Assembly: GCA_944381275.1 (NCBI GenBank)
Contig: CALWKO010000001.1
Span: forward strand, 25,342 to 89,341
Origin: an uncultured Clostridia bacterium
Lineage (GTDB): Bacteria; Bacillota; Clostridia; Christensenellales; UBA3700
Direction of reading: 5' to 3'
DNA: 64,000 bases
Every line of letters begins with the position of its first letter. The stretch's first letter is position 1. The notes under the pieces were generated by a model that made no database searches, was not told the DNA's origin, and saw only the letters and a list, made by a program, of their open reading frames with translations. Shown piece after piece: positions 1 to 64,000 of the stretch. The translations under genes were made by a program, and so were the position numbers.

Positions 1-1359
1 TCCCGCGCCCAGGCTTAAAAAGAGCATGGTTATGGGGTCGTCTATCGGGTTGAACCAATACCATATGCCCAAATCGCTTGCGCCCACGCCGAAGTAGGAG
101 CCGAAGAAGAAGCCCCATATTATGGTGGATATGCCGCCCATACAGAGCAATTTTATCATGTTGCCCCTGCCGCGCGGCGGTTTTACCTTTGCAAGATAGA
201 TGGACGTGAACAGAGTGAGCAGTACGCCGTATCCCACGTCCGCCAGCATCATTCCAAAGAAGAGGAAGAAAAATGCGGTTATGTGCGGATTGGGATCCAA
301 TTCCCTGTACTTGGGCGCGGAGAACATGTTCGTCACCGTTTCGTACGGCGTGACGAGAGAGTTGTTCATGGCGTAAGTGGGCACGTCGTCCCCTTCCTTA
401 GGCTCTTCAAAGTAGTAAGAAAGGCTCTCGCCGCTGCCTTCGAGCAGTTTATCCACCTGCTCCGTATAAGGCAGGGGGACCCACGCTTCCAGCACATAGG
501 AAGTGGCGGTGCAGGCGGAAAGTCCGCTCCCCGTTACCTTCGCCCTCTCTACGCTGTAATAGTCGCGCATGAGTTTGAGCATGGGCAAGTTCTCCTCCGC
601 GCACGCTCCCTGCAAGACTATCTGCGCGCGGCGGGAGGCGACGTCCTCCGCCCTCTTATCTATCTCCTCTTTTTCCTTGGCGTATGTGCGGACGTACTCC
701 GCCGGGCAGGGAGAAAACTCCATGTCGGAAAGTGCGGCGCGCACTTCCTCTTCGTCTTCTTTGTGACAGACGACGGCGAGCGCCGTTTGACTGCCGCTGC
801 CCCAAGTGCGCCAAACGCACTTTTCGCTCCACTCCCCCTCCGCAAATTCCGAAGTGGTAACCGTGCCTATCGCCGCATAGGTGTGGGCGGTGGGCGCGAA
901 CGAGCCGAGCTCTTCTTCCACCTCGGCATAGGGGGCGAGGGACGCCAGGGCGTTTTCGCACTTCAGCTTTTCCGACGAGCACTCGGTGAGCGCGGCGGAA
1001 AGCTCCTTTAATTGCCCTATCACATTAGCAAGCTCTCCTTCCCTCTCCTTGCAGGCGGTGAACTCGCCGAAAGTGAGGGTGGGCTGGGGCGCCAAAAATT
1101 CCTTCTTCGCCTTTTTGTACTCTATTATCTTCTTTTTGGAAAGATCCGCCGCCTCTCGCGTGCATGCGGAGATAAATTCGAATGAAAATTCTATATCCGC
1201 GAGTTTTAATGCCAGCTCGTCCGCGCGTGCGGAGACGTCGGGGCGGAAAGTGCCCTCTTCTTCACGGGCGGGGGCGATTTCCGCACAGCCGCTCTTGTGC
1301 AGTAAATCCATAGTCGCCTGCGTTTCGCTGCGGCTACCCACCAATATGAGCTTGCGCAT
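1..1359 (-). CDS. ntpI: V-type ATP synthase subunit I (membrane a-type subunit); C-terminal end runs off the left window edge
   Basis: Absent from the ORF track because it has no stop codon inside the window. My own minus-strand translation from the ATG at 1359-1357 stays open to base 1: MRKLILVGSRSETQATMDLLHKSGCAEI...SAPKYRELDPNPHITAFFFLFFGMMLADVGYGVLLTLF... It has a soluble N-terminal half followed by hydrophobic helices, as expected for subunit I. The start lies 1 nt after the stop of the small stalk-subunit gene. Confidence 0.8.
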   Translation of the reverse strand, partial: MRKLILVGSRSETQATMDLLHKSGCAEIAPAREEEGTFRPDVSARADELALKLADIEFSFEFISACTREAADLSKKKIIEYKKAKKEFLAPQPTLTFGEFTACKEREGELANVIGQLKELSAALTECSSEKLKCENALASLAPYAEVEEELGSFAPTAHTYAAIGTVTTSEFAEGEWSEKCVWRTWGSGSQTALAVVCHKEDEEEVRAALSDMEFSPCPAEYVRTYAKEKEEIDKRAEDVASRRAQIVLQGACAEENLPMLKLMRDYYSVERAKVTGSGLSACTATSYVLEAWVPLPYTEQVDKLLEGSGESLSYYFEEPKEGDDVPTYAMNNSLVTPYETVTNMFSAPKYRELDPNPHITAFFFLFFGMMLADVGYGVLLTLFTSIYLAKVKPPRGRGNMIKLLCMGGISTIIWGFFFGSYFGVGASDLGIWYWFNPIDDPITMLFLSLGAG

Positions 1360-1360
1360 T

Positions 1361-1705
1361 TCAGCCAGCATACTTCTCGCCCAACTGCTCCAAAATTATT
1401 TTAACCGCCTGTGCGGAGTTGGCTTTTGCAAGCTGTTCCAGCCGCTTTTTTTCGCCCTCGCATTCCTCTTTGGCGAGCGCGCTTTGGCGGCTTACTTCCG
1501 CCTTGATCCGCTCGCTCTCCTGCTTGAGCTTTACCTTTACTTCCTCTTCGCAGTCGGCTTTTATCTTACCCGCCTGCGCTTCGGCGGCGGAAATTATGCC
1601 CTTGCTCTCGGCTTTGGCTTGCTCGGCAATCTCATCCGCGCGCGCTTCCGCTTGCAGAATGCTCTTGATCACTTCGCCCATGTCGGGCTTTTGCGTCTGC
1701 TCCAT
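1361..1705 (-). CDS. Small V-type ATPase peripheral-stalk subunit (NtpF/G-like), 114 aa
   Basis: The whole product is an E/K/A-rich predicted helix (EARADEIAEQAKAESKGIISAAEAQAGKIKADCEEEVKVKLKQE...). It sits immediately upstream of subunit I, matching the ntpF-ntpI order of Enterococcus-type V-ATPase operons. Confidence 0.55.
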   Translation of the reverse strand: MEQTQKPDMGEVIKSILQAEARADEIAEQAKAESKGIISAAEAQAGKIKADCEEEVKVKLKQESERIKAEVSRQSALAKEECEGEKKRLEQLAKANSAQAVKIILEQLGEKYAG

Positions 1706-1729
1706 CTTCCTTTCCTTATCCGATATTTA

Positions 1730-2179
1730 TTACTTAAAGTTTTTATCCTCTATCGCGGTTATCTTTGCCACCCTGCCCGCGTGCCTTCCGCCGCCGAAGG
1801 GGGTATCCAGCCATGCCGCAACCATCTGCGCGGCAAGCGCAGGGCTGACCACCCTGCCGCCCATGGAGAGGACGTTGGCGTTGTTGTGCTCGGCGCACAT
1901 CGTTGCCGTGAACACGTCGTGGCACACGCCGCAGCGAATGCCCTTGACCTTGTTGGCGGCGATGGCGATTCCTATGCCCGTGCCGCACATCAAAATGCCC
2001 TTGTCTGCTTCGCCGGAGGCAACCGCCTCTGCCACCGCTTCGCCGTAGTCGGGATAGTCGACGGAAGAAGAGTCGTAACACCCCTTGTCTATCACCTCTA
2101 TTCCCCTCTTGTTCAGCTCGGCGAGGATAGCTTCCTTCAAAACTATGCCGCCGTGATCGCAACCGATTGCTATTTTCAT
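1730..2179 (-). CDS. rpiB: Ribose-5-phosphate isomerase B
   Basis: MKIAIGCDHGG...LMCGTGIGIAIAANKVKGIRCGVCHD...GGRHAGRV is the classic RpiB/LacAB signature. I trimmed the start to the ATG at 2179, which is preceded by a GGAGG; the track ORF starts further upstream at 2230. Confidence 0.9.
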   Translation of the reverse strand: MKIAIGCDHGGIVLKEAILAELNKRGIEVIDKGCYDSSSVDYPDYGEAVAEAVASGEADKGILMCGTGIGIAIAANKVKGIRCGVCHDVFTATMCAEHNNANVLSMGGRVVSPALAAQMVAAWLDTPFGGGRHAGRVAKITAIEDKNFK

Positions 2180-2311
2180 GACTGCCTCCGTATTTGTATT
2201 TATCATATCACATCGCAAAAAACTTTTCAAGACCCAATTTCTTCACAAAACGCGGCATTTTGTCGAGAAAAGCCTTAAATTCGCCCTCTGCGCGCTTTCT
2301 TTTTATAATTT

Positions 2312-2758
2312 TTACAATAAAAATCTTCCCTTCAAGTAGGGGATGAGCAAGTCGATACCCTTGGCGAGCGTCTGCGCGCACTTGTCGTATGCCTCCTGAT
2401 CCTGACCGTAAGGGTCGGGAACGTCGCCCGACGGGGAGAATTCGCAAAACGCGGCGAGCTTGCCGTCGTCCGTTATGGCGGCGAGCGCCGCGCGCTGCTG
2501 CCAGGTCATGGTCACGATGAAGTCGCTCTCATCTATCAACTGCGGAGTGACGGGTTGGGATAGGTGCGAAAAGCCCGTTATGCCCAGCTTTTTGAGCGCC
2601 TCGATCGCCTTGGGGTTCACCCTTTCGCCGTAGGTGAGGGAGATGGCGGCGCTGTCTGCCGTCATGTCCAGCTTTTGCTCCTTTGCCTTGTGGGTGAATA
2701 TGGCTTGCGCCATAGGGGAACGGCAGGTATTGCCCGTGCACACAAACAAAACTTTCAT
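2312..2758 (-). CDS. Low-molecular-weight protein tyrosine/arginine phosphatase (YwlE-like)
   Basis: The N-terminal P-loop MKVLFVCTGNTCRSPMA matches CX5R(S/T), and the C-terminal DPY motif is present. It has a 4-nt overlap with the upstream tsaC stop. Confidence 0.85.
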   Translation of the reverse strand: MKVLFVCTGNTCRSPMAQAIFTHKAKEQKLDMTADSAAISLTYGERVNPKAIEALKKLGITGFSHLSQPVTPQLIDESDFIVTMTWQQRAALAAITDDGKLAAFCEFSPSGDVPDPYGQDQEAYDKCAQTLAKGIDLLIPYLKGRFLL

Positions 2759-3747
2759 ACCCTTTTACCTCCTGCGGCTTTGTTTACCCTGTTCATGACA
2801 GAAGCCGCCACGCCCTGCGCGCCCAGATCTTCGCATATGATGAAGTCGGCTATCTTCTCTCCCTTATGCAGAGCGGAATATATGTTGCGGCATACCTCCG
2901 CGTCCCCCCTGCCCAGGTCGATGAACCTGCATCCGCCCAGCTCGCCCGTATGCTCGCCGCGGCACAGGATGACGGGAGTCTTGCCCGCCTTTTGCTCCTT
3001 TACATAGCATTCGACGGCGGAGGCGATATCATTTGCCACCACGCACTCGCATGAGGGCGCGTAATGCTTGTACTTCATTCCCGGCGCGGGAGCCGCTGCA
3101 AGCACCTTGCCGCTGTGCAACTTCACGTCCCCGCCCAGCACGCTTGCTATCATCTCCGCCGTGACCGCGCCGGGGCGCAGGACGACGGGCGTTTCGCCGG
3201 TGATGTCCAGCACGGTGGATTCTATGCCCACTATGCTCTCTCCCCCGTCGATGATGAGGGGGATCCTGCCCTTCATGTCCTCGTACACATGGCGGGCGGA
3301 CGTGGGACTTATCCTGGTGGAAAGATTTGCCGAAGGCGCCGCCACGGGCACTCCGCAAGCCGCCAAAAACGCCGAACATACGGGGTCGGACGGCACGCGC
3401 ACACCCACGGTGTCCAATCCCGCGGTGACTTCATCGGGGATGCTGTCCTTGCGCGGCACCACCAGGGTGAGAGGCCCCGGCATGAACGCGTTGATGAGCG
3501 CGTTATATTTTTCGTCGAATCCGCTCGTCACGGTATGGATGAGCTTTTTATCCGCAAGGTGAACGATGAGGGGGTTATCCATGGGTCTGCCCTTGGCGGC
3601 GAATACCGCCCTGACCGCATCCGGATTATAGGCGTTTGCGGCGAGCCCGTACACCGTTTCGGTGGGGAAAGCCACCACTCCGCCGGCACGGACTATCTCC
3701 GCGCCCAACTTAATTGCCTCTTGTCCGCTTAAAATTTTCGTTTCCAT
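2755..3747 (-). CDS. tsaC: L-threonylcarbamoyladenylate synthase (Sua5/YwlC/TsaC, long form with Sua5 C-terminal domain)
   Basis: GGVVAFPTETVYGLAANAYNPDAVRAVFAAKGRPMDNPLIVH and SANLSTRISPT are YrdC/Sua5 motifs. I chose the start at METKIL (ATG at 3747). Confidence 0.9.
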   Translation of the reverse strand: METKILSGQEAIKLGAEIVRAGGVVAFPTETVYGLAANAYNPDAVRAVFAAKGRPMDNPLIVHLADKKLIHTVTSGFDEKYNALINAFMPGPLTLVVPRKDSIPDEVTAGLDTVGVRVPSDPVCSAFLAACGVPVAAPSANLSTRISPTSARHVYEDMKGRIPLIIDGGESIVGIESTVLDITGETPVVLRPGAVTAEMIASVLGGDVKLHSGKVLAAAPAPGMKYKHYAPSCECVVANDIASAVECYVKEQKAGKTPVILCRGEHTGELGGCRFIDLGRGDAEVCRNIYSALHKGEKIADFIICEDLGAQGVAASVMNRVNKAAGGKRV

Positions 3748-3748
3748 T

Positions 3749-4516
3749 TTATTCCGCCAGCCAAAGAATGAGTGCACCTATTATTATACCCGCGATGGCG
3801 AGCGCCGCCACCTTTTTGCATTTGGTGCGCGCGTACGCTCCCGCGAGCATGTCGTCGAAGATGATGTAGAGCATCGCTCCCGCAGAGAGCGCAAGACATA
3901 TGCCCGTGAGTATGCCGGAGATGTTGCTCACAAAGTAGCCGATGAGCGCGCCCGCCACCGCCGCAAGTCCCGTGGACGTGGCGATGATCACGCTCAGCCA
4001 CCTCTTCACCCCCGCCCTGCAGAACGCCGCGGACATGGCTATGCCCTCCGGAATGTTATGAAGGGCGATGAGCACCGCCGCCAGCCACGCGGAGCCGCTT
4101 GCGGACAGACTGCCCACCATCATCCCCTCCGGGATGTTGTGGAGCACGAGCGCTGTCACCAAAGAAAAGCCCACATAGAGTTCGCGCTTGCCCTCGGAAC
4201 TGTGCAAATCGGGCAGCTCCTCCCCGTCGGGGTGCTTGTGCTCGCCCGCCTTCTTGTCCAAAAGAATGCCGGCAAAGAAGACTATCGCCGCGCCGGCAAA
4301 CGTGACGAGCAGAGTTATCCATATCTGCCCCGTCGATTCCAGCGATTCGGGCAGAACGTCCAAAAATACCAGCGCCGCCATAAAGCCGGCGGTGAACGCC
4401 ATGAGCGCGCTCAAAATCTTTTCTCCCTTGCCCTGTACGGACACGGGTATAAGCGCACCTATGAGCGTTCCGCCCACTCCGGCGAGCATACTCCAAAGCA
4501 ATGCTTCCCACCACAT
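3749..4516 (-). CDS. zupT: ZIP-family divalent metal (zinc) transporter
   Basis: Multi-pass hydrophobic protein with a duplicated HNIPEG motif (LHNIPEGMMVG, LHNIPEGIAMS) and a His-rich loop (EHKHPDGE). Confidence 0.85.
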   Translation of the reverse strand: MWWEALLWSMLAGVGGTLIGALIPVSVQGKGEKILSALMAFTAGFMAALVFLDVLPESLESTGQIWITLLVTFAGAAIVFFAGILLDKKAGEHKHPDGEELPDLHSSEGKRELYVGFSLVTALVLHNIPEGMMVGSLSASGSAWLAAVLIALHNIPEGIAMSAAFCRAGVKRWLSVIIATSTGLAAVAGALIGYFVSNISGILTGICLALSAGAMLYIIFDDMLAGAYARTKCKKVAALAIAGIIIGALILWLAE

Positions 4517-4624
4517 GCCTCTATTTTAATCTTTTTTGGCGCGATATGCAAGGGATAGAGAAATGCAGCAAAAATTTTTTTTGACATAACGTTGTATTTT
4601 TTCGTAAATTCTGCTTAAATACTG

Positions 4625-4653
4625 TTTACTTTTCGCGCGCGCGATGATATAAT
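4625..4653 (+). promoter_or_regulatory. Candidate sigma-70-type promoter of the repeat/YegP gene
   Basis: TTTACT (4625-4630), a 17-nt spacer, then TATAAT (4648-4653). An AAAGGAG RBS follows at 4667-4673 and the ATG at 4683. Confidence 0.4.
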
Positions 4654-4682
4654 AATACTATCAAAAAAAGGAGATTTTTGTT

Positions 4683-6047
4683 ATGGAAAGTTTCGTCAAC
4701 TTTATGACCACAAGCATGTTCAGCATCGGCGAAGTGGATATTCCGCTTTATGCGATATTCATAGTTTTCGTGCTGTTAGTTTTGATCATTATCGTGCCTT
4801 CCGTTATAGCGACGGCTAAGCACAACAAGAAGATGCAGGCAGAAGCCGAGCAGGAAGCTCAGCAGAACGCGGAAGAAGAGGCCGCTCGCAAAGCTGCGGA
4901 AGAAGAAGCCGCTCGTAAGGCTGCGGAAGAAGAGGCCGCTCGCAAGGCTGCGGAGGAAGAAGCTGCTCGTAAGGCTGCGGAAGAAGAAGCCGCTCGCAAA
5001 GCTGCAGAGGAAGAAGCTGCCCGCAAGGCTGCGGAGGAAGAAGCTGCTCGCAAGGCTGCCGAAGAAGAAGCCGCTCGCAAGGCTGCCGAGGAAGAAGCTG
5101 CTCGCAAGGCTGCCGAAGAGGAAGCTGCTCGCAAAGCTGCCGAAGAGGAAGCCGCTCGCAAAGCTGCAGAGGAAGAAGCTGCTCGCAAAGCTGCGGAGGA
5201 AGAAGCTGCCCGCAAGGCTGCCGAAGAAGAAGCCGCTCGCAAGGCTGCCGAAGAAGAGGAAGCTAAGCGCGTAGCCGAGGAAGAGGCCGCAAAGAAAGCG
5301 GAAGAAGAAAAGAAGGAAGAGGAAGCCAAGGCGGAAGAAGTTGCAGCCACCGAAGCTGCTCCCGTCAAGAAGCCCGCCACCAGGAAGCCCTCCAACGCCG
5401 CCAAGAAGAAGGCCGCCGCGGAACCCGTCAAAGAAGAACAACCGGCAGTTGCCGAGGATAAGGAGGATGAAGAAGTGAAAGCAGAAAAGAAACCCACCAC
5501 CAGGAAGCCTGCCGCCGCAACCAAGAAGGCGGAGGAGAAGAAGCCCGCAGAGAAGAAGCCCGCCGCCAAGGCAGCCGAAAAGAAACCTGCAGAGAAGAAA
5601 GCCGCCGCTAAGACGACGGAAAAGAAGACCGCTCCCGCAGCGGAAGAAACCGCTCCCGTGAGCAACATCGTCTTGCTCACCGATGAGCCCGCAAAGCCCG
5701 CCGGCGGCAGATATGTAATCATCAAGGATGATGAAAATCCCATTAAGCCTTACAAGTTCCAGCTCAAGGCGAACAACGGTCAGGTTCTTTACGAATCGGA
5801 AGGCTACAAGGCTAAGCCCAAGAAGGCTTCTATCATGGCGTTCAAGAAGGCGGTCGAGCAAGGCACCTTGGCTATCGACAAGGAGAAGAACGGCACCTAT
5901 CGTTACAAACTGTATAAGGCAGACGGCACCTTGATGGGCGTGGGCGAAAGCTACTCCGCCAAGGCTAGAGCGGAAAGCTCCGCTGAATCGGTTAAGGCAT
6001 TTGCCGCAAGCGCAAACTTCATCGAAGACCTCACCGTAACCGAATAA
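4683..6047 (+). CDS. Membrane-anchored protein: N-terminal TM helix, (AEEEAARKA)x14 charged helix, P/A/K-rich linker, C-terminal tandem YegP/DUF1508 (UPF0339) domain
   Basis: An RBS precedes the ATG. The TM helix is [24 protein letters not shown], followed by KHNKK. The C-terminus [36 protein letters not shown]...[36 protein letters not shown] matches the two-repeat YegP pattern. Confidence 0.8.
4869..5246 (+). repeat. Tandem repeat of 27 bp x 14 (in frame, each unit encodes AEEEAARKA), plus 2 degenerate units up to about 5300
   Basis: Counted directly. Unit 1 is 4869-4895 and unit 14 ends at 5246. The units differ from one another only at synonymous third positions. Confidence 0.95.
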
Positions 6048-6060
6048 CTTCAAGTACATA

Positions 6061-6088
6061 AAACCGCCGCCGCGTGCGGCGGTTTTTC
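6061..6088 (+). terminator. Rho-independent terminator of the repeat/YegP gene
   Basis: CCGCCGC (6064-6070), loop CGCGT, GCGGCGG (6076-6082), then TTTTT. It begins 14 nt after the stop codon. Confidence 0.8.
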
Positions 6089-6126
6089 TATGCCCTTTTG
6101 CAAAATTTCAAGAGGAAAAACAAGCC

Positions 6127-6168
6127 GTTTTACGCGCTTTTTACACTCGCAAAAAAAGCGCGTAAAAC
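6127..6168. repeat. Perfect 16-bp inverted repeat GTTTTACGCGCTTTTT / AAAAAGCGCGTAAAAC with a 10-nt spacer; direct copies of the right arm lie at 6404-6419 and 6436-6453
   Basis: Read directly from the sequence, in the region between the convergent genes. Confidence 0.8.
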
Positions 6169-6576
6169 TCACCTTTCCTATACACTTATTTTAAAGCCGG
6201 CAAAATTATAAACATCAGCGGCGTTCCTTGTCGATTATTTTGAAAAATACTTGATATAAGTGCGTTATGCTCCCCTTCCCTCTCATTTTTCTCCGCTTTT
6301 TGCAAATGCAAAAAAGCACCGCAAACTCGATTATAACAATGTGGTTATAAGGGGCGCGGCACTAAGATTTTTCGATGTAAACTCACAGGCAAAATGCCGT
6401 GTGAAAAAAGCGCGTAAAGCAAGTTTTTTCCGCTTGAAAAAAGCGCGTAAAACATGCTCGCTTTCCCCGCCAAAACGCAGGCGCACACATTATTATATGG
6501 ATATAATTATTATAATACTCGCGCGCGCGTAATATAATAATAGCAATGCCGCCCTGTTCAAAAAGCGCAAACGTAA

Positions 6577-6604
6577 TAAAAAAGCCTCGGCTTTTGCCGA
6601 GGCT
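6577..6604 (-). terminator. Rho-independent terminator of manA
   Basis: On the minus strand, AGCCTCGGC-AAAA-GCCGAGGCT is followed by TTTTTT, starting 18 nt after the manA stop. Confidence 0.8.
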
Positions 6605-6622
6605 AGCTTGGAATTTACTGAT

Positions 6623-7573
6623 TTACACGCAGGCGGAGATGAGCTTCATGTTGCCGCGCAAGGTGAACTCGCCCAAGCCCGCCGGCAAAAAGAAGGTGTC
6701 GCCCAAAGCCACGTCGTAAGAAGAATCCTGCCACAGCAGTACGCCTTCACCCTGAGTGCAGGTGAGGGAGAGGAAGCAGTCCTGCCCCACCCCGCCCTTG
6801 TATTCGGGATCGACGGTTATTTCACGCACAGTGAAGTACTTGCAGCTCGCCAGCAGGCGCACTCCGCAGCCCTCGTTCACCACGTTTTCGTTGGGTGCGG
6901 TAACGGCGGAAGTGTTGACCACCTGCAAGGCTTTTTCTATGTGCAGTTCGCGCTTTTTGCCGTCCTTCCCCACCCTGTCGTAATCGTAAAGGCGATAGGT
7001 GAGCGAGGAATTTTGCTGCACTTCGCATATCAAAAGTCCGCCGCATATGGCGTGCACAGTGCCGGAGGGGATGTATATGCTGTCCCCCTTCTTAACGGGG
7101 ATGAAGTTGAGCAGATCGAGGATCTTGCCGCCCTTGAGCGCGGCTTCCAGCTCGTCCTTGCCGACCGCCCTTTTAAAGCCGCAATACACGCCCGAGCCTT
7201 CCTCTGCGTCGATGATGTACCACATCTCGCTCTTACCATACTGCCCTTCGTGCGCGAGCGCGTACTCGTCGGAGGGGTGAACCTGTATTGAAAGATTGGT
7301 CTTGGCGTCGATCAGCTTTATCAGTATGGGGAAAATTTCAAATTGCTCGCACTTTTCACCCTTGTAGATGGGCATATGTTCGAGCAATTCGCCCAGCGGC
7401 ATGCCGGCGTATTCGCCGTTTTCTATCACGCTCATGCCGTCGTTATGGCAGGAAAGCTCCCAGCTTTCCGCTATCACGCCGCCTTCGGCGGGCTTTTTCC
7501 ATTCGCGTTTTAATCTGCTTCCGCCCCAAACATAGTCCTTAGTTGCCGGTTTGAGTTTCATCGGGTATATCAT
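6623..7573 (-). CDS. manA: Mannose-6-phosphate isomerase, class I (Firmicute type)
   Basis: KDYVWGGSRLK...ESWELSCH...LIKLIDAKTNLSIQVHPSD...SEMWYII...IPSGTVHAI are cupin PMI motifs. A GGAGA RBS precedes the ATG at 7573. Confidence 0.9.
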   Translation of the reverse strand: MIYPMKLKPATKDYVWGGSRLKREWKKPAEGGVIAESWELSCHNDGMSVIENGEYAGMPLGELLEHMPIYKGEKCEQFEIFPILIKLIDAKTNLSIQVHPSDEYALAHEGQYGKSEMWYIIDAEEGSGVYCGFKRAVGKDELEAALKGGKILDLLNFIPVKKGDSIYIPSGTVHAICGGLLICEVQQNSSLTYRLYDYDRVGKDGKKRELHIEKALQVVNTSAVTAPNENVVNEGCGVRLLASCKYFTVREITVDPEYKGGVGQDCFLSLTCTQGEGVLLWQDSSYDVALGDTFFLPAGLGEFTLRGNMKLISACV

Positions 7574-9311
7574 TTTCCGTCTCCTTTCCCGTTGACAATT
7601 TTACGATAAATTCAGACCCCTTCCCTTCTTCACTCTGCAAATTGATCTCCCCGCCGTGCATGTTCACGACGATGTGCTTGACGATGGCAAGTCCCAGACC
7701 CGTGCTCAGCTCTTCGTTGCGCGTGTGCGCCTTGTCCGCCTTGAAGAAGCGTTCAAAGACGCGCGGCTTGTCCTCGTCGGAGATGCCTATGCCGTTATCC
7801 TTCACGCTGATATAGGCGTGCCCGCCGTCTTCACGCACGCTCACCCATACGCTTCCGCCCTCGCGGTTATATTTTACCGCGTTGCTCACCAGGTTGGTGA
7901 TGGCAGTGGTCATCATCTTGGGGTATACTTCCGCCGTGGCGCTGCCTTCGCAATGTATGGTCACGCCCGCGCTCTGCGCCGCGCCGCTCATGTCCTCACA
8001 GATGGTGCGGCAGATCTCGCCGAGATCGACCTGCTCTTTTTCCTCGTTGACGATGTGCGCGTCCAGCCTGCTCATGTAGAGCATGTCGTTGATGAGCACG
8101 CTCATCTTTTCCGCACTCGATTGAATTTCCTGCACGCACCTGTCTATATTCTTCTTGCTCTGCCCGGGGAGAGTGAGCAGTTCGGAATAGCCCTTGATAA
8201 CGGTGAGCGGAGTTTTGAGTTCGTGGGAAGCGTTGGCGAAAAATTCGCTCCTGATGTCCGCCGAACGGCTCTCCTGAGTGATGTCGGTGAAGGTGAGCAG
8301 GAGGGAGAAGGTGTTGTACGATTCAAACCACGAACCGCTCGCCACCACCGTTTCCACCCTGTAAACGCTGCCCTCGCGCCTAAATTCGCAGCCGTCCTTA
8401 ACGCCGCTCTCCTGAGTGCGCGCCACGGCGGCGAGGACGTTTTCGTCCTGAATCACGTCTTCCAGCCTAAGATTGGAGATATTGCCCTGTATCCCCAAAA
8501 TGCGCAGAACGGCGTTGTTATAAGTGAGCACGGCGCGGGTATCGGAGAGGGCGATTATCCCCTGCCCTATGTTTTCAAGCAAGAACGCCGCTTTGCGCTG
8601 TTCGTACTTGATGGAACTCAAAGTGGCGGATATGTTCTGGCTTATGTCGCTTATCTGACTGACTATGCCGCGGAACTCGTCGTAATCGGTGCTGAACGCA
8701 ATGCCGTGGAAGTTGCCGTTGTTGATGTCCTCCAAGCCCTTTTGGACGGCGATGAGCGGACGCATGGAGCGCTTTAAATTGAGGTTGGTAATGCCCATGG
8801 CGAGCAAAATCAGCAGGAGCGCCACGGCGATAGAACTGCCGAAGAATATCCAAAAGTTGTCCGACGCCCAGTCCGCAGGCATCAGGCTGCGCAGGTATAT
8901 TCTGCCGTTGCTGTCGATATTCGATTCCACGTTAACGCGCACGGTGAGCGATTGCATGGTTATGCCGTCGTACTTCACCGTGTTGAACACCTCACCGCCC
9001 GAAGCCGCCGTTTGAAGGTCGCCCAAGTTCACGTCCTCCGGCGGGGGCGCGTTGGATGCGATGAGGTTGCCGTCACTGCTGTAAATGAATATTATTACCG
9101 AGCGCGTGGGGAACATATTCACGCTCCGCTCCAGCTCGTAGACGTAGTCCATCTGCTCGAGCTGACGGGCGTATTGCGTGGAAAAATTGCTCTGCGTGCT
9201 GCGCATAGTAAGATAACTCGCCAGCAGGTATCCCCCGCAGGCGAGCAAAATTACGAGCATAAGCGTTACGCTTAATGTGACTAATATCTGGCGCGACAGC
9301 TTGCTGCGCAT
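7539..9311 (-). CDS. Sensor histidine kinase (2 TM helices, extracytoplasmic domain, HAMP, PAS-like, HisKA, HATPase_c)
   Basis: H-box FFANASHELKTPLTVIKGY, N-box NLVSNAVKYN, G-boxes DNGIGI and GLGLAIV. Confidence 0.9.
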   Translation of the reverse strand: MRSKLSRQILVTLSVTLMLVILLACGGYLLASYLTMRSTQSNFSTQYARQLEQMDYVYELERSVNMFPTRSVIIFIYSSDGNLIASNAPPPEDVNLGDLQTAASGGEVFNTVKYDGITMQSLTVRVNVESNIDSNGRIYLRSLMPADWASDNFWIFFGSSIAVALLLILLAMGITNLNLKRSMRPLIAVQKGLEDINNGNFHGIAFSTDYDEFRGIVSQISDISQNISATLSSIKYEQRKAAFLLENIGQGIIALSDTRAVLTYNNAVLRILGIQGNISNLRLEDVIQDENVLAAVARTQESGVKDGCEFRREGSVYRVETVVASGSWFESYNTFSLLLTFTDITQESRSADIRSEFFANASHELKTPLTVIKGYSELLTLPGQSKKNIDRCVQEIQSSAEKMSVLINDMLYMSRLDAHIVNEEKEQVDLGEICRTICEDMSGAAQSAGVTIHCEGSATAEVYPKMMTTAITNLVSNAVKYNREGGSVWVSVREDGGHAYISVKDNGIGISDEDKPRVFERFFKADKAHTRNEELSTGLGLAIVKHIVVNMHGGEINLQSEEGKGSEFIVKLSTGKETENDIPDETQTGN

Positions 9312-9314
9312 TTA

Positions 9315-10010
9315 TCAGTTTCCCGATTTAGAGAATTTGTAGCCCACGCCCCTGACCGTGTGAATGTACTGCACAGGCGTGAATTGCGCTATCTTGCTGC
9401 GCAGCGATTTGATGTGCATATCGAGCGTGCGCGTTTCACCCACATAGTCGTAATCCCATACGGCGCTCAAAATCTTTTCCCTGGTGACCACGTTGTTGCA
9501 CTTTTCCATGAGCAATTTGAGCAGCTTGTACTCCTTGAGCGTGAGCTGGACATGATGCCCCGCCACGGTGACTTCGTGCTCGCTGTTATTTATCGTGATC
9601 TCGCCGATGGAGATTATCTCCCCTCCGCCCATGGCGGATTTGCGGATGTTCGCCCTTACGCGGGCGATGAGCTCGAGCATGCCGAAAGGCTTGGCAATGT
9701 AATCGTCAGCGCCCAAATTGAGCCCCTCGACCTTGTCCCTTTCGTCGCCCTTGGCGCTTACTATGATCACGGGGATGGACTTGGTGCTCTCCGTCGCCTT
9801 TAAAATTTTGAGCGCGTCTAAGCCGTTCATTCCGGGCAGCATCAGGTCGAGCATGATGATGTCGCACGTTTCGCCCTTTTCAAAGGCGTCGAACATCGCC
9901 TCCGCCTTGTCGAAGCGCACGACCTCGAACTCGTCATTGGTGAGTGCTATTTCGTAAAGACCGCTTATTTTTACGTCATCTTCCACTACGAAAATTTTGT
10001 GCTTGTTCAT
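9315..10010 (-). CDS. OmpR/PhoB-family response regulator (canonical receiver)
   Basis: The receiver has FVVEDD, IIMLDLMLPGMNG, VIIVSAKG and DDYIAKPF. The winged-helix C-terminus has LTLKEYKLLKLLM...TRTLDMHIKSLRSKI...IHTVRGVGYKF. Confidence 0.9.
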   Translation of the reverse strand: MNKHKIFVVEDDVKISGLYEIALTNDEFEVVRFDKAEAMFDAFEKGETCDIIMLDLMLPGMNGLDALKILKATESTKSIPVIIVSAKGDERDKVEGLNLGADDYIAKPFGMLELIARVRANIRKSAMGGGEIISIGEITINNSEHEVTVAGHHVQLTLKEYKLLKLLMEKCNNVVTREKILSAVWDYDYVGETRTLDMHIKSLRSKIAQFTPVQYIHTVRGVGYKFSKSGN

Positions 10011-10037
10011 TGCTATGCCTCCTTGTGAGCTGTTTAC

Positions 10038-10065
10038 ATTATAACATCAATTTTGCGGTATGTAA
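10038..10065 (-). promoter_or_regulatory. Candidate extended -10 promoter of the RR-HK(-manA) unit
   Basis: The minus strand reads TTACAT (10065-10060), 16 nt, then TGtTATAAT (-10 at 10043-10038). AAGGAGG follows, then the ATG at 10010. The TTACAT/ATGTAA motif recurs three times in this AT-rich region. Confidence 0.45.
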
Positions 10066-10298
10066 ATTACATTTTTATATTTCTTACAAAAATTATACAA
10101 TTTATTTACCGATGTGGTGTTATTTACATATAATGGCAATATTTTGACTAAAATGAACTTTATTTTTTAAGTTTTTCTTTGTGATAAGTGTGGAAAAATG
10201 TTGCAATAAAAAGTTTACCTTATAATTCAAGCCGCATAATTCAAGCCGCGCATTTTACGCCCCGCTTTAAGAGCGGAGCGCAAAATGCCGCCGATACT

Positions 10299-11963
10299 TT
10301 ACTTTTCTATTTCAAAGACAGCCGCCTCGTAAGGGCGCAGATCAAGCTCCGCGGAGAGCGTGCTGCCGCCGTAGTTGGATATTACCGCCCTGCCTTTTGC
10401 AAGGTTTGCGGGCAAGGAGTAAGTCGCCTTCTTGTTTTTAAAATTCGCCACCACGAGCAGGGTCTTTCCTCCGCAGCTTCTGGTATAGCCGAATACGCTG
10501 TTATTAGTCAGATCGAGCGGGACGAAGTCGCCGTTTTTGATTATTTCGTTGCCTATTCTAAAAGCATGCAGGCGCTTGTAGAAGGCGAAGATGGACTTCT
10601 CGCCCGCCTTTAAGTCCGCTTCTACGTTGATGGTCTTATACGACGGGTTGAGCATCATCCACGGCTTGCCCGAGGTGAAGCCCGCGTTTTCGCCCGCCGT
10701 CCACTGCATGGGCGTGCGCGCATGGTCGCGCGCCCTCTTTGCAAGGCAAGCGCGCGCTATCGCCTTGCCGAAGGGGATTTTGCTCGCAATCGAGAACACC
10801 TGGCGCGCCATTACGTCGAGGTAGTCTTCGTCGCGGAATTTGCAATTCACCATGCCTATCTCCTGCCCCTGATAGACGAAGGGGGTGCCCTTTTGCATCT
10901 GCATAGCCACGGCGAGCATGGTTGCCGCCTCGTAACGATTATCGCCGTAATCGCCCGTGAATCTGCCCAGCGAGCGCGGCTGATCGTGGTTTTCCAAAAA
11001 CAGGGTGTTCCAGCACCCTTCCGGCAGAGTCTGCCACTTAGAGAGCACCTTGGTAAATCGGCTCAATTTGAACTTGTGAGGAATTACTTCCATATACATG
11101 TCCGTGCACATGTGCTCGAAGCCGAAGATGGTGTCCAGCTCCTGCCGCTTTTCCGCTATGCAGTCGGGAGCTTTTTCGAAGGTGATACCCGTGGATTCGC
11201 CCACGGTATAGGAATCGTACTTAGACCAGGAATTTTGATTGAGCTCATGGATAAATTCGTGATACCTGGGACCCACCACAAAGTGCTCGTCGCCGCACAT
11301 GATGGGGTTGAACTTGCCGTTGGGCAGTCCCTTCTCCTTCGAGATGTAAGTTATCACGTCACAGCGGAAGCCGTCCACTCCCTTATCCATCCAAAAGTTG
11401 CATATATCGGCAATTTCCTTGCGCACGGCGGGGTTTTCCCAATTGAGGTCGGGCTGTTTTTTGCTGAATAGGTGCAGGTACCATTCGCCCGTTTTTTCAT
11501 CGTACTGCCAGGCGCTGCCGCCGAAGCGGGACGTCCAATTGTTGGGCGGCTTTTTGCCGTTCTTGCCCCTGCCCTTGCGCCAGATGTAGTAGTCGCGGTA
11601 GGGGTTGTCCTTAGAGGAGCGGCTTTGCACAAACCATTCGTGCTCGTCGGAGGTGTGGTTCGCCACCAGGTCCATGATGAGCTTTATGCCGCGCTCGTGC
11701 ATGCCCTTGAGCATCTCGTCGAAGTCCGCCATGGTGCCGAATTCGTCCATTATATCGCGATAATTGCTTATGTCGTAGCCGTTGTCGTCGTTGGGCGACT
11801 TGTAGATGGGGGAAAGCCACACGGCGTTTACGCCCAAATCCTTGATGTAATCCAGCTTGGAGATGATGCCGCGAAGATCGCCTATGCCGTCCCCGTTTGA
11901 ATCGCAAAAACTGCGCGGATAGATCTGATATACCACCGCGTCTTTGTACCATCTGCTTTTCAT
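10299..11963 (-). CDS. GH13 alpha-glucosidase / oligo-1,6-glucosidase family enzyme
   Basis: WYKDAVVYQIYPRSFCDSNGDGIGDLRGI...GVNAVWLSPIYKSPNDDNGYDISNY...LIMDLVANHTSDEHEWF...GVDGFRCDV...ENHDQPR. All GH13 conserved regions are visible. Confidence 0.9.
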   Translation of the reverse strand: MKSRWYKDAVVYQIYPRSFCDSNGDGIGDLRGIISKLDYIKDLGVNAVWLSPIYKSPNDDNGYDISNYRDIMDEFGTMADFDEMLKGMHERGIKLIMDLVANHTSDEHEWFVQSRSSKDNPYRDYYIWRKGRGKNGKKPPNNWTSRFGGSAWQYDEKTGEWYLHLFSKKQPDLNWENPAVRKEIADICNFWMDKGVDGFRCDVITYISKEKGLPNGKFNPIMCGDEHFVVGPRYHEFIHELNQNSWSKYDSYTVGESTGITFEKAPDCIAEKRQELDTIFGFEHMCTDMYMEVIPHKFKLSRFTKVLSKWQTLPEGCWNTLFLENHDQPRSLGRFTGDYGDNRYEAATMLAVAMQMQKGTPFVYQGQEIGMVNCKFRDEDYLDVMARQVFSIASKIPFGKAIARACLAKRARDHARTPMQWTAGENAGFTSGKPWMMLNPSYKTINVEADLKAGEKSIFAFYKRLHAFRIGNEIIKNGDFVPLDLTNNSVFGYTRSCGGKTLLVVANFKNKKATYSLPANLAKGRAVISNYGGSTLSAELDLRPYEAAVFEIEK

Positions 11964-12790
11964 ATTTCCTCCCTTTCGCCGCCCCGAGGCTGATCATCCT
12001 TGGGGACGACGTAATATCTTGTGGAAGCAAAGGTGAGCACATACGCGCCCTTTGCGCCCGCTCTTTTTGCAACTTTGGCGATCGCGCTCGCCGTGGCGCC
12101 CGTGGTGAGCACGTCGTCCACGATGAGCACCCGCGCACCCTTCAATCGACGCGCGTTCTCGCCCTTTTCATATACGCCGAGCACGTTTTCTTCCCTCTCT
12201 AAGCCCTTCAAGCCGGCTTGCGCCTTGTTGTCCTTGCCCTTTACCACCGCGTTATAGACGACGGGCAGGTGAAGGCGCTTGCTCAGCAGTTCCGCCAGCA
12301 CGGCGATATGGTCGTAGCCGCGCTCCTTAATTCGCTCGGCGGAGGAAGGTGAGGGGACTATCGCCGTGCAGCTCATGCCCTTGGCATAATAAAGCTCCGC
12401 CATGTCTTCCGCCATTTGACGGGCATAGAACGGCTCTTTTGCGTACTTAAAGCGGGTTATCATCATGCGCGCGGCGCCTTCGTAGACAAAGCAGGAAAAC
12501 GCCCTGTCGAAGTGGCGCTCATGCTCGCGGCAGGTTTCGCAATAGCTTTCCTCTGCGATGAGGGGCCGACCGCACTTTTCGCATGCCCTGCCGATTATGG
12601 GCGTTATTTTACCCTTGCACTCGCCGCACAAGCCCGCATAATCGAAGGACTCCTGCTCATTGGAGCAGATCAAACATCTGCCGCGAGCGGGAGAGATAAC
12701 GGAAAACGAGGAGAAAAACGCGTACCGCTTTGCCCACTTTATTGCATGGCGCAGCCGCCTTTTCTCCTTCGTTTGCCCTTTCATATTCAT
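11960..12790 (-). CDS. comFC: ComF-family protein (ComFC-type, zinc-ribbon plus phosphoribosyltransferase fold)
   Basis: Paired CxxC zinc-ribbon motifs (CLICS...CGEC, CEKCGRPL...CETC) and the PRT motif VLIVDDVLTTGAT. It overlaps the GH13 start by 4 nt. Confidence 0.8.
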   Translation of the reverse strand: MNMKGQTKEKRRLRHAIKWAKRYAFFSSFSVISPARGRCLICSNEQESFDYAGLCGECKGKITPIIGRACEKCGRPLIAEESYCETCREHERHFDRAFSCFVYEGAARMMITRFKYAKEPFYARQMAEDMAELYYAKGMSCTAIVPSPSSAERIKERGYDHIAVLAELLSKRLHLPVVYNAVVKGKDNKAQAGLKGLEREENVLGVYEKGENARRLKGARVLIVDDVLTTGATASAIAKVAKRAGAKGAYVLTFASTRYYVVPKDDQPRGGEREEI

Positions 12791-12854
12791 ATTATATCAC
12801 ACAAAACCATTGTTGTAAATGAGGAAATTAAAATCGCGCTTACATCCTTTTGCC

Positions 12855-12886
12855 TAAAAAAAGAGCACATCGAATTCGATGTGCTC
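12855..12886 (-). terminator. Strong rho-independent terminator closing the giant operon
   Basis: On the minus strand, GAGCACATCG-AATT-CGATGTGCTC is followed by TTTTTTT. A second hairpin (AGGACGGAT..ATCCGTCCT, 12900-12920) lies just upstream of it. Confidence 0.85.
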
Positions 12887-12924
12887 CCATTGGGGGAAGA
12901 GGACGGATTAGATCCGTCCTAATG

Positions 12925-13452
12925 TCAGTAGTTGTAAACGGCGCTTATGGCGACGTTGAAGTTGGAAGAATTACCCACATAGGTGTAGGTGATATCCACC
13001 GCAGATGCCCTCATAGTAACGGTATCGATGGTAGCGGTGATGGCGCCGCTGTTGTACATCATACCCTGTGTGCCGAGGAAGGAGTTGGGGTTGCTTATAC
13101 TGCCGCTCAAAGTGGCGGAACCTTCGGCAAAAGAAAGGGTCGTATCGGAGAAGTTCAGCGAATCGTAATTAAACGTGCTGCCGCCGTTCATATCGGGCAC
13201 AAAACCCGACACTACGCCCTGGATTTCCGCGGGCACGTCGGCAGCTTCGGGATAGGAATAAATGACGGTGTTGGTGCTGCTGTCCGTCACGGTGACGGTG
13301 ACGTCGGCGACGCCGACGCCGGACGAAGTCTGAGCGAGCACATTAAATGCGTCGTTTACGGTCATCTCCTCCTCGATGCACGCCGCCGCAAACACGACGA
13401 CGGCGCACAGGATAAGTGCGATAGCAATTATTGCCGATTTCTTTTTAGTCAT
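12925..13452 (-). CDS. Small secreted or lipid-anchored protein (175 aa), S/T/N-rich, family unknown
   Basis: The signal peptide MTKKKSAIIAIALILCAVVVFAAAC has a lipobox-like AAAC. Its ATG (13452-13450) overlaps the last codons of the 4,332-aa gene (AATGACTAA). I trimmed the track ORF (which begins at 13494) to this start. Confidence 0.7.
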   Translation of the reverse strand: MTKKKSAIIAIALILCAVVVFAAACIEEEMTVNDAFNVLAQTSSGVGVADVTVTVTDSSTNTVIYSYPEAADVPAEIQGVVSGFVPDMNGGSTFNYDSLNFSDTTLSFAEGSATLSGSISNPNSFLGTQGMMYNSGAITATIDTVTMRASAVDITYTYVGNSSNFNVAISAVYNY

Positions 13453-16400
13453 TGAGGTCATCCTCCTTATTCTTCCTTTTGCGTGCCGCGGCAAAGATGA
13501 GCCCTATGCCGAGCACAGGCATTGCCACGCCGCCTGCAACCACGCCTGCGGTGGCAGCCGCGCTAGCGCCGCTCGCCTTGCCTGCAGCCTTCTCTGCCGC
13601 GCTCACCGCGGAGTCGATTGCCGCCTGCAAGTCTTCTACATACTTTGCCTTGGCTTCTTCCACTTCGGCAAGAGCCGCGTCTATCTCATCGCCCCTCGCC
13701 GCCAAGTCGCCGCTGCTGACCGCGGATATGCTCTGCAGCAGTTCGGAATATCTGGCAAAGCCGGTGACGTTGAAGCCGGACGCCAGGTCTTCCGCCTCCG
13801 CGATTATCGCATCCACGTCTGCGGTGGTGGTGCCGCTAAGCGCTACGGAGAGCGGATACTCGTTCACGCCTTCGTGCGCATAGTTGTCGTCGTTGATCCT
13901 GAGCATGATGCTGAATGCATGCTCGGATTCCAAGTCGCTTATCGTGTTGTCGCCCTTGACCGCCTCATACCAGGTGCTGCCGCCGTCTACGGAGTATTCG
14001 TAGCTGTTGGGCGCGCCCTTGATGTTGAAGGTCACGGAAGTGCTGTTCACGGAAGTTATCGTTGCGGTTACGCCTTGGGCGGCAACTTCCGCTTCCGCTT
14101 CGCTCACGGTGACTTTAGAGTCAACATCGCCGCTCGCTTGACTGCTTATCTCGCCCTGGGTGGTGATACCATTGTAGGAGCATTCAAAGACGAGGTAGAG
14201 GTAGTAGTCGCCCGCGTTCAGCGCGCCGAGCCCTGTGAAGGGGACCGCGAAACCGCTGCCCGTCATGTTGGACGAATTGATGGTTATTTGTTCAGGAACG
14301 CCCAGCTGCGCCACGGTTTTGCCGCTGCCGTCCACAATCCTGGAGGAGCTGCCCGTGGAGAATTTGACGGTAAGGCTGCCCTCCAGCGTCTGCGTTCCGA
14401 GCGAGTTGACTTCGAGCATAACCTTTAAGGAATCGGAGCCGTAGGTGATCGCGTCGGGAGCGGCAGCTATGCCCACGGAAGCGCCTATGCTGTATTCGCG
14501 GCCTTCGAGCTTGCCGGTATAGTTGCCCTTACCGACTATGTCGAATGTGTAATGACCGGTATACATGCCCGCGCCGTCTTTGCCAAAGTCTATCTCGAAG
14601 TCCTCGCCGAGCACGAGAGAGGTCGTCCTGTTATAGGTGACGATCACGTTGAGGTCGTCCTCACTAACGGGCACCGCCTCAACCTTGCCCTCGTTCACCC
14701 TCGTGCGGTAGTTGAACAGGTCGATATACGAGCTGCGGATGGTGGGATCATCATCATCAAGCGGGCGGCGGCTGATTTCAAATTCGGTTTCCACATCGAC
14801 TCTCGTCACGGAAGTGTTGGCGTTGGAGATACCCAAAGTTACCGTGTAAGTGCCCGCGTTGCGGAAGTTGCCCTGCAGCTGAGTCATATCGGCAACGCCG
14901 TTATTCACGTCGTAGCTGAAGTAGGAAGGCTCGGAGCTTTCCGTCTGCTTGTAAGTTACATTCACGGTGAAGGAAGGCACGGCGATGGTGTGAGTTACGC
15001 GGTTGTAGTCGGTCACCGAGATGGTGAGGGAGATGTTGGGCACGAGATCCAAGCCGTTATAGGTGCGCTCGGTTGTGCCCTTCACCGTCACGTTGGGGGT
15101 GATCTTCGGCGTAGGCGCTATCTTAAATGCGTACTCGATGGGTTTCATGCTGTAAGACGCGTTGTTGAAGGTCGCGCTCATCACATAATCGCCCACATAC
15201 ATCGCACTCGTGACGGGATCGCCGCCCGAGGTGATTGTGACTTGTACGTTATTGGTGATGGTCTCCTGCGCATAGTCCCTGTCCGGGGAGAGAGCTACCG
15301 TGCCGGTCAAGGCGCCGGATGCGTCTACCTTGTAAGGTACAATACTCAAGAAGCCCTTCAAGAAGGAGGCGGTGATGTTGGTGCCGTCGAAGTACCTGGT
15401 GAACACGTCGCCTTCCTTAGTGAACAATTTATCGTCGAGAGTGTTGCTCACAGCCACGAAGGGGGACTGACCGATGTTCACGTTGATGTCAAGCGTGGTG
15501 AGGTCGGCTTGGTTGCCGCTTGTATCCACGCCCACGGTGCTGCCCGCAGAGTCGATGAACTTATAGTTTGCCGCAAGCTGGTTGAGCGTGAGGTGGATGT
15601 TGTACTGCCCCACAGCCGCCAAGTTGCCGCTCGCGCCGTCGGTTTCGTCGATGCCGCCCACTTCGCTCAGCTCGCTCAGCTTGACGCCGCCCGCGTAAGC
15701 GCCGTAAGCCGTAAGTTTGCCGTTTTCATCTTGGCTATAGCTCGTGACGATGACGCGGTTGTTGTAGTCGAAGTTCCTGCCCGTGTAGATGGTGTAGTAT
15801 TCGTACCAACCCAGGTGCTGTTCGCCGCCGGGGGTATTTACGCCGGGGGCGGAAGTTTCTTTATAAGGCTCCATTTTGTCGACCGTGTAAGTGAGGTAGT
15901 CGAAGTAAATTCGGAGAATTGCTTTATCGATGACCAAGTTGACGGGTATGGTCAGCGTATTGCCTTCGCCCAAGCCGGTGACGGCATAGTTGGAGTTGTT
16001 GAGGGCGATGGTCACGCTGCCCGTGTAAGAGCCCGCGGAGGACACCGCTTCCTGCACATAGCCGCCGCTTGCGGATATATCGAAGATACCGTAAGTGCCG
16101 AGTCCCTGCCCGTTCACGCTTACGGCATTGTCCGCGCTTGTTGCGCCGTCACCGGTCACGGCAAGACCCGTCTCGCCGCCATAAGTGAGCTTCAAAGGTC
16201 CGAACGAGCTGCCGTTATACACCCTTTCAAAGGTGTAACCTTGGGCGGTAAGCGCAACGGGAGCCTGCCCGTCGATGTCGGAAGTAAGGGACACGCTCAC
16301 GTTTGCAAGGTCGAAGGTTACTTCCGCAGGCGTGACTTCGATATCCACATAGTAATCGGCGGCGATATAAGTATAGTTGTTATAATCGCTCCCGAAGTCG

Positions 16401-19400
16401 GCGATGGAGAGCACATAGGCGTTTGCGATAGTGCCTACGGGATTGCCCACACTATATTGATTCATCGTTTCGAGCGTGGCGGTGTATCTGATTTGAGCCA
16501 TCTCTTCCGCGGTGAGCTCGCTGGAGCCGTGCTGGAACCAATGATTGATGTAGGTTGTCACATCCTCCGTGATGATTTTGGGAGCTTCACTGCCGTAGGT
16601 CACAGATACGGGGCTGCGTCCCGTCTTGGATGTGGTGAGGGTGAGCACTGCGGGGGTGACTTCCATATAAGGATGAGGAATGTTCGCCACGAGTTCGCCC
16701 GAGCGGTTGTAGTTCTCGTCACCGCTGAAGATGACCACGGGGAAGTAGTTGCCCACATTGGTGGCGGCGGGAGCGCCGTTTACGCTCGTGAACTCATAGC
16801 CCGCATATTTCCCGCTTCCTTGCTGAGCCGTAAGCCATTCGGCGATATTAGATTCACCGCTTGCCACAAACGCGTTCACCATTTCGGCGATCTCAGTCTG
16901 AGCGGCGGAGATAGCCGTACTCGTAGCGCCGTCGTCACCGAAGGTTGCCTTGATGTAGTAGATGTCGGCATTTGCGGTTATCATGGGAGCGAGCGCGCCG
17001 TTGAGCTCGAAGGTGAAGTCATCCGAGGAGATGGTGTTGCCGCTTATGCTGTACTCCACGCTGTAACCGTCCTTTTCGAACCTGATGGTGGGGGTCGCCT
17101 TGTTGATGGTTATCTGCACGGGGGCGGAAGGAGTGACGTCGTAGTTTTCACTGCCCTCTACGGTCACCTTTACCCAATAGGAGCCGGCGGTGACGATGGG
17201 GGCTTCTTTGATGTTCACATATTCGCCGTTTTCGGAAGCGGAAACGAGGATATTGATCGTGCCCTGCAGCGAGGATGCGGTTACCTCATTGCCGCCGGCG
17301 GTGACGTTTGCACCCACGCCGTGAGATGTGCCGTTAAAGGTTGCGACGTATATTTCCCCATCAAGTACGAGGTCGGAGTTGCCGGAGTTGATGACGACAT
17401 TCGCCTGCGCGTCGATCTTGGTCACTTGGAAGAAGATATACACGCCTTTGAGTGCGCCCGTAAGGTTGGCGTCATCCGCCGCCACGGTTATGCGGTAGCT
17501 GCCCACGGAGCTGATGTTTTCCACGCCGGTCCAGTGCTGACCGTCGGCGGAGTACTCTATCGTGTTGATGCGCACGTTCTTGGTGGTGTAGGTGCCGTTA
17601 CCTTCGGGAGCGGTGAGAGGCTTGTATTCGATACCCACGCCCACCTGATCGAGCACCGCGTTGTTCCACGAGGTGTTGGGGGTGTAAGGCTGACCGGTAA
17701 GGGTCACGCCTTCGGGTCCAACCACAGCGCCTAAGGAGTTCACAAGCACTTCGGGCGCCGCCTGGGTGACGGTTATCATACTGTTTGCGGTTTCCATCAC
17801 GATTTCAAGGTTGGGGTTGATGGAAGTATACACATAGTAGATGAAGTAGCTGCCAACGGGCGAAGTTACGCCGCCGTATTCAGAGGAAACGCTGCCGTCC
17901 TCGCCGACAAGCTTGATGAAGGAAGCGAGCGCGGACACGGACATATCGCCGCCGGCTGCCTCAACAGCTTCTTCGAACGCGGTGTGCTTACCGGTATTGG
18001 TGGTGTAACCGCCCTCGCCGAGTTCAATCTTAACGTTGAGCTGATCTGCCAAACCTTGCAAGTTAAATTCGGTACCGAACGGCGTGGAGAGGTTAGCGCC
18101 CTCGTTTTGTTCCACGGTGATGTGGTATTCCGCCCTTTGCTGGATGAACATTGCGGTGTAGGAGAAGGACTCGTATCTGCCGGGCATAGCGTCAAAGGTG
18201 AAGGTAAAGGTGTATTCACCCGCATTGACTATGCCGCTACCGGAAGACCTGCCGTTTGCAAAGGAGTAAACCTCGTTGCCGTTTGAATCGGTAACCTTGA
18301 TGGTTATCTTATCGGCGGCGAGCACCTCAAAGTTGTACTCGACGTTGTTCAGCAGCATGGTATAACCTGTGGTGGTCACATTAGCTGTGTCAGAGCCTTG
18401 ATAACCCATTGTGAGCAATTCGCCGCCCGTGGGAATGGCGATACCGCGCATGATGTAGTCGGCAATGTCGCGCGCTTCTTCGTCGGTGATTTGACCGTCC
18501 GCAACGGCATTGAGCTCGCTGTATTCGCCGCCCAAAGCGTCGTTGCCGTCGTTATAGAAGCTGCTCGTATAGAACATGCTGAAGTCTATAGCGGCGGGAT
18601 TTACGGTCACGGAACCGGAAGCGGTGTGAGGCACCTGAATCATCTGGGCAACGCCGTCGATGATGATAGGACCGTTTTCGTCCATTTGCACTTCCTGAGC
18701 GGGACTGTATTCACTGCCGGAATCTTCCGTATTATCCACGCTTACGGATATGCGGTAAAGCGCGGCGACGGTTTCTTTGGTATTGGCGTTATAGCCGGCA
18801 TAGCCGAAGTCGTATACGGCAAAGCCGTTCGAGCCGATGTAGGGGCCGGAGATTTGCACGTTTTCGTCATTTCTGCCTTCGGCCAAGAACGTCTTTACAG
18901 GGGTCTCCCTTATGCCTTCGCCGTTGTTTCCGTTGGGATCATATGCCCAAGTATAGGTATACAGATCGGTGAAGAGCTGTTCGCCGGTGGTGTCGCTTAC
19001 GCCGTAGTTGTAGGCTACGGTGATGACGATGTCGCCCACCTTGAGATCTTCGGTGAGGTTATCCATGCCGGCAAGGTCAACGCCGGTGAACTGGATGATA
19101 TCCGTATTTATCCAATAACGGATATCGGCGCCCGTACCGGTGGAGTAGATGACGTCGCGGCCGTTATAGCCTACCAAGCCGTTGTAATCGGTGCTGACGT
19201 TACCCATCCTAATACTCATAATGCCTTGGGTAATCACCATAACGGTGAGGGAACCATCGCCGTTGGTAATCCAAGTATTGCCGGGAGCGTAGTTGCCGCT
19301 GTAAGCGCCGTCCCTGTTGAATTCCACGAACACATAGTAGCTGCCGCTGGATACGGCGGTGGCACTGGGCTCGCTGTTGACGTAATATCTGTCCGCTTCA

Positions 19401-22400
19401 ATACCGCTCACCAAAGTAGAGAGGTCTACGCCGTCGTTAGCTTTACTCAGCAGTTCATAGAAGGTGAAGTTGAATGCGCTGCTGTCGGTAATGGGCAGCT
19501 GGGTAACTTCACCGGCAAGCGTGATGACCGCCTGGGCGTTGGGGATGATGGGCGCGCCGCTGTAATACACTTGGTTTGCGTCAAGACCCGTACTTGTGGG
19601 CACGGATGCGGAAAGCGTAAACTTATTGGTGGGCGCTATGGTTATGACGCCCTCGTTGGCATCGGGAGCCGTAGCGTAGTACACGTTTGCGGAATCGATG
19701 ACCAAGGTAACGGTATAATCGCCGGCGTCGACGGGTTGCACAGGTTCACCCTCTTCATTGGTATAGGTGAAGGTGTATTGAGCGTTAAAGCCGGTGAGCA
19801 CGTCGTTGAATACGAGCGTTGCGCCGTGAGGCTGGCTGTCGTACATCACGCCTGTGGGAATGTCGATATCCGTCACCTGAGCAAGAGTGTCTGCGTTAAG
19901 AACCCACTGTTCTATCACCATGGTCACGTTGGTGAGCCTTGCATTTGCAAAGTTGTTGCCGGATATGGTGACCACCACGTTATAAGCGCCCACGTTGACG
20001 GTGGAAGCGGTCACACCGTTTTGCTGATATGCGATAGATACGCTCAAAGCGCCGTCGTCATCAACATTGTAAGTCCTATTGCCATAGGAGAAGGTGATGT
20101 CGTTCTGAGCTATCGTTTGTTCTCTGTTGTTGAAGGTGGTGGTGTAAGTTATGGCGCCTTCCACAGCCTCGACGTCCCCGACCGCGGTTATGGTAAGGTT
20201 GGCCTTTGCCACAGAGAAGGACTTGGAGGCAATGCCCGTTACGGAGAAGTTACCGTTGTTGACCGACTCGGAGCCGTTGGTTACGGAAGCCACAGCCACG
20301 GTGGCGGTATAATTACCCGCATTCTTGACCGTATCGCTGTAATTGACGGTGAAGGTCACCACGTCGCCGTTGGTGTGGGTGAAGTCTTCCACGGTGTAGA
20401 GTTCGCCGCTTTCATCAAACGCCTCGCCTTTATAGGTGAGGGTGCCGGCGGGATCCTTCCAAGTCACGGAAGTGATTTGGTAAGGATTGACCGTCAAAGT
20501 GCCTTCCGTTGCCGAGGTGATGGCATAGTTGGCATTGTCGGACTTAATGTCACTTAACGTGAAGGCGTAAGTATCGGCGTTAAGCCTGTTTATTGCCGTC
20601 ACGGGGGCACTGTTTATCATGAGCGTGCCGCTGATGACGGGGAGAGTATCGCTGCCGTAAAGACCTGCGCTACCGGATATCGTATAGGCGATAGCGGGCA
20701 AACTAGCGGACGAGTAAGTCATGGAGATGTTACCCAGCGCTATGGTCAACTCGCGAGGAGTGATGGTGAGCACGCCGGGGTTTACGCTCTGAGTAAAGTT
20801 TTCCGTGCAAGTGACGGCGGCGGAGATTTCGCCTTCGCCTACGCCGTCGCCGATAGATTTATCGGAAGTGAAGACATAGGAATACTCACTTGCTATGGCG
20901 GTGGTATCCTCTACCAAAGCGCCACCCTTGTAAACTTCCACGGTGGCGCTTGCGCCCTGAGTGGGAGCATAGCCATATTGCACGGAATTATTGCCAACGG
21001 TGACTTCAAGGGTGAGTTTCTGCACGTTTATATTGCCGATGCTGTCTGCGGGCAAAGCGTAGTTGTAATAACCTTCTGTCTGCTCGTTGAGCTGAATTGC
21101 GTAGGTGTAAGGAGCCGCATTGGGTGCGGAGTTCAGCACCGCGGAGGTTACGGTTACGAATCTATTGTTGCCGTCCGTAAAGGACAAGCCGCTCATAAGC
21201 AACTCTTCAGTAATGGTATCCGTGTAGTAAGCGGAGACGTCGCTAAGAGTTACGCCTATCACTTTCCTTTCCACTTGGTAAGCAAAAGGCATGGTGAAAG
21301 TAATGTCCTTTGTGCTTTTGTTGCTGTAAGTCACATGCACGGTTACGGATATGGTCGCGGTATAAGAACCGGCGTCAGCCATATTGCTTTGGTCGTATAC
21401 ACCGCTTGTGAACAGCTCCTCAATAGACGTGCTCAAATTGCCCACATCCACACTTGCGGGCTTGAAAGTGGTGCCCGTCAAGCCGAGGCTTGCGGAAGTT
21501 ACTTGCAAGGCGGTGACATCGTCGATAATGTCATCAACATCAATGTTGCCGCTATTATCTACGGTGAGCACACCTTCCACACCGACGGCGGTGAATGCCG
21601 CGAGCAAGGAGAAGGTATCGCCGTAGGTCACCGCGCTTCCTTCGATTCCGTTAAAGCCCAAGCCGAGGCTTATGCGGTAGATGTGCGCGGTGAAAGTGAG
21701 GCCTTCGGCAACTTCGTAGTTTATTTCATCAAAACCTGCCGGCAAGGTCACAGTCATGGTGACGGGGTAGTCACCGCCTTCTGCGGCAATGTTGTTGCCG
21801 CCGTTCAAGGTAAAGGTGATGTTGCCTGCAAATTGATCGGAGACGTCACTGCCGTCAGCGTCGTAGACGACCGCGGTGAAGAAGTCTTCATAATAATCGG
21901 CGGAGGGATCGTCCGCATTGATGAGCAGGGAGCTTATGCCCTCTTGAGGGGTGATGACGAACTTGCTTATCGTCAAAGTATAGGAAGTATTTCCGCTCAA
22001 GGTGTAGTTGGAGTTGTCAAGGGTCACGGTGATGGCATATTCGCCGGCATTCTTGATTTCTCCGCCGCCTGTTGCGGTGAATACGGGGTTGACGACGTCG
22101 CCGCTCACGATGCCCGGGAGCGTGTAAGTGGGATCATATACTTCCTTATTATATACTTGCGTAGCCGCGCCGTCCGTTACGCCGTCAACCGTTATGGTAA
22201 GGTTTTTGTGTGTAACGGTATAAGTTATCGTGGCAGTGGTTGCGGCATAGTTGCCGTTGGAGCCGTCGTAAGTGAAGGTGACGGTATAAGAGCCCACGTT
22301 GCGCAGCGAGCTGACGGTATCTTCACCCTGCTTATAGGAGAGAGTTACGGGGAGAGTATCGTGGATTTCCTCGCTATCGGTGTCGGTGATGGTGTAAGGG

Positions 22401-25400
22401 AAGGTGGGCATATTTACGCCCCTATATTCACTTGTTATCACACCTTCGACCGCACCTGTGACGTTGATCACTATTTGCATAGGATTGATGACGAATGTAC
22501 CCGTGAACGCTTGAGTTACGGCGTTGTAGTTGGCAAGGCCGTCTATCTGCACGGTCACGGAATAAGTCCCCGCGTCTACGGGTACGGCGGAGGATCCGTT
22601 ATACAGGATGGCGATGGCGTTCCTGATGAGTTCTTCTTCACCGCTCACCTCGCCTTCTATCGTCACGTTAGAGGTATCGTATACTACCTCGCTACCCGAA
22701 TATTCTATGGTTTGAGTTTGGGCGTTGACCGTGATGGTTGCCTTTGATACCTCAAATGAAGTCCACTCGTTGCCGCTAGCGTCGCGAACGCCCGTGATGT
22801 TATAGTTGGCGGAGAGGGCTGCTGATACGGCGCCGGGGTAATAGGTGCCGGCGTTGGTGGCTTCCGTAGCGTTTTGCCTGTTGACATCGGAGTAGGCTTG
22901 GAAGGTCACCGTGTCGGCTATGTTATTACCATCGGTAAATGCGGCATTAGTGAGAGCCGTGGCGTTGAAAGTATGTGCCGAGCCCTTGTAGATGAGTTCG
23001 CTTTGGTCGTAGTCAAATTGCACGGCGGTATCGCGCTTGCTCACGTCGAAGGCTTGGGTGTTGGATACCACATTGTAGTTTTCGATACCATCTAGCGAAC
23101 CGGGCGAGTTGATCTCCGTTACTTCGGCGGTTGCCACATAAGAGCCGGCGCCGAAAGGCGTAGTCGTATAAGGGTTGTTATCCTTTGTATATGCGGGCGC
23201 CCATGTGATGATTTGGTCGCCTTGCACAAGTCCGCCCACGGTATAAGCGGGGGTATCGGGAGCTTGCCTGTCGCCGTAAGTGAAGTCGGGTATCTCGCCC
23301 AAATCGATGTTGAGCGTTGCCGGGTTGATATTGAACGGCTGCGACGTGCCCATGGTGACGTTATAGTTGCGTGCGCCGCTGCCGGTGATGTTTTCGTAGA
23401 GCACTTCGTATGCGCCAACGGGGAAATTATTCGCAAATACGGAAGATCCCGCAAGCGAAGAACCGGAAGCCGCCTCAAACAAGAGCTGCCCGGGGTTTGT
23501 GGAATTATTGCCCGTTCTCAAGTTCAAGTTGAGGGTGATGTTATCACGCGAAGCAAAGGCGGTGAGCTGAGTGGCGTCGTCGAAGTCGAGCTCGTAATGC
23601 ACCAAATTCATAAACGCCGCCCTATCGGCAAGTTGAGTGCCGTAGGTCATGGTGCCGCCCACGATATTGAGCGTTACATCGGCGGGGGTTATGGTGAAGG
23701 CGTCTTTGTTATTGGGCGCGGCTTCCAACCTATAGTTATTCGCGGAACCGCCCGTAAGAGAAGTTGCGGATATGTTGTAGTCGCCCGCGTCCACCGCAGA
23801 GGTCGTGCCGCTGATGGTTGCCAATGTGGAAACGCTGTCGTTGCCGATTATTGCGCCCAAGTTGTCATTTTCCGTGGTGCCGAAGGTATAGTTTACCGTG
23901 CCGAAGGTCGTGCCGCCGCTGCCCTGCTCCAGCGCGTAGCCTTGACCGATATAAGGAACGCTGTCGTTCACCACATCGAGGTAGATGGGGCGCTGAGTTA
24001 TCTGCACTTTCGCGGAAGATCCTTGAGCAGGCACGAACACATACTTGCGCGCCCCGCTTGCTTCGGTAAATGCAAACGTGGAGAGCGCAGACCATTGATA
24101 GGTATTGGCGTTCACCATGCCGCTCCAGCCGGATTTTTCCACCGTTTGATATCCGCCGTCGCTATTATATTGCAATTGCAAAATCGAGCCGATAATCGAA
24201 TCGATGTTGGCATTTGAGGTAGACGCGCCGGTAGCGTCGTAATAACAGTCGATCGCATCGCCAACCCCCGTGGTGCCGTTATTGCGGAATACGGTCAAGA
24301 AGCCTTGAGTATTCACGCCCAAGGTCATATAACCGCTGCTAGTGAGCAGATTGCCCTTGCCGTAACTGCTTATTTCGGAATTTACGTTCACTTCCAAGGT
24401 GGGGTAGCTGACCTGCGTTCCGTTATAGATCTTATTGTTATCGCCGTTACCGTTTACGCCGTTGGATACGGAGTAGGTATAGGAAGAGGCATAGGTTATA
24501 GCCATTTCCACATAGTTTGTGTTGCCCTGCACCGCCAATTCCTTGATCTTTACGTTGTTGGCGGTGTTCTGCATAAACACAAGCTGCGTGCTATTGGTAA
24601 CATTGATGTTTGTGGAAGTATTGTTCCACACATAATTTACGTCCCACATTACGCCTTCTTGCGAAGAAGGCGCGCTGATCTCCACCATATAATCGGGATC
24701 GTCGGAGAATTGAATACTGCTTATCACGGCGTCGTCTGCATAGATAAATCTCTTGTTAGTCGAATCGTTACCATCGAACCAGAAGCCGGAACTATATGAT
24801 GCAGTAGAACCTGCTTCAATCGTGTTATGTCCATTTATTATGCTTGCCGTAGGATAACAGGTGTAGCTTTGCCCATTACCGATCGAGTCAATAGTGGCGC
24901 CGCTGGCACCGGAGACGACCATATCCGTCATATATATATTCTGATAAGTTACGGTACCTTCGGGACGACCTACGAACACACCGCGCTTAAATTGGGCGCC
25001 GTCGGTACGATTATCCTGCTGTGGATACCAGGAGTTTGCAAAGGGATAAGAAAAGAGTATACCGTTGAGGGTAGTGTCATTTAACGTACTGCCGATAAAT
25101 CCGCCTATATAGGTATGGACCTTAGACCAGTGACCAACTCCCGTACCCTGGAACAATCTATCAGAACAGATAAATGCCGAAGAGGAAGAGCCATAGATTG
25201 CGATTTTTTCTATCGTGTTATTGCCCCATTCCAAACCTATAAACGTTCCGATATGCGAAGTAGACTTATATCCGGACGCATCGCCTGCGAACGCTTGATA
25301 ATCTTGCACACGTACGTTGCATTGATCCCATACGGAGCTATTAAAGTTGATGGTGACGTTGCTCACATCGGCGGAGGCGTTAAAACCGATCGCGCCGCCT

Positions 25401-26443
25401 GTATACATATCATCCTGACCGCTTTGTCTGTCAAGACCGCTTGAGGGTATGGTGTACATATGAAGCACGTTTTTAGTAAAGTTGCAGCTGATATTGGAAA
25501 GGGTGGAGTGAGTTGATCCGACATTCGCTTGAGCGGAAGGACCGGCATAGCCGACAATGCCGCCGAATGCGGTGCCCGTTCTTTCACTGTTTTCCTCATA
25601 GTAGTGACCGCTTAACGGCCTGTTTTCTTGAGCTTCACTATATGTTCTGCCGCCCCCGTTGGCGTTGGCGTCGGTGAGCTTGAAGTTGGTGAGGGTGCCG
25701 TTGCAAATGGAACCGATGAGCAGACCGCCGGCATTTAAGCCGTAGGTATTCAAAATCATCTCGTTATTAGCACAGTCCCACTTTATCCAGCCATATCTTC
25801 CGGTAGAGGTGGTGTTCCAATACATGAGCATTTGGGACATGCTCAAGGTAACGCCGGCGCCGTCGAACGTGGCGTTGAAGTCGAAGGAGTCAAAGGTATT
25901 ATTCGGGTCGTAAGAGATGGTGCCGCTTGCTTGCACCGCCAAACCGTAATTGCCCGCATTTCGACTGTAATTGGTGGCAGTCATATATGTTTCGAACCCG
26001 AGGAATAAATTGTAACCCGCATTTTTGGTAAAGCGATAGTATGCACCGTTATAATAGAGCTGATAATAATTATTCGTAGCCGTAATATTTCTTCCGGTGT
26101 TCGCCGCTTCACTTGCCGCGCCCGTTTGCGTTATAAGATAGAACGAGTTATCGAGCGTAGCGGGATAGTAGGATATGTTCCCGTCTTGAACAAGTTCGCT
26201 TGCACTCCAACTGACGTTATCGCCCTTCTTATTGGAATGATCCTTTAAGGTGTTAAAGACGTAACTTGCATCCACACTGCCGGTATCGGAACCGATAGTG
26301 AGATCTACGCCGGAAGCCGTTCCTTCCTGTTCGAGATTGTAGAACGCGCCGTTGCCGGTGAGCACTACCGTGAGCACAACAGCCGCAACAAGTATCAGCG
26401 CAAGCGCCGCCGTTACTATCGCGTATTTTCTGCTCTTAACCAT
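13445..26443 (-). CDS. Giant surface repeat protein (4,332 aa): N-terminal signal anchor, GLUG-like head, dozens of MBG/YGX-like adhesin repeats, helical stalk, C-terminal TM anchor
   Basis: Uninterrupted 13-kb ORF with a GGAGGA RBS 8 nt upstream of the ATG. The N-terminus is MVKSRKYAIVTAALALILVAAVVLTVVL. Recurrent units resemble ...TYGD...GLVQGD...AGSYVATA...NYNV...F.V.K. The C-terminus GVAMPVLGIGLIFAAARKRKNKEDDLND has no LPXTG motif. Confidence 0.9.
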   Translation of the reverse strand: MVKSRKYAIVTAALALILVAAVVLTVVLTGNGAFYNLEQEGTASGVDLTIGSDTGSVDASYVFNTLKDHSNKKGDNVSWSASELVQDGNISYYPATLDNSFYLITQTGAASEAANTGRNITATNNYYQLYYNGAYYRFTKNAGYNLFLGFETYMTATNYSRNAGNYGLAVQASGTISYDPNNTFDSFDFNATFDGAGVTLSMSQMLMYWNTTSTGRYGWIKWDCANNEMILNTYGLNAGGLLIGSICNGTLTNFKLTDANANGGGRTYSEAQENRPLSGHYYEENSERTGTAFGGIVGYAGPSAQANVGSTHSTLSNISCNFTKNVLHMYTIPSSGLDRQSGQDDMYTGGAIGFNASADVSNVTINFNSSVWDQCNVRVQDYQAFAGDASGYKSTSHIGTFIGLEWGNNTIEKIAIYGSSSSAFICSDRLFQGTGVGHWSKVHTYIGGFIGSTLNDTTLNGILFSYPFANSWYPQQDNRTDGAQFKRGVFVGRPEGTVTYQNIYMTDMVVSGASGATIDSIGNGQSYTCYPTASIINGHNTIEAGSTASYSSGFWFDGNDSTNKRFIYADDAVISSIQFSDDPDYMVEISAPSSQEGVMWDVNYVWNNTSTNINVTNSTQLVFMQNTANNVKIKELAVQGNTNYVEMAITYASSYTYSVSNGVNGNGDNNKIYNGTQVSYPTLEVNVNSEISSYGKGNLLTSSGYMTLGVNTQGFLTVFRNNGTTGVGDAIDCYYDATGASTSNANIDSIIGSILQLQYNSDGGYQTVEKSGWSGMVNANTYQWSALSTFAFTEASGARKYVFVPAQGSSAKVQITQRPIYLDVVNDSVPYIGQGYALEQGSGGTTFGTVNYTFGTTENDNLGAIIGNDSVSTLATISGTTSAVDAGDYNISATSLTGGSANNYRLEAAPNNKDAFTITPADVTLNIVGGTMTYGTQLADRAAFMNLVHYELDFDDATQLTAFASRDNITLNLNLRTGNNSTNPGQLLFEAASGSSLAGSSVFANNFPVGAYEVLYENITGSGARNYNVTMGTSQPFNINPATLNIDLGEIPDFTYGDRQAPDTPAYTVGGLVQGDQIITWAPAYTKDNNPYTTTPFGAGSYVATAEVTEINSPGSLDGIENYNVVSNTQAFDVSKRDTAVQFDYDQSELIYKGSAHTFNATALTNAAFTDGNNIADTVTFQAYSDVNRQNATEATNAGTYYPGAVSAALSANYNITGVRDASGNEWTSFEVSKATITVNAQTQTIEYSGSEVVYDTSNVTIEGEVSGEEELIRNAIAILYNGSSAVPVDAGTYSVTVQIDGLANYNAVTQAFTGTFVINPMQIVINVTGAVEGVITSEYRGVNMPTFPYTITDTDSEEIHDTLPVTLSYKQGEDTVSSLRNVGSYTVTFTYDGSNGNYAATTATITYTVTHKNLTITVDGVTDGAATQVYNKEVYDPTYTLPGIVSGDVVNPVFTATGGGEIKNAGEYAITVTLDNSNYTLSGNTSYTLTISKFVITPQEGISSLLINADDPSADYYEDFFTAVVYDADGSDVSDQFAGNITFTLNGGNNIAAEGGDYPVTMTVTLPAGFDEINYEVAEGLTFTAHIYRISLGLGFNGIEGSAVTYGDTFSLLAAFTAVGVEGVLTVDNSGNIDVDDIIDDVTALQVTSASLGLTGTTFKPASVDVGNLSTSIEELFTSGVYDQSNMADAGSYTATISVTVHVTYSNKSTKDITFTMPFAYQVERKVIGVTLSDVSAYYTDTITEELLMSGLSFTDGNNRFVTVTSAVLNSAPNAAPYTYAIQLNEQTEGYYNYALPADSIGNINVQKLTLEVTVGNNSVQYGYAPTQGASATVEVYKGGALVEDTTAIASEYSYVFTSDKSIGDGVGEGEISAAVTCTENFTQSVNPGVLTITPRELTIALGNISMTYSSASLPAIAYTISGSAGLYGSDTLPVISGTLMINSAPVTAINRLNADTYAFTLSDIKSDNANYAITSATEGTLTVNPYQITSVTWKDPAGTLTYKGEAFDESGELYTVEDFTHTNGDVVTFTVNYSDTVKNAGNYTATVAVASVTNGSESVNNGNFSVTGIASKSFSVAKANLTITAVGDVEAVEGAITYTTTFNNREQTIAQNDITFSYGNRTYNVDDDGALSVSIAYQQNGVTASTVNVGAYNVVVTISGNNFANARLTNVTMVIEQWVLNADTLAQVTDIDIPTGVMYDSQPHGATLVFNDVLTGFNAQYTFTYTNEEGEPVQPVDAGDYTVTLVIDSANVYYATAPDANEGVITIAPTNKFTLSASVPTSTGLDANQVYYSGAPIIPNAQAVITLAGEVTQLPITDSSAFNFTFYELLSKANDGVDLSTLVSGIEADRYYVNSEPSATAVSSGSYYVFVEFNRDGAYSGNYAPGNTWITNGDGSLTVMVITQGIMSIRMGNVSTDYNGLVGYNGRDVIYSTGTGADIRYWINTDIIQFTGVDLAGMDNLTEDLKVGDIVITVAYNYGVSDTTGEQLFTDLYTYTWAYDPNGNNGEGIRETPVKTFLAEGRNDENVQISGPYIGSNGFAVYDFGYAGYNANTKETVAALYRISVSVDNTEDSGSEYSPAQEVQMDENGPIIIDGVAQMIQVPHTASGSVTVNPAAIDFSMFYTSSFYNDGNDALGGEYSELNAVADGQITDEEARDIADYIMRGIAIPTGGELLTMGYQGSDTANVTTTGYTMLLNNVEYNFEVLAADKITIKVTDSNGNEVYSFANGRSSGSGIVNAGEYTFTFTFDAMPGRYESFSYTAMFIQQRAEYHITVEQNEGANLSTPFGTEFNLQGLADQLNVKIELGEGGYTTNTGKHTAFEEAVEAAGGDMSVSALASFIKLVGEDGSVSSEYGGVTSPVGSYFIYYVYTSINPNLEIVMETANSMITVTQAAPEVLVNSLGAVVGPEGVTLTGQPYTPNTSWNNAVLDQVGVGIEYKPLTAPEGNGTYTTKNVRINTIEYSADGQHWTGVENISSVGSYRITVAADDANLTGALKGVYIFFQVTKIDAQANVVINSGNSDLVLDGEIYVATFNGTSHGVGANVTAGGNEVTASSLQGTINILVSASENGEYVNIKEAPIVTAGSYWVKVTVEGSENYDVTPSAPVQITINKATPTIRFEKDGYSVEYSISGNTISSDDFTFELNGALAPMITANADIYYIKATFGDDGATSTAISAAQTEIAEMVNAFVASGESNIAEWLTAQQGSGKYAGYEFTSVNGAPAATNVGNYFPVVIFSGDENYNRSGELVANIPHPYMEVTPAVLTLTTSKTGRSPVSVTYGSEAPKIITEDVTTYINHWFQHGSSELTAEEMAQIRYTATLETMNQYSVGNPVGTIANAYVLSIADFGSDYNNYTYIAADYYVDIEVTPAEVTFDLANVSVSLTSDIDGQAPVALTAQGYTFERVYNGSSFGPLKLTYGGETGLAVTGDGATSADNAVSVNGQGLGTYGIFDISASGGYVQEAVSSAGSYTGSVTIALNNSNYAVTGLGEGNTLTIPVNLVIDKAILRIYFDYLTYTVDKMEPYKETSAPGVNTPGGEQHLGWYEYYTIYTGRNFDYNNRVIVTSYSQDENGKLTAYGAYAGGVKLSELSEVGGIDETDGASGNLAAVGQYNIHLTLNQLAANYKFIDSAGSTVGVDTSGNQADLTTLDINVNIGQSPFVAVSNTLDDKLFTKEGDVFTRYFDGTNITASFLKGFLSIVPYKVDASGALTGTVALSPDRDYAQETITNNVQVTITSGGDPVTSAMYVGDYVMSATFNNASYSMKPIEYAFKIAPTPKITPNVTVKGTTERTYNGLDLVPNISLTISVTDYNRVTHTIAVPSFTVNVTYKQTESSEPSYFSYDVNNGVADMTQLQGNFRNAGTYTVTLGISNANTSVTRVDVETEFEISRRPLDDDDPTIRSSYIDLFNYRTRVNEGKVEAVPVSEDDLNVIVTYNRTTSLVLGEDFEIDFGKDGAGMYTGHYTFDIVGKGNYTGKLEGREYSIGASVGIAAAPDAITYGSDSLKVMLEVNSLGTQTLEGSLTVKFSTGSSSRIVDGSGKTVAQLGVPEQITINSSNMTGSGFAVPFTGLGALNAGDYYLYLVFECSYNGITTQGEISSQASGDVDSKVTVSEAEAEVAAQGVTATITSVNSTSVTFNIKGAPNSYEYSVDGGSTWYEAVKGDNTISDLESEHAFSIMLRINDDNYAHEGVNEYPLSVALSGTTTADVDAIIAEAEDLASGFNVTGFARYSELLQSISAVSSGDLAARGDEIDAALAEVEEAKAKYVEDLQAAIDSAVSAAEKAAGKASGASAAATAGVVAGGVAMPVLGIGLIFAAARKRKNKEDDLND
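14120..24005 (-). repeat. Array of roughly 75-95-aa divergent Ig-like adhesin repeats (MBG/YGX-type-like), about 35-40 copies estimated by eye
   Basis: The recurrent pattern is I.P/K A.LT/I..., Y(N/D)G or TYG, then (N/D)AG(T/S)Y.VTV, NY.., and F.I.(K/P). Examples: YNGSSAVPVDAGTYSVTVQIDGLANYNAV, YDSQPHGATL...DAGDYTVTLVIDSANVYY. The copies are diverged at the DNA level, so this is not a recent amplification. Confidence 0.6.
24955..25734 (-). other. GLUG-motif-like region in the head of the 4,332-aa protein
   Basis: Serial G-hydrophobic-x-G motifs: AGGLLIGS, FGGIVGYAG, TGGAIGFNAS, IGTFIGLEWG, IGGFIGSTLN, RGVFVGRPEG. Confidence 0.45.
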
Positions 26444-26478
26444 AATTTATTCCTCCAAATACCTTTCCTTTATGTTTG

Positions 26479-26507
26479 CGCATGCGGCGCGGCTTGCGCC
26501 GCATGCG
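26479..26507 (-). promoter_or_regulatory. Perfect 12-bp stem-loop in the 70-nt gap between the two giant genes (not followed by a U-tract)
   Basis: CGCATGCGGCGC (26479-26490), loop GGCTT, GCGCCGCATGCG (26496-26507). On the transcript it is followed by CAAACATAAAGGAAAGGTATTTGGAGGAATAAATTATG. Confidence 0.6.
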
Positions 26508-26513
26508 AGTTGA

Positions 26514-29500
26514 TTATTGTTGTTCGCCCTGATTCGAGCTTTGGGTCAGCTGAATGCGCTTTGCCTGCTTGAAGTTGCAGCCCGCGTATTCCACAAGCGC
26601 GCCGGTGGCGTTGTACTTTGCCACGTCGTAGCCGATGTAGGCATATCCGTAGCCGCCGGTGGATTCCCTGATGACGGCGGGCAATTCGAGCACATAACCG
26701 CCGGTGAAGGTCACCCTTGCGGTAGTAGTCACGGTGCCCTTAGGCACGCTGTCCACCCATTCGCCGTCCACCAAGAATTGCATGGTATCGATAACGCCGG
26801 AGTTGATCTGCACGCTCATTTCGTAACCCGTCCAACGGAAGGAGTAACGCGTTTCGTCGTTTTCGAGGTAGAAGGTCTTCGTGCTGTCGGCAACGGTGTA
26901 CCAATTGCTCACAAACTCTTCCGCCGAGATGAAGTTGCCCTCTTTGTTCCTCCACATCACGCTCACGGATTCGGTTATGCCGTTCTCGTAAGTCACGTCG
27001 ACCGCACCGGGCAACGGGTTGTTCGCGTCACTGCCCGTTACGAGATACATATAGTAATCGTAAGGGTTGAGCACCACGGTATCCGCCGCCGAGCCGTGCA
27101 CGCTGATAGATGCAGGCCTCTTGGTGGGGATATCCACGACGACCGTAAGGTTTTGAGTGAACGCGCCCGCGTTAGCGGCATCTTTGAGCATATCGGTATC
27201 GACGTTCACCGCGATGTCGATAAAGAAGGTGTCGCCCTTGAGGTTGGTGGCGGTATCTTTCCTGAACCTTTTTATCCATTCGCCCAGGGTGATGGACCTG
27301 CCGTCGGTATCTTCGATGTACCTGGAGCCCGTTATTATCGTATCGGTAGTGAGTTCCGACTCGCCGCCCCAAGAGATGCCGCTGCCGTTCGTGAGCACGG
27401 AGCCATCGGCATAGTTGACAAGGAGCGCTTGAATGGCGTTGCTTATCTTGGCGGTGACGTCGATGAGTTCGCCGTTTTCGTCATACTCATTCTGCAAGGT
27501 ATTCATATCCACCGTAACGGTAGGATTGACCAGCGAGCTATCCATGTAGTTGATGGTCAGCCGTACTTTCTTGCCGTTCTTGAAGGTGAGCGTTGCATCT
27601 TCCGTATCCGATTGAGCATAGCCGGCGGCGTCGGACGCATAACCGGAGATGTAAGCGTCGTAGTTGCCGGAAAGATGATCTTCAGAGTTCTGCTTGACCA
27701 CCTTATAACGCTTGCGCTCGCCCCTCCAGGTCGTCATGATGATGTATTCGGGCAGCTCGTCGTAGTAGTAGAGGTTCCAATCGTCCACGGAAGCGTATTC
27801 GTCCCGACCGTCGTGCGCCCAAGGATCAGTGCTGGTAGTGTCGTTGATTAAGCACTTTTCTATCTCGATGTCCATGGTAGCAACTCTGCCGCTGCCGAAG
27901 TTCGCCTCAGCCACTACGGTGACTATAAGACCGGTTGACTCATTAGCCCTACCCAAAGCTGTTGCAAGAAGCTGCCCGCCGTCGACGCCGGAGCCATTAA
28001 GATCGGTGCCGTTTAATTTAAACGTCACGTTTGCACGGGCAAAGCTTGTGCCGTTCTGCCACCTTGCGGTGTAGGCATTGCCGAAGTAGGTATCCATCAA
28101 GTAAGGACCCGCTTGGGTATTCCAACCCATCGAGTATTGATCGAAGACAATCCTGTTGGGCAGGTTACCCCAGCTGACTATGCCGCCGAGATCGTTATCA
28201 AGGCCGCTAATGGTGTCACCCAATGTTTCACTCGTGTTGTAGATTTCAATACGAGTGTAGCTGCGCAAGTTGGACTCGACGCTGTGCCTGTTGATCACGG
28301 TGGTCACGCCGCTGATATCGTTCACGAGCTTGCCGTTTACGTCGTAGCCGCCGCGCCTATACAAGGAGGATCCGTTGCTGGCAAGAGCGCCGCCGTAACC
28401 TGCGTTGCCGCCGTTAGCACCCGTGCCCGGAGTGACTTCCACTTTAGTGTAATCATAATCTCCGCCATATACGCTGCCGTAAGGTATTGCGTAGGTGAAC
28501 ACGGGCATGGTTTGGTAGACTATGCCGCCCGTATTGGTTGCACGATAAGGTATCGTCAAAGTTTCGCCGTTGATCTGCCTACCTATATCCTGACTCGAAG
28601 GGTTGTATTCGTAGTCGGTATCGGCGCCGGAGCCGGGCATATACCAGTTATAGTCACCGCCGTTGCCGTTATACAACGTCTTGGCGTAGTACACATATAC
28701 GTCGTTTACGCCCGTATCTTTGTTATACCTGAGCACCGCCGAGCCGTCGTCGTTACCCATGAAGGAGATGTTGGTCAGCACACCGTTGGACATGTTCACA
28801 TTCAACTCCGCGCTCGTCCATATCGAGATAGGTACGAACTTCGAGAAGATGCTCAGCATGATAGGCATAAGACCCCAGTCACTATCATCCCACTTGGACC
28901 ATTGCAACGAATCGTCATGACTCCTCAATGTCGCCGCGGAGACCGTCGCGCCGGCCTCGTTGACGGCGATGTTCATCTGGTAGAGCAAGTCCGCCAGCAA
29001 GCCGCGCAAGTTCGCCGCCAAGGAGTCGAGCGTGGAAGTAGGATGATTTTGTTCGTTGGTAACAAACGAGTGTTCGTCATTACCTTTACCGTTGCCTATC
29101 AATCTGTTTTCGGACATGTTAGCCCTATCCCACCACATGAACATCAGGTAGTTGATGGCGAAGTAGCCGTTACCCAACGACGCCGTGGTGAGGTCGAGCG
29201 CACTGTTCGCGCCGAAGATGGAGCCGAAGATGGCGTCCACAGCCTTGTTCATCTCGTAAGGGTCGAACCTAACGGTGAGGTTCATTTCACCCGTGGAGTT
29301 GAGGTTGAAGTAGATGCCGCCCGTAGTGGTAACCACATTGCCGCTATCCGAAGGCGTGAAGTTGCCGCTAGTATCATACGAGCCCCTGACCAAGCCGCCG
29401 CCCAGCAACTTCCAGATGTCGATCTCTGCAAGCGCCGCGCTGAAGCCGGTGGGATCGGATTCGCCCGTTACGGTGACGGTATACGATTCGTAGTAGTTGG

Positions 29501-32500
29501 TAGTGCCATGTTCATCTTCCACAGGCACCGTGTATCTTGCGGGGTTCTGCACCGTGTATCCTCGTGCTTCTTGCTCCACTATCTTAACGATAGAGCCGTC
29601 TGGACGGGACACTGTTATGATGTACCTGTCGTACGCTTCTTCCCATGCGGTTGCAACGCCGCTATTATTCCAAGCGGTTTCGTTCATGATGGGATTGAAG
29701 TGCACCTCGTAAGGCTTACCTTGCTGTGCGGCATCGTTTTCGTCGCCGCCTACCGCGGATACAGCCAATTCATAAGGATCGACCGTCACGCCCGTGCCGG
29801 AGGAGGTGTTTCCGCCGCCCGCACTGCCCGCGGAGCCGGTGGAGCCGCTGTCGCTCGAAGCGCCGCCCAAGCCGTTGATGGTGGTGAGCAGACCGTCGAG
29901 CAGATCGCCCAGCGTGCTAGCCAAGTCGAGCGCAATATTGATATTCAGCGGGATTGCCGCAATGTTTATGTTTATACTGCCAAACACGGATACGCCGCCG
30001 CCAAGGTCGATTTCACCGATTATGCCGAGCGCAGCCCATGCTTGCAGCACGATAGCCCTCTTGCACAGCTTGACGGAGATTTGACCCGCGCTTATGTCGA
30101 TATGCACCACCAGGAAGTACTGTAAGTGACCGGTGCCGGTGGAGTCCTGCTCAGCTTCGTTTGTGGTGGCTATGGTCACCACTATGTCGCCCGCGTCGGC
30201 GGTGAAGGCGTTTTGCAGCTGGTAATCGGAGCCGTACGTCTTAGCCGACGTGCGCACTTCCACATTTATGCGGGTGCCGGCGGGATAGGACGCATGACCC
30301 ATCCAGTTGGTGTCGGGAGAGTAACCCTTATATGCCGCCGTATCCATATTGGAGTTGGCAAGCTCAAGCGTCAAGTTGAGCGGCAGGTTGGAAAGCAGAG
30401 CCATTACCGCTTCCGCACCCGTGCCGGAGCCGTCGATGGTGGCAAAGTTCTTGATATTCACGCCGGGCGCGGCGGGTTGATCCATCGCCGTGATGGAGAG
30501 CATCGCTTGGAAGGTGATGTTATCCAACCTCAGATCCGCGATTATGTTGCCTGAAAGCAGCGGCACTTGCAGCTCGAAGTCGACGTCCACGCCCAGCTTG
30601 ATACCGAGCAAGCCGGAGGTGATGGTGTCGAGCACCGCCGTGGTCGCCGATACGAAGATGTTCGTGCTGTTGAGGGACACCGCGTTGAGCAGCATCGGCA
30701 GCACGGTGGCTATATCCAAGCCGCCTTCTTCGCCTGCCGCCTGCTCTGTAGCGGCGGTTTCATCAGCCGCCGCAAGCGCCATGGACTGCACGGCATTCGC
30801 AGAAGCTGCCGAGCCGCCCGAGGTTATCTGCGCCAGGTTGATGGTGGGATATTCGCCCAGCAGCATTTGGATAGCGGTAGAGAGGTCGAGCCCTTCGCCC
30901 ATATCCAAGCCGTCGAACAAGCCCTCGATCGCGCCCGTTATCGCGCTTGTGAGGAATCTGTAGAGCGGCTCGGAAGAAAGCTTCACGCCTATAAGTCCCA
31001 CACCCGTGAGGTCAACGCACACAATGTTGTCTTCCAGGTAGGCGCCTATCATGGTGTTGGTTATTTTATTGCCGTTTTCTTCACCGCTGACGTAGTTGAG
31101 CTCGATGGAAGCGTAGCTATTAAGAGGGCTGCCCCAATCGAGGTGCCAGCTCACGTCGAGCGTTACGCCCATGGCGGAGATGTCATCGGTGTTGATGTAG
31201 ATGGGTGCGCCGATTTCCGTGGTCACGCCCACCGCGGCGAGCACGCTGTTGATTATCGTCTGCAGGTTGATTTCCGTGGTGAACGATTCAATGCCCAAGC
31301 TGAGGGACAGGCTGAAGTCGCCCAGGTACGCCTGCAAGATTTCAAGCACGGTATCGTAGTTGTTGTTACCGATGTTTCCTATCCTGTTTGTGATATCCGA
31401 CGCAAGCGCCACCTGACCGTCCGCCGCGCCTATCGCCAAATCGTCGTAAGGCACGCTTATGGAGATGTTCAAGCCGGAATCGCCCTTCACGGTGACTATA
31501 GCCGTCTGGGGAACTATAGGCGTCTGGGGATCACCGACCACCGGTTCGCCTGCCGCGTTGAACGCGGTCACGGTTACGGTGTATACGCCCGCTTCGGTAA
31601 AGTCTATCTTCTGTACGAAGGAGTTGAGTCCTGCGAACGTTTCGTTTGCAACCTGTTCTCCGTCTACCGTCTTAACCACGTTCACGGTATACGTCGACGC
31701 GCCTGCAACGGGCTGCCAGAAGAGCGTTCTGCCGTCGTTGGTCACGCCCACGGTGTTAGAGGAGCCGCCCGTGCCGTCCGTCACGGTCAGCGAGAAGTTA
31801 TTTTCCGCTCCGCTTACGGGCAGGGTTATATCGCCGGAGATGCCCAGGTTGAGCGTGCGAGATACCGTAAAGGTTGCTTCTGCGGTTGCGGCGCCGCCCA
31901 AGGTGATCTTGTAAGTGCCGTTGCGGCGCATGCCGTAATTCACATAGCCGTCCGTGATGTCGTATTCGCCGCTTGTGATGGTATATTCGCCGCTCGCCAC
32001 GGTGAAGGAGAGGCTATCGGTCTTTTCCACGCCGCCGCTGTTGGTGTAGACCATGCTCAGCGTGTAGTTGCCGTCGGTGAGGCCGTTCAGCTTGAAGCCG
32101 TCCACGTCCTCGTCGCCGTTTTCGTCCGTGGCTATCTGAATTACGTTATTGCCGCCTTCAATACCTATCGTGGTGTCAAGTCCGAGCGCCGCTTCCACAT
32201 CGAAACCGCGCAGGTCGATGGGCAGTTCCACACCCACGCCTTCTAAGATGGCGAGGATGGCGTTGAGCTGCACTTCAAGGCCGAAGCGTTCGGAATCGAG
32301 CACCAGGGCGATGGTGGACACGGGCAGGAGCGTTTTATCGGAATCGTTCAGCTTGCCCATTGCCGCCGTCATTTCACCGCGCGCGATCATGTTGCCGAAT
32401 TCGTCGTATGCCACGACTTCCACGAAGTATTCGCGCGTGTAGGTAGCGTTGTAATAAGTAAAGCTGAGCTGATCGCCTTCCAGCATGAGGTTATCCGCGC

Positions 32501-35500
32501 TAAGCGCCGCTCCGCCCTCAGCCGTAAGACCCACAACGGGATAGGTGGTGGTCATAACGCCGCCGGATACCGCATTGTTGATCCTGTAAGGCAGTACGGA
32601 GTAATTCGCCGCGCCCTCGACCGCGCCCCAGCCCACATGGAAGGTGGAAGTTGCGCCGCCGTATTCGCTGGCCTTGGGAGCGAACCACATATTCATATCG
32701 GCAAAGCTGTTTGCCGCACCGACTGCCGCGGGCGAATAATCCTTAAGTAGTATATCGGGGGTAAGAGTGTCTTCCTCTGCCAGTTCTTCGTCCGTGTAAG
32801 CATAGACTTCCGCGATATAGCCGTAGTCCCAAACTTGTTCGCCGGTGCCGCCCATCATGGGATGAGTTGCGTCGAAGCCATCCTTTGCAAGGAAGAAGGT
32901 GGTTTCGGGCGTCCAGCTCGTGTTCTCCGCAGGTACCGCGAAGGAGCCGGTGCTCTGGAGCGCCGCGCCGTCGGAAGCCCTTCTTATTTCAATGCGGTAA
33001 GCGGTTGCGCCCTCGTAAGCGTCCCAGGAGATCTGCGCCGTGCCGGCGGCAGTCCACGTCCACTTCACGTTGTTCACGCGTGCAAGCTTTGCGTTGTCTT
33101 CTTCCGCATAGACGTCGTCGGGCGTCACGTAGGAAGCGGTGGCTATCGCGTTGGAGTTATTGAGCTGCACGTTGGTGGTGTATTCACCCAGCACCCTGCG
33201 CTCGCCGTTGAACAGGAAGTAGGATACCACCGTTACGTCGAATTGCGAGAACATCTCGATGTCGCCGTAATTGAAGGCGGTGCTCTCCGTCTGAATGGTT
33301 TCGGTGCGGATGGTGGAGGTCATGCCGTTGGGCATTGTGCCCACTACCGTTACGTCGTAGAACACTTCGGGCGAAACAGAGGTGTTGCCCAAGGTGACTT
33401 CGTCCCAGCTGAAGGTGAGCGCGGTGGGTACTCCCTGATCGCTGACCGTTATGGAATGAGTTACCTCAAGGTAGGAATTCAAATCCATAATCGTGCTGAT
33501 GATGTCGTAGAATTCGTTGATCAGCATATCGGTGAACTTGTACTGCGCCGAGATGACGGGCAGTTCAAGTCCGAGGATGTCGAGTTCGGAAAGATCGATG
33601 TAGACCGTTCCGCTGCTGTCGTCCGCCTCTTCCTTGCCGTAGATGCTGATGATTGAGGTGCCCGCCGTTATCGGGTAACGGTCACCCATATTGTTGTTGT
33701 TGACGACCATGTTGCCAAGCTTGATATCGCTTGCCGCAACTATGTCGAGCAAGAACCAGGTGCCCAGCGAGCCGGTGCCCGTGAAGCCCGTTACGTCCAC
33801 ATACATGCCCAAGTTGAGGGTGAGGGCTATGTCCTGCGCCTCGTCGAACGTCCACAGCAAGGATACGCCGTCGAGCGCATCCAAGCCCATGCCCGCGAGC
33901 ATTGCGCCGATGTCGTAAGTGCCCTTGTTAAAGGAGACGTTCAGGGTCGCGGAGATGTTGGTGGTGTTGAGAGCGTCGAGTATAGCGTAGGTGATACGCG
34001 CCGCGTCCACGCCCGCGTCGTTGACGTTGGAGCCGAAGTCGATGGTGTCCACATCGGAGCCGAGTTCGGCGAGCACTTCGTTGATCTCGCCCACGCCCGT
34101 ATTATCGGTGATATAGAGGGTATCCGCCGTCTTGATGCTCAGCTCCGCGCCCAGCCTGAAGGTGGTGTCCCCCACGGGCTGTTCGTACTTGAGGTTGACG
34201 TTCACATCCGCGCTCGCGTCGCCGTTGAAGATGTCCACGGAGGCGCTCACGTCGATGGGTTCGGCGTTGATGCTGATATCGGGAGCGATGACCGCGAGCA
34301 GATTATTGATTATCTGCGGCGTGACTTTCAGCTTGACGATGGTGTTCTGCAAGCTCACCGCGCTGAGGATGGAGGCTATCGCGCCGTTCATCTGCCTGGT
34401 GCCGCTTGCGATCACGGTGTGGTCGACAAGGTGCGCTTCCACCGTTACGTCATACACGCCCGCTATCATAGTGTAGGTGTAAGAAGTGGCGGTTGCGGCG
34501 ATGTTCTGCACGACGAAGGTGGTGCCGTCCTGCAACACAGTCTTTATTTCGTAATGATCTACGCCCTCCACCGCAGGCCAGCTGATGGTGGTCGTCCTGT
34601 TATCGGGATCGGTCACATCGTTTTTAGCCGTGATGGAGATGGAAGGTACCTCCGTGGTGACGTCGGTTGAAGGAACGTCCGCCGAAGGCTGATCGGTGAT
34701 ACCGGGATCGCCCGTTGCGGGAGGCGTTTCGGGCTCTTCCGCGGGATTGAGCAATCCGGAGATGGTTTCACTCAAGTCGATGTCGTATTCACCGAGCAAG
34801 CCGCTGTCACCGGTGGCTTCGGAGCCGAAGAGCAGTTCCTTGAGCATGTTCTGCACGTTGACGATGTAGTCGAAGTTTTGCAGAGTGTATGCCCTAAGTC
34901 CGAGCGCACGCAGGTCGATGGTGAGCAGATTGTCGTATACATACAAGCCGAGCAGGACGTCCTGCACGCCGCCTATATCCGACCTGAGCTGCACCAGGAG
35001 ATCGGTGTTCCAGGGATTGTCGAGATCCATATTCATGGCGACATCCAGGATTATCGTGGTCACGTCCATGTCGAACACTACGTCCACACTGCCGAGGATA
35101 TCGTCAAGGGTGAGCCCTGCGGACACGACTATGTCGCCGGCGATTGCCAGGACGATATCCGAAAGGCTGACCGTGCCGCCCGCAGGCAGCTGATCTTTAA
35201 TCAGCGCGAGGTTGAGCGCGAGCGAAATGCGGGTGTTGAGCAAGGTATCGATAAGCCCGGTGAGGAGCAGATCGCCGTAAGCATTCACCCTTTCTTCAAA
35301 GTTCACGCTGCCGGCGCTGTCTTCTGTGCCGAGCATGCCGTCAAGTTCGCCCTTGATGGCGTCTTGATCCGCGCCCAGCAATTGCGCCGTGCCCAGCGAG
35401 AGCTGCATATTCACGGGCGAGGTGATGTTGCCCGTAACGGTCACGGTGTAAAGTTCGGAGGACGCGCTGTTTTCACTCAAATCAGCGCCCGTGAAGTAAG

Positions 35501-38500
35501 CCTTGCCGTTTTCCACGGTGCCTTCCACTCTTATGCTGCCGTTCTCATTGGTGCTGCCGTTCTCATTGGTGAGGAGAGCCGTGTAGCTCGAAGCGCCCGC
35601 GACGGGTGCGAAGGAGTAAACCAAGGTGGTTACCCCGCCCGCGGTGCTAGAAGATTCGTATTCTACGGAAGACGACTGCGCGGTGGTTGCAGCAAATTCG
35701 TCGCTCGCGTCCTCATTTGTCCTCAAAGGCGCCCAGTTGAGCATGCCGGAGAGGGTCAAGGTAAGGTCTTGGTCCCTCTTCATGCTTGCGCCGAGCGAGA
35801 GGTCGAGGCTTTCCAGCACGTTCGTCACGGTGGCGACGGTTTCGTTGCCGGAGAGCGCGGTGGAGAGCAAGGTAGCCACGGCGCTGAAGCTTGCGCGCAG
35901 AGCGATTTCTTCACTGCTGATGCCGAGCACGATCGCGTCGATCGTGGTGAGTTCGTCATCGCCGTTTGCCAGGTTCATGCCCGCAATATCGCCCGTTTGG
36001 CCTTCGTCCACGGCGGCGTCATCCTGCGCGCCGTCGCCGCTGACCGCGGAGATGTCAAGCCCGTTGATGAGGTCGGTTATCATGCCGTCGACCAAATCGA
36101 ACAGCTCGATATCTATCGTGTAGGCGGGGAGCGTTATGCCCGCTATCTTGAAGTTGGTCAAGTCGAGCAACGCCTTGCCGTCGGTGTAATACAAGCCGAG
36201 CAACGTGCCGGGATTGATGAGGTTGTCGCCGTCGATATACAAGCCGTCAGTGTCGAGGGTGAGCGCAATGCGCATATCCTTGTCGGATGTGCCGTATTCG
36301 ATGAGCAGCTGCAGCCTGATATTGAGCATGAAGGGCGAAGAGATATCCCAATATAGGGAGGTGACTTCGTCAAGTCCTTCCAAGCCCACGCCCGCGGCGG
36401 AGAGTATCTCCGCGATGAGCGCACCCATGTCGTAGCTGCCTTCCGCCACGTAGATGGCAAGTTCCGCTTCCAGCTTGAAGCCGTCGAGCAGCTCCTTTAC
36501 GGAGGAAATCAGGCTTGCGTTATTCTGCAAGTTTATTATTTGAACGTTTTCGTTGAGCGCGCCGTTCACATAGATGGGGTTGGTACCGCCGTTCAACGCG
36601 GCGTTCGCGCCCTCTTCACCGTTTGCGCCCAATTGCAGGGTGCCGGCGAGCCTTACGGTGTTCACGTCGTAGTAGCCCGTCACCCTCAAAGGCAGTTTGC
36701 CGTTGAGTGCCATTTCAAGGTTGGTGGTGGTCACGCCGTCCGCATTGGCGCGGTGAGCGGCGTTGAGCCAAGCAAAGTCAGCAAACGTGGTATCTATAAC
36801 GACGGTGAGCGTGTTGCTCGTTTCGTTGGGAACAATCCATGTTACGCCGTCTTCCTCAGTATCCGCCAAGTAGCTCCTTTCGATAATTTTGCCGAATGTT
36901 GCCGTGTCGCCCGCGCGTTCACGCAGTACAAAGCTGTAATCCTTTATGTTGGCAACTTGTTCGTCGGTGAGATTCCAGCTATAAGTCAAGGTGTTTTCAC
37001 CGGGTGTAGGCAATGCGGTAGCCTCGGTAGCCAAGTACTGCTCGGGATCGCCGTCGGAGAGGTCGAGTCCGATGGACGCGGAGCCTTCGACGATGTCGAT
37101 ATTCACGTTGGCTTCCGCCCAGTCGAAGGACACGCCGAGCACGCCGCGCAGCAGCTTATCCACCATAACCGCACGCGCATCCACTTCGATGGCGCCGTTG
37201 CGGATCTTCACCATGCCCAGGATGGTCTTGAGCAGAGTATAGTTGGTGGCGCTTGCGTAAACGTCCTGTCCGCCCAGGGTGATGGGGGTGAAGGTATTGG
37301 TATCGGCGTTGAAGCTGCGCCCTGCCCTTACCACGAATACATAGTAGGACGGGAACTCCGCGCCGTTATACTTAGAGGTTGCGTCCGCAAGCCAGCCCAC
37401 GTTGTTGAGCGCTTCCGTGCTCACGGTTACGGAGGTAACTCTGCTGTTTACCACAAACATGCCGTCTTCCGTCGCCGTGTATACGAAGTCTTCATCTTCC
37501 GCGAGTGCGCCCTTGAGCAGGTTGGTCTTGGAGTTGTCGTAGCCGTTGTAGAGCTGCAGCATATAGACGGTTGCGGAAGGATAAACGGACCAACTTAAAG
37601 TGGTGGTGCCGTCGCCGTTATCCGTCACGGTCACATACTGCCCGTTTTCCATTAGAGCAAAGCCGTTGCCGCTGAGCGCCACGCCGGGCGTTACGTTGAG
37701 TTCGGGTACGGCGAGGTTCTGACCCTCTACCGCGCCTTCCTCGGCGGGCTTAAAGGCTTCGTTCACAAGGTCATAGAGGCTGTCGACTATCGTATCGAGA
37801 TCAATGTCGATCTTTTTGATCTGATCGATAAGGTCGAACACTATGTTATATACCAAATCGGGGATAGCCGATTGAGTGACGGCAAACCTGCCCAGCGAGA
37901 TGCCGCTGAGGTCGATCACCAAATCCTGACCCTTGAGGTATATGCCTATGAGCTTGATATTGTTGCCGCTATCCTCGATTTCTATGGTTGCGGCGGAGTT
38001 ATCGCGGCTTTCGGAATCTATGTCGAGGTTGATTTTCACAGCCACGTTGAGCCCGGCGAGGTCGAGCATGATCTCGCTGAGGTCGACGTCGATGCCCGTC
38101 TGGTCGAAGATGTAGCCGAGCACGCTTGCAAGGCTGATATAGGTATCGGAGCCTTCTTCCAGGCTGACGTTAAGCGTTGCATTGAGGTTGAGGATTTGGT
38201 CGATGATGCCCTGTATGAGCATGCTGCCCGCATCCTGTGCGCCCTTCTTGATTTCGTCCGCGTCGTCGCGGACTTCATCCGTCCATGTGGGAGTGCCGCC
38301 CAGCTCCACATTGGTGATGCTTATGGTGCCTTCGGTTGCGGCGCCGTCGTAATACATATCGCTGTCGAGCTTGCCCACGAAGTGCAGCTGCATCCACGCT
38401 TCATTTGCGGGATTGCGGCTGATGGTGAGGTCGATATTCGCGTCGTAGTTGCTAAGGTCGGCATTCAAACCGAACAGTTTGAGGAAGGCTTCCACCGCGG

Positions 38501-41500
38501 TGAAGGATACCATCGCCACGATGTCGTTTTCCGTAACGCCGATGAACATCGCTTCGTTTTCGGAAAGACTCGTCCAATTGCCCTGATCGTCCTTTTCCGC
38601 CAGGTTGACGGTGGTCACATCGCCTTCGCCCTGCTCGCCGCTTTCACCGCCGGTCTCCGTCTTGCCGTGGTCGCCGTAGATCACGGATTCCGTGTTGTCG
38701 AGCGCCTTGCCGAGCACGTAGTCCACAAATGTGGCTATATCGAAGTTGGCGGTATGGTACTTGGGCATCGTGATGCCGAGCAAAGTTATATCGGAAAGGT
38801 CGACATACAGGTTGGTGCCGTCGATTATCACGGTGAGGAAGTTGGTGCCCGCTTCGAAGAGCACTTTATCCTGACCATCTTCACCTATGCCCATAACCAT
38901 ATTCTCGTTGAAGGAGAGCTTGAGCTCGCCGAGCGAGTTTGCGGGTTTTTTCGCATCCAAGGCAAGGCGGAGGGAGAGGGTCAGACCCAACTTCATGCCG
39001 CCTTCCGCGGTGGTGTTTGTTTCGTCCTTATAGAGCGGCTCGAAGATGAGGTCGAGTCCGTTTGCATCGGTAAGTCCGCCCTGCACCAAGCCGAAGCTGT
39101 TGAGCAGGTCGCCTATGCCGAACACGCCGCCCGGCAGAGAGATGTCCACATTCAAATCGAGCGAGAGGTTGCCCAGCAGACCCATAAGGCTATCCGCAAG
39201 GGTTGCGCCGTTGGAAAGGTCGAGTTCGGTGGCGGGCTCTTCTTTAACATCTTCTATCTTTCCGATTATATCCGTAGCGCGGCTGATATCCAGCACAGCG
39301 GCGAGCGTGTAGACGTTGGTAGGATCGGTCGTTACTTCCTCTCCGTCTGCAAACGCCGCATCGCCCACCTTCACGTTGAGGTTGAGTTTGCCGTCCACAA
39401 GCAGCAGGCTGCCGTCCGCTTCCACAAAGTCGATGGCGGTGCCGAAGAGCTCACTCGTGAGAGCTTTGAGCAAAGCGGTATGCGCGTTGAGCGCAACGCC
39501 CAAGTTCTGCAAGCTGACCATTTGAATGAGATAGCTCACCAGCGTGCCCACGGGCATTTCGTTCACGGTAAGTGAAGGAGCCGTGCTCACTTGTTCCACG
39601 TCGCCGCCCTGCTGAATGGGCGTATAGCTGAGGGTGAGCAGCTCGTTCAAGTCGAGGTTGATGTTGCCGAGCAGTTTATTCAGCTCCGTTTCGAACAGAT
39701 CCATTATTGCGGAGTTAGTAACTTTGAGCACTCCGCCGCCCAGCGCGCCGTTCCTGATCGCCCTGAGATCCAAGTATATCTCGCCGCCGGTGACGTATAT
39801 GCCGATGGCAGTTTCCCAACTTGCTTCGGTGATACCGTCGCCGGAAGCCATCTCGATGCCGATATAGGCGTTGATGGCGGAAAGATCGCTGCTGTCGCCG
39901 TCGAGGGTGAGGTTGAGCCTGTACTTAACGCCAGCGGAAGTATCCAAATTGAAGGCGAGGTCGGGATCGATGCCCTCCTCCATATCCAGCAATTTGAGGA
40001 TGCCGTTGAGCGCGTAGTTGATGTCGAAGGTATCGCCGTTGCTGCTTGCGCCCAGCTCCAAGGTGAGGCGGCTGGAGAGCACGCTGTTGATCACTTCGCC
40101 GATGAGGTCGCCCGATTTATCGGCAAACCTATCCGCCACGGTATCATTTTCGCCCGTGCCGTTCACATATGCGAGCAAGGCATTGCGCAGGTCGGTATCG
40201 TCCCCTTCCGTACGCTCCTTGAACGCCGCGGCAAGGGTGAGGCTTGCTTCCAAGTTCACGCCTTCGGGATCGGGAGTGGTGTCGTATTCCGTGTTATTCA
40301 ATTGCAGCTGAAGCTGACCCGCGCCGTCCGTTGCGGTGGTGAGGACTATCTCCCAAGGCAGGTCGAGTGCGGTGAGGTCGATGATGGACGTATCCTTCAA
40401 GATTTGAGTGATGGCGGAGAGAGCCACGCTCAAAGTGAGGTCGCTGCCCAGCTCGAGCTTGGCATTTTCCGTTTGAGTGCCGTTTGCCAAAGCCATGACG
40501 GCGGCAAGGCTTTGCGTTTGGGTGAGATCATCCAAACCGCCGAGCATGTCGTCTATGCCGCCCTGTATTATATCGGCGACTTCGGCGATATAATCCATCA
40601 CCTCGAAGGTGCCCACCTTGAGTACGGGCAGCTGAATATCCAGCAGTTTAAGCTGCGAAAGGTCGATATACAGGCTGCCGCCGTATATGGTGAGGTATAT
40701 GCCTTCGCGCTCATTAAGCATAGGAGTGTTGTCCGTCGCGCTTCCCAGCACGAGAGGTTTGTTGGCGATGATGCCCACGACGATGGTGCTGTTTTTCGTG
40801 TCTATGACTTTGCTTCCCTCTTCGCCCGTAAGTTTGATGTCGGAAGCGAGCGCAAGGCTGAGGTCGATGGAGGTGGGATCTATCGTCCAATTCACGCCGT
40901 TAGCCTTTATCGCTTCAAGCGCGTTGATCACGTTTTGATTATCCAAAACGAGTACGCTATCGAGGATGGGTCCGAGCAGCGCCCACAGGTTGGTGGTAGG
41001 CGTTTCATCCGTAGCCGTTTTATCGGCGGTGGTGACTTTGAGGTTGAGGCTTGCGCTCAGGGAGTTGAGCAGATTAGCCACGCTCACGTCCATATTGCCG
41101 AGGTCGAGCTCGACCGCGGTCAAGCTGCTTATACGCTTGGCAAGTTCTTCTGCCGCAGCAGCGGGCGTTGCGGATATGCCGAGTCCGAGGGTGAGGGTGA
41201 GCTTGCCGCTATCACCGCTTCCGGCAGAGCTGTCATAAACGGTGGCGACTATCTCCGCCTTGCCCGCGAAGATGTCGAGGTAGCCGCCGGCGCTCGCGTT
41301 GAGGCTCATGGACACCGCGTCCACCAAGGAGAGCAGTTCGTTGATTATGTTTCTTGTAACGTCAAGTTTGATGTTGGCGTTTTCCACGCTCACCAGGGTG
41401 ATGAGCGCCTTGATGACGTTGGCGGTTTCTTCCGATACTCCGGTAGAGGTATCGCCCGCAGCGGTATCGCCTTCCGCAAGGGATTGAGGCACGGGCTGAC

Positions 41501-44500
41501 CGTAAGGATAGGTGCCGCCCGCCGCTATCATATCCAAAATGCCGGCAAGGTCGATATCGATGCCGTCGATGAGTCCGCCCAGGTAGGAGGTGAGCTTCTT
41601 TATTATGTCGCTTGCGTCCACCTGCACGGCGCCCATGCCTATACCCGAAAGATCCAGCCACAGCTTGCCGCCTTGCACATAAATGCCGAGCAAGGTGATG
41701 GTCTTATCCGTGGTCACATAATTCAGCTTGAGGCTGATCATGTTCAAATCCACGTTCGCGCCGTTCATAGCGCCGTCGAGGGCGAGCACGAGGTCGATGC
41801 TGACGGGTGCTTTGTTTTGTTCGGCAACCAGATCAAGGGTGGTATCGCCGAAGTTGATCAAGCCGCCCACGAGCTGTTTTGCCACGCCCAGCAGGTCGAA
41901 GCCCTGCTCTGCCGCCGCGTCCGCGGTGATGCTGAGGGTGACGGTGGAGGTGAGCACTTCGTCCAAAATGCCGGCTATCAGCTTGGTGGGATAGTCATTT
42001 TCATCCGCGCTCTGCTCATTGTCGTACTCGTCGATGTAATCGGCGATGTATTCGGCGATGGTCTGTTCGCCTATCTTGCCGCCCAAGCCAATGCCTGCGT
42101 CGAGCGAGAGTTTCACTTGCTTGCCGCCCAGCGTGCCGTCCGCTACTACCCAAATGGATTTTTCGTCGGAAGCAGTATCCTGTTCGCCCAAGCCCACGGT
42201 CACGTCAAAGTCCATAGAGGAAATGCTCGAGGGGATATCCGCCACCAGCGAGAGCAGGCTGAATATGGTCTGCGAGGTGATGACGAGCTGCAGCTTGGAA
42301 GAATCTATCGTCAGATAGTTGTCGTAAGTAAGCCCGGTCGTTGCCAAAGACTGCGCCGCCACCTCGGGCACGGTGAACACTATGCTCTCGCCCGACTTGG
42401 TCGCGGTGAGTTTGAGGCAGTCATATCTGTTGCCATTGGTGTCCTTTGCGTAGACGGCTATATAATCGCCCTCTGCCGCTACTACGGAATAAGTGCCCTT
42501 CGCGGTATGAGTGGTGGTAGCTTCATTATAGGTCACGGTTGCGCCGATTATTGCGGTTTCACCGCCCTTCGTGCCGTAGACAACGTCGAATTTCATATCG
42601 TCGCCGATATAGTCGAACGCTATTTCAAAGTCTACTTCTTCTTTATCCGCACGCACGGTCACGTAGCTCTTATCGGGCAGATAAAGCATACCGTTGCCGT
42701 CGTTATACATATTCGCAACGGTGCGTTCAAGCTGCACGAGGTAGCCTTCCACAAACTCGCCCATTTTGAAGTTGTCCACTTTATATACGGGGAGCGTTAT
42801 TCCCAGAATGGTTATCGCGCTCAAATCCACGACCAGCGTGTTTTTGCTGACCGCTATGGTTATCGCCGCGCCCTTCTTTATCACAAAGCCGTTGCCTGCA
42901 ACAACTCCGTCCTCGCCCGTACCGCTGAGGGATACGCCGTTAGGGAAGGAGAGCTGAACCATAAAGCCGCTGTTGTTGACGTCATCTTCGTTAAGTGCGG
43001 CATATACGCCCAAGTTGAGGGCTATTTCCGTCGTGCCCGTTTCGCCCACTTTCCAGATGAATTCGTCACCCAGATATTCGGCTATGTTATCGGGCAGGAA
43101 AGGTCCGATGATTTCCGCAACGTTATAGTCGCCGCGTTCGAGGGAGATATTCAGCTCCGCTTCTACCGAAAGTCCGCCCGCGAGGATGGAAGTCACGCTT
43201 TCAACCAAGCCGGCGCCGTAGAGCAGATTTATCTCCTTGTAATCGCTGTAATCGCTCGTGCTTGTGCTGACGGCGGGTACACCCTTCGTGGGAGCAAGGG
43301 TGAGCCTGCCGGTGATGGTGTAGCCCTCGCCATCGTCTACCGAAGCGTCTTCATACACGCCGATGGAGAGGTTTGCGCTGCCTTGGAAGATGTCGAGTTC
43401 GGTGATCGCCGCATCCACAAGGGTTATCGTAGCGCCGCCCGTGAGGGAGGCGATGAGTTCGGAGAGAATGTCGCGCGTAACGTTGAGGGAGATGAGGTTG
43501 CCCTTGATCGAAAGCGCGGAGAGCAGCGTGGTGACGGTATCCATTATTCCGCCGGAAGCGGAGGATGATACGCTGCCCGTGGCGATAAGTTCGCCGTTTT
43601 GATCGTATGCTTCCACCGTCAAGGTGTAGTTGGCGTACTGAGCGCCCCACATGATGTTGGAATATCTCGTGCCGCCGTCTGCCACGGAGGAAGTCCACAG
43701 CTGAGCGCCCGCGGAGTCGGTCATGGTCACATCATAGCGGGAAGCGCCGTCGACAGACATCCAAGTGAGGGTGTAGGTGGATTCGCTCAAGGACATCTCT
43801 ATGCCCGCAACGGTCACCGCGCCCTGCTGAGGCACGATATTCGTGTATACGTCAACGCCGTTCACGCGAATGGTGTAAGGACCCGTCTTATCCGTGAGGT
43901 CCACCACCGCGGTGTAGGTGAAGGTGGAAGCGTCGTAAGTCGCGCCCGCAAGGTCAGACACCGCATTGCCGCCGGCATCCACCAGCTGATAGGTTTCCGC
44001 CGCGCCGAACGGGTTGCTCGCCTGCCAAGTGAAGGTAACGGCGTCTATCGTTTGATAGCCCGCACTTGCTGGAGCCGCCTGATATGCGTCGGGAGCTGCC
44101 AAAGCGTCGAAGAGCACCTGCTCGGTGACTGCGCTCTGCCCCTGCACCTGTGCGAGTTTGGTATATACTTGGATGAAGTATTCGCTTGCGGCATCCACCT
44201 GAGCGGTGTATATGCCGGTGGTTTCGTTAAAGGTAAAGCCGGTGGCTTGCTCCGCGCCCGTATCGAACAGGAGGAGGGTGTCGTCGGCGCTGTTTCCGCT
44301 ATATACCTTATAATATACGCTCGAAGCCGCGCCGTACTTGTTCCACATGAGCATTACGTCTTCGCCCACGGTGTAAGCCTTAAAGGCGATGTTGCCGGAG
44401 AAGTCCACCAAGCCGCCGAGCAGGCTGCCCAGGGAGAGATCTTCCGACAAGGTGGCGAGCAGATCTGTGAGCATGGTGTAAAGCCCGGAATCGGTCACCA

Positions 44501-47500
44501 CATACTTGCCCAAGCCGAAGTAGCCGAGGTTGATATACAAATCGTCCTGCTCGTTGAGCAATATCTCCGCAACCGCTTCGCCTGCGTAGTTGATGCCCAG
44601 TTTGATTATCTGCTGAGTTCCCTGCTTGTAAAGTTCGATTGCAAGGGCGATGATCGCTTCGTCCGTGACAATGCCCAAGTCGATGGATTCGAGCAGCGTC
44701 TTGATGTTCTCGTCCACGTTGGGGATAAGCCCTATCACCTCGCCTATCAGGTTGGCTATGCCGGTATCCGCATTGGGGAGAGTGACGGAAAGGGTGAGAG
44801 TGCTGTTAAAGAGCTGGTCGAGCAAGCCGTTGAGCAGGGCGTCGTCGGCGTCCTCCCAATCCGCCTGCGCGAGCGCGTCAGTGATCGTGGAGTCGATATG
44901 CGTCTTTACGCCGCCGCCTATCTGCCATTTATCGGCAAGGTCGAGGGTAAGGGTGGCGTTGAGCCCGGATGGGCCGCCCTCTTCGGGTGTGAGCAAGTCG
45001 CCCGTCACCTGAGCGGTGAGCGCGCCGTCTTCCAACTTGATGTCGATGAGCGCTTCCCCTTGCAGGAACTGACTTGCGTCGAAGTCGATGTTCAAGCCGA
45101 GGGAAGAGAGCAAGCTGAGCACGCCCGTGAGGGTCGCCGTGGCTTGCAGCAGATTATTGTTGACCGTTAAATTAATCAGATCATTATTATTAACGCGCGT
45201 GGAGCTGCGTATGACATTGCCGTTGCCCGCAAGCGCAGCCGCAGCCGCCTGCTCTGCAGGGGTGAGGCTTGCTATAACGCCGCTGAGATCGATGGCAAGG
45301 TCGCTGTCCGGAATCATCGCAAGCAGCGAGCCGATGAGCGCGGCCATGTCGAATTTTTCCGGCGTTATCTTGTAAACGGGCAGATCGATGCCCAATATCG
45401 TGAGCCCGGAAGCGTCGAGGATCACTTCGTTATCCTGCAAATACACGCCGAGGATAACGCCCTCATCTATTATGTTGCCCGTGTTGCCGAGCGAGAACGC
45501 ATTGTTGGCGTACAGTTGCAGATACATGGCGGAATTTGCATAATTCGTTTCATCTATGTAAAGTCCCGCGTTGAGGGAGAGATCGAGCTTTGCGTCCTTC
45601 TCCACTTCTATCTTCAAATCGCCCAAATCGAGTCCGAATACGGACAGCAGGTCGCCCAAATTGTAAGTGCCTTCGTTGAACTTGACGCCCAAACCTATGC
45701 TGCCCTTCAAGCCGCTTGAGAGGGTGCTCACCACCAAGTCGTTGAGGTTGGAGGTGTATTGCGATTTGTCACCGAGCACTTTGTTCACATATTCGGCAAA
45801 AGAGGTATCGCCCTTTTCTATCGGTTTGAGAAGCTCGAGAGTGTCGAACTTGATATCCAGGTTGAGGCCCTTAAGGGCAAGACCCACGGAGATGTCCCTG
45901 AGTCCGTCGCTGCCCGACTTGAAGGAGATGGTGCCCGTGCCGAAGTCGGGAATTTGAATGGCGGAAGTGTCCACGCCGAAGCCGCTTATCGCGGTGAGAA
46001 CGCTGTCGATAAGCGCCTTATCTATGGTGATGTCAAGGCTGTCGTAATCTTCACCCTGAGTGATGTTCACCCAATTTGAAGCGCCCTCTATTTTTAGCAC
46101 TTGGAAAATGGTGATAATCAAGTTGCCCCAATCTTGCGAGATATATACGTTGCCGTCCTGCGCAAGCGAGAGCCCTACCACTGCGCCTTCCGCTTTGGTA
46201 AGATCGGTTTCGCCCGTTATCATGCCGTGGTCGGTGCCGAAGAAGCCGTCGATGGCGTCAACCGCCACGTCCTTGATTGCGGTGATGAGGGAAGGCAGGT
46301 CGAAGGGAATGGCAAAGCCCTTGCCGTTCCACACGTTGGCGGAACCGGTGAGCCCGCCTACTATCTGCCCTATATTTACATATAAATAACCTTCTTTATA
46401 ATATATGCCCGCGATAACTTCATCATTGTTTTTCGTGTCCTTGATTTCGATGGCTATCACGCTTTCGTCCTTGACGTTACCTTCGCTCTCCCCTTTGGAA
46501 TAAGGCTTTTGAGCGATGTCCAGGTCGATGGCAAGGTCGAGCCTGTAAGCCAAATCCGCGTCCAGCATGAGCACGCCTTCCGGCAAAGTGCCGGGCACAA
46601 AGGTGTTGATGAGCGCGGCGATGTCAACTTGACCGCCTGCCGCGTCCAGCGTGTCGAGCGTTACGCCCGCGGAGAGCTGAATGTGACCCAAACTGTATGT
46701 GTTGTCATAAATCTGCACCTTGGAAGGAATGAGAGAGAGGGTATCTTCGTTCCTGTCCGTGCAGGTGATGGTGCCGCCGTCGATTTCGTACAATACTTCA
46801 CCCGTTTCGTGATTGGTGAAAGAAGAGCCCAAAGAGAGCAAGTTGCCGGAGCTGTCCTTAACGGCGCTGAGCACAAAAGTGCTATCGGGAATAACATCGC
46901 CCAAATATGAGAACAGGGGATTGAGGTCTATGCCGAAGCCTCCCACCAGGGCGCTGAGCAAATCGCTTAACGTAAGCAGCGCGGTGGGATTGAAGGAAAG
47001 CGTGTATACGTTGTTTCCGTTTCCGTCAACGGTGATTTCACCGGTCGCTTGCAGGGCGGTGCTGAATATAACGTCAAAAATGTCGATGGAAAGACCGCCG
47101 AGCAGACCGCTGATCGCATCGGGGAGGGCTGTGGGCAATTTTTCTACCAGGGCAAGAAGGTAGTCGGAATTAAAGTCCTCCAATAAGAAGACGGAGCCCG
47201 TTTCGTCGTCGGGATTCGTATCGATGTAAAGTCCGCCGGGTACGCCGTATTCGTCCGTTATGTAAATGCCGGCAACGCCCTTGTTTTCCGTTTCGTTACG
47301 AATGACAAGACCAAGGTCGTAGTCATACTCGCCTTGGTTGATGATGCCCCTCTTCACATTTGAAGCGTACTGAATGGAATACTCGATCGTGCCGCCGTCG
47401 CCGTCGGGTACCGTAAGCGTGGTGGAATATTCGCTGTGCAGATTGTCACCGTTCGTCAGCCCGGCGATTATCTCCCGGAATATGTCCGTCCCGGTGATAC

Positions 47501-47855
47501 CGTCACCCGAATCGCTTGTCCACTGCGCCGTCAGCCTTACCGTTGAGCCGGGCCTTGCCGTAAGCGGCACCCTGTAAGACGTCCCCGCCATTGTGACGTT
47601 CTGGTTTGAGTCCGTCCATTGCGTAAGCGTGTAACCGGAACGCGTGGGCGCGTATAAAGAAAGATCGAGCGTACCGCCGGGCTGGAGGTTGCCAATTTCC
47701 AATGTGGTACCGCCGCCGGTGAAAGTACCGCCGTTTGCGTCAAGAACTACCTTGACGGGCTCTTCGGCACACGCGGAAAGAAGCAGCCCGCAGGCTGTTA
47801 CCGCAAGTACCGCTACCATGAGAATAATCAGAAGCTTATTTTTTGACTTGCCCAT
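26514..47855 (-). CDS. Giant lipoprotein (7,113 aa): lipobox signal, InlB-B/Listeria-Bacteroides (Flg_new-like) repeat, 14 copies of an unassigned roughly 300-aa module interleaved with FN3-like domains, G/S linker, about 1,090-aa non-repetitive C-terminal region
   Basis: Uninterrupted 21.3-kb ORF. An AGAGGGG RBS lies 6 nt before the ATG. The signal is MGKSKNKLLIILMVAVLAVTACGLLLSAC. Coherent repeated motifs occur throughout (see findings). Every plus-strand ORF across this span is an R/G/H/V-rich antisense artefact. Confidence 0.9.
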   Translation of the reverse strand: MGKSKNKLLIILMVAVLAVTACGLLLSACAEEPVKVVLDANGGTFTGGGTTLEIGNLQPGGTLDLSLYAPTRSGYTLTQWTDSNQNVTMAGTSYRVPLTARPGSTVRLTAQWTSDSGDGITGTDIFREIIAGLTNGDNLHSEYSTTLTVPDGDGGTIEYSIQYASNVKRGIINQGEYDYDLGLVIRNETENKGVAGIYITDEYGVPGGLYIDTNPDDETGSVFLLEDFNSDYLLALVEKLPTALPDAISGLLGGLSIDIFDVIFSTALQATGEITVDGNGNNVYTLSFNPTALLTLSDLLSALVGGFGIDLNPLFSYLGDVIPDSTFVLSAVKDSSGNLLSLGSSFTNHETGEVLYEIDGGTITCTDRNEDTLSLIPSKVQIYDNTYSLGHIQLSAGVTLDTLDAAGGQVDIAALINTFVPGTLPEGVLMLDADLAYRLDLAIDLDIAQKPYSKGESEGNVKDESVIAIEIKDTKNNDEVIAGIYYKEGYLYVNIGQIVGGLTGSANVWNGKGFAIPFDLPSLITAIKDVAVDAIDGFFGTDHGMITGETDLTKAEGAVVGLSLAQDGNVYISQDWGNLIITIFQVLKIEGASNWVNITQGEDYDSLDITIDKALIDSVLTAISGFGVDTSAIQIPDFGTGTISFKSGSDGLRDISVGLALKGLNLDIKFDTLELLKPIEKGDTSFAEYVNKVLGDKSQYTSNLNDLVVSTLSSGLKGSIGLGVKFNEGTYNLGDLLSVFGLDLGDLKIEVEKDAKLDLSLNAGLYIDETNYANSAMYLQLYANNAFSLGNTGNIIDEGVILGVYLQDNEVILDASGLTILGIDLPVYKITPEKFDMAALIGSLLAMIPDSDLAIDLSGVIASLTPAEQAAAAALAGNGNVIRSSTRVNNNDLINLTVNNNLLQATATLTGVLSLLSSLGLNIDFDASQFLQGEALIDIKLEDGALTAQVTGDLLTPEEGGPSGLNATLTLDLADKWQIGGGVKTHIDSTITDALAQADWEDADDALLNGLLDQLFNSTLTLSVTLPNADTGIANLIGEVIGLIPNVDENIKTLLESIDLGIVTDEAIIALAIELYKQGTQQIIKLGINYAGEAVAEILLNEQDDLYINLGYFGLGKYVVTDSGLYTMLTDLLATLSEDLSLGSLLGGLVDFSGNIAFKAYTVGEDVMLMWNKYGAASSVYYKVYSGNSADDTLLLFDTGAEQATGFTFNETTGIYTAQVDAASEYFIQVYTKLAQVQGQSAVTEQVLFDALAAPDAYQAAPASAGYQTIDAVTFTWQASNPFGAAETYQLVDAGGNAVSDLAGATYDASTFTYTAVVDLTDKTGPYTIRVNGVDVYTNIVPQQGAVTVAGIEMSLSESTYTLTWMSVDGASRYDVTMTDSAGAQLWTSSVADGGTRYSNIMWGAQYANYTLTVEAYDQNGELIATGSVSSSASGGIMDTVTTLLSALSIKGNLISLNVTRDILSELIASLTGGATITLVDAAITELDIFQGSANLSIGVYEDASVDDGEGYTITGRLTLAPTKGVPAVSTSTSDYSDYKEINLLYGAGLVESVTSILAGGLSVEAELNISLERGDYNVAEIIGPFLPDNIAEYLGDEFIWKVGETGTTEIALNLGVYAALNEDDVNNSGFMVQLSFPNGVSLSGTGEDGVVAGNGFVIKKGAAITIAVSKNTLVVDLSAITILGITLPVYKVDNFKMGEFVEGYLVQLERTVANMYNDGNGMLYLPDKSYVTVRADKEEVDFEIAFDYIGDDMKFDVVYGTKGGETAIIGATVTYNEATTTHTAKGTYSVVAAEGDYIAVYAKDTNGNRYDCLKLTATKSGESIVFTVPEVAAQSLATTGLTYDNYLTIDSSKLQLVITSQTIFSLLSLVADIPSSISSMDFDVTVGLGEQDTASDEKSIWVVADGTLGGKQVKLSLDAGIGLGGKIGEQTIAEYIADYIDEYDNEQSADENDYPTKLIAGILDEVLTSTVTLSITADAAAEQGFDLLGVAKQLVGGLINFGDTTLDLVAEQNKAPVSIDLVLALDGAMNGANVDLNMISLKLNYVTTDKTITLLGIYVQGGKLWLDLSGIGMGAVQVDASDIIKKLTSYLGGLIDGIDIDLAGILDMIAAGGTYPYGQPVPQSLAEGDTAAGDTSTGVSEETANVIKALITLVSVENANIKLDVTRNIINELLSLVDAVSMSLNASAGGYLDIFAGKAEIVATVYDSSAGSGDSGKLTLTLGLGISATPAAAAEELAKRISSLTAVELDLGNMDVSVANLLNSLSASLNLKVTTADKTATDETPTTNLWALLGPILDSVLVLDNQNVINALEAIKANGVNWTIDPTSIDLSLALASDIKLTGEEGSKVIDTKNSTIVVGIIANKPLVLGSATDNTPMLNEREGIYLTIYGGSLYIDLSQLKLLDIQLPVLKVGTFEVMDYIAEVADIIQGGIDDMLGGLDDLTQTQSLAAVMALANGTQTENAKLELGSDLTLSVALSAITQILKDTSIIDLTALDLPWEIVLTTATDGAGQLQLQLNNTEYDTTPDPEGVNLEASLTLAAAFKERTEGDDTDLRNALLAYVNGTGENDTVADRFADKSGDLIGEVINSVLSSRLTLELGASSNGDTFDINYALNGILKLLDMEEGIDPDLAFNLDTSAGVKYRLNLTLDGDSSDLSAINAYIGIEMASGDGITEASWETAIGIYVTGGEIYLDLRAIRNGALGGGVLKVTNSAIMDLFETELNKLLGNINLDLNELLTLSYTPIQQGGDVEQVSTAPSLTVNEMPVGTLVSYLIQMVSLQNLGVALNAHTALLKALTSELFGTAIDFVEADGSLLLVDGKLNLNVKVGDAAFADGEEVTTDPTNVYTLAAVLDISRATDIIGKIEDVKEEPATELDLSNGATLADSLMGLLGNLSLDLNVDISLPGGVFGIGDLLNSFGLVQGGLTDANGLDLIFEPLYKDETNTTAEGGMKLGLTLSLRLALDAKKPANSLGELKLSFNENMVMGIGEDGQDKVLFEAGTNFLTVIIDGTNLYVDLSDITLLGITMPKYHTANFDIATFVDYVLGKALDNTESVIYGDHGKTETGGESGEQGEGDVTTVNLAEKDDQGNWTSLSENEAMFIGVTENDIVAMVSFTAVEAFLKLFGLNADLSNYDANIDLTISRNPANEAWMQLHFVGKLDSDMYYDGAATEGTISITNVELGGTPTWTDEVRDDADEIKKGAQDAGSMLIQGIIDQILNLNATLNVSLEEGSDTYISLASVLGYIFDQTGIDVDLSEIMLDLAGLNVAVKINLDIDSESRDNSAATIEIEDSGNNIKLIGIYLKGQDLVIDLSGISLGRFAVTQSAIPDLVYNIVFDLIDQIKKIDIDLDTIVDSLYDLVNEAFKPAEEGAVEGQNLAVPELNVTPGVALSGNGFALMENGQYVTVTDNGDGTTTLSWSVYPSATVYMLQLYNGYDNSKTNLLKGALAEDEDFVYTATEDGMFVVNSRVTSVTVSTEALNNVGWLADATSKYNGAEFPSYYVFVVRAGRSFNADTNTFTPITLGGQDVYASATNYTLLKTILGMVKIRNGAIEVDARAVMVDKLLRGVLGVSFDWAEANVNIDIVEGSASIGLDLSDGDPEQYLATEATALPTPGENTLTYSWNLTDEQVANIKDYSFVLRERAGDTATFGKIIERSYLADTEEDGVTWIVPNETSNTLTVVIDTTFADFAWLNAAHRANADGVTTTNLEMALNGKLPLRVTGYYDVNTVRLAGTLQLGANGEEGANAALNGGTNPIYVNGALNENVQIINLQNNASLISSVKELLDGFKLEAELAIYVAEGSYDMGALIAEILSAAGVGLEGLDEVTSLYWDISSPFMLNIRLQLLIEYGTSDKDMRIALTLDTDGLYIDGDNLINPGTLLGLYYTDGKALLDLTNFKIAGITLPAYTIDIELFDLVDGMITDLINGLDISAVSGDGAQDDAAVDEGQTGDIAGMNLANGDDELTTIDAIVLGISSEEIALRASFSAVATLLSTALSGNETVATVTNVLESLDLSLGASMKRDQDLTLTLSGMLNWAPLRTNEDASDEFAATTAQSSSVEYESSSTAGGVTTLVYSFAPVAGASSYTALLTNENGSTNENGSIRVEGTVENGKAYFTGADLSENSASSELYTVTVTGNITSPVNMQLSLGTAQLLGADQDAIKGELDGMLGTEDSAGSVNFEERVNAYGDLLLTGLIDTLLNTRISLALNLALIKDQLPAGGTVSLSDIVLAIAGDIVVSAGLTLDDILGSVDVVFDMDVTTIILDVAMNMDLDNPWNTDLLVQLRSDIGGVQDVLLGLYVYDNLLTIDLRALGLRAYTLQNFDYIVNVQNMLKELLFGSEATGDSGLLGEYDIDLSETISGLLNPAEEPETPPATGDPGITDQPSADVPSTDVTTEVPSISITAKNDVTDPDNRTTTISWPAVEGVDHYEIKTVLQDGTTFVVQNIAATATSYTYTMIAGVYDVTVEAHLVDHTVIASGTRQMNGAIASILSAVSLQNTIVKLKVTPQIINNLLAVIAPDISINAEPIDVSASVDIFNGDASADVNVNLKYEQPVGDTTFRLGAELSIKTADTLYITDNTGVGEINEVLAELGSDVDTIDFGSNVNDAGVDAARITYAILDALNTTNISATLNVSFNKGTYDIGAMLAGMGLDALDGVSLLWTFDEAQDIALTLNLGMYVDVTGFTGTGSLGTWFLLDIVAASDIKLGNMVVNNNNMGDRYPITAGTSIISIYGKEEADDSSGTVYIDLSELDILGLELPVISAQYKFTDMLINEFYDIISTIMDLNSYLEVTHSITVSDQGVPTALTFSWDEVTLGNTSVSPEVFYDVTVVGTMPNGMTSTIRTETIQTESTAFNYGDIEMFSQFDVTVVSYFLFNGERRVLGEYTTNVQLNNSNAIATASYVTPDDVYAEEDNAKLARVNNVKWTWTAAGTAQISWDAYEGATAYRIEIRRASDGAALQSTGSFAVPAENTSWTPETTFFLAKDGFDATHPMMGGTGEQVWDYGYIAEVYAYTDEELAEEDTLTPDILLKDYSPAAVGAANSFADMNMWFAPKASEYGGATSTFHVGWGAVEGAANYSVLPYRINNAVSGGVMTTTYPVVGLTAEGGAALSADNLMLEGDQLSFTYYNATYTREYFVEVVAYDEFGNMIARGEMTAAMGKLNDSDKTLLPVSTIALVLDSERFGLEVQLNAILAILEGVGVELPIDLRGFDVEAALGLDTTIGIEGGNNVIQIATDENGDEDVDGFKLNGLTDGNYTLSMVYTNSGGVEKTDSLSFTVASGEYTITSGEYDITDGYVNYGMRRNGTYKITLGGAATAEATFTVSRTLNLGISGDITLPVSGAENNFSLTVTDGTGGSSNTVGVTNDGRTLFWQPVAGASTYTVNVVKTVDGEQVANETFAGLNSFVQKIDFTEAGVYTVTVTAFNAAGEPVVGDPQTPIVPQTAIVTVKGDSGLNISISVPYDDLAIGAADGQVALASDITNRIGNIGNNNYDTVLEILQAYLGDFSLSLSLGIESFTTEINLQTIINSVLAAVGVTTEIGAPIYINTDDISAMGVTLDVSWHLDWGSPLNSYASIELNYVSGEENGNKITNTMIGAYLEDNIVCVDLTGVGLIGVKLSSEPLYRFLTSAITGAIEGLFDGLDMGEGLDLSTAIQMLLGEYPTINLAQITSGGSAASANAVQSMALAAADETAATEQAAGEEGGLDIATVLPMLLNAVSLNSTNIFVSATTAVLDTITSGLLGIKLGVDVDFELQVPLLSGNIIADLRLDNITFQAMLSITAMDQPAAPGVNIKNFATIDGSGTGAEAVMALLSNLPLNLTLELANSNMDTAAYKGYSPDTNWMGHASYPAGTRINVEVRTSAKTYGSDYQLQNAFTADAGDIVVTIATTNEAEQDSTGTGHLQYFLVVHIDISAGQISVKLCKRAIVLQAWAALGIIGEIDLGGGVSVFGSININIAAIPLNINIALDLASTLGDLLDGLLTTINGLGGASSDSGSTGSAGSAGGGNTSSGTGVTVDPYELAVSAVGGDENDAAQQGKPYEVHFNPIMNETAWNNSGVATAWEEAYDRYIITVSRPDGSIVKIVEQEARGYTVQNPARYTVPVEDEHGTTNYYESYTVTVTGESDPTGFSAALAEIDIWKLLGGGLVRGSYDTSGNFTPSDSGNVVTTTGGIYFNLNSTGEMNLTVRFDPYEMNKAVDAIFGSIFGANSALDLTTASLGNGYFAINYLMFMWWDRANMSENRLIGNGKGNDEHSFVTNEQNHPTSTLDSLAANLRGLLADLLYQMNIAVNEAGATVSAATLRSHDDSLQWSKWDDSDWGLMPIMLSIFSKFVPISIWTSAELNVNMSNGVLTNISFMGNDDGSAVLRYNKDTGVNDVYVYYAKTLYNGNGGDYNWYMPGSGADTDYEYNPSSQDIGRQINGETLTIPYRATNTGGIVYQTMPVFTYAIPYGSVYGGDYDYTKVEVTPGTGANGGNAGYGGALASNGSSLYRRGGYDVNGKLVNDISGVTTVINRHSVESNLRSYTRIEIYNTSETLGDTISGLDNDLGGIVSWGNLPNRIVFDQYSMGWNTQAGPYLMDTYFGNAYTARWQNGTSFARANVTFKLNGTDLNGSGVDGGQLLATALGRANESTGLIVTVVAEANFGSGRVATMDIEIEKCLINDTTSTDPWAHDGRDEYASVDDWNLYYYDELPEYIIMTTWRGERKRYKVVKQNSEDHLSGNYDAYISGYASDAAGYAQSDTEDATLTFKNGKKVRLTINYMDSSLVNPTVTVDMNTLQNEYDENGELIDVTAKISNAIQALLVNYADGSVLTNGSGISWGGESELTTDTIITGSRYIEDTDGRSITLGEWIKRFRKDTATNLKGDTFFIDIAVNVDTDMLKDAANAGAFTQNLTVVVDIPTKRPASISVHGSAADTVVLNPYDYYMYLVTGSDANNPLPGAVDVTYENGITESVSVMWRNKEGNFISAEEFVSNWYTVADSTKTFYLENDETRYSFRWTGYEMSVQINSGVIDTMQFLVDGEWVDSVPKGTVTTTARVTFTGGYVLELPAVIRESTGGYGYAYIGYDVAKYNATGALVEYAGCNFKQAKRIQLTQSSNQGEQQ
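30900..47280 (-). repeat. Protein-level array of 14 divergent modules sharing the core h-G-h-Y-h..(4-8)..h-h-h-D-L-S/T..h..G-h
   Basis: I located the core motifs on the DNA and checked each against the reading frame. The first residue of each core is at aa 194, 481, 803, 1096, 1669, 2054, 2385, 2683, 3006, 3302, 3886, 4301, 4736 and 5602. These correspond to nt 47276, 46415, 45449, 44570, 42851, 41696, 40703, 39809, 38840, 37952, 36200, 34955, 33650 and 31052. Confidence 0.7.
47517..47756 (-). other. Listeria-Bacteroides / InlB B-repeat (Flg_new-like) domain
   Basis: VKVVLDANGGTFTGGGTT...LYAPTRSGYTLTQWTD...VRLTAQW fits the V.FDANGG...P.R.GY.F.GW consensus. Confidence 0.65.
47769..47855 (-). 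other. Lipoprotein signal peptide of the 7,113-aa protein
   Basis: The n-region is KSKNK, followed by a hydrophobic core. There are two lipobox matches, VTAC (C22) and LSAC (C29), followed by AEEP. Confidence 0.7.
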
Positions 47856-48996
47856 AATTTACCCCTCTGAAAATTTGCTTATAATTTAAGCACATACTTA
47901 TTATATAGACGCCCCCTTAAGAAAATATGAAGAATTTTCAAGATTTTGTAAATACTTAGCCGAAAAACTGCTCACCTTAAAATCCGTTAAGGTTGAAAAT
48001 TCTTAAAATCCGCTTTAATTTGCTCATTTATGGGGCAAAAGCAAAATTCCGTAAAGAAAATTTGACGAATGAAGAAAGTTGTAAAATCCAAGTAAAATAA
48101 ATCGTTTAAAATTTAAAATTGCCAAAACGGGTCAAAATTGAAATATTTCCGACGATTTATAACCGTTGAGAAAATTTTCTTAAAGACGAATATAACTAGC
48201 GGGAAATTTTTCTTAAACCTCGCTCCCCTCTTCGGTAGAGATACAAACACGGCTTTTGGCACGGCGCCACGAGCGCGACGGAAATCAACTTTAATGTATA
48301 TACGGCAAAGCGTGAGGTTTTTATCGAGCAACACGCCGCCCGCGGCAATCGGGCAAAAAAGACGGTGGCGACAGGGAACTTAAGATTTACTTCCCCGAAT
48401 GCAAGAAACTTTTTAAGGCGGAGATATCGCCGACTTTTACGCGGAATTTTACACTCGCCGCATCGGTATAAAATAGATCGACGTACTAAAAATCAACCCC
48501 CGTTTTTGAATAAAATTCCACTATTTAACGCCGTGTATACGAGCAAAGCGACGCCGCCCTTTCGGCGCAAACGTTAAGCCTTAAAGCCGCGCCCGCCGAC
48601 GACGGAAAGATCACTGCGCTCAAGCACCATACGCACGTTTAAGTGCATAAAACATACATATGATTTATAACGCCCCGCCCCGCGTTTTTTCGACGCGCGG
48701 CGGCGAACCATACGGGGATTTGCCGCCACTTACCCGTGCTATTCTTGCGGATATAAGTTGAAAGTGCAGATAAAATACATATATTATACAAACTCCGCGC
48801 AGGGGCAAGACAAGTGCGCAAGCGCCGCTTTTATTTATTATTGCAGGGCAAAATCCGACCGCTCGTCCTTCACCTTTTTTTTAGCGCAGTCAAGTACAAG
48901 CGCGATACCCTTACTTGAAAAGCACATTGCGCAGCAGGAAAATTAGGTGCATAAAAAATACATAATCGCTCTCTCCCCTGCCTAGGTGAGAAGGGG
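47856..48996 (-). promoter_or_regulatory. 1.14-kb AT-rich leader/promoter region of the giant operon, with no convincing ORF
   Basis: It lies between the regulator's terminator (48997-49028) and the giant-gene ATG (47855). It contains three direct repeats, GTGCA(T/GA)TAAAA(C/A)ATACATA, at 48643, 48764 and 48947, and a duplicated CTTAAAATCCG at 47976 and 48002. I could not pin down the exact promoter. Confidence 0.6.
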
Positions 48997-49028
48997 TAAA
49001 AAGGGCGGAAGAACCCTATCTTCCGCCC
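48997..49028 (-). terminator. Rho-independent terminator of the atypical regulator gene
   Basis: On the minus strand, GGGCGGAAG-ATAGGGTT-CTTCCGCCC is followed by TTTTT, starting 35 nt after the stop. Confidence 0.75.
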
Positions 49029-49062
49029 GATAACTATTTAGATATTAATCTATACCTCTCGA

Positions 49063-49734
49063 TTAAGCGTTCTCGTTCCAAATATAGCCCACGTTCTTGA
49101 TGGTCTGAAGATACTTATCGGCGTGATAGCTCTTCAAAATCTTCCTGAGATTGGAAACGTACACTTCGGTTACGGAGAGCACCGTGTTGCAATCCTCGCC
49201 CCAAACGTAGTTATACAGCTGTTCTTTGTTGACGACGATGTTGCGGTTGCGTATGAAGTACTCCATTATATCGTACATCTTGCCGGAGAGCTTTACGTAC
49301 TTGCCGTCTACGGTGAACATCTTCGTCTTTATATCCAGCTTCATGTTCTTCAATTCGTACACGCTGTTTTTGAAGAGGTTGTTCGCTCTGCGCAATACCG
49401 CGTCGACCCTGGCTTTGCTTTCCCTCACGTTGATGGGAGCGTGCAGGTATTCGTCCGCGCCCAGCTCAAGAATATCGGCCGCAAGCTCGGAGTTGTCCAT
49501 GTCGCTTATCACCACAAGCGGAACGTTGCTACGTTTCCTGAGCTGCGTGATAAATTCAATGCAGTTCATCTTGGTCAGCTTGATATCGGTCACAACCAAA
49601 TCATACACGTTGGAAGAGGCCCTGAAGAGAGCGTCCTCGCCGTCCTCGCAGATATAGCATTCGCCTACATCTTTCATTACGGAAATTATCTTGTCACAAG
49701 ATTCCGATCCGCCTTTGCAAATTAAAATTTTCAT
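49063..49734 (-). CDS. Orphan atypical OmpR/PhoB-type response regulator (degenerate receiver plus winged-helix DNA-binding domain)
   Basis: The C-terminus LSGKMYDIMEYFIRNRNIVVNKEQLYNYVWGED...VYVSNLRKIL...LQTIKNVGYIW is a trans_reg_C-type winged helix. In the receiver, ILICKGGSES replaces the usual acidic DD pair and YLHAPI replaces the K-P motif. No kinase gene is adjacent. Confidence 0.8.
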   Translation of the reverse strand: MKILICKGGSESCDKIISVMKDVGECYICEDGEDALFRASSNVYDLVVTDIKLTKMNCIEFITQLRKRSNVPLVVISDMDNSELAADILELGADEYLHAPINVRESKARVDAVLRRANNLFKNSVYELKNMKLDIKTKMFTVDGKYVKLSGKMYDIMEYFIRNRNIVVNKEQLYNYVWGEDCNTVLSVTEVYVSNLRKILKSYHADKYLQTIKNVGYIWNENA

Positions 49735-49791
49735 TTCACATCACCCTAGTTTTTATTTGCAGCCCGTTGGGGCCGCTTATTCTCTTAAAAA

Positions 49792-49819
49792 TATTATATC
49801 ATAATTATCGGAAAAATCA
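49792..49819 (-). promoter_or_regulatory. Candidate extended -10 promoter of the atypical regulator
   Basis: The minus strand reads TTGATT (49819-49814), 16 nt, then TGaTATAAT (-10 at 49797-49792). Confidence 0.45.
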
Positions 49820-50212
49820 AGCGTCCGATGTAAAATTATTATTAAATTTTTCACTTTTTTATTTTTTGACACTTCCGAACATATCGTCGATATATGTTAA
49901 TTTTCATAAAGTCTGCGTAAAATGTGCTCCCCGTGTCTTACATTCGCAATTTGCGAGGTAAAACTTTTCGCATTTAAGCTATTAAAAATTTCTTTATTTT
50001 GACTGAATTATTTAACCAATTTTCTTATGATATTTTACATTTTAAGCCGAAAAGTAAAAATCCGCGCCCGTATTCTGCCGCTCGTTACTTTACAAAATTG
50101 AGCGGCAGCCGCCCCGCCCGCCGTCCTCCTTCTTCGCGCGCGTGTAATATAGAAAGCGGGATACTTTACATAATTTTTATATTTTTGCGGCGCTTTTGAG
50201 AGGCGTTTTTCG

Positions 50213-50241
50213 TTGACAATAAATATTTGCGTTGTTATAAT
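50213..50241 (+). promoter_or_regulatory. Perfect-consensus sigma-70-type promoter of the marR-ABC operon
   Basis: TTGACA (50213-50218), exactly 17 nt, then TATAAT (50236-50241). Confidence 0.7.
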
Positions 50242-50256
50242 GTTAGCACACTAACA
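50241..50256 (+). promoter_or_regulatory. Candidate MarR operator: inverted repeat TGTTAG-CACA-CTAACA abutting the -10 box
   Basis: Arms of 6 bp with a 4-bp spacer, read directly. The position overlaps the expected transcription start. Confidence 0.45.
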
Positions 50257-50342
50257 AATTTATCGTCAATGCGAGGCGTACGCGAGGCAAAATTTGCCCG
50301 GCAATCGCTTGCCGCCTTGAAGAAAAGCAAGGAGATGTCCCG

Positions 50343-50786
50343 ATGGGGAACGAAAGGGAGATAGGATACGAAATTCGCGTCCTAAACAACACGATACGCA
50401 ACAGGATCAACAATTTAAAGCCTAAGCAAAAGCATCCGCATACCACGCGTATGCACGCTTGGGTGATAAGTTTTATATTTCACGCTCCCGGACCCGTTTA
50501 TCAAAAGGATATAGAGACGGAGTTTGAAATAAAGCGTTCCACCGCCTCCACCCTGCTTTCTTCCATGGAAAAGAACGGACTTATCGAGCGGGTGAGCGTG
50601 GACCACGACGCCAGGCTGAAGCAGGTTTTGCTCACGGACAAAGCGCGGGCGATGCACGAAGGCTTTCTTGTTACGGCAAGAAAGGTGGAGGCGAACTTGG
50701 CGCGCGGGCTGAGCGAAGAAGAATTGAAGAATTTTTTTCAAACGCTCGATAAAATAAGCGACAACGCACGCAATATGATTATATAA
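50343..50786 (+). CDS. MarR-family transcriptional regulator
   Basis: 147 aa. The winged-HTH core is QKDIETEFEIKRSTASTLLSSMEKNGLIERVSVDHDARLKQVLLTDKA. An AAGGAGA RBS is present. Confidence 0.85.
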   Translation: MGNEREIGYEIRVLNNTIRNRINNLKPKQKHPHTTRMHAWVISFIFHAPGPVYQKDIETEFEIKRSTASTLLSSMEKNGLIERVSVDHDARLKQVLLTDKARAMHEGFLVTARKVEANLARGLSEEELKNFFQTLDKISDNARNMII

Positions 50787-50848
50787 TAATCGAACGGCTA
50801 TAAAGCAACTAACTTTTTTCTTTGCGGCAACGCCGCACAGGAGGCAAA

Positions 50849-52663
50849 ATGATAAAGACATTGGCAAAAAGTATTCGAGAATACAAAAAAGCCAGCATTT
50901 TGACGCCTACCATGGTTTCGCTTGAAGTCATCCTGGAAGTGCTCATTCCGTTCATCACGGCGGATTTGATCACCTATATGCAGACTTACGGCGAAAATAT
51001 GGATATCACGCGCATAATTATTTACGGCGTGATACTTGTCGTCATGGCAATGGCTTCGCTGGTTTCGGGTATGCTCTCCGGCAAGTTCTGCGCAACGGCT
51101 TCCACCGGGTTTGCGAAGAATCTGCGCCACGATATGTATTACCGCATTCAGCAGTATTCTTTTGAAAACATCGACAAGTTCTCTACGTCCTCGCTCATCA
51201 CCCGTATGACCACCGACGTAACCAACGTGCAGATGGCTTACATGCTGATAATAAGGATTGCCGTGCGCACCCCGCTCATGCTGATATGCTGCCTGGCGAT
51301 GACCTTTGCGGTCAACGTTTATATGGCGCTTATCTACCTGGTGGTGGCGCCCATTATGGGTCTTGCGCTCATGCTCATCGCCTTCAAGGTGAAGCCCATA
51401 TTCACCAAGGTGTTCAAAAAGTACGACGCCATGAACGAGAGCGTGCAGGAAAACGTGCGCGGCGCCCGCGTGGTGAAGGCTTATGTGCGTGAAGATTACG
51501 AGAAGGAAAAGTTCGGCAAGAAGGCGGACGACATCAAAAAAGACTTCCTGCGCGCGGAAAAAATCCTCGCCCTCAACACCCCTATCATGCAGTTTGCAAT
51601 TTACGCATTCATGCTGATAGTGGCGATCTTGGGCGCGCTCTTGGTGGTGAACAGCAGCAACGGCACCGTTTCCACCACGTTCGGCACGCTGGAAGTGGGC
51701 GACATTTCCTCGCTCATCTCCTACGCCTTCATGATGCTGCAAAGCCTGATGATGCTGGCGATGATAGCGGTGATGGTCTCCATGGCGGTGACGAGCGCTC
51801 AGCGTATTAAGGAAGTGCTGGACGAACAGAGCACTCTGCACAACCCCGATGATCCCGAATATGAGGTCAAGGACGGCTCGATCACATTCGACGACGTATC
51901 CTTCTCTTACATCAACGACCCCAACAAGCTCTCCTTGTTCGACGTGAATTTGAGCATCCCCTCAGGCGCAACGGTGGGTATTTTGGGCAGTACGGGCTCT
52001 TCCAAATCCACGCTGGTGCAACTCATACCCCGCCTTTACGACACCACTTTGGGCAGCGTATACGTGGGCGGAAAGAACGTAAAGGATTACGACCTGGACA
52101 CCCTGCGCAACTCCGTGGCGATGGTGCTGCAAAAGAACACGCTGTTTTCCGGCACGATAAAGGAGAACATGCGCTGGGGTAACCTCAACGCCACCGACGA
52201 GGAGATAGAAGAAGCGTGCAAGCATGCGCAGGCGGATTCCTTTATTCAAGGCTTCCCCAAGAAGTACGACACATACATAGAACAAGGCGGCACGAACGTC
52301 TCCGGCGGTCAAAGGCAGAGGCTTTGCATAGCCCGCGCACTGCTGAAAAAGCCGAAGATAATCATCTTCGACGACTCCACTTCCGCGGTGGATACCAAGA
52401 CGGACGCGCTCATCCGCAAGGAATTAAAGGAGAATATCCCCGGCACGACCAAGATATTCATAGCTCAGCGTATCTCCTCCGTGCAGGACGCGGATATAAT
52501 CATAGTGATGAGCGGCGGTAAGATAGCCGCCATGGGCAAGCACGACGAACTGATGCAGTCCAGCCCCCTCTACCGCGAGATATACGAAGCGCAGGTGGGC
52601 GGCACCGCTGCGGAAAACGACACCCCCGTCAACACAAGTAAGGAGGGCGGAAAGAATGAATAA
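50849..52663 (+). CDS. ABC exporter, fused permease/ATPase subunit (heterodimer partner 1)
   Basis: Six-TM N-terminal half. Walker A GSTGSSKST, signature VSGGQRQRL, Walker B IIIFDDSTSAVD. I trimmed the start to MIKTLAK (ATG at 50849), which follows an AGGAGG. Confidence 0.9.
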   Translation: MIKTLAKSIREYKKASILTPTMVSLEVILEVLIPFITADLITYMQTYGENMDITRIIIYGVILVVMAMASLVSGMLSGKFCATASTGFAKNLRHDMYYRIQQYSFENIDKFSTSSLITRMTTDVTNVQMAYMLIIRIAVRTPLMLICCLAMTFAVNVYMALIYLVVAPIMGLALMLIAFKVKPIFTKVFKKYDAMNESVQENVRGARVVKAYVREDYEKEKFGKKADDIKKDFLRAEKILALNTPIMQFAIYAFMLIVAILGALLVVNSSNGTVSTTFGTLEVGDISSLISYAFMMLQSLMMLAMIAVMVSMAVTSAQRIKEVLDEQSTLHNPDDPEYEVKDGSITFDDVSFSYINDPNKLSLFDVNLSIPSGATVGILGSTGSSKSTLVQLIPRLYDTTLGSVYVGGKNVKDYDLDTLRNSVAMVLQKNTLFSGTIKENMRWGNLNATDEEIEEACKHAQADSFIQGFPKKYDTYIEQGGTNVSGGQRQRLCIARALLKKPKIIIFDDSTSAVDTKTDALIRKELKENIPGTTKIFIAQRISSVQDADIIIVMSGGKIAAMGKHDELMQSSPLYREIYEAQVGGTAAENDTPVNTSKEGGKNE

Positions 52664-54566
52664 GGTAACGCATAGCAAATCTTCCGCTATGGGGCAGCTG
52701 TTCAAAGCCCTGTTCAAGCACTATAAGGTGCACATGATATTCGTCATGCTGGGCATAATCCTCAGCGTTGCCGGTTCGGTGGGCAATATCCTGATGACGG
52801 AGAACGTGGTCAGCGAGATAGAGGCCATCCTTACGACCGTGCAAGCGGGCGGAAAGGCGGACTTTACAAGCCTTTTTGAGTTCATCAGCATAATCGGCGC
52901 GGTGTTCGCGGTGGCGGTTATAGGAGCGTTTATGTATACCCGCCTTATGGCGATCGTGACGCAGTCCTTCCTGGCGGATACGCGTAAGGCGATGTTCAAC
53001 AAGATGCAGTCCCTGCCCATACGCTTTTTCGACACGAACAAGACGGGCGACATAATGTCCGTTTACACCAACGACGTGGACGCGCTGCGCCAGATGATCT
53101 CGCAGAGCTTGCCGCAGGTGGTGCTTTCCGTGATCATGCTGCTGGCGGCGCTCATCATCATGCTGCTTTACAGTCTGTGGCTTTCGATAATCATCCTTGC
53201 GTGCGCGGTGATAATGGTGTTCATATCCAAGCACATCGCGGGCAAGTCGGTGAAGTACTTCGTACGCCAGCAAGATTCGCTCGGCAAAGTCAACGGCTAT
53301 ATAGAAGAATCCCTGCAGGGTCAGAAGGTCATCAAGGTGTTCGTGCACGAGCGCGAATCGGAAAAAGCCTTCGACGGCGTGAACGACGAACTCTTCCACT
53401 CTGCGGAGAAGGCGAACAAATACAGTAACATCTTAATGCCTATCTTGGCGAACGTGGGCAACTTGACTTACGTTATAATCGCCACAATCGGCGCGGTGTT
53501 TATCCTTTCGGACGTGACTAACATAAGCCTTAGGGGCAACATGGGCACGTTCAGCGTTTCCGTGGTGGTGATGTTCTTGCAGCTTGCAATGATGTTCTCC
53601 CGCCAGGTGGGTATGGTTTCGCAGCAGGTGAACTCCATAGCCATGGGTATTGCGGGCGCGCAGCGTATCTTCACCCTGATAGACGAAGAACCGGAGAAGG
53701 ACAACGGCTACGTCATGCTGGTGAACGCCAAGTACGACGAGAACGGCGAACTGACCGAGAGCGAAACGCGCACGGGGCTGTGGGCATGGAAGCACTACCA
53801 CAAGGCGACGAACACCACCACCTACCGCAAGCTGGAGGGCGACATCTACATCGAGCATATGGACTTCGGCTATACGCCCGACAAACTCGTTTTGAAGGAC
53901 ATCTCCCTGTACGCAAAACCCGGTCAGAAGGTGGCATTCGTGGGCGCTACGGGCGCGGGCAAGACGACCATCACCAACCTGATAAACCGCTTCTACGACA
54001 TAGACGACGGCAAGATCCGCTACGACGGCATAAACATCAACAAGATCAAAAAGCCCGACCTTAGGCGCAGCTTGGGCATGGTGCTGCAAGATACCAACCT
54101 GTTCACCGGCACTATCATGGAAAACATCCGTTACGGCAAGCTGGACGCCACCGACGAAGACTGCATCAAGGCGGCCAAGATAGCCAACGCCTACGACTTT
54201 ATCACCCGCCTGCCCGACGGCTTTAATACCATGCTGGAATCGGACGGCGCGAACTTGTCGCAAGGTCAGCGTCAGCTGCTCTCGATAGCACGCGCGGCGG
54301 TTGCGGACGCACCCGTTATGATAATGGACGAGGCGACCTCCTCCATCGATACGCACACGGAAAAACTCGTGCAGGACGGCATGGATAAGCTGATGGAAGG
54401 CAGGACGGTATTCGTCATAGCCCACCGCCTGTCCACCGTGCGCAACTCCGACGTGATAATGGTGCTCGACCACGGCAGCATAATCGAGCGCGGCACGCAC
54501 GAACAGCTCATCGCCAAGAAGGGCACTTACTATCAGCTCTACACCGGCGCGTTCGAGCTGGAATAA
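52656..54566 (+). CDS. ABC exporter, fused permease/ATPase subunit (heterodimer partner 2)
   Basis: Walker A GATGAGKTT, signature LSQGQRQLL, Walker B VMIMDEATSSID. It overlaps the partner gene by 8 nt. Confidence 0.9.
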   Translation: MNKVTHSKSSAMGQLFKALFKHYKVHMIFVMLGIILSVAGSVGNILMTENVVSEIEAILTTVQAGGKADFTSLFEFISIIGAVFAVAVIGAFMYTRLMAIVTQSFLADTRKAMFNKMQSLPIRFFDTNKTGDIMSVYTNDVDALRQMISQSLPQVVLSVIMLLAALIIMLLYSLWLSIIILACAVIMVFISKHIAGKSVKYFVRQQDSLGKVNGYIEESLQGQKVIKVFVHERESEKAFDGVNDELFHSAEKANKYSNILMPILANVGNLTYVIIATIGAVFILSDVTNISLRGNMGTFSVSVVVMFLQLAMMFSRQVGMVSQQVNSIAMGIAGAQRIFTLIDEEPEKDNGYVMLVNAKYDENGELTESETRTGLWAWKHYHKATNTTTYRKLEGDIYIEHMDFGYTPDKLVLKDISLYAKPGQKVAFVGATGAGKTTITNLINRFYDIDDGKIRYDGININKIKKPDLRRSLGMVLQDTNLFTGTIMENIRYGKLDATDEDCIKAAKIANAYDFITRLPDGFNTMLESDGANLSQGQRQLLSIARAAVADAPVMIMDEATSSIDTHTEKLVQDGMDKLMEGRTVFVIAHRLSTVRNSDVIMVLDHGSIIERGTHEQLIAKKGTYYQLYTGAFELE

Positions 54567-54581
54567 TCAAATACAACACAA

Positions 54582-54611
54582 AAGAGGAGGCCGCTTGACC
54601 TCCTCTTTTTT
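54582..54611. terminator. Bidirectional rho-independent terminator between the convergent ABC and LRR-lipoprotein genes
   Basis: AAGAGGAGG (54582-54590), 8-nt loop, CCTCCTCTT (54599-54607), then TTTT. An A-run on the other side serves the opposite strand. Confidence 0.8.
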
Positions 54612-54635
54612 ATTCCTTTACTTACCTTTTATTGC

Positions 54636-55691
54636 TTACGCCGCGGTGAAGGTGGTGAACAGATATTGCAAGGTGAACACGCTCTCCCCTATCGTTATCC
54701 TGTAATGGTTAGCGTCGGAGACTTGATAAGGTATGCCCTCAAGCGAGGTGGCGGGAGCGGGAGATGTGGATTGATAAGAAGCGTTGGCTTCGGAAAGTCC
54801 GTGGATGTGCGGTTCGGTCATCGTGCAGCCGATGGGATGGATGAGCCCGGAGAGCATCTCCAGCTGTTCCCCGTCGCTCAGCTTTATCCAATGTTCGAGC
54901 ACTTCCACGCTGTCTGCGGAAACTTCAAAGCGCATATCCTTGTCTACTTCAAAGGCTCCGTCCTCCACATAGATCTCCGCGGTGGCGTCCCGGAAGGATA
55001 CCCTGCTCATCTTCACGTTTGCAAACGCGCCCACGCAGATGCGGGTGACCGCCTCCGTGACGAACACGGTATTAATGCTCTTGTTGCAGGAAAATGCGCC
55101 CGGGGCGACGATATTCGCAGTAATCGTATATGTGTTTGCCGCCTGTTTTGCCGCGGGAACGAGGTAGAGGGTCACTTTGCCGTCGTTTCCCACGCCGTAT
55201 AAGCCGCCGTCCGAGCCGATGTAATAACAGCCGCGCTCACGGCTGTCCCCGCGCACGCTGATAACGGTGAGCTCGCTCATGCCGGCAAGAGCGTTATCCA
55301 TAAGGGTCACATTGGTGTAAGGAAAGTCCTCTATATCCTTCACAGTGCTGCCGGCAAAGGCGTTGGGGTAGATGGTGAGGCGCTCGAAGTCGTCGTCGAA
55401 TTCTATTTGATCGATGTCCGCGCCGGAAAATGCGTTTTCCGCGATTATGGTAACTTCCGCGTCTATGCCCAGCTCTTCGTCCACTATCTCGCTTAAGATC
55501 TTCAATCTTCTGCCGCCCTCGGGGTCGTAGCCCACTACGGTGGCGAATTGCCCGTCTATCTTATATTTCACACCCCCGGCGATCACCGTGCCGTCCTCGC
55601 CCACGCGCACGTCCACGCACGCGGAAAGCGCAATTCCGCACCCCAGCGAAAGCAGCAATATCACCGCCAAAGTTATAGCAAGTTTTCTCAT
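54636..55691 (-). CDS. Lipoprotein with BspA-type leucine-rich repeats (LRR_5-like)
   Basis: The signal MRKLAITLAVILLLSLGCGIALSAC has a canonical LSAC lipobox. Repeated ..I...AF....L..V motifs: IAENAFSGADI, IYPNAFAGSTV, LMDNALAGMSEL, VAPGAFSCNKSI, ICVGAFANVKM, VEDGAFEVDKDM. Confidence 0.7.
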   Translation of the reverse strand: MRKLAITLAVILLLSLGCGIALSACVDVRVGEDGTVIAGGVKYKIDGQFATVVGYDPEGGRRLKILSEIVDEELGIDAEVTIIAENAFSGADIDQIEFDDDFERLTIYPNAFAGSTVKDIEDFPYTNVTLMDNALAGMSELTVISVRGDSRERGCYYIGSDGGLYGVGNDGKVTLYLVPAAKQAANTYTITANIVAPGAFSCNKSINTVFVTEAVTRICVGAFANVKMSRVSFRDATAEIYVEDGAFEVDKDMRFEVSADSVEVLEHWIKLSDGEQLEMLSGLIHPIGCTMTEPHIHGLSEANASYQSTSPAPATSLEGIPYQVSDANHYRITIGESVFTLQYLFTTFTAA

Positions 55692-55810
55692 GTCAATTCC
55701 TCCTGCTTATATGTATTATATATAAAAATACGCGGCAAGTCAATACGCAAATTTTACTTTTGCCCCGTCCCCGCTTCTTTTGCGCGCCCGATGACGAAAA
55801 TATTTTTAAA

Positions 55811-55847
55811 GTAAAAGCGGCGGCTTGCACGCCTTGGCAAACCGCCG
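55811..55847 (-). terminator. Probable terminator of the MFS gene
   Basis: On the minus strand, CGGCGGTTTGC-CAAGGCGT-GCAAGCCGCCG (one G-U pair) is followed by CTTTTACTTT. The U-tract is modest. Confidence 0.45.
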
Positions 55848-55877
55848 TATAATTATACGAGATTTTTGAATATATAT

Positions 55878-57344
55878 TTATTCTTCTTTCTTGTCTTCCG
55901 CCGTGCCGTCTGCGCTGTTTTCTTCATCGAACGAAGCGCTTTCGCCTTGCGGGGAGGCGGCGTTTTCCTCCGCGGCTTGTTCGCCCTCTTGTTCGAGCAA
56001 GGCTTTTTGTTCGGCTTGAGCAGCCTCGGTCACCTGCTTGCGCAGGCGGTCGGCGTCCTTCCTCACAAAGATGATGGGGATAACGGCGAGCGCCGCCACG
56101 ATAGCCGCGGCAAGGAATATTTCAAAGGGCGGCGAGGCGATGCCCGAATCGTGCGCGTCAAAGGAATTTATGCCTATGGCAAGGGAGATGACGGGACCTA
56201 TCACCATGGGGATGAGCACGGTGAAGAGCATCCTTACGCCCTGGAACCTGCCTTCATACCCCTTGGGGATGTAATCCTGGAAGGCGGACATTAGGCCGCC
56301 CGACGTGCACAGCATAGAGCCGAGCATTATCGTGCCGCCCACATAGAGCATGGGCAGATACGCGCTCTGCCCCATGAATTTAGCGAGATATACGAGCAAG
56401 GTTCCCACCACAACCACACACACCAGGGGGATATAAAAATTCTTTCTTCCGAACTTGTCGAACAAAAAGCCCATCACGCCCGTGATTATGGCGGAGAGCA
56501 CTATCACCACCGCGAGCGGCAGCATATAATCCGTTATGCCCAAAGTCACCGTGATGAAATTGATGAGGTAGGACATAAATGTCTGCTGTGCGATGCCCAC
56601 GAGCCCGAGGGCGGCGAGCGCGACATACATATATTTATTTTGCTTTGCCACGCTCGGTTTGAAGCCGTAGAATATATCGGAGAATTTGCGCATATCCGAG
56701 CGCACTATGTCGGGCGCGTCCTTCACCAGGAATATCGAGCCTATGCCGCACAGTATGGGGATTATGCCGATGATTATGAAGAAGAGCGAATAGCTGCCCT
56801 TGTCGTAGGTGAACATGGCGACGAGTATCGCGACCACCGTGGCGAGCACGGGCATTATCTGCAAAATGGTGTTCACAAGTCCGCGGTTGGTGCCGTCGGT
56901 GACGTCGGTAATCCACGCGTTGAACGCCGCGTCGTTGGCGGTGGAGCCGGCAAATGTCATCACGCAGTCGAAGATGACGAGCAAGGCGATGATGAGCGCG
57001 CTTTTGCCCGAATCGAAGTCCACCGGGATGACGGCAAAGAGCATTATGGTTACGCCCCACACCAGATAGCCCGCGGTGATGAGCACCTTGCGCTTGCCTA
57101 TTTTATCGCTGAACGCACCCGCGAAAATGGTGGTGACCGTTGCCGTTATGGCGGAAAGGATCACCATAAGCGTGGTGGCTATGTAATAGTTGTTGCCGAA
57201 TTTGCTCACGTCCTCGAACAGGTCCTGGGCGAAGGTGGCAAAATACATGTTCTCGATTATCCATGCAATCTGCCCTACGAGTCCGCATATAAGCACGCTC
57301 GCCCATATCCTGCCGGAAAGGCGCGTGGATTTGGATTTTATCAT
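55878..57344 (-). CDS. MFS-type transporter (12 TM helices) with an acidic C-terminal tail
   Basis: Hydrophobic multi-pass profile with the loop motif FSDKIGKRKVLI between TM2 and TM3. The substrate cannot be inferred. Confidence 0.75.
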   Translation of the reverse strand: MIKSKSTRLSGRIWASVLICGLVGQIAWIIENMYFATFAQDLFEDVSKFGNNYYIATTLMVILSAITATVTTIFAGAFSDKIGKRKVLITAGYLVWGVTIMLFAVIPVDFDSGKSALIIALLVIFDCVMTFAGSTANDAAFNAWITDVTDGTNRGLVNTILQIMPVLATVVAILVAMFTYDKGSYSLFFIIIGIIPILCGIGSIFLVKDAPDIVRSDMRKFSDIFYGFKPSVAKQNKYMYVALAALGLVGIAQQTFMSYLINFITVTLGITDYMLPLAVVIVLSAIITGVMGFLFDKFGRKNFYIPLVCVVVVGTLLVYLAKFMGQSAYLPMLYVGGTIMLGSMLCTSGGLMSAFQDYIPKGYEGRFQGVRMLFTVLIPMVIGPVISLAIGINSFDAHDSGIASPPFEIFLAAAIVAALAVIPIIFVRKDADRLRKQVTEAAQAEQKALLEQEGEQAAEENAASPQGESASFDEENSADGTAEDKKEE

Positions 57345-57427
57345 AATTTTCCCTCCGAATTATCTACTTAAATAATATACCTAATCTTTACATTTTTCAA
57401 GAGGGAATTTTTATTGCGTAAGAAAAA

Positions 57428-57775
57428 TTAAGGGCGAATAAGCTCTATACCCACAACGCCGTATCTCTCCTGCTCTGCCAAGGAGTAGTATTTCAGCATA
57501 TCATCCGCACTCGCGCTTGCCGCGTTTTCCGCGGTGTATCCGCATTTAATCAAATCAAGCGAGGAGTACAGCTTTTCAAAATTTTCAAAGACGTGAAGGG
57601 CTTTGATAATGCAAGCCAGCCTTTCGCCCGTCTGCCGACATATAAATACGACGCGATCGCCTGCCCGCAGGCTTCGCCGTTTTTCGTCATAGAGTCTAAG
57701 CTCTATCGTCTTATTTCCGCTCTTTATCATTTCAAACGGAATCGGGTCGAGCCGCATTTCCTTATATTCTGCCAT
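57428..57775 (-). CDS. ASCH-domain protein (PUA-like fold)
   Basis: MRLDPIPFEMIKSGNKTIELRLYDEKRRSLRAGDRVVF fits the ASCH N-terminal consensus. Length is 115 aa. Confidence 0.7.
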   Translation of the reverse strand: MAEYKEMRLDPIPFEMIKSGNKTIELRLYDEKRRSLRAGDRVVFICRQTGERLACIIKALHVFENFEKLYSSLDLIKCGYTAENAASASADDMLKYYSLAEQERYGVVGIELIRP

Positions 57776-58529
57776 AGTACAAGTGCGTTTGGATGTGCTC
57801 CACGTATTTGCCGAAGGAGGAGTATTTTTTAAAGTGTTCTTTTAACGCGGCGACGTACTCGCCGTACTTTTCATCCCCCTCTTTTAAGGCATAAGATGAG
57901 GTGAGCCTGCGCCCGACAAATTCTTCTTCGGTATAGGAGAAAGCGCCGTTTTCAAAGCGCATTTTGCTGTATCCGTCCTTGAAAAATTCGCGCAAGGAGG
58001 AGTTGTCGCCGTTGAATATTCCGCCCGAACGCCCCTTGAAGTTGTGGGCGCAGTACTTCAAATCGAGCGCATAGAGCGCCTGCTCCGCCTCGTCCCTGTC
58101 GCGCATGTTCCAAATGAGCGCGACGACGCCGCCCTCTTTCAAGATCTTCTTGCAGCAGGCGTAAAACGCCGCCGCATCGAACCAATGGAACGCCTGCGCC
58201 GCCGTTATCAAGTCCACGCTCTTTTCGGGGAGAGGGATGTCCTCCGCGGGCGAAGGGATGAGCTTGAAGTTGGGCAAATCCCCGTAAGTTTGACTGAGCA
58301 CGCGCGCCATATCCGCGTTGGGCTCCACGCAAAGGGTTGTCACTTTTCTGCTTAGAAAGCCCTTTGCAAACTTGCCCGTGCCCGCGCCCACGTCCGCGAC
58401 TACGCCGCCGTAGGGCAGATAATATTTGCATAAATATTCATATAATTCATCGGGATAATCGGGGCGGTACTTTTGATAGATGTCCGCTTTACCCGTAAAT
58501 TTTTGCGTGTTAGGGCGGGAATTTTCCAT
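57762..58529 (-). CDS. Class I SAM-dependent methyltransferase
   Basis: Motif I VADVGAGTGKF, followed by the acidic post-I residue and AAQAFHWFD. Confidence 0.8.
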   Translation of the reverse strand: MENSRPNTQKFTGKADIYQKYRPDYPDELYEYLCKYYLPYGGVVADVGAGTGKFAKGFLSRKVTTLCVEPNADMARVLSQTYGDLPNFKLIPSPAEDIPLPEKSVDLITAAQAFHWFDAAAFYACCKKILKEGGVVALIWNMRDRDEAEQALYALDLKYCAHNFKGRSGGIFNGDNSSLREFFKDGYSKMRFENGAFSYTEEEFVGRRLTSSYALKEGDEKYGEYVAALKEHFKKYSSFGKYVEHIQTHLYYGRI

Positions 58530-58632
58530 ATTTCTTCTCCTTTTTAGCCCATTATATCACGGGCGAAAAAATTTTTCAATACCCCCATCATATCGTTTTA
58601 CATACTCCCTTCTTAGTGCTATAATTAGCGGC

Positions 58633-59661
58633 ATGGGCGACTTATACTTGAAAACATTGATAATAATGCTGGTGCTTTCGGCATTTATAATACCGGGATT
58701 TATCCTTAGAAAGATAAAGATGCTCTCGAACGAATCCACCGATTCTTTGAGCACCATTTTGCTTTACGTCTGTCAGCCTATGCTGATAATCAACTCCCTG
58801 TGCGTATTCGAAGAGCAAGACTGGGCGCTCATTCAGTCCATGTCTAAGGTGAGCCTTTTGTGCGACTTTGCCATAGTCATGGCGGTTTCCACGGTGGCGT
58901 TTTTACTGCTCTTCGGCATATGCAAGCTGATATTCATCAAATATCAAAACAAGACGGCGGCGGGCATATATTCCTTTATCACCCTCTTTTCCAACTGCGG
59001 ATTTATCGGCGTGCCTTTTATTGAGATGTTTTCCGATCACAACCCGCTTGCGAGCGTGTATGTGATGGTCTTTAACATAGTGTTCTGCGTGTTCAGCTGG
59101 ACGGTTGGCGTATACTTCATAACGGGTGACAGGAAGGAGATATCCTTCAAAAAAGTCATTCTAAACCCCACGATAGTGGCGAGCATAATCGCGCTTATAC
59201 TCTTCTTCGTGCCCGAGATAAACTTCTTTATGTTTGAGGAGATAGAGGAAATAAAGGTGTTCCCGCAATATCTTGCCTACACCACCACGCCCGTTTCCAT
59301 GCTGATAGTGGGCATTAGGATAGCCGACATGACCGCGCGCGACATATTTGCCAAGCCCATGGCGTACTTTGCGGGCGCGCTCAGACTGCTGCTCGCCCCC
59401 GCCGTTACGCTGTGCGTGGCGCTGGCGTTCTTTGCGATAATCAAGGCGATAAACCCCGCGGCTGTGAGTCAGGATTACGCCTTTCTCGCGCCGATAATTT
59501 CCATGGCGATGTCCCCGGCGGCTTCGGTAGTGGCGATGAGTACGCGCTTTAAGGGTGACACCGCTCTTTCCGCCACCACGTTCGTAACCGCCACGCTTAT
59601 AAGCATAGTGATAATACCGCTCACCGCCTCGGCGGCAATGAGCATTTGGGGAATGCTGTAA
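58633..59661 (+). CDS. AEC (auxin efflux carrier) family permease
   Basis: A 10-TM-like profile of about 342 aa with a central loop, typical of the family. I moved the start to MGDLYLKTLIIM (ATG at 58633) because the upstream 51 codons of the track ORF run into the divergent promoter region. Confidence 0.7.
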   Translation: MGDLYLKTLIIMLVLSAFIIPGFILRKIKMLSNESTDSLSTILLYVCQPMLIINSLCVFEEQDWALIQSMSKVSLLCDFAIVMAVSTVAFLLLFGICKLIFIKYQNKTAAGIYSFITLFSNCGFIGVPFIEMFSDHNPLASVYVMVFNIVFCVFSWTVGVYFITGDRKEISFKKVILNPTIVASIIALILFFVPEINFFMFEEIEEIKVFPQYLAYTTTPVSMLIVGIRIADMTARDIFAKPMAYFAGALRLLLAPAVTLCVALAFFAIIKAINPAAVSQDYAFLAPIISMAMSPAASVVAMSTRFKGDTALSATTFVTATLISIVIIPLTASAAMSIWGML

Positions 59662-59662
59662 G

Positions 59663-59836
59663 TCAGTCGGACTTGCGATCGTCCGTATCTGACGGCATCA
59701 AGCGCTCTATCAGTTCTTCCCGCTCTTTAAGCAGCTTTTCGTAGTCGAAATACCCCGGTTTTTTCGGGGTATCGCTTATTGAGGCTATCTCCTCTTCCGT
59801 AAAGCCGCAGTCGCTTAAAAAATCGTATTCGTTCAT
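59663..59836 (-). CDS. Hypothetical small acidic protein (57 aa)
   Basis: Its ATG shares one base with the TGA of the upstream 78-aa gene (TGATG). The product is MNEYDFLSDCGFTEEEIASISDTPKKPGYFDYEKLLKEREELIERL... I recognise no family. Confidence 0.5.
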   Translation of the reverse strand: MNEYDFLSDCGFTEEEIASISDTPKKPGYFDYEKLLKEREELIERLMPSDTDDRKSD

Positions 59837-60072
59837 CAATAGTCGCCGCAATCGCCCGTGCCGTCGAAATTGCCGCAGCCGTCGTCATAACCGCCGAAAT
59901 CGTCGAAATGACTGCCGCAGTCGGTCGTGCCGTCGGTGCCGTCGTAGGGGGTTTTCTTGAACTCGTCCATATCGTCGAAAAGCAGGGCGTCGCGCATGTC
60001 CACGTCGCCGTCGTGATCCCAATCGGGTGTGAGAAAGACGTCCTTCAAAAAGTTGAAATCGTCGTCGCTCAT
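59836..60072 (-). CDS. Hypothetical small acidic protein (78 aa) with a canonical EF-hand calcium-binding loop
   Basis: A TAGGAGGT RBS is present. DWDHDGDVDMRD matches D-x-D-x-D-G-x-V-D-x-x-D. The C-terminus is D/G/C-rich: TDCGSHFDDFGGYDDGCGNFDGTGDCGDY. Confidence 0.55.
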   Translation of the reverse strand: MSDDDFNFLKDVFLTPDWDHDGDVDMRDALLFDDMDEFKKTPYDGTDGTTDCGSHFDDFGGYDDGCGNFDGTGDCGDY

Positions 60073-60101
60073 AGTAATTTTTACCTCCTAGGTTTTAATT
60101 T

Positions 60102-60130
60102 ACTATATTTTACTTCCTCTAATATGACAA
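60102..60130 (-). promoter_or_regulatory. Candidate promoter of the small acidic gene pair
   Basis: The minus strand reads TTGTCA (60130-60125), 17 nt, then TATAGT (60107-60102). Confidence 0.4.
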
Positions 60131-60155
60131 TATCATTCATGTTTGAAAAAATTTT

Positions 60156-60698
60156 TCAACTTTTGTAGTCGGCAAGCGCGGCAATGACCAGCCTTTGCCC
60201 CGCGTCGTCGTAGAGCGTTCTCCAATACGTTACCCCCGCTTGATTGGTGCCCTGCTCCGTCCAAACGCCCCGCTCCGCCGCCTCCGGTGAAGCCACATAG
60301 CGCGGACTGCCGCCCGGATTGTCTATCAAAATGCCCTTGCTCTTCAAAAGTGCGCACACCTTTTCGAACGACGGCTTTTTGCATTCGGGGAACGCCTCGT
60401 GCACGTTGTTCAAAATCACGCTGAGCGCGATGGGGCGCACGCTGATATTCACCTTTGCCGCCTTCTCCTCATCGTATACGAAGTCGCCCTTTTTGGGCTT
60501 GCTCGGCTTGCCGGAAACCACTCCGCCGTTTGCGATCACCTTTTTGAGTATGTCGTTCACATAATAAAGGCACCTGACGATGCGCACGTTGTTGAGCACG
60601 GAATCGTCGTTTATCGCGCTGCCGTCCAGCGGATTTTCACCGTTTGCCAACCTTTCGATATACGATTGGGCGTGCTTTAAAATTTCTATCTCTTCCAT
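60156..60698 (-). CDS. Hypothetical protein (180 aa), family not recognised
   Basis: Clean ORF 48 nt downstream of the GH3 gene. The composition looks protein-like (MEEIEILKHAQSYIERLANGENPLDGSAINDDSVLNNVRIVRCLYYVNDILKK...). Confidence 0.55.
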   Translation of the reverse strand: MEEIEILKHAQSYIERLANGENPLDGSAINDDSVLNNVRIVRCLYYVNDILKKVIANGGVVSGKPSKPKKGDFVYDEEKAAKVNISVRPIALSVILNNVHEAFPECKKPSFEKVCALLKSKGILIDNPGGSPRYVASPEAAERGVWTEQGTNQAGVTYWRTLYDDAGQRLVIAALADYKS

Positions 60699-60746
60699 AA
60701 TTTCTCCCTTGCAATTGTACTTTATTACATTATATAATATCCGCGC

Positions 60747-63194
60747 TCATTCGTCAATGGCGGGAATTTTCCCCTTTAAGAGCAGGACGTTTTTCAAGGT
60801 GTTCACTGCCGTGCGCTGAAGCTCGCCCAAGGTGATGCCGCCCTCCTTGCCCAGCGTTTTGAGCAAGGTGCCGTCGGAGGTGTACTTTTTGGCGGCAAAG
60901 CTCATATTGCCCGGCATAAAGACGTCAACTTGCGCGCGCACGCGGTAGGCGTTGTCGCGGATGGCGGGGAATTCCGGGCTGGCGCTCTTCCTCATCCACC
61001 AATCGGTGATGACGAGTCCGCCATACTTCCACTCGCCGCGCAGCACGGTGGTGGCGAGGTCGTAATTATAGTGGCTCCACACGCCGTTTATCTTGTTATA
61101 CGAGGTCATTATGCAATGGGGAGCGCTCTCCTTCACGCATATTTCAAAGCCCTTCAAATATATCTCGCGCAGGGCGCGTTCGGAAACGCGACTGTCGTTG
61201 TAATTCCTGTTCACTTCCTGGTTGTTGCAGGCAAAATGCTTGGGGCAGGCGGATACGCCCTTGCTCTGCACGCCGCTCACCATAGCCGCCGCCATCTTGC
61301 CGGTAAGGAGAGGATCTTCGGAAAAATATTCAAAGTTCCTGCCGCACAGCGGATCGCGCTGGATGTTCATACCGGGGGCAAGCAGCACTTGCGTGCCCTG
61401 CACTTTCATCTCCTCGCCCACTCGGGCGTAAAGCTCCTTAACGAGGGCGGGATTCCAGCTTGCGGCAAGCGCGGTGCCGCAGGGCAAGAGCGCGGTGCGC
61501 GCGTTTAACCTTATGCCCGCGGGTCCGTCCGTGGTGGTCACGGCGGGCACGCCCTTCTTTTCCAGCGAGGGGATGACTCCGCCGTATACGCCCGCATTGC
61601 CGGCGGGACCCTGCTTTGCGCCCATGCACCCGTAGCCGCGGGTGAGAGCTTCCAATTCCTTGGGATTTAGGGCGGCTACGAATTCCTCAACGGTGGCTTT
61701 GCCCTGCATGACGTCGTGGAAGTCTATCTCCTTATTCCCACCCTCTATCGCCTTGGGCATATTCTTCAAGATGCGCTCCTTCAAGTCGTAATCGATGAGC
61801 GGAACGACGGCACGCTTTTGCACTGTCTTGCCGCCTTCTTGCGCGGCGATTAAGCGTTCGAACTTCTCCTTTACGCCGCATACGCCCTGCCAGCGGTTCA
61901 CCACCTCAAGCGCGGGCTGAACGTGCTCACCCGCCTTCTTCACATCCGCGCTGCTGTTGCCGATGAGGAAAGTATAAACGCCTTCTTCCAGCACATAGCA
62001 ATGTTTGTTGCCTGTTGCGCCGCTGTCGTCGTAGCTAGCCAAATCGGCGATATTCACGCGTATTTCGCCCTCTTCTTCCTCGCCCGCTTTCAGCTCGCCC
62101 GTCTTGTAAAAGCCGACAAGCGAGAGCGCGGCTTTGCCCAGCTTGCCTTGCGGCGCGCTCACATAGAGCTGCACCACTTCCTTGCCGCTCACATTGCCGA
62201 CGTTCTTCACCTTAAAGGGGCAAACGGCAGCGCCGCCTTCTTCCTTGAATTCCCCCGCGGTTATGGCGAATCGCGTATAAGAAAGCCCATAACCGAAGGA
62301 ATAGAGCGCCCTATCATTTGCAAAAGTGGAAAAATAGCGGTAGCCGACAAAGATGTCCTCTTTGTAAAAATTAAAGTCCTTATTGCCGAAGTTTGAAGAG
62401 GATGGATAGTCGGAATAACTTTTTGCAATCGTCACCGGCAGCTTGCCGCAGGGGGAGGATTTGCCGGAAAGTATGTTTGCTAGGGCGTGCCCCGTTTCCA
62501 TTCCGCCCTGCCAGCCGTAGACGAGCGCAGAGATCTTGCCCTTATATTTTTCCGTCCAGGAAAGGTCGATAACATTGCCGCAATTGAGCACGACCGCCGT
62601 CTTTTTAAAGGCGGAAGTCACCTTGCTCAGCATATCAAGTTCGGCGTCGGTGAGGTAGTAACTGCCCTTTTCAAGGGTGTTTTCCCTGTCCTCGCCCGCG
62701 GCGCGCCCGATGATAACCAGCGCCGTGGAGTTGCGCTTTGCCGCCTCCCGAACTGCCTCGGCGCTCAGCGGCATTTCCGGATAGTTCATCGGCCAATGCC
62801 CCCAAAAGCCTTCGTTGGGCACATTCTTTTTACACCAATTGCGGTAGGTCTGCGCCAAGTCCTTATCCACGGCGTACTCGCCCTGAGCTTCCTCTAAACC
62901 TTGAAGTATGCTCACCTTGTAGGGCGCTTTCACGTCGCCGCCGCTGCCGTACCCCACATAAAAACTGTTCACCTGGCAGCGCCCGAACACCGCCACACTG
63001 CCGCGCAGAGGCAGTGCGCCGTCGTTTTCCAAGAGCACGACGCCTTCTTGCGCCGCGGCGAGCGCAAGACGCGCTTCTTCGGCGGAAAACTTTGCCTCGC
63101 CTTCGCCCTTGGTGGAGTCCTGCGCGAGTCCGCTGCCGAACATCTTGTTGATGAGTTTTTGAAATGAGCTTGCTATTTTGTCGAATACGTTCAT
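60747..63194 (-). CDS. GH3 beta-glucosidase-type glycoside hydrolase with permuted domain order
   Basis: The N-terminal part carries the alpha/beta-sandwich motifs (VLLENDGALPL, FGYGLSYTRF) and an FnIII-like VKNVGNVSGKEVVQLYV. The C-terminal part carries the barrel motifs (NIQRDPLCGRNFEYFSEDP, KHFACNNQE, GLVITDWW). Confidence 0.85.
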   Translation of the reverse strand: MNVFDKIASSFQKLINKMFGSGLAQDSTKGEGEAKFSAEEARLALAAAQEGVVLLENDGALPLRGSVAVFGRCQVNSFYVGYGSGGDVKAPYKVSILQGLEEAQGEYAVDKDLAQTYRNWCKKNVPNEGFWGHWPMNYPEMPLSAEAVREAAKRNSTALVIIGRAAGEDRENTLEKGSYYLTDAELDMLSKVTSAFKKTAVVLNCGNVIDLSWTEKYKGKISALVYGWQGGMETGHALANILSGKSSPCGKLPVTIAKSYSDYPSSSNFGNKDFNFYKEDIFVGYRYFSTFANDRALYSFGYGLSYTRFAITAGEFKEEGGAAVCPFKVKNVGNVSGKEVVQLYVSAPQGKLGKAALSLVGFYKTGELKAGEEEEGEIRVNIADLASYDDSGATGNKHCYVLEEGVYTFLIGNSSADVKKAGEHVQPALEVVNRWQGVCGVKEKFERLIAAQEGGKTVQKRAVVPLIDYDLKERILKNMPKAIEGGNKEIDFHDVMQGKATVEEFVAALNPKELEALTRGYGCMGAKQGPAGNAGVYGGVIPSLEKKGVPAVTTTDGPAGIRLNARTALLPCGTALAASWNPALVKELYARVGEEMKVQGTQVLLAPGMNIQRDPLCGRNFEYFSEDPLLTGKMAAAMVSGVQSKGVSACPKHFACNNQEVNRNYNDSRVSERALREIYLKGFEICVKESAPHCIMTSYNKINGVWSHYNYDLATTVLRGEWKYGGLVITDWWMRKSASPEFPAIRDNAYRVRAQVDVFMPGNMSFAAKKYTSDGTLLKTLGKEGGITLGELQRTAVNTLKNVLLLKGKIPAIDE

Positions 63195-63278
63195 AATGTC
63201 CCCTGTAATCCCGTGCGGGAGTTTTTATTTATTTTATCACATTACAAGCCGTTCGTATATCAAAAGCGTCACCTATTT

Positions 63279-64000
63279 TTACATTATTGTATATTTATTT
63301 GCGCGCTCGCGCTTTTTCCTGCGCCTGACGAGAATTACCGTGACCGTCACCGCGGCGGCGAGCACTTCACCTTCGTCGATAACTAGATTATCCCTCTTAT
63401 ATGCTGAGCTGAATTGGTCGTTAAGCGGAGACCTTGAAGTGTGGAAGTACGGATTATATGCCGCTTCAATACTGCTGCCATTTGCCTTGTCCAACACAAA
63501 CTTATTGCCTTTGCGTATAAGATCAGGGCGTTCGTCTGCCTGTTCCCACCTGCCAAGTTCTGATGCCATAACAAGCTGATGAGAGCCGTCTTCACTCTTA
63601 ACCTTTGCAGCCATAGGCGGATAAAGTTTGCCGTCTATTATCTGCATCGCACGATAAACGGTTATTGTATCCTGCTTTTCCAAAAACTCCCTTGTTTCTC
63701 TGCCGGGGAGGGAGTAATGTATGCCGTTTTTAGGTTCAATAAAATTATTTGAATTTTTATTGACATCGCCTTCTTCTTGCGATATATTATTAGTGGTAGC
63801 TGATGCGGCTGCTTTCCTACGGTCATATGCCGTATCAGTAGCATCAGCTACTATTTCTGTTTGTTGAATTCTAACAATATCATACAAGAAAGCGTTCCTT
63901 TCTTTGTCTGTGCCAACTATTACCTCTGCTTGATATCCATTCTCCCCAACCTTAAAATTGACGATCCCTCTTGCAAACTCTACAAAATCGTTATGCTTTC
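63279..64000 (-). CDS. 3' part of a larger AT-rich gene that continues beyond the right window edge; function unknown; GC-rich hydrophobic/basic tail
   Basis: The track ORF starts at a TTG at 63887, but I checked that the same frame stays open to base 64000 (...KHNDFVEFARGIVNFKVGENGYQAEVIVGTDKERNAFLYDIVRIQQTE...). The composition differs clearly from the rest of the window. Confidence 0.6.
   Translation of the reverse strand, partial: KHNDFVEFARGIVNFKVGENGYQAEVIVGTDKERNAFLYDIVRIQQTEIVADATDTAYDRRKAAASATTNNISQEEGDVNKNSNNFIEPKNGIHYSLPGRETREFLEKQDTITVYRAMQIIDGKLYPPMAAKVKSEDGSHQLVMASELGRWEQADERPDLIRKGNKFVLDKANGSSIEAAYNPYFHTSRSPLNDQFSSAYKRDNLVIDEGEVLAAAVTVTVILVRRRKKRERANKYTIM

Follow-up and report, generated by a model that had tools for sequence, protein, structure and literature searches.

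A giant adhesin-like protein with an MBG-type stalk and conserved hydrophobic termini from an uncultured gut Clostridia bacterium

Results

The DNA analysed here, a 64-kb stretch to which we refer as the window, contains a giant open reading frame whose coordinates and length were reproduced as given in a first-pass annotation (Table 1). The reading frame is intact, the identical protein is present in NCBI/ENA assemblies, and we are dealing with a real protein of an uncultured gut Clostridia bacterium. Its gene sits in a conserved module of three genes that covers 34.9 kb, over half of the window, the other two genes encoding lipoproteins of 7,113 and 175 residues. The larger lipoprotein gene was found upstream in the related loci L001-L006 and L011, and the smaller one directly downstream also in L001 and L007-L011. 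The smaller gene is probably translationally coupled to the giant reading frame, the end of which it overlaps. Its product had no match in Pfam, and Pfam and PDB searches with the 7,113-aa lipoprotein, of which the C-terminal ~430 aa are conserved, gave no meaningful match.

The short leader that precedes the giant reading frame combines a 12-bp GC hairpin (26479-26507; fold energy -26.7 kcal/mol, z -3.56) with an invariant stretch. In the hairpin, one of the related loci (L004) carries a compensatory stem change. The 33 nt immediately before the ATG are invariant in the seven aligned loci and include a GGAGG ribosome-binding site (26452-26456). An Rfam scan of the entire window gave no match.

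Table 1. Features of the giant-protein locus and of the encoded protein.
Feature	Residues	Position in window	Strand	Remarks
175-aa lipoprotein gene		12925..13452	(-)	downstream; ATG overlaps giant-ORF end by 8 nt
Giant ORF		13445..26443	(-)	complete; 4,332 aa, 460 kDa, pI 4.1
Ala/Gly/Ser linker, Gly/Pro-containing TM, cytoplasmic tail (predicted)	4290-4332	13448..13576	(-)	...GG.AMP.LGIG.IFAAARKRKNKEDDLND
Ala/Glu-rich helical module	4210-4289	13577..13816	(-)	AF2 pLDDT 86-94
FN3-like beta sandwich	4126-4205	13829..14068	(-)	AF2 pLDDT 79-87
Mosaic stalk half	2391-4125	14069..19273	(-)	single MBG-type units between unique segments
Near-contiguous array of ~16-17 MBG-type units	847-2390	19274..23905	(-)	self-HMM, hhalign, Pfam
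Non-repetitive head (about 815-845 aa)	31-846	23906..26353	(-)	lineage-specific
Six (or seven) G-h-h-G motif rungs	~235-497	24953..25741	(-)	periodic, spacing 41-57 aa
N-terminal signal or anchor	1-30	26354..26443	(-)	MVKSRK, hydrophobic core, TG
Intergenic leader		26444..26513	(-)	hairpin and invariant 33-nt stretch; 7-locus alignment
7,113-aa lipoprotein gene (754 kDa)		26514..47855	(-)	upstream; always adjacent in related loci

Full-length, collinear relatives of the giant protein (4,364-4,482 aa) are encoded by metagenome-assembled genomes of uncultured Clostridia and Christensenellaceae, and they share 40-54% identity with it over ~4,100 aligned columns. The length of the family is fixed at 4,332-4,482 aa, its six members being collinear and free of copy-number variation. 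Identity across the family amounts to 83% at the N-terminus, 70% at the C-terminus and 31-55% in the interior. Its cluster at 90% identity has 3 members, compared to 206 for that of a neighbouring amylase. Scans of the giant protein with NCBIfam models and a PDB sequence search gave no match.

An approximately 800-residue non-repetitive head had been proposed to follow the N-terminal segment, and this was borne out. The head is beta-rich and lineage-specific. Pfam recognised no family in it at E≤1, NCBIfam none at all, and a PDB sequence search gave no match; an exhaustive profile search among 1.84 billion entries retrieved only ~13 representatives, all within the giant-protein family. Across this family, conservation of the head does not exceed that of the stalk, and comparison of the head with the MBG-type unit profile described below stayed at or below 0.4% in hhalign throughout. 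The AlphaFold2 (AF2) model of the head, which was made from a 5-sequence alignment, is poor (mean pLDDT 47.5), with residues 60-210 modelled confidently and residues 240-510 forming regular strand triplets. Searching this model against the PDB with Foldseek yielded nothing at E≤1e-3, and likenesses to the beta-helices of tailspikes and pectinases were set aside at Foldseek probabilities of ≤0.06.

The head had also been credited with six GLUG-like motifs. Six or seven periodic, glycine-rich G-h-h-G motifs do exist at residues 239-488, where 0.08 would be expected from shuffling for a pattern that was defined post hoc. The rest of the giant protein contains no instance of the strict pattern, and the glycines of the motifs are invariant in the relatives. 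Their identification as GLUG did not stand: Pfam, with its GLUG model (PF07581), gave zero families at E≤10 in ten 60-aa slices spanning residues 221-550, although the HMMER filters may hide very weak matches. The resemblance to GLUG therefore appears to be confined to the motif level.

The stalk is ~3,300 aa long. In its mosaic half the MBG-type units (2705-2763, 3081-3115, 3460-3500, 3720-3777 and 3823-3892) are parted by unique segments of 215-340 aa. By MBG-type we mean the families MBG (PF17883), MBG_2 (PF18676), MBG_3 (PF18887) and YDG (PF18657), judged by the Pfam gathering score. In a scan of the whole protein the Pfam scores reached only 21.7 and 19.7 bits. When scanned alone, two units exceeded the cut-off of 25 bits, namely the unit at 1896-1987 against MBG_2 (31.1 bits, full profile 1-72) and the unit at 1233-1321 against MBG_3 (27.4 bits); the other units stayed below threshold. 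MBG-type families were the commonest matches among 51 slices, with weak slice matches in the mosaic half to the other Ig-like families FlgD_ig, PKD, Invasin_D3 and Big_3_5. The family profile of the first unit, in turn, matched outside proteins bearing 3-10 MBG_2, YDG or MBG_3 domains.

An anchored alignment of 19 units gave a profile that recognised 20 units at E≤1e-3; it detected none in the 7,113-aa neighbour and none in 20 shuffles. Profile-profile comparison with hhalign gave 85-97% for the same ~20 units and added ~5 weak ones. Because the units are so divergent, a phmmer search with a single unit finds only one other at E<1e-3. About 1,400 aa of the stalk (2390-2704, 2764-3080, 3116-3459, 3501-3719 and 3893-4125) matched neither the unit profile nor each other, and hhalign did not exceed 3.4% when a super-repeat was sought among these five segments and the sub-regions of the head. 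Residues 4005-4104 are predicted by AF2 to form a beta sandwich. MBG-type repeats are thus present as had been claimed, but the count of 35-40 over about 10 kb was too high, at nearly double what could be shown: some 20-25 units can be regarded as MBG-like, and the homology to the units that pass Pfam does not seem to extend to the ~1,400 aa.

The stalk is followed by an FN3-like unit and an Ala/Glu-rich helical segment, as had been read from the sequence, and both are modelled with good confidence (Table 1). The FN3-like domain has no match to Pfam fn3. Its Foldseek matches in the PDB are tandem FN3 structures, with a best E-value of 8e-7 and 137 matches at E≤1e-3. The helical module consists of helices at 4210-4222, 4228-4240 and 4244-4289, and it contains many invariant residues. 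After a flexible Ala/Gly/Ser linker, a hydrophobic segment at residues ~4295-4321, which contains an invariant Pro and several Gly, leads into RKRKNKEDDLND. In this tail, the basic cluster RKRKNK gives way to acidic residues, and six to seven residues after the basic cluster are invariant. The proposed C-terminal transmembrane helix with an RKRKNK tail and no upstream LPXTG-like motif holds in all six family members, the last 90 residues of which were searched with the expressions LPxT[GAND], LPxGA, LAxTG, IPxTG, NPxTG, NPQT[MN], [SP]PxTG and NVQTG. A variant sorting motif upstream of the helix, which would have spoken against the proposal, was not found in these six members either.

These features also bear on the idea that the C-terminal segment is a processing signal, in which cleavage at or near GG..(M/L)P..GIG, by a non-canonical sortase, a rhomboid-type intramembrane protease or a comparable enzyme, would set the protein free or couple it to the wall. 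We attach a very low probability to it. The tail RKRKNKEDDLND does look like the charged tails of LPXTG proteins, such as those of the M-protein type, and the Pro and Gly that are invariant inside the transmembrane segment are helix-breaking. The succession of Gly/Pro motif, hydrophobic stretch and basic cluster resembles the tripartite layout described for LPXTG, PEP-CTERM and GlyGly-CTERM signals (PMC3237569). However, the nine sortase motifs of Monzon et al. and the clostridial (S/P)PxTG are absent from the six members, the NCBIfam sorting-signal models (LPXTG, GlyGly-CTERM, PGF-CTERM) gave nothing at E≤10, and the GG is replaced by AG in one relative (P0043). No Sortase domain was detected among the open reading frames scanned in the window. 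Moreover, the tail was seen only on the giant-protein family, including four further metagenome loci, and therefore does not behave as a many-to-one sorting signal. This sets it apart from the substrates of rhombosortase, whose GlyGly-CTERM tail is common to many unrelated proteins per genome and has 0-5 residues after the basic cluster (PMC3237569), whereas the giant protein has six to seven. Seven invariant residues past the basic cluster rather argue for a retained cytoplasmic function.

At the other end of the protein, the claimed hydrophobic N-terminus is present, with a segment at residues ~8-29 that has a hydropathy of 3.0. Three positive charges are followed by 21-22 hydrophobic residues and then by TGNG. 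This n/h/c layout would suit a signal anchor and a long signal peptide of the Gram-positive kind equally well. Two candidate cleavage sites, L-T-G/N and G-N-G/A, are conserved in all members, and there is no AXA. The N-terminus did not match YSIRK, KxYKxGKxW or lipoprotein models; a Tat signal was rejected on the basis of the missing RR motif, and a type IV pilin-like signal on that of the missing G/FTLxE. A search with the 45 N-terminal residues gave no matches, but it likewise missed the known relatives and hence says nothing about the presence of the signal in other proteins.

The first 30 residues are 83% identical across the family as compared to 39% for residues 31-60. A purely DNA-level or recombination effect was considered for this conservation of the 5'-end and rejected for the coding part, where 8-9 of the 24 conserved N-terminal codons differ synonymously between two allele groups. 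With synonymous changes so common, the constraint must act on the peptide. Such strong conservation is rare in ordinary cleaved signals.

It is in this light that the proposed anchoring of the protein at both ends has to be judged. An uncleaved N-in signal anchor together with a C-in stop-transfer sequence would turn the 4,260-aa ectodomain into a loop or hairpin, in which the conserved helices possibly pack. We regard this topology as unlikely. The positive-inside rule is obeyed at both ends (MVKSRK and RKRKNK), the 21-22-residue core can span a bilayer without being followed by AXA, both helices are rich in small Ala/Gly residues as in packing motifs, and, as judged on the peptide, conservation is much higher at the termini than inside the protein. 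In addition, many proteins with a putative SPase I site in fact stay N-anchored (PMC2375117). On the other hand, the small residues at -1 and -3 of both candidate cleavage sites are conserved in all members, and since cleaved specialised signals of the YSIRK type are also highly conserved (PMC5962339), the conservation of the N-terminus does not discriminate between a cleaved and an anchored state. The AF2 model places only ~30 unstructured residues between the N-terminal helix and the first folded domain. An uncleaved helix would therefore trap the head at the membrane, under the wall, which defeats the logic of a stalk that presents a distal head (PMC9210967). In the literature examined, fibrillar adhesins offered no precedent for a loop of this kind. 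The conserved termini leave room for two anchors without pointing to them in particular.

Discussion

The reading of the giant protein as a surface or adhesin-like protein is supported, and so is its make-up of a stalk with MBG-type units, an FN3-like unit, a helical segment and a C-terminal transmembrane helix that has a basic tail but no sortase motif. Of the features that define fibrillar adhesins according to Monzon et al. (PMC9210967), it has the great length, the rod of repeated stalk domains and the surface anchor; no known adhesive domain was found in the head. With the LPXTG-anchored fibrillar adhesins of Firmicutes it shares the order of signal, N-terminal head, repeat stalk, C-terminal hydrophobic segment and charged tail (PMC9210967), but it differs from them by lacking an LPXTG-like pentapeptide in six members and any match to an anchor HMM. 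The first-pass annotation had considered both possible fates of the termini, retention in the membrane or processing of one end, unusual for this protein class. This was overstated, because a cleaved signal combined with a C-terminal hydrophobic-tail anchor is already recognised among Gram-positive bacteria. ActA and nine other predicted Listeria proteins form a class with hydrophobic-tail surface anchors (PMC4010754), LocateP has a 'C-anchored' class (PMC2375117), and the giant staphylococcal proteins Ebh/Embp have a signal sequence and a transmembrane domain but no LPXTG (PMC4856396, PMC4330918). Members of the ActA class pair a cleaved Sec signal with a C-terminal transmembrane stop-transfer sequence that is oriented by positive charges (PMC4010754, PMC2375117). 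ActA itself is small, has no repeat stalk and shows no sequence similarity to the giant protein.

The 1-MDa Ebh/Embp proteins come close in layout: their chain opens with an export signal, continues as a long repeat rod and has a helical region and a transmembrane segment in its C-terminal part, again without LPXTG (PMC4856396, PMC4330918). However, their rods are alpha-helical (FIVAR/GA, then DUF1542), for which no Pfam or NCBIfam matches were obtained in the giant protein, and they carry a YSIRK-type signal, which is also unmatched there. The likeness is best taken as an analogy and not as homology. CdrA of Pseudomonas aeruginosa is a monomeric rod that, like the giant protein, bears a beta-rich N-terminal head on MBG-type stalk repeats; the two heads showed no detectable relationship in sequence. 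Unlike the giant protein, CdrA is a Gram-negative two-partner-secretion substrate at the outer membrane and not transmembrane-anchored. Its head is near-invariant and its repeats number from 3 to 21, whereas in the giant protein head and stalk diverge equally fast within a fixed architecture. Periscope proteins are likewise long surface rods of tandem Ig-like repeats (PMC9704523). Their repeats are near-identical and vary in copy number between strains, whereas the units of the giant protein are highly divergent and collinear in the six members.

We see about an even chance that the protein forms a single C-anchored fibre with a cleaved or non-tethering N-terminus, a distal head and lipoprotein partners. 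The host is taken to be a monoderm, Christensenellales-like member of the gut Clostridia, and the product would be a fibrillar surface protein of 460 kDa. Sec would export the chain co-translationally, and for a chain of this size the long hydrophobic core would make targeting by SRP more likely. The C-terminal helix would serve as a stop-transfer anchor with the RKRKNK cluster keeping its tail cytoplasmic. The wall zone would be traversed by the helical module and linker, which on the model seem suited to spanning it, unlike the N-terminus. With the N-terminal sequence removed, or at least without a tethering role, the head would come to form the distal tip of a rod roughly 100-150 nm long. 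The estimate is scaled from the MBG_2 repeats of CdrA, in which 15 repeats measure 71 nm, or ~4-5 nm each (PMC9704523). The arrangement would agree with the usual layout of fibrillar adhesins, where MBG is a recognised stalk domain and an unannotated N-terminal head, often a beta-solenoid, lies distal to the anchor (PMC9210967). The head may bind a ligand such as a glycan, a host surface or another cell, and the two lipoproteins may act with the giant protein at the membrane surface. The adhesive function is inferred from architecture only.

Several observations sit uneasily with the single C-anchored fibre. The putative c-region, VLTG/NG, has no canonical AXA site, and the first 30 residues are unusually alike among relatives that are otherwise only 40-54% identical. 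Divergence of the head along with the stalk would also be unexpected in view of the near-invariant head of CdrA (bioRxiv 10.64898/2026.07.13.738186). Furthermore, the invariant Pro and several Gly of the transmembrane segment would also suit an intramembrane cleavage site.

The same C-anchored topology is compatible with a function that is not primarily adhesive. The protein could be a structural part of a fixed-size assembly with the 7,113-aa and 175-aa lipoproteins, for instance a spacer, a shield or an envelope scaffold, much as a role in the cell envelope has been reported for Ebh. The order of the three genes, constant across all related loci, and the overlap of 8 nt between the giant reading frame and the gene of the small lipoprotein are consistent with this, as are the membrane tethering of all three products and the near-constant length, collinearity and copy number, given that CdrA (3-21 repeats) and periscope proteins do vary in repeat number (PMC9704523; bioRxiv 10.64898/2026.07.13.738186). 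Nevertheless, the partnership of the three products is suggested by gene context, and the head and stalk diverge fast next to well-conserved neighbours, as exposed proteins with ligand-binding or antigenic properties typically do. We therefore consider a scaffold role improbable. Quite improbable, too, is the more far-reaching proposal that the three genes build an undescribed giant surface structure of Christensenellales-like gut bacteria, in which the MBG protein is held by both terminal helices as a loop or hairpin of fixed length.

Christensenellales-type bacteria are heritable, health-associated members of the gut microbiota, and to our knowledge almost nothing is known about their surfaces. 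The 7,113-aa and 4,332-aa proteins rank with the largest known from bacteria and are scarcely annotated, if at all. MBG stalks are known from LPXTG, T9SS and two-partner-secretion adhesins; the giant protein indicates that such a stalk can also be paired with a plain C-terminal transmembrane anchor and a head for which no relatives are known. Should this head prove adhesive, it would represent a new family of ligand-binding domains, and if both termini are retained, the protein would introduce a new topology to the class of fibrillar adhesins. In either case, tagging and localisation could make use of the strongly conserved termini.

The giant gene and its relatives

The minus-strand frame of the giant protein is identified as the gene, because the identical protein is present in the NCBI and ENA assemblies, where it is called as a 4,332-aa gene, because a GGAGG sequence located 8 nt before its ATG is invariant among the compared loci, and because five full-length relatives (4,364-4,482 aa) align with it from end to end, with 40-54% identity over ~4,100 columns. 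Relatives occur in two uncultured MAGs, one of the Clostridia and one of the Christensenellaceae, and in Candidatus Alloclostridium intestinigallinarum. Long reading frames of up to 1,060 aa that cross the gene on the opposite strand are its shadows. The encoded protein has a computed mass of 460 kDa and a pI of 4.1, and it is strongly hydrophobic only at residues ~8-29 and ~4295-4321.

At 90% identity, the cluster of the giant protein has 3 members, compared to 206 for the adjacent amylase and 25 for the ComF-like protein. This fits with rapid divergence of an exposed protein, although genes of such length also assemble poorly, which may play a part. It should be noted that a word-indexed protein search returned only family fragments of at most 1,325 aa and never the full-length members of 4,331-4,482 aa, one of which is the representative of the giant protein's own 90% cluster. 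Very long proteins thus seem to escape this type of search, so that its counts understate how large families of giant proteins are.

Features of the locus and of the giant protein. Nucleotide positions refer to the window and residue numbers to the giant protein.
Feature	Position	Strand	Remarks
454-aa protein	4683-6047	plus	N-terminal membrane region, Ala/Glu/Lys-rich repeat, two C-terminal DUF1508 domains
175-aa lipoprotein gene	12925-13452	minus	MTKKKSAIIAIALILCAVVVFAAAC...; ATG overlaps last codons of 4,332-aa ORF by 8 nt
Giant protein ORF	13445..26443	minus	uninterrupted, 4,332 codons
Spacer between both giant genes (70 nt)	26444-26513	minus	hairpin 26479-26507
7,113-aa lipoprotein ORF	26514-47855	minus	directly upstream of giant gene; 754 kDa, pI 4.05; lipoprotein signal MGKSKNKLLIILMVAVLAVTACGLLLSAC
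351-aa BspA-type leucine-rich-repeat protein	54636-55691	minus	lipoprotein signal MRKLAITLAVILLLSLGCGIALSAC
Contiguous MBG-type array	residues 847 to ~2390		unit profile, profile-profile comparison
Single MBG-type units	start residues 2705, 3081, 3460, 3720, 3823		unit profile, profile-profile comparison
Beta sandwich	residues 4005-4104		AF2 prediction
FN3-like sandwich	residues 4126-4205		AF2 pLDDT 79-87
Three helices	residues 4210-4289		AF2 pLDDT 86-94
Disordered Ala/Gly/Ser linker, then terminal helix	C-terminal to 4289		AF2

Composition of the stalk

The repeats of the stalk are MBG-type and number ~20-25, as judged from several lines of evidence. When the giant protein was compared as a whole with Pfam, MBG_2 (21.7 bits) and MBG_3 (19.7 bits) remained below the cut-off of 25. 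Among 51 overlapping 130-aa slices of the stalk, the commonest families were MBG_3 (9), MBG_2 (5), MBG (5) and YDG (2), and two units taken by themselves exceeded the Pfam cut-off of 25, namely 1896-1987 (MBG_2, 31.1 bits, with the complete profile covered) and 1233-1321 (MBG_3, 27.4 bits). A unit profile, built from 19 stalk units anchored on the aGxY motif, detected 20 units in the giant protein at E≤1e-3 and matched neither the 7,113-aa neighbour nor any of 20 stalk shuffles. When the alignment of the six family members was compared with this unit profile by a profile-profile method, the same ~20 units reached probabilities of 85-97% and about five more reached 10-25%; throughout the head, which served as an internal negative control, the values did not exceed 0.4%. 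Lastly, a family profile of the most N-terminal unit also matched outside proteins that carry 3-10 bona fide MBG_2, YDG or MBG_3 domains. The first-pass annotation had therefore recognised the type of the repeats, but its count of 35-40 was too high.

In the C-terminal half of the stalk, segments of 215-340 aa that resemble neither the unit profile nor one another lie between the single units. Stalk slices gave weak matches to other Ig-like families (FlgD_ig, PKD, Invasin_D3 and Big_3_5), which, together with the sandwich predicted at 4005-4104, suggests that the segments may be other beta-sandwich domains.

The head is lineage-specific

For residues 31-846, neither Pfam nor NCBIfam gave a match, even at E≤1, and a sequence search of the PDB was likewise negative. 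With a profile made from the head and four relatives, HMMER was run exhaustively against 1.84 billion cluster representatives and found 22 proteins. The head is matched by about 13 of them, all of which are family members or fragments thereof, so that the head is lineage-specific; the remainder match only the first MBG unit.

Six G-h-h-G motifs had been noted in the head and described as GLUG-like. The motifs are indeed present, at residues 239, 290/294, 349, 399, 447 and 488; shuffling predicts 0.08 occurrences of this pattern, which was defined post hoc, the strict pattern is absent elsewhere in the protein, and the glycines are invariant among the relatives. Nevertheless, they are not demonstrably GLUG motifs, as ten 60-aa slices over the motif region had no Pfam match at E≤10. 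From an alignment of five sequences, AF2 gave a poor model (mean pLDDT 47.5), in which residues 60-210 form a confident domain and residues 290-507 form regular strand triplets. In this model the triplets would fit a beta-solenoid. Foldseek found nothing in the PDB at E≤1e-3 for the head model, and its beta-helix matches were of negligible probability.

The two termini and membrane topology

An AF2 model of residues 3944-4332, based on six sequences, was used to describe the C-terminal module (Table), and Foldseek related this module to tandem FN3 structures (best E 8e-7, 137 matches at E≤1e-3). The C-terminal hydrophobic segment precedes RKRKNKEDDLND, and the family shares the near-invariant tail G-G-x-(A/S)-(M/L)-P-x-L-G-I-G-x-I-F-A-A-A-R-K-R-K-x-K-E-(D/E)-D-L-N-D. 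In agreement with the first-pass annotation, the last 90 residues of all six family members lack both LPXTG-type and clostridial sortase motifs. Likewise, no sortase is encoded among the scanned ORFs of the window, and no NCBIfam sorting-signal model matched the giant protein at E≤10. A cleavable C-terminal signal is improbable: LPXTG, PEP-CTERM and GlyGly-CTERM have been described as many-to-one sorting signals (PMC3237569), and the tail is unlike these, because family members alone were retrieved with the last 253 aa as a protein query and, among the matches listed, by a tail pattern scan of metagenome contigs (four related loci, L007-L010).

The N-terminus reads MVKSRK-YAIVTAALALILVAAVVLTVVL-TGNG. 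It carries three positive charges, its core is 21-22 residues long, and small residues occupy the candidate -1/-3 positions, without AXA. Identity within the family is 83% for residues 1-30 and 39% for the next 30, a degree of conservation that ordinary signal peptides do not usually show. Between the two allele groups, synonymous differences affect 8-9 of the 24 conserved codons, so that selection acts on the peptide and not on the DNA alone. A retained anchor could explain such conservation, and so could a specialised cleaved signal or the need of a 460-kDa chain for strong SRP targeting; YSIRK signals are both conserved and cleaved (PMC5962339), and the fate of N-terminal sequences resembling signal peptides or anchors is hard to predict (PMC2375117). 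A loop with both termini held in the membrane, as originally proposed, would be in line with a retained anchor, but we consider it unlikely. The view that the N-terminal helix is removed or irrelevant is favoured by one asymmetry: the folded head starts ~30 residues after it, whereas a helical module and a linker are devoted to the C-terminus. Sharing of this N-terminus by unrelated proteins would indicate a specialised export signal. A scan of GTDB genomes identified 46 stretches with MV[KR]SRKYA[IL] or [VI]TAALALIL[VI], at least three of which are confirmed relatives of the head.

The best-supported reading, to which we give about an even chance, is a Sec-exported fibrillar surface protein with a C-terminal membrane anchor and an outward head. 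Export would proceed through Sec, the C-terminal helix would act as a stop-transfer anchor with the basic cluster keeping the tail in the cytoplasm, and the three-helix module and linker would adjoin the membrane, the stalk carrying the N-terminal head outward. Scaling from CdrA, which spans 71 nm with 15 MBG_2 repeats (PMC9704523), the rod may be of the order of 100-150 nm long.

Comparison with known surface proteins

A distal head and a C-terminal anchor are the norm for Gram-positive fibrillar adhesins, and MBG is recognised among their stalk domains (PMC9210967). In ActA, the 'C-anchored' class and giant Ebh/Embp, a C-terminal hydrophobic tail takes the place of LPXTG and anchors the protein in the membrane (PMC4010754, PMC2375117, PMC4856396, PMC4330918). 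The giant protein would work like a fibrillar adhesin, and on structural criteria it belongs to this class; its stalk units fall within the MBG-type families. It differs from known MBG adhesins such as CdrA in its plain TM anchor, in a head that lacks relatives outside its own family and is conserved no better than the stalk, with a fixed repeat architecture (bioRxiv 10.64898/2026.07.13.738186), and in its place within a conserved module with two lipoproteins.

Several other assignments were rejected: LPXTG protein (no sortase motif in 6/6 members), GlyGly-CTERM protein (no NCBIfam sorting-signal match at E≤10, and a tail confined to its own family), GLUG-domain protein (by the tests run, no Pfam match in head slices at E≤10), periscope protein and Ebh homologue.

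Gene neighbourhood

In every related locus a giant ORF homologous to that of the 7,113-aa lipoprotein precedes the giant gene, and the 175-aa lipoprotein gene comes after it in all loci that include its 3' end (L001, L007-L011). The ATG of this small gene is called with the same 8-nt overlap in L001 and L011, which suggests translational coupling, and a ComF-like gene comes next. A primarily structural role together with the two lipoproteins would account for this arrangement and agrees with the favoured C-terminally anchored topology; we regard such a role as rather doubtful.

The 175-aa lipoprotein has no Pfam match, and the 7,113-aa lipoprotein has neither a meaningful Pfam match nor a PDB sequence match. 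The latter contains large internal super-repeats with a recurring '...DLS.ITILGI.LPVYK...' motif (e.g. at residues 825, 1688, 3030 and 4765) as well as FN3-like 'W...Y' units, and may be the more novel object of the locus.

The spacer between the two giant genes (fold energy -26.7 kcal/mol, z -3.6) forms a hairpin with a perfect 12-bp GC stem (GCAUGCGGCGC / GCGCCGCAUGC) and without a U-tract. Its stem carries a compensatory G>A / C>U change in one related locus (L004), and the 33 nt after it (AUAAAGGAAAGGUAUUUGGAGGAAUAAAUU + AUG), which contain the ribosome-binding site, are invariant in 7 loci. The hairpin has no Rfam match; it could stabilise the mRNA, mark a site of processing or act as an attenuator.

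The other predicted surface proteins of the window (7,113, 175 and 351 aa) are all three lipoproteins, and the giant protein is the only one without a lipobox. A 427-aa antisense ORF overlapping the gene for the 454-aa protein is probably a shadow.
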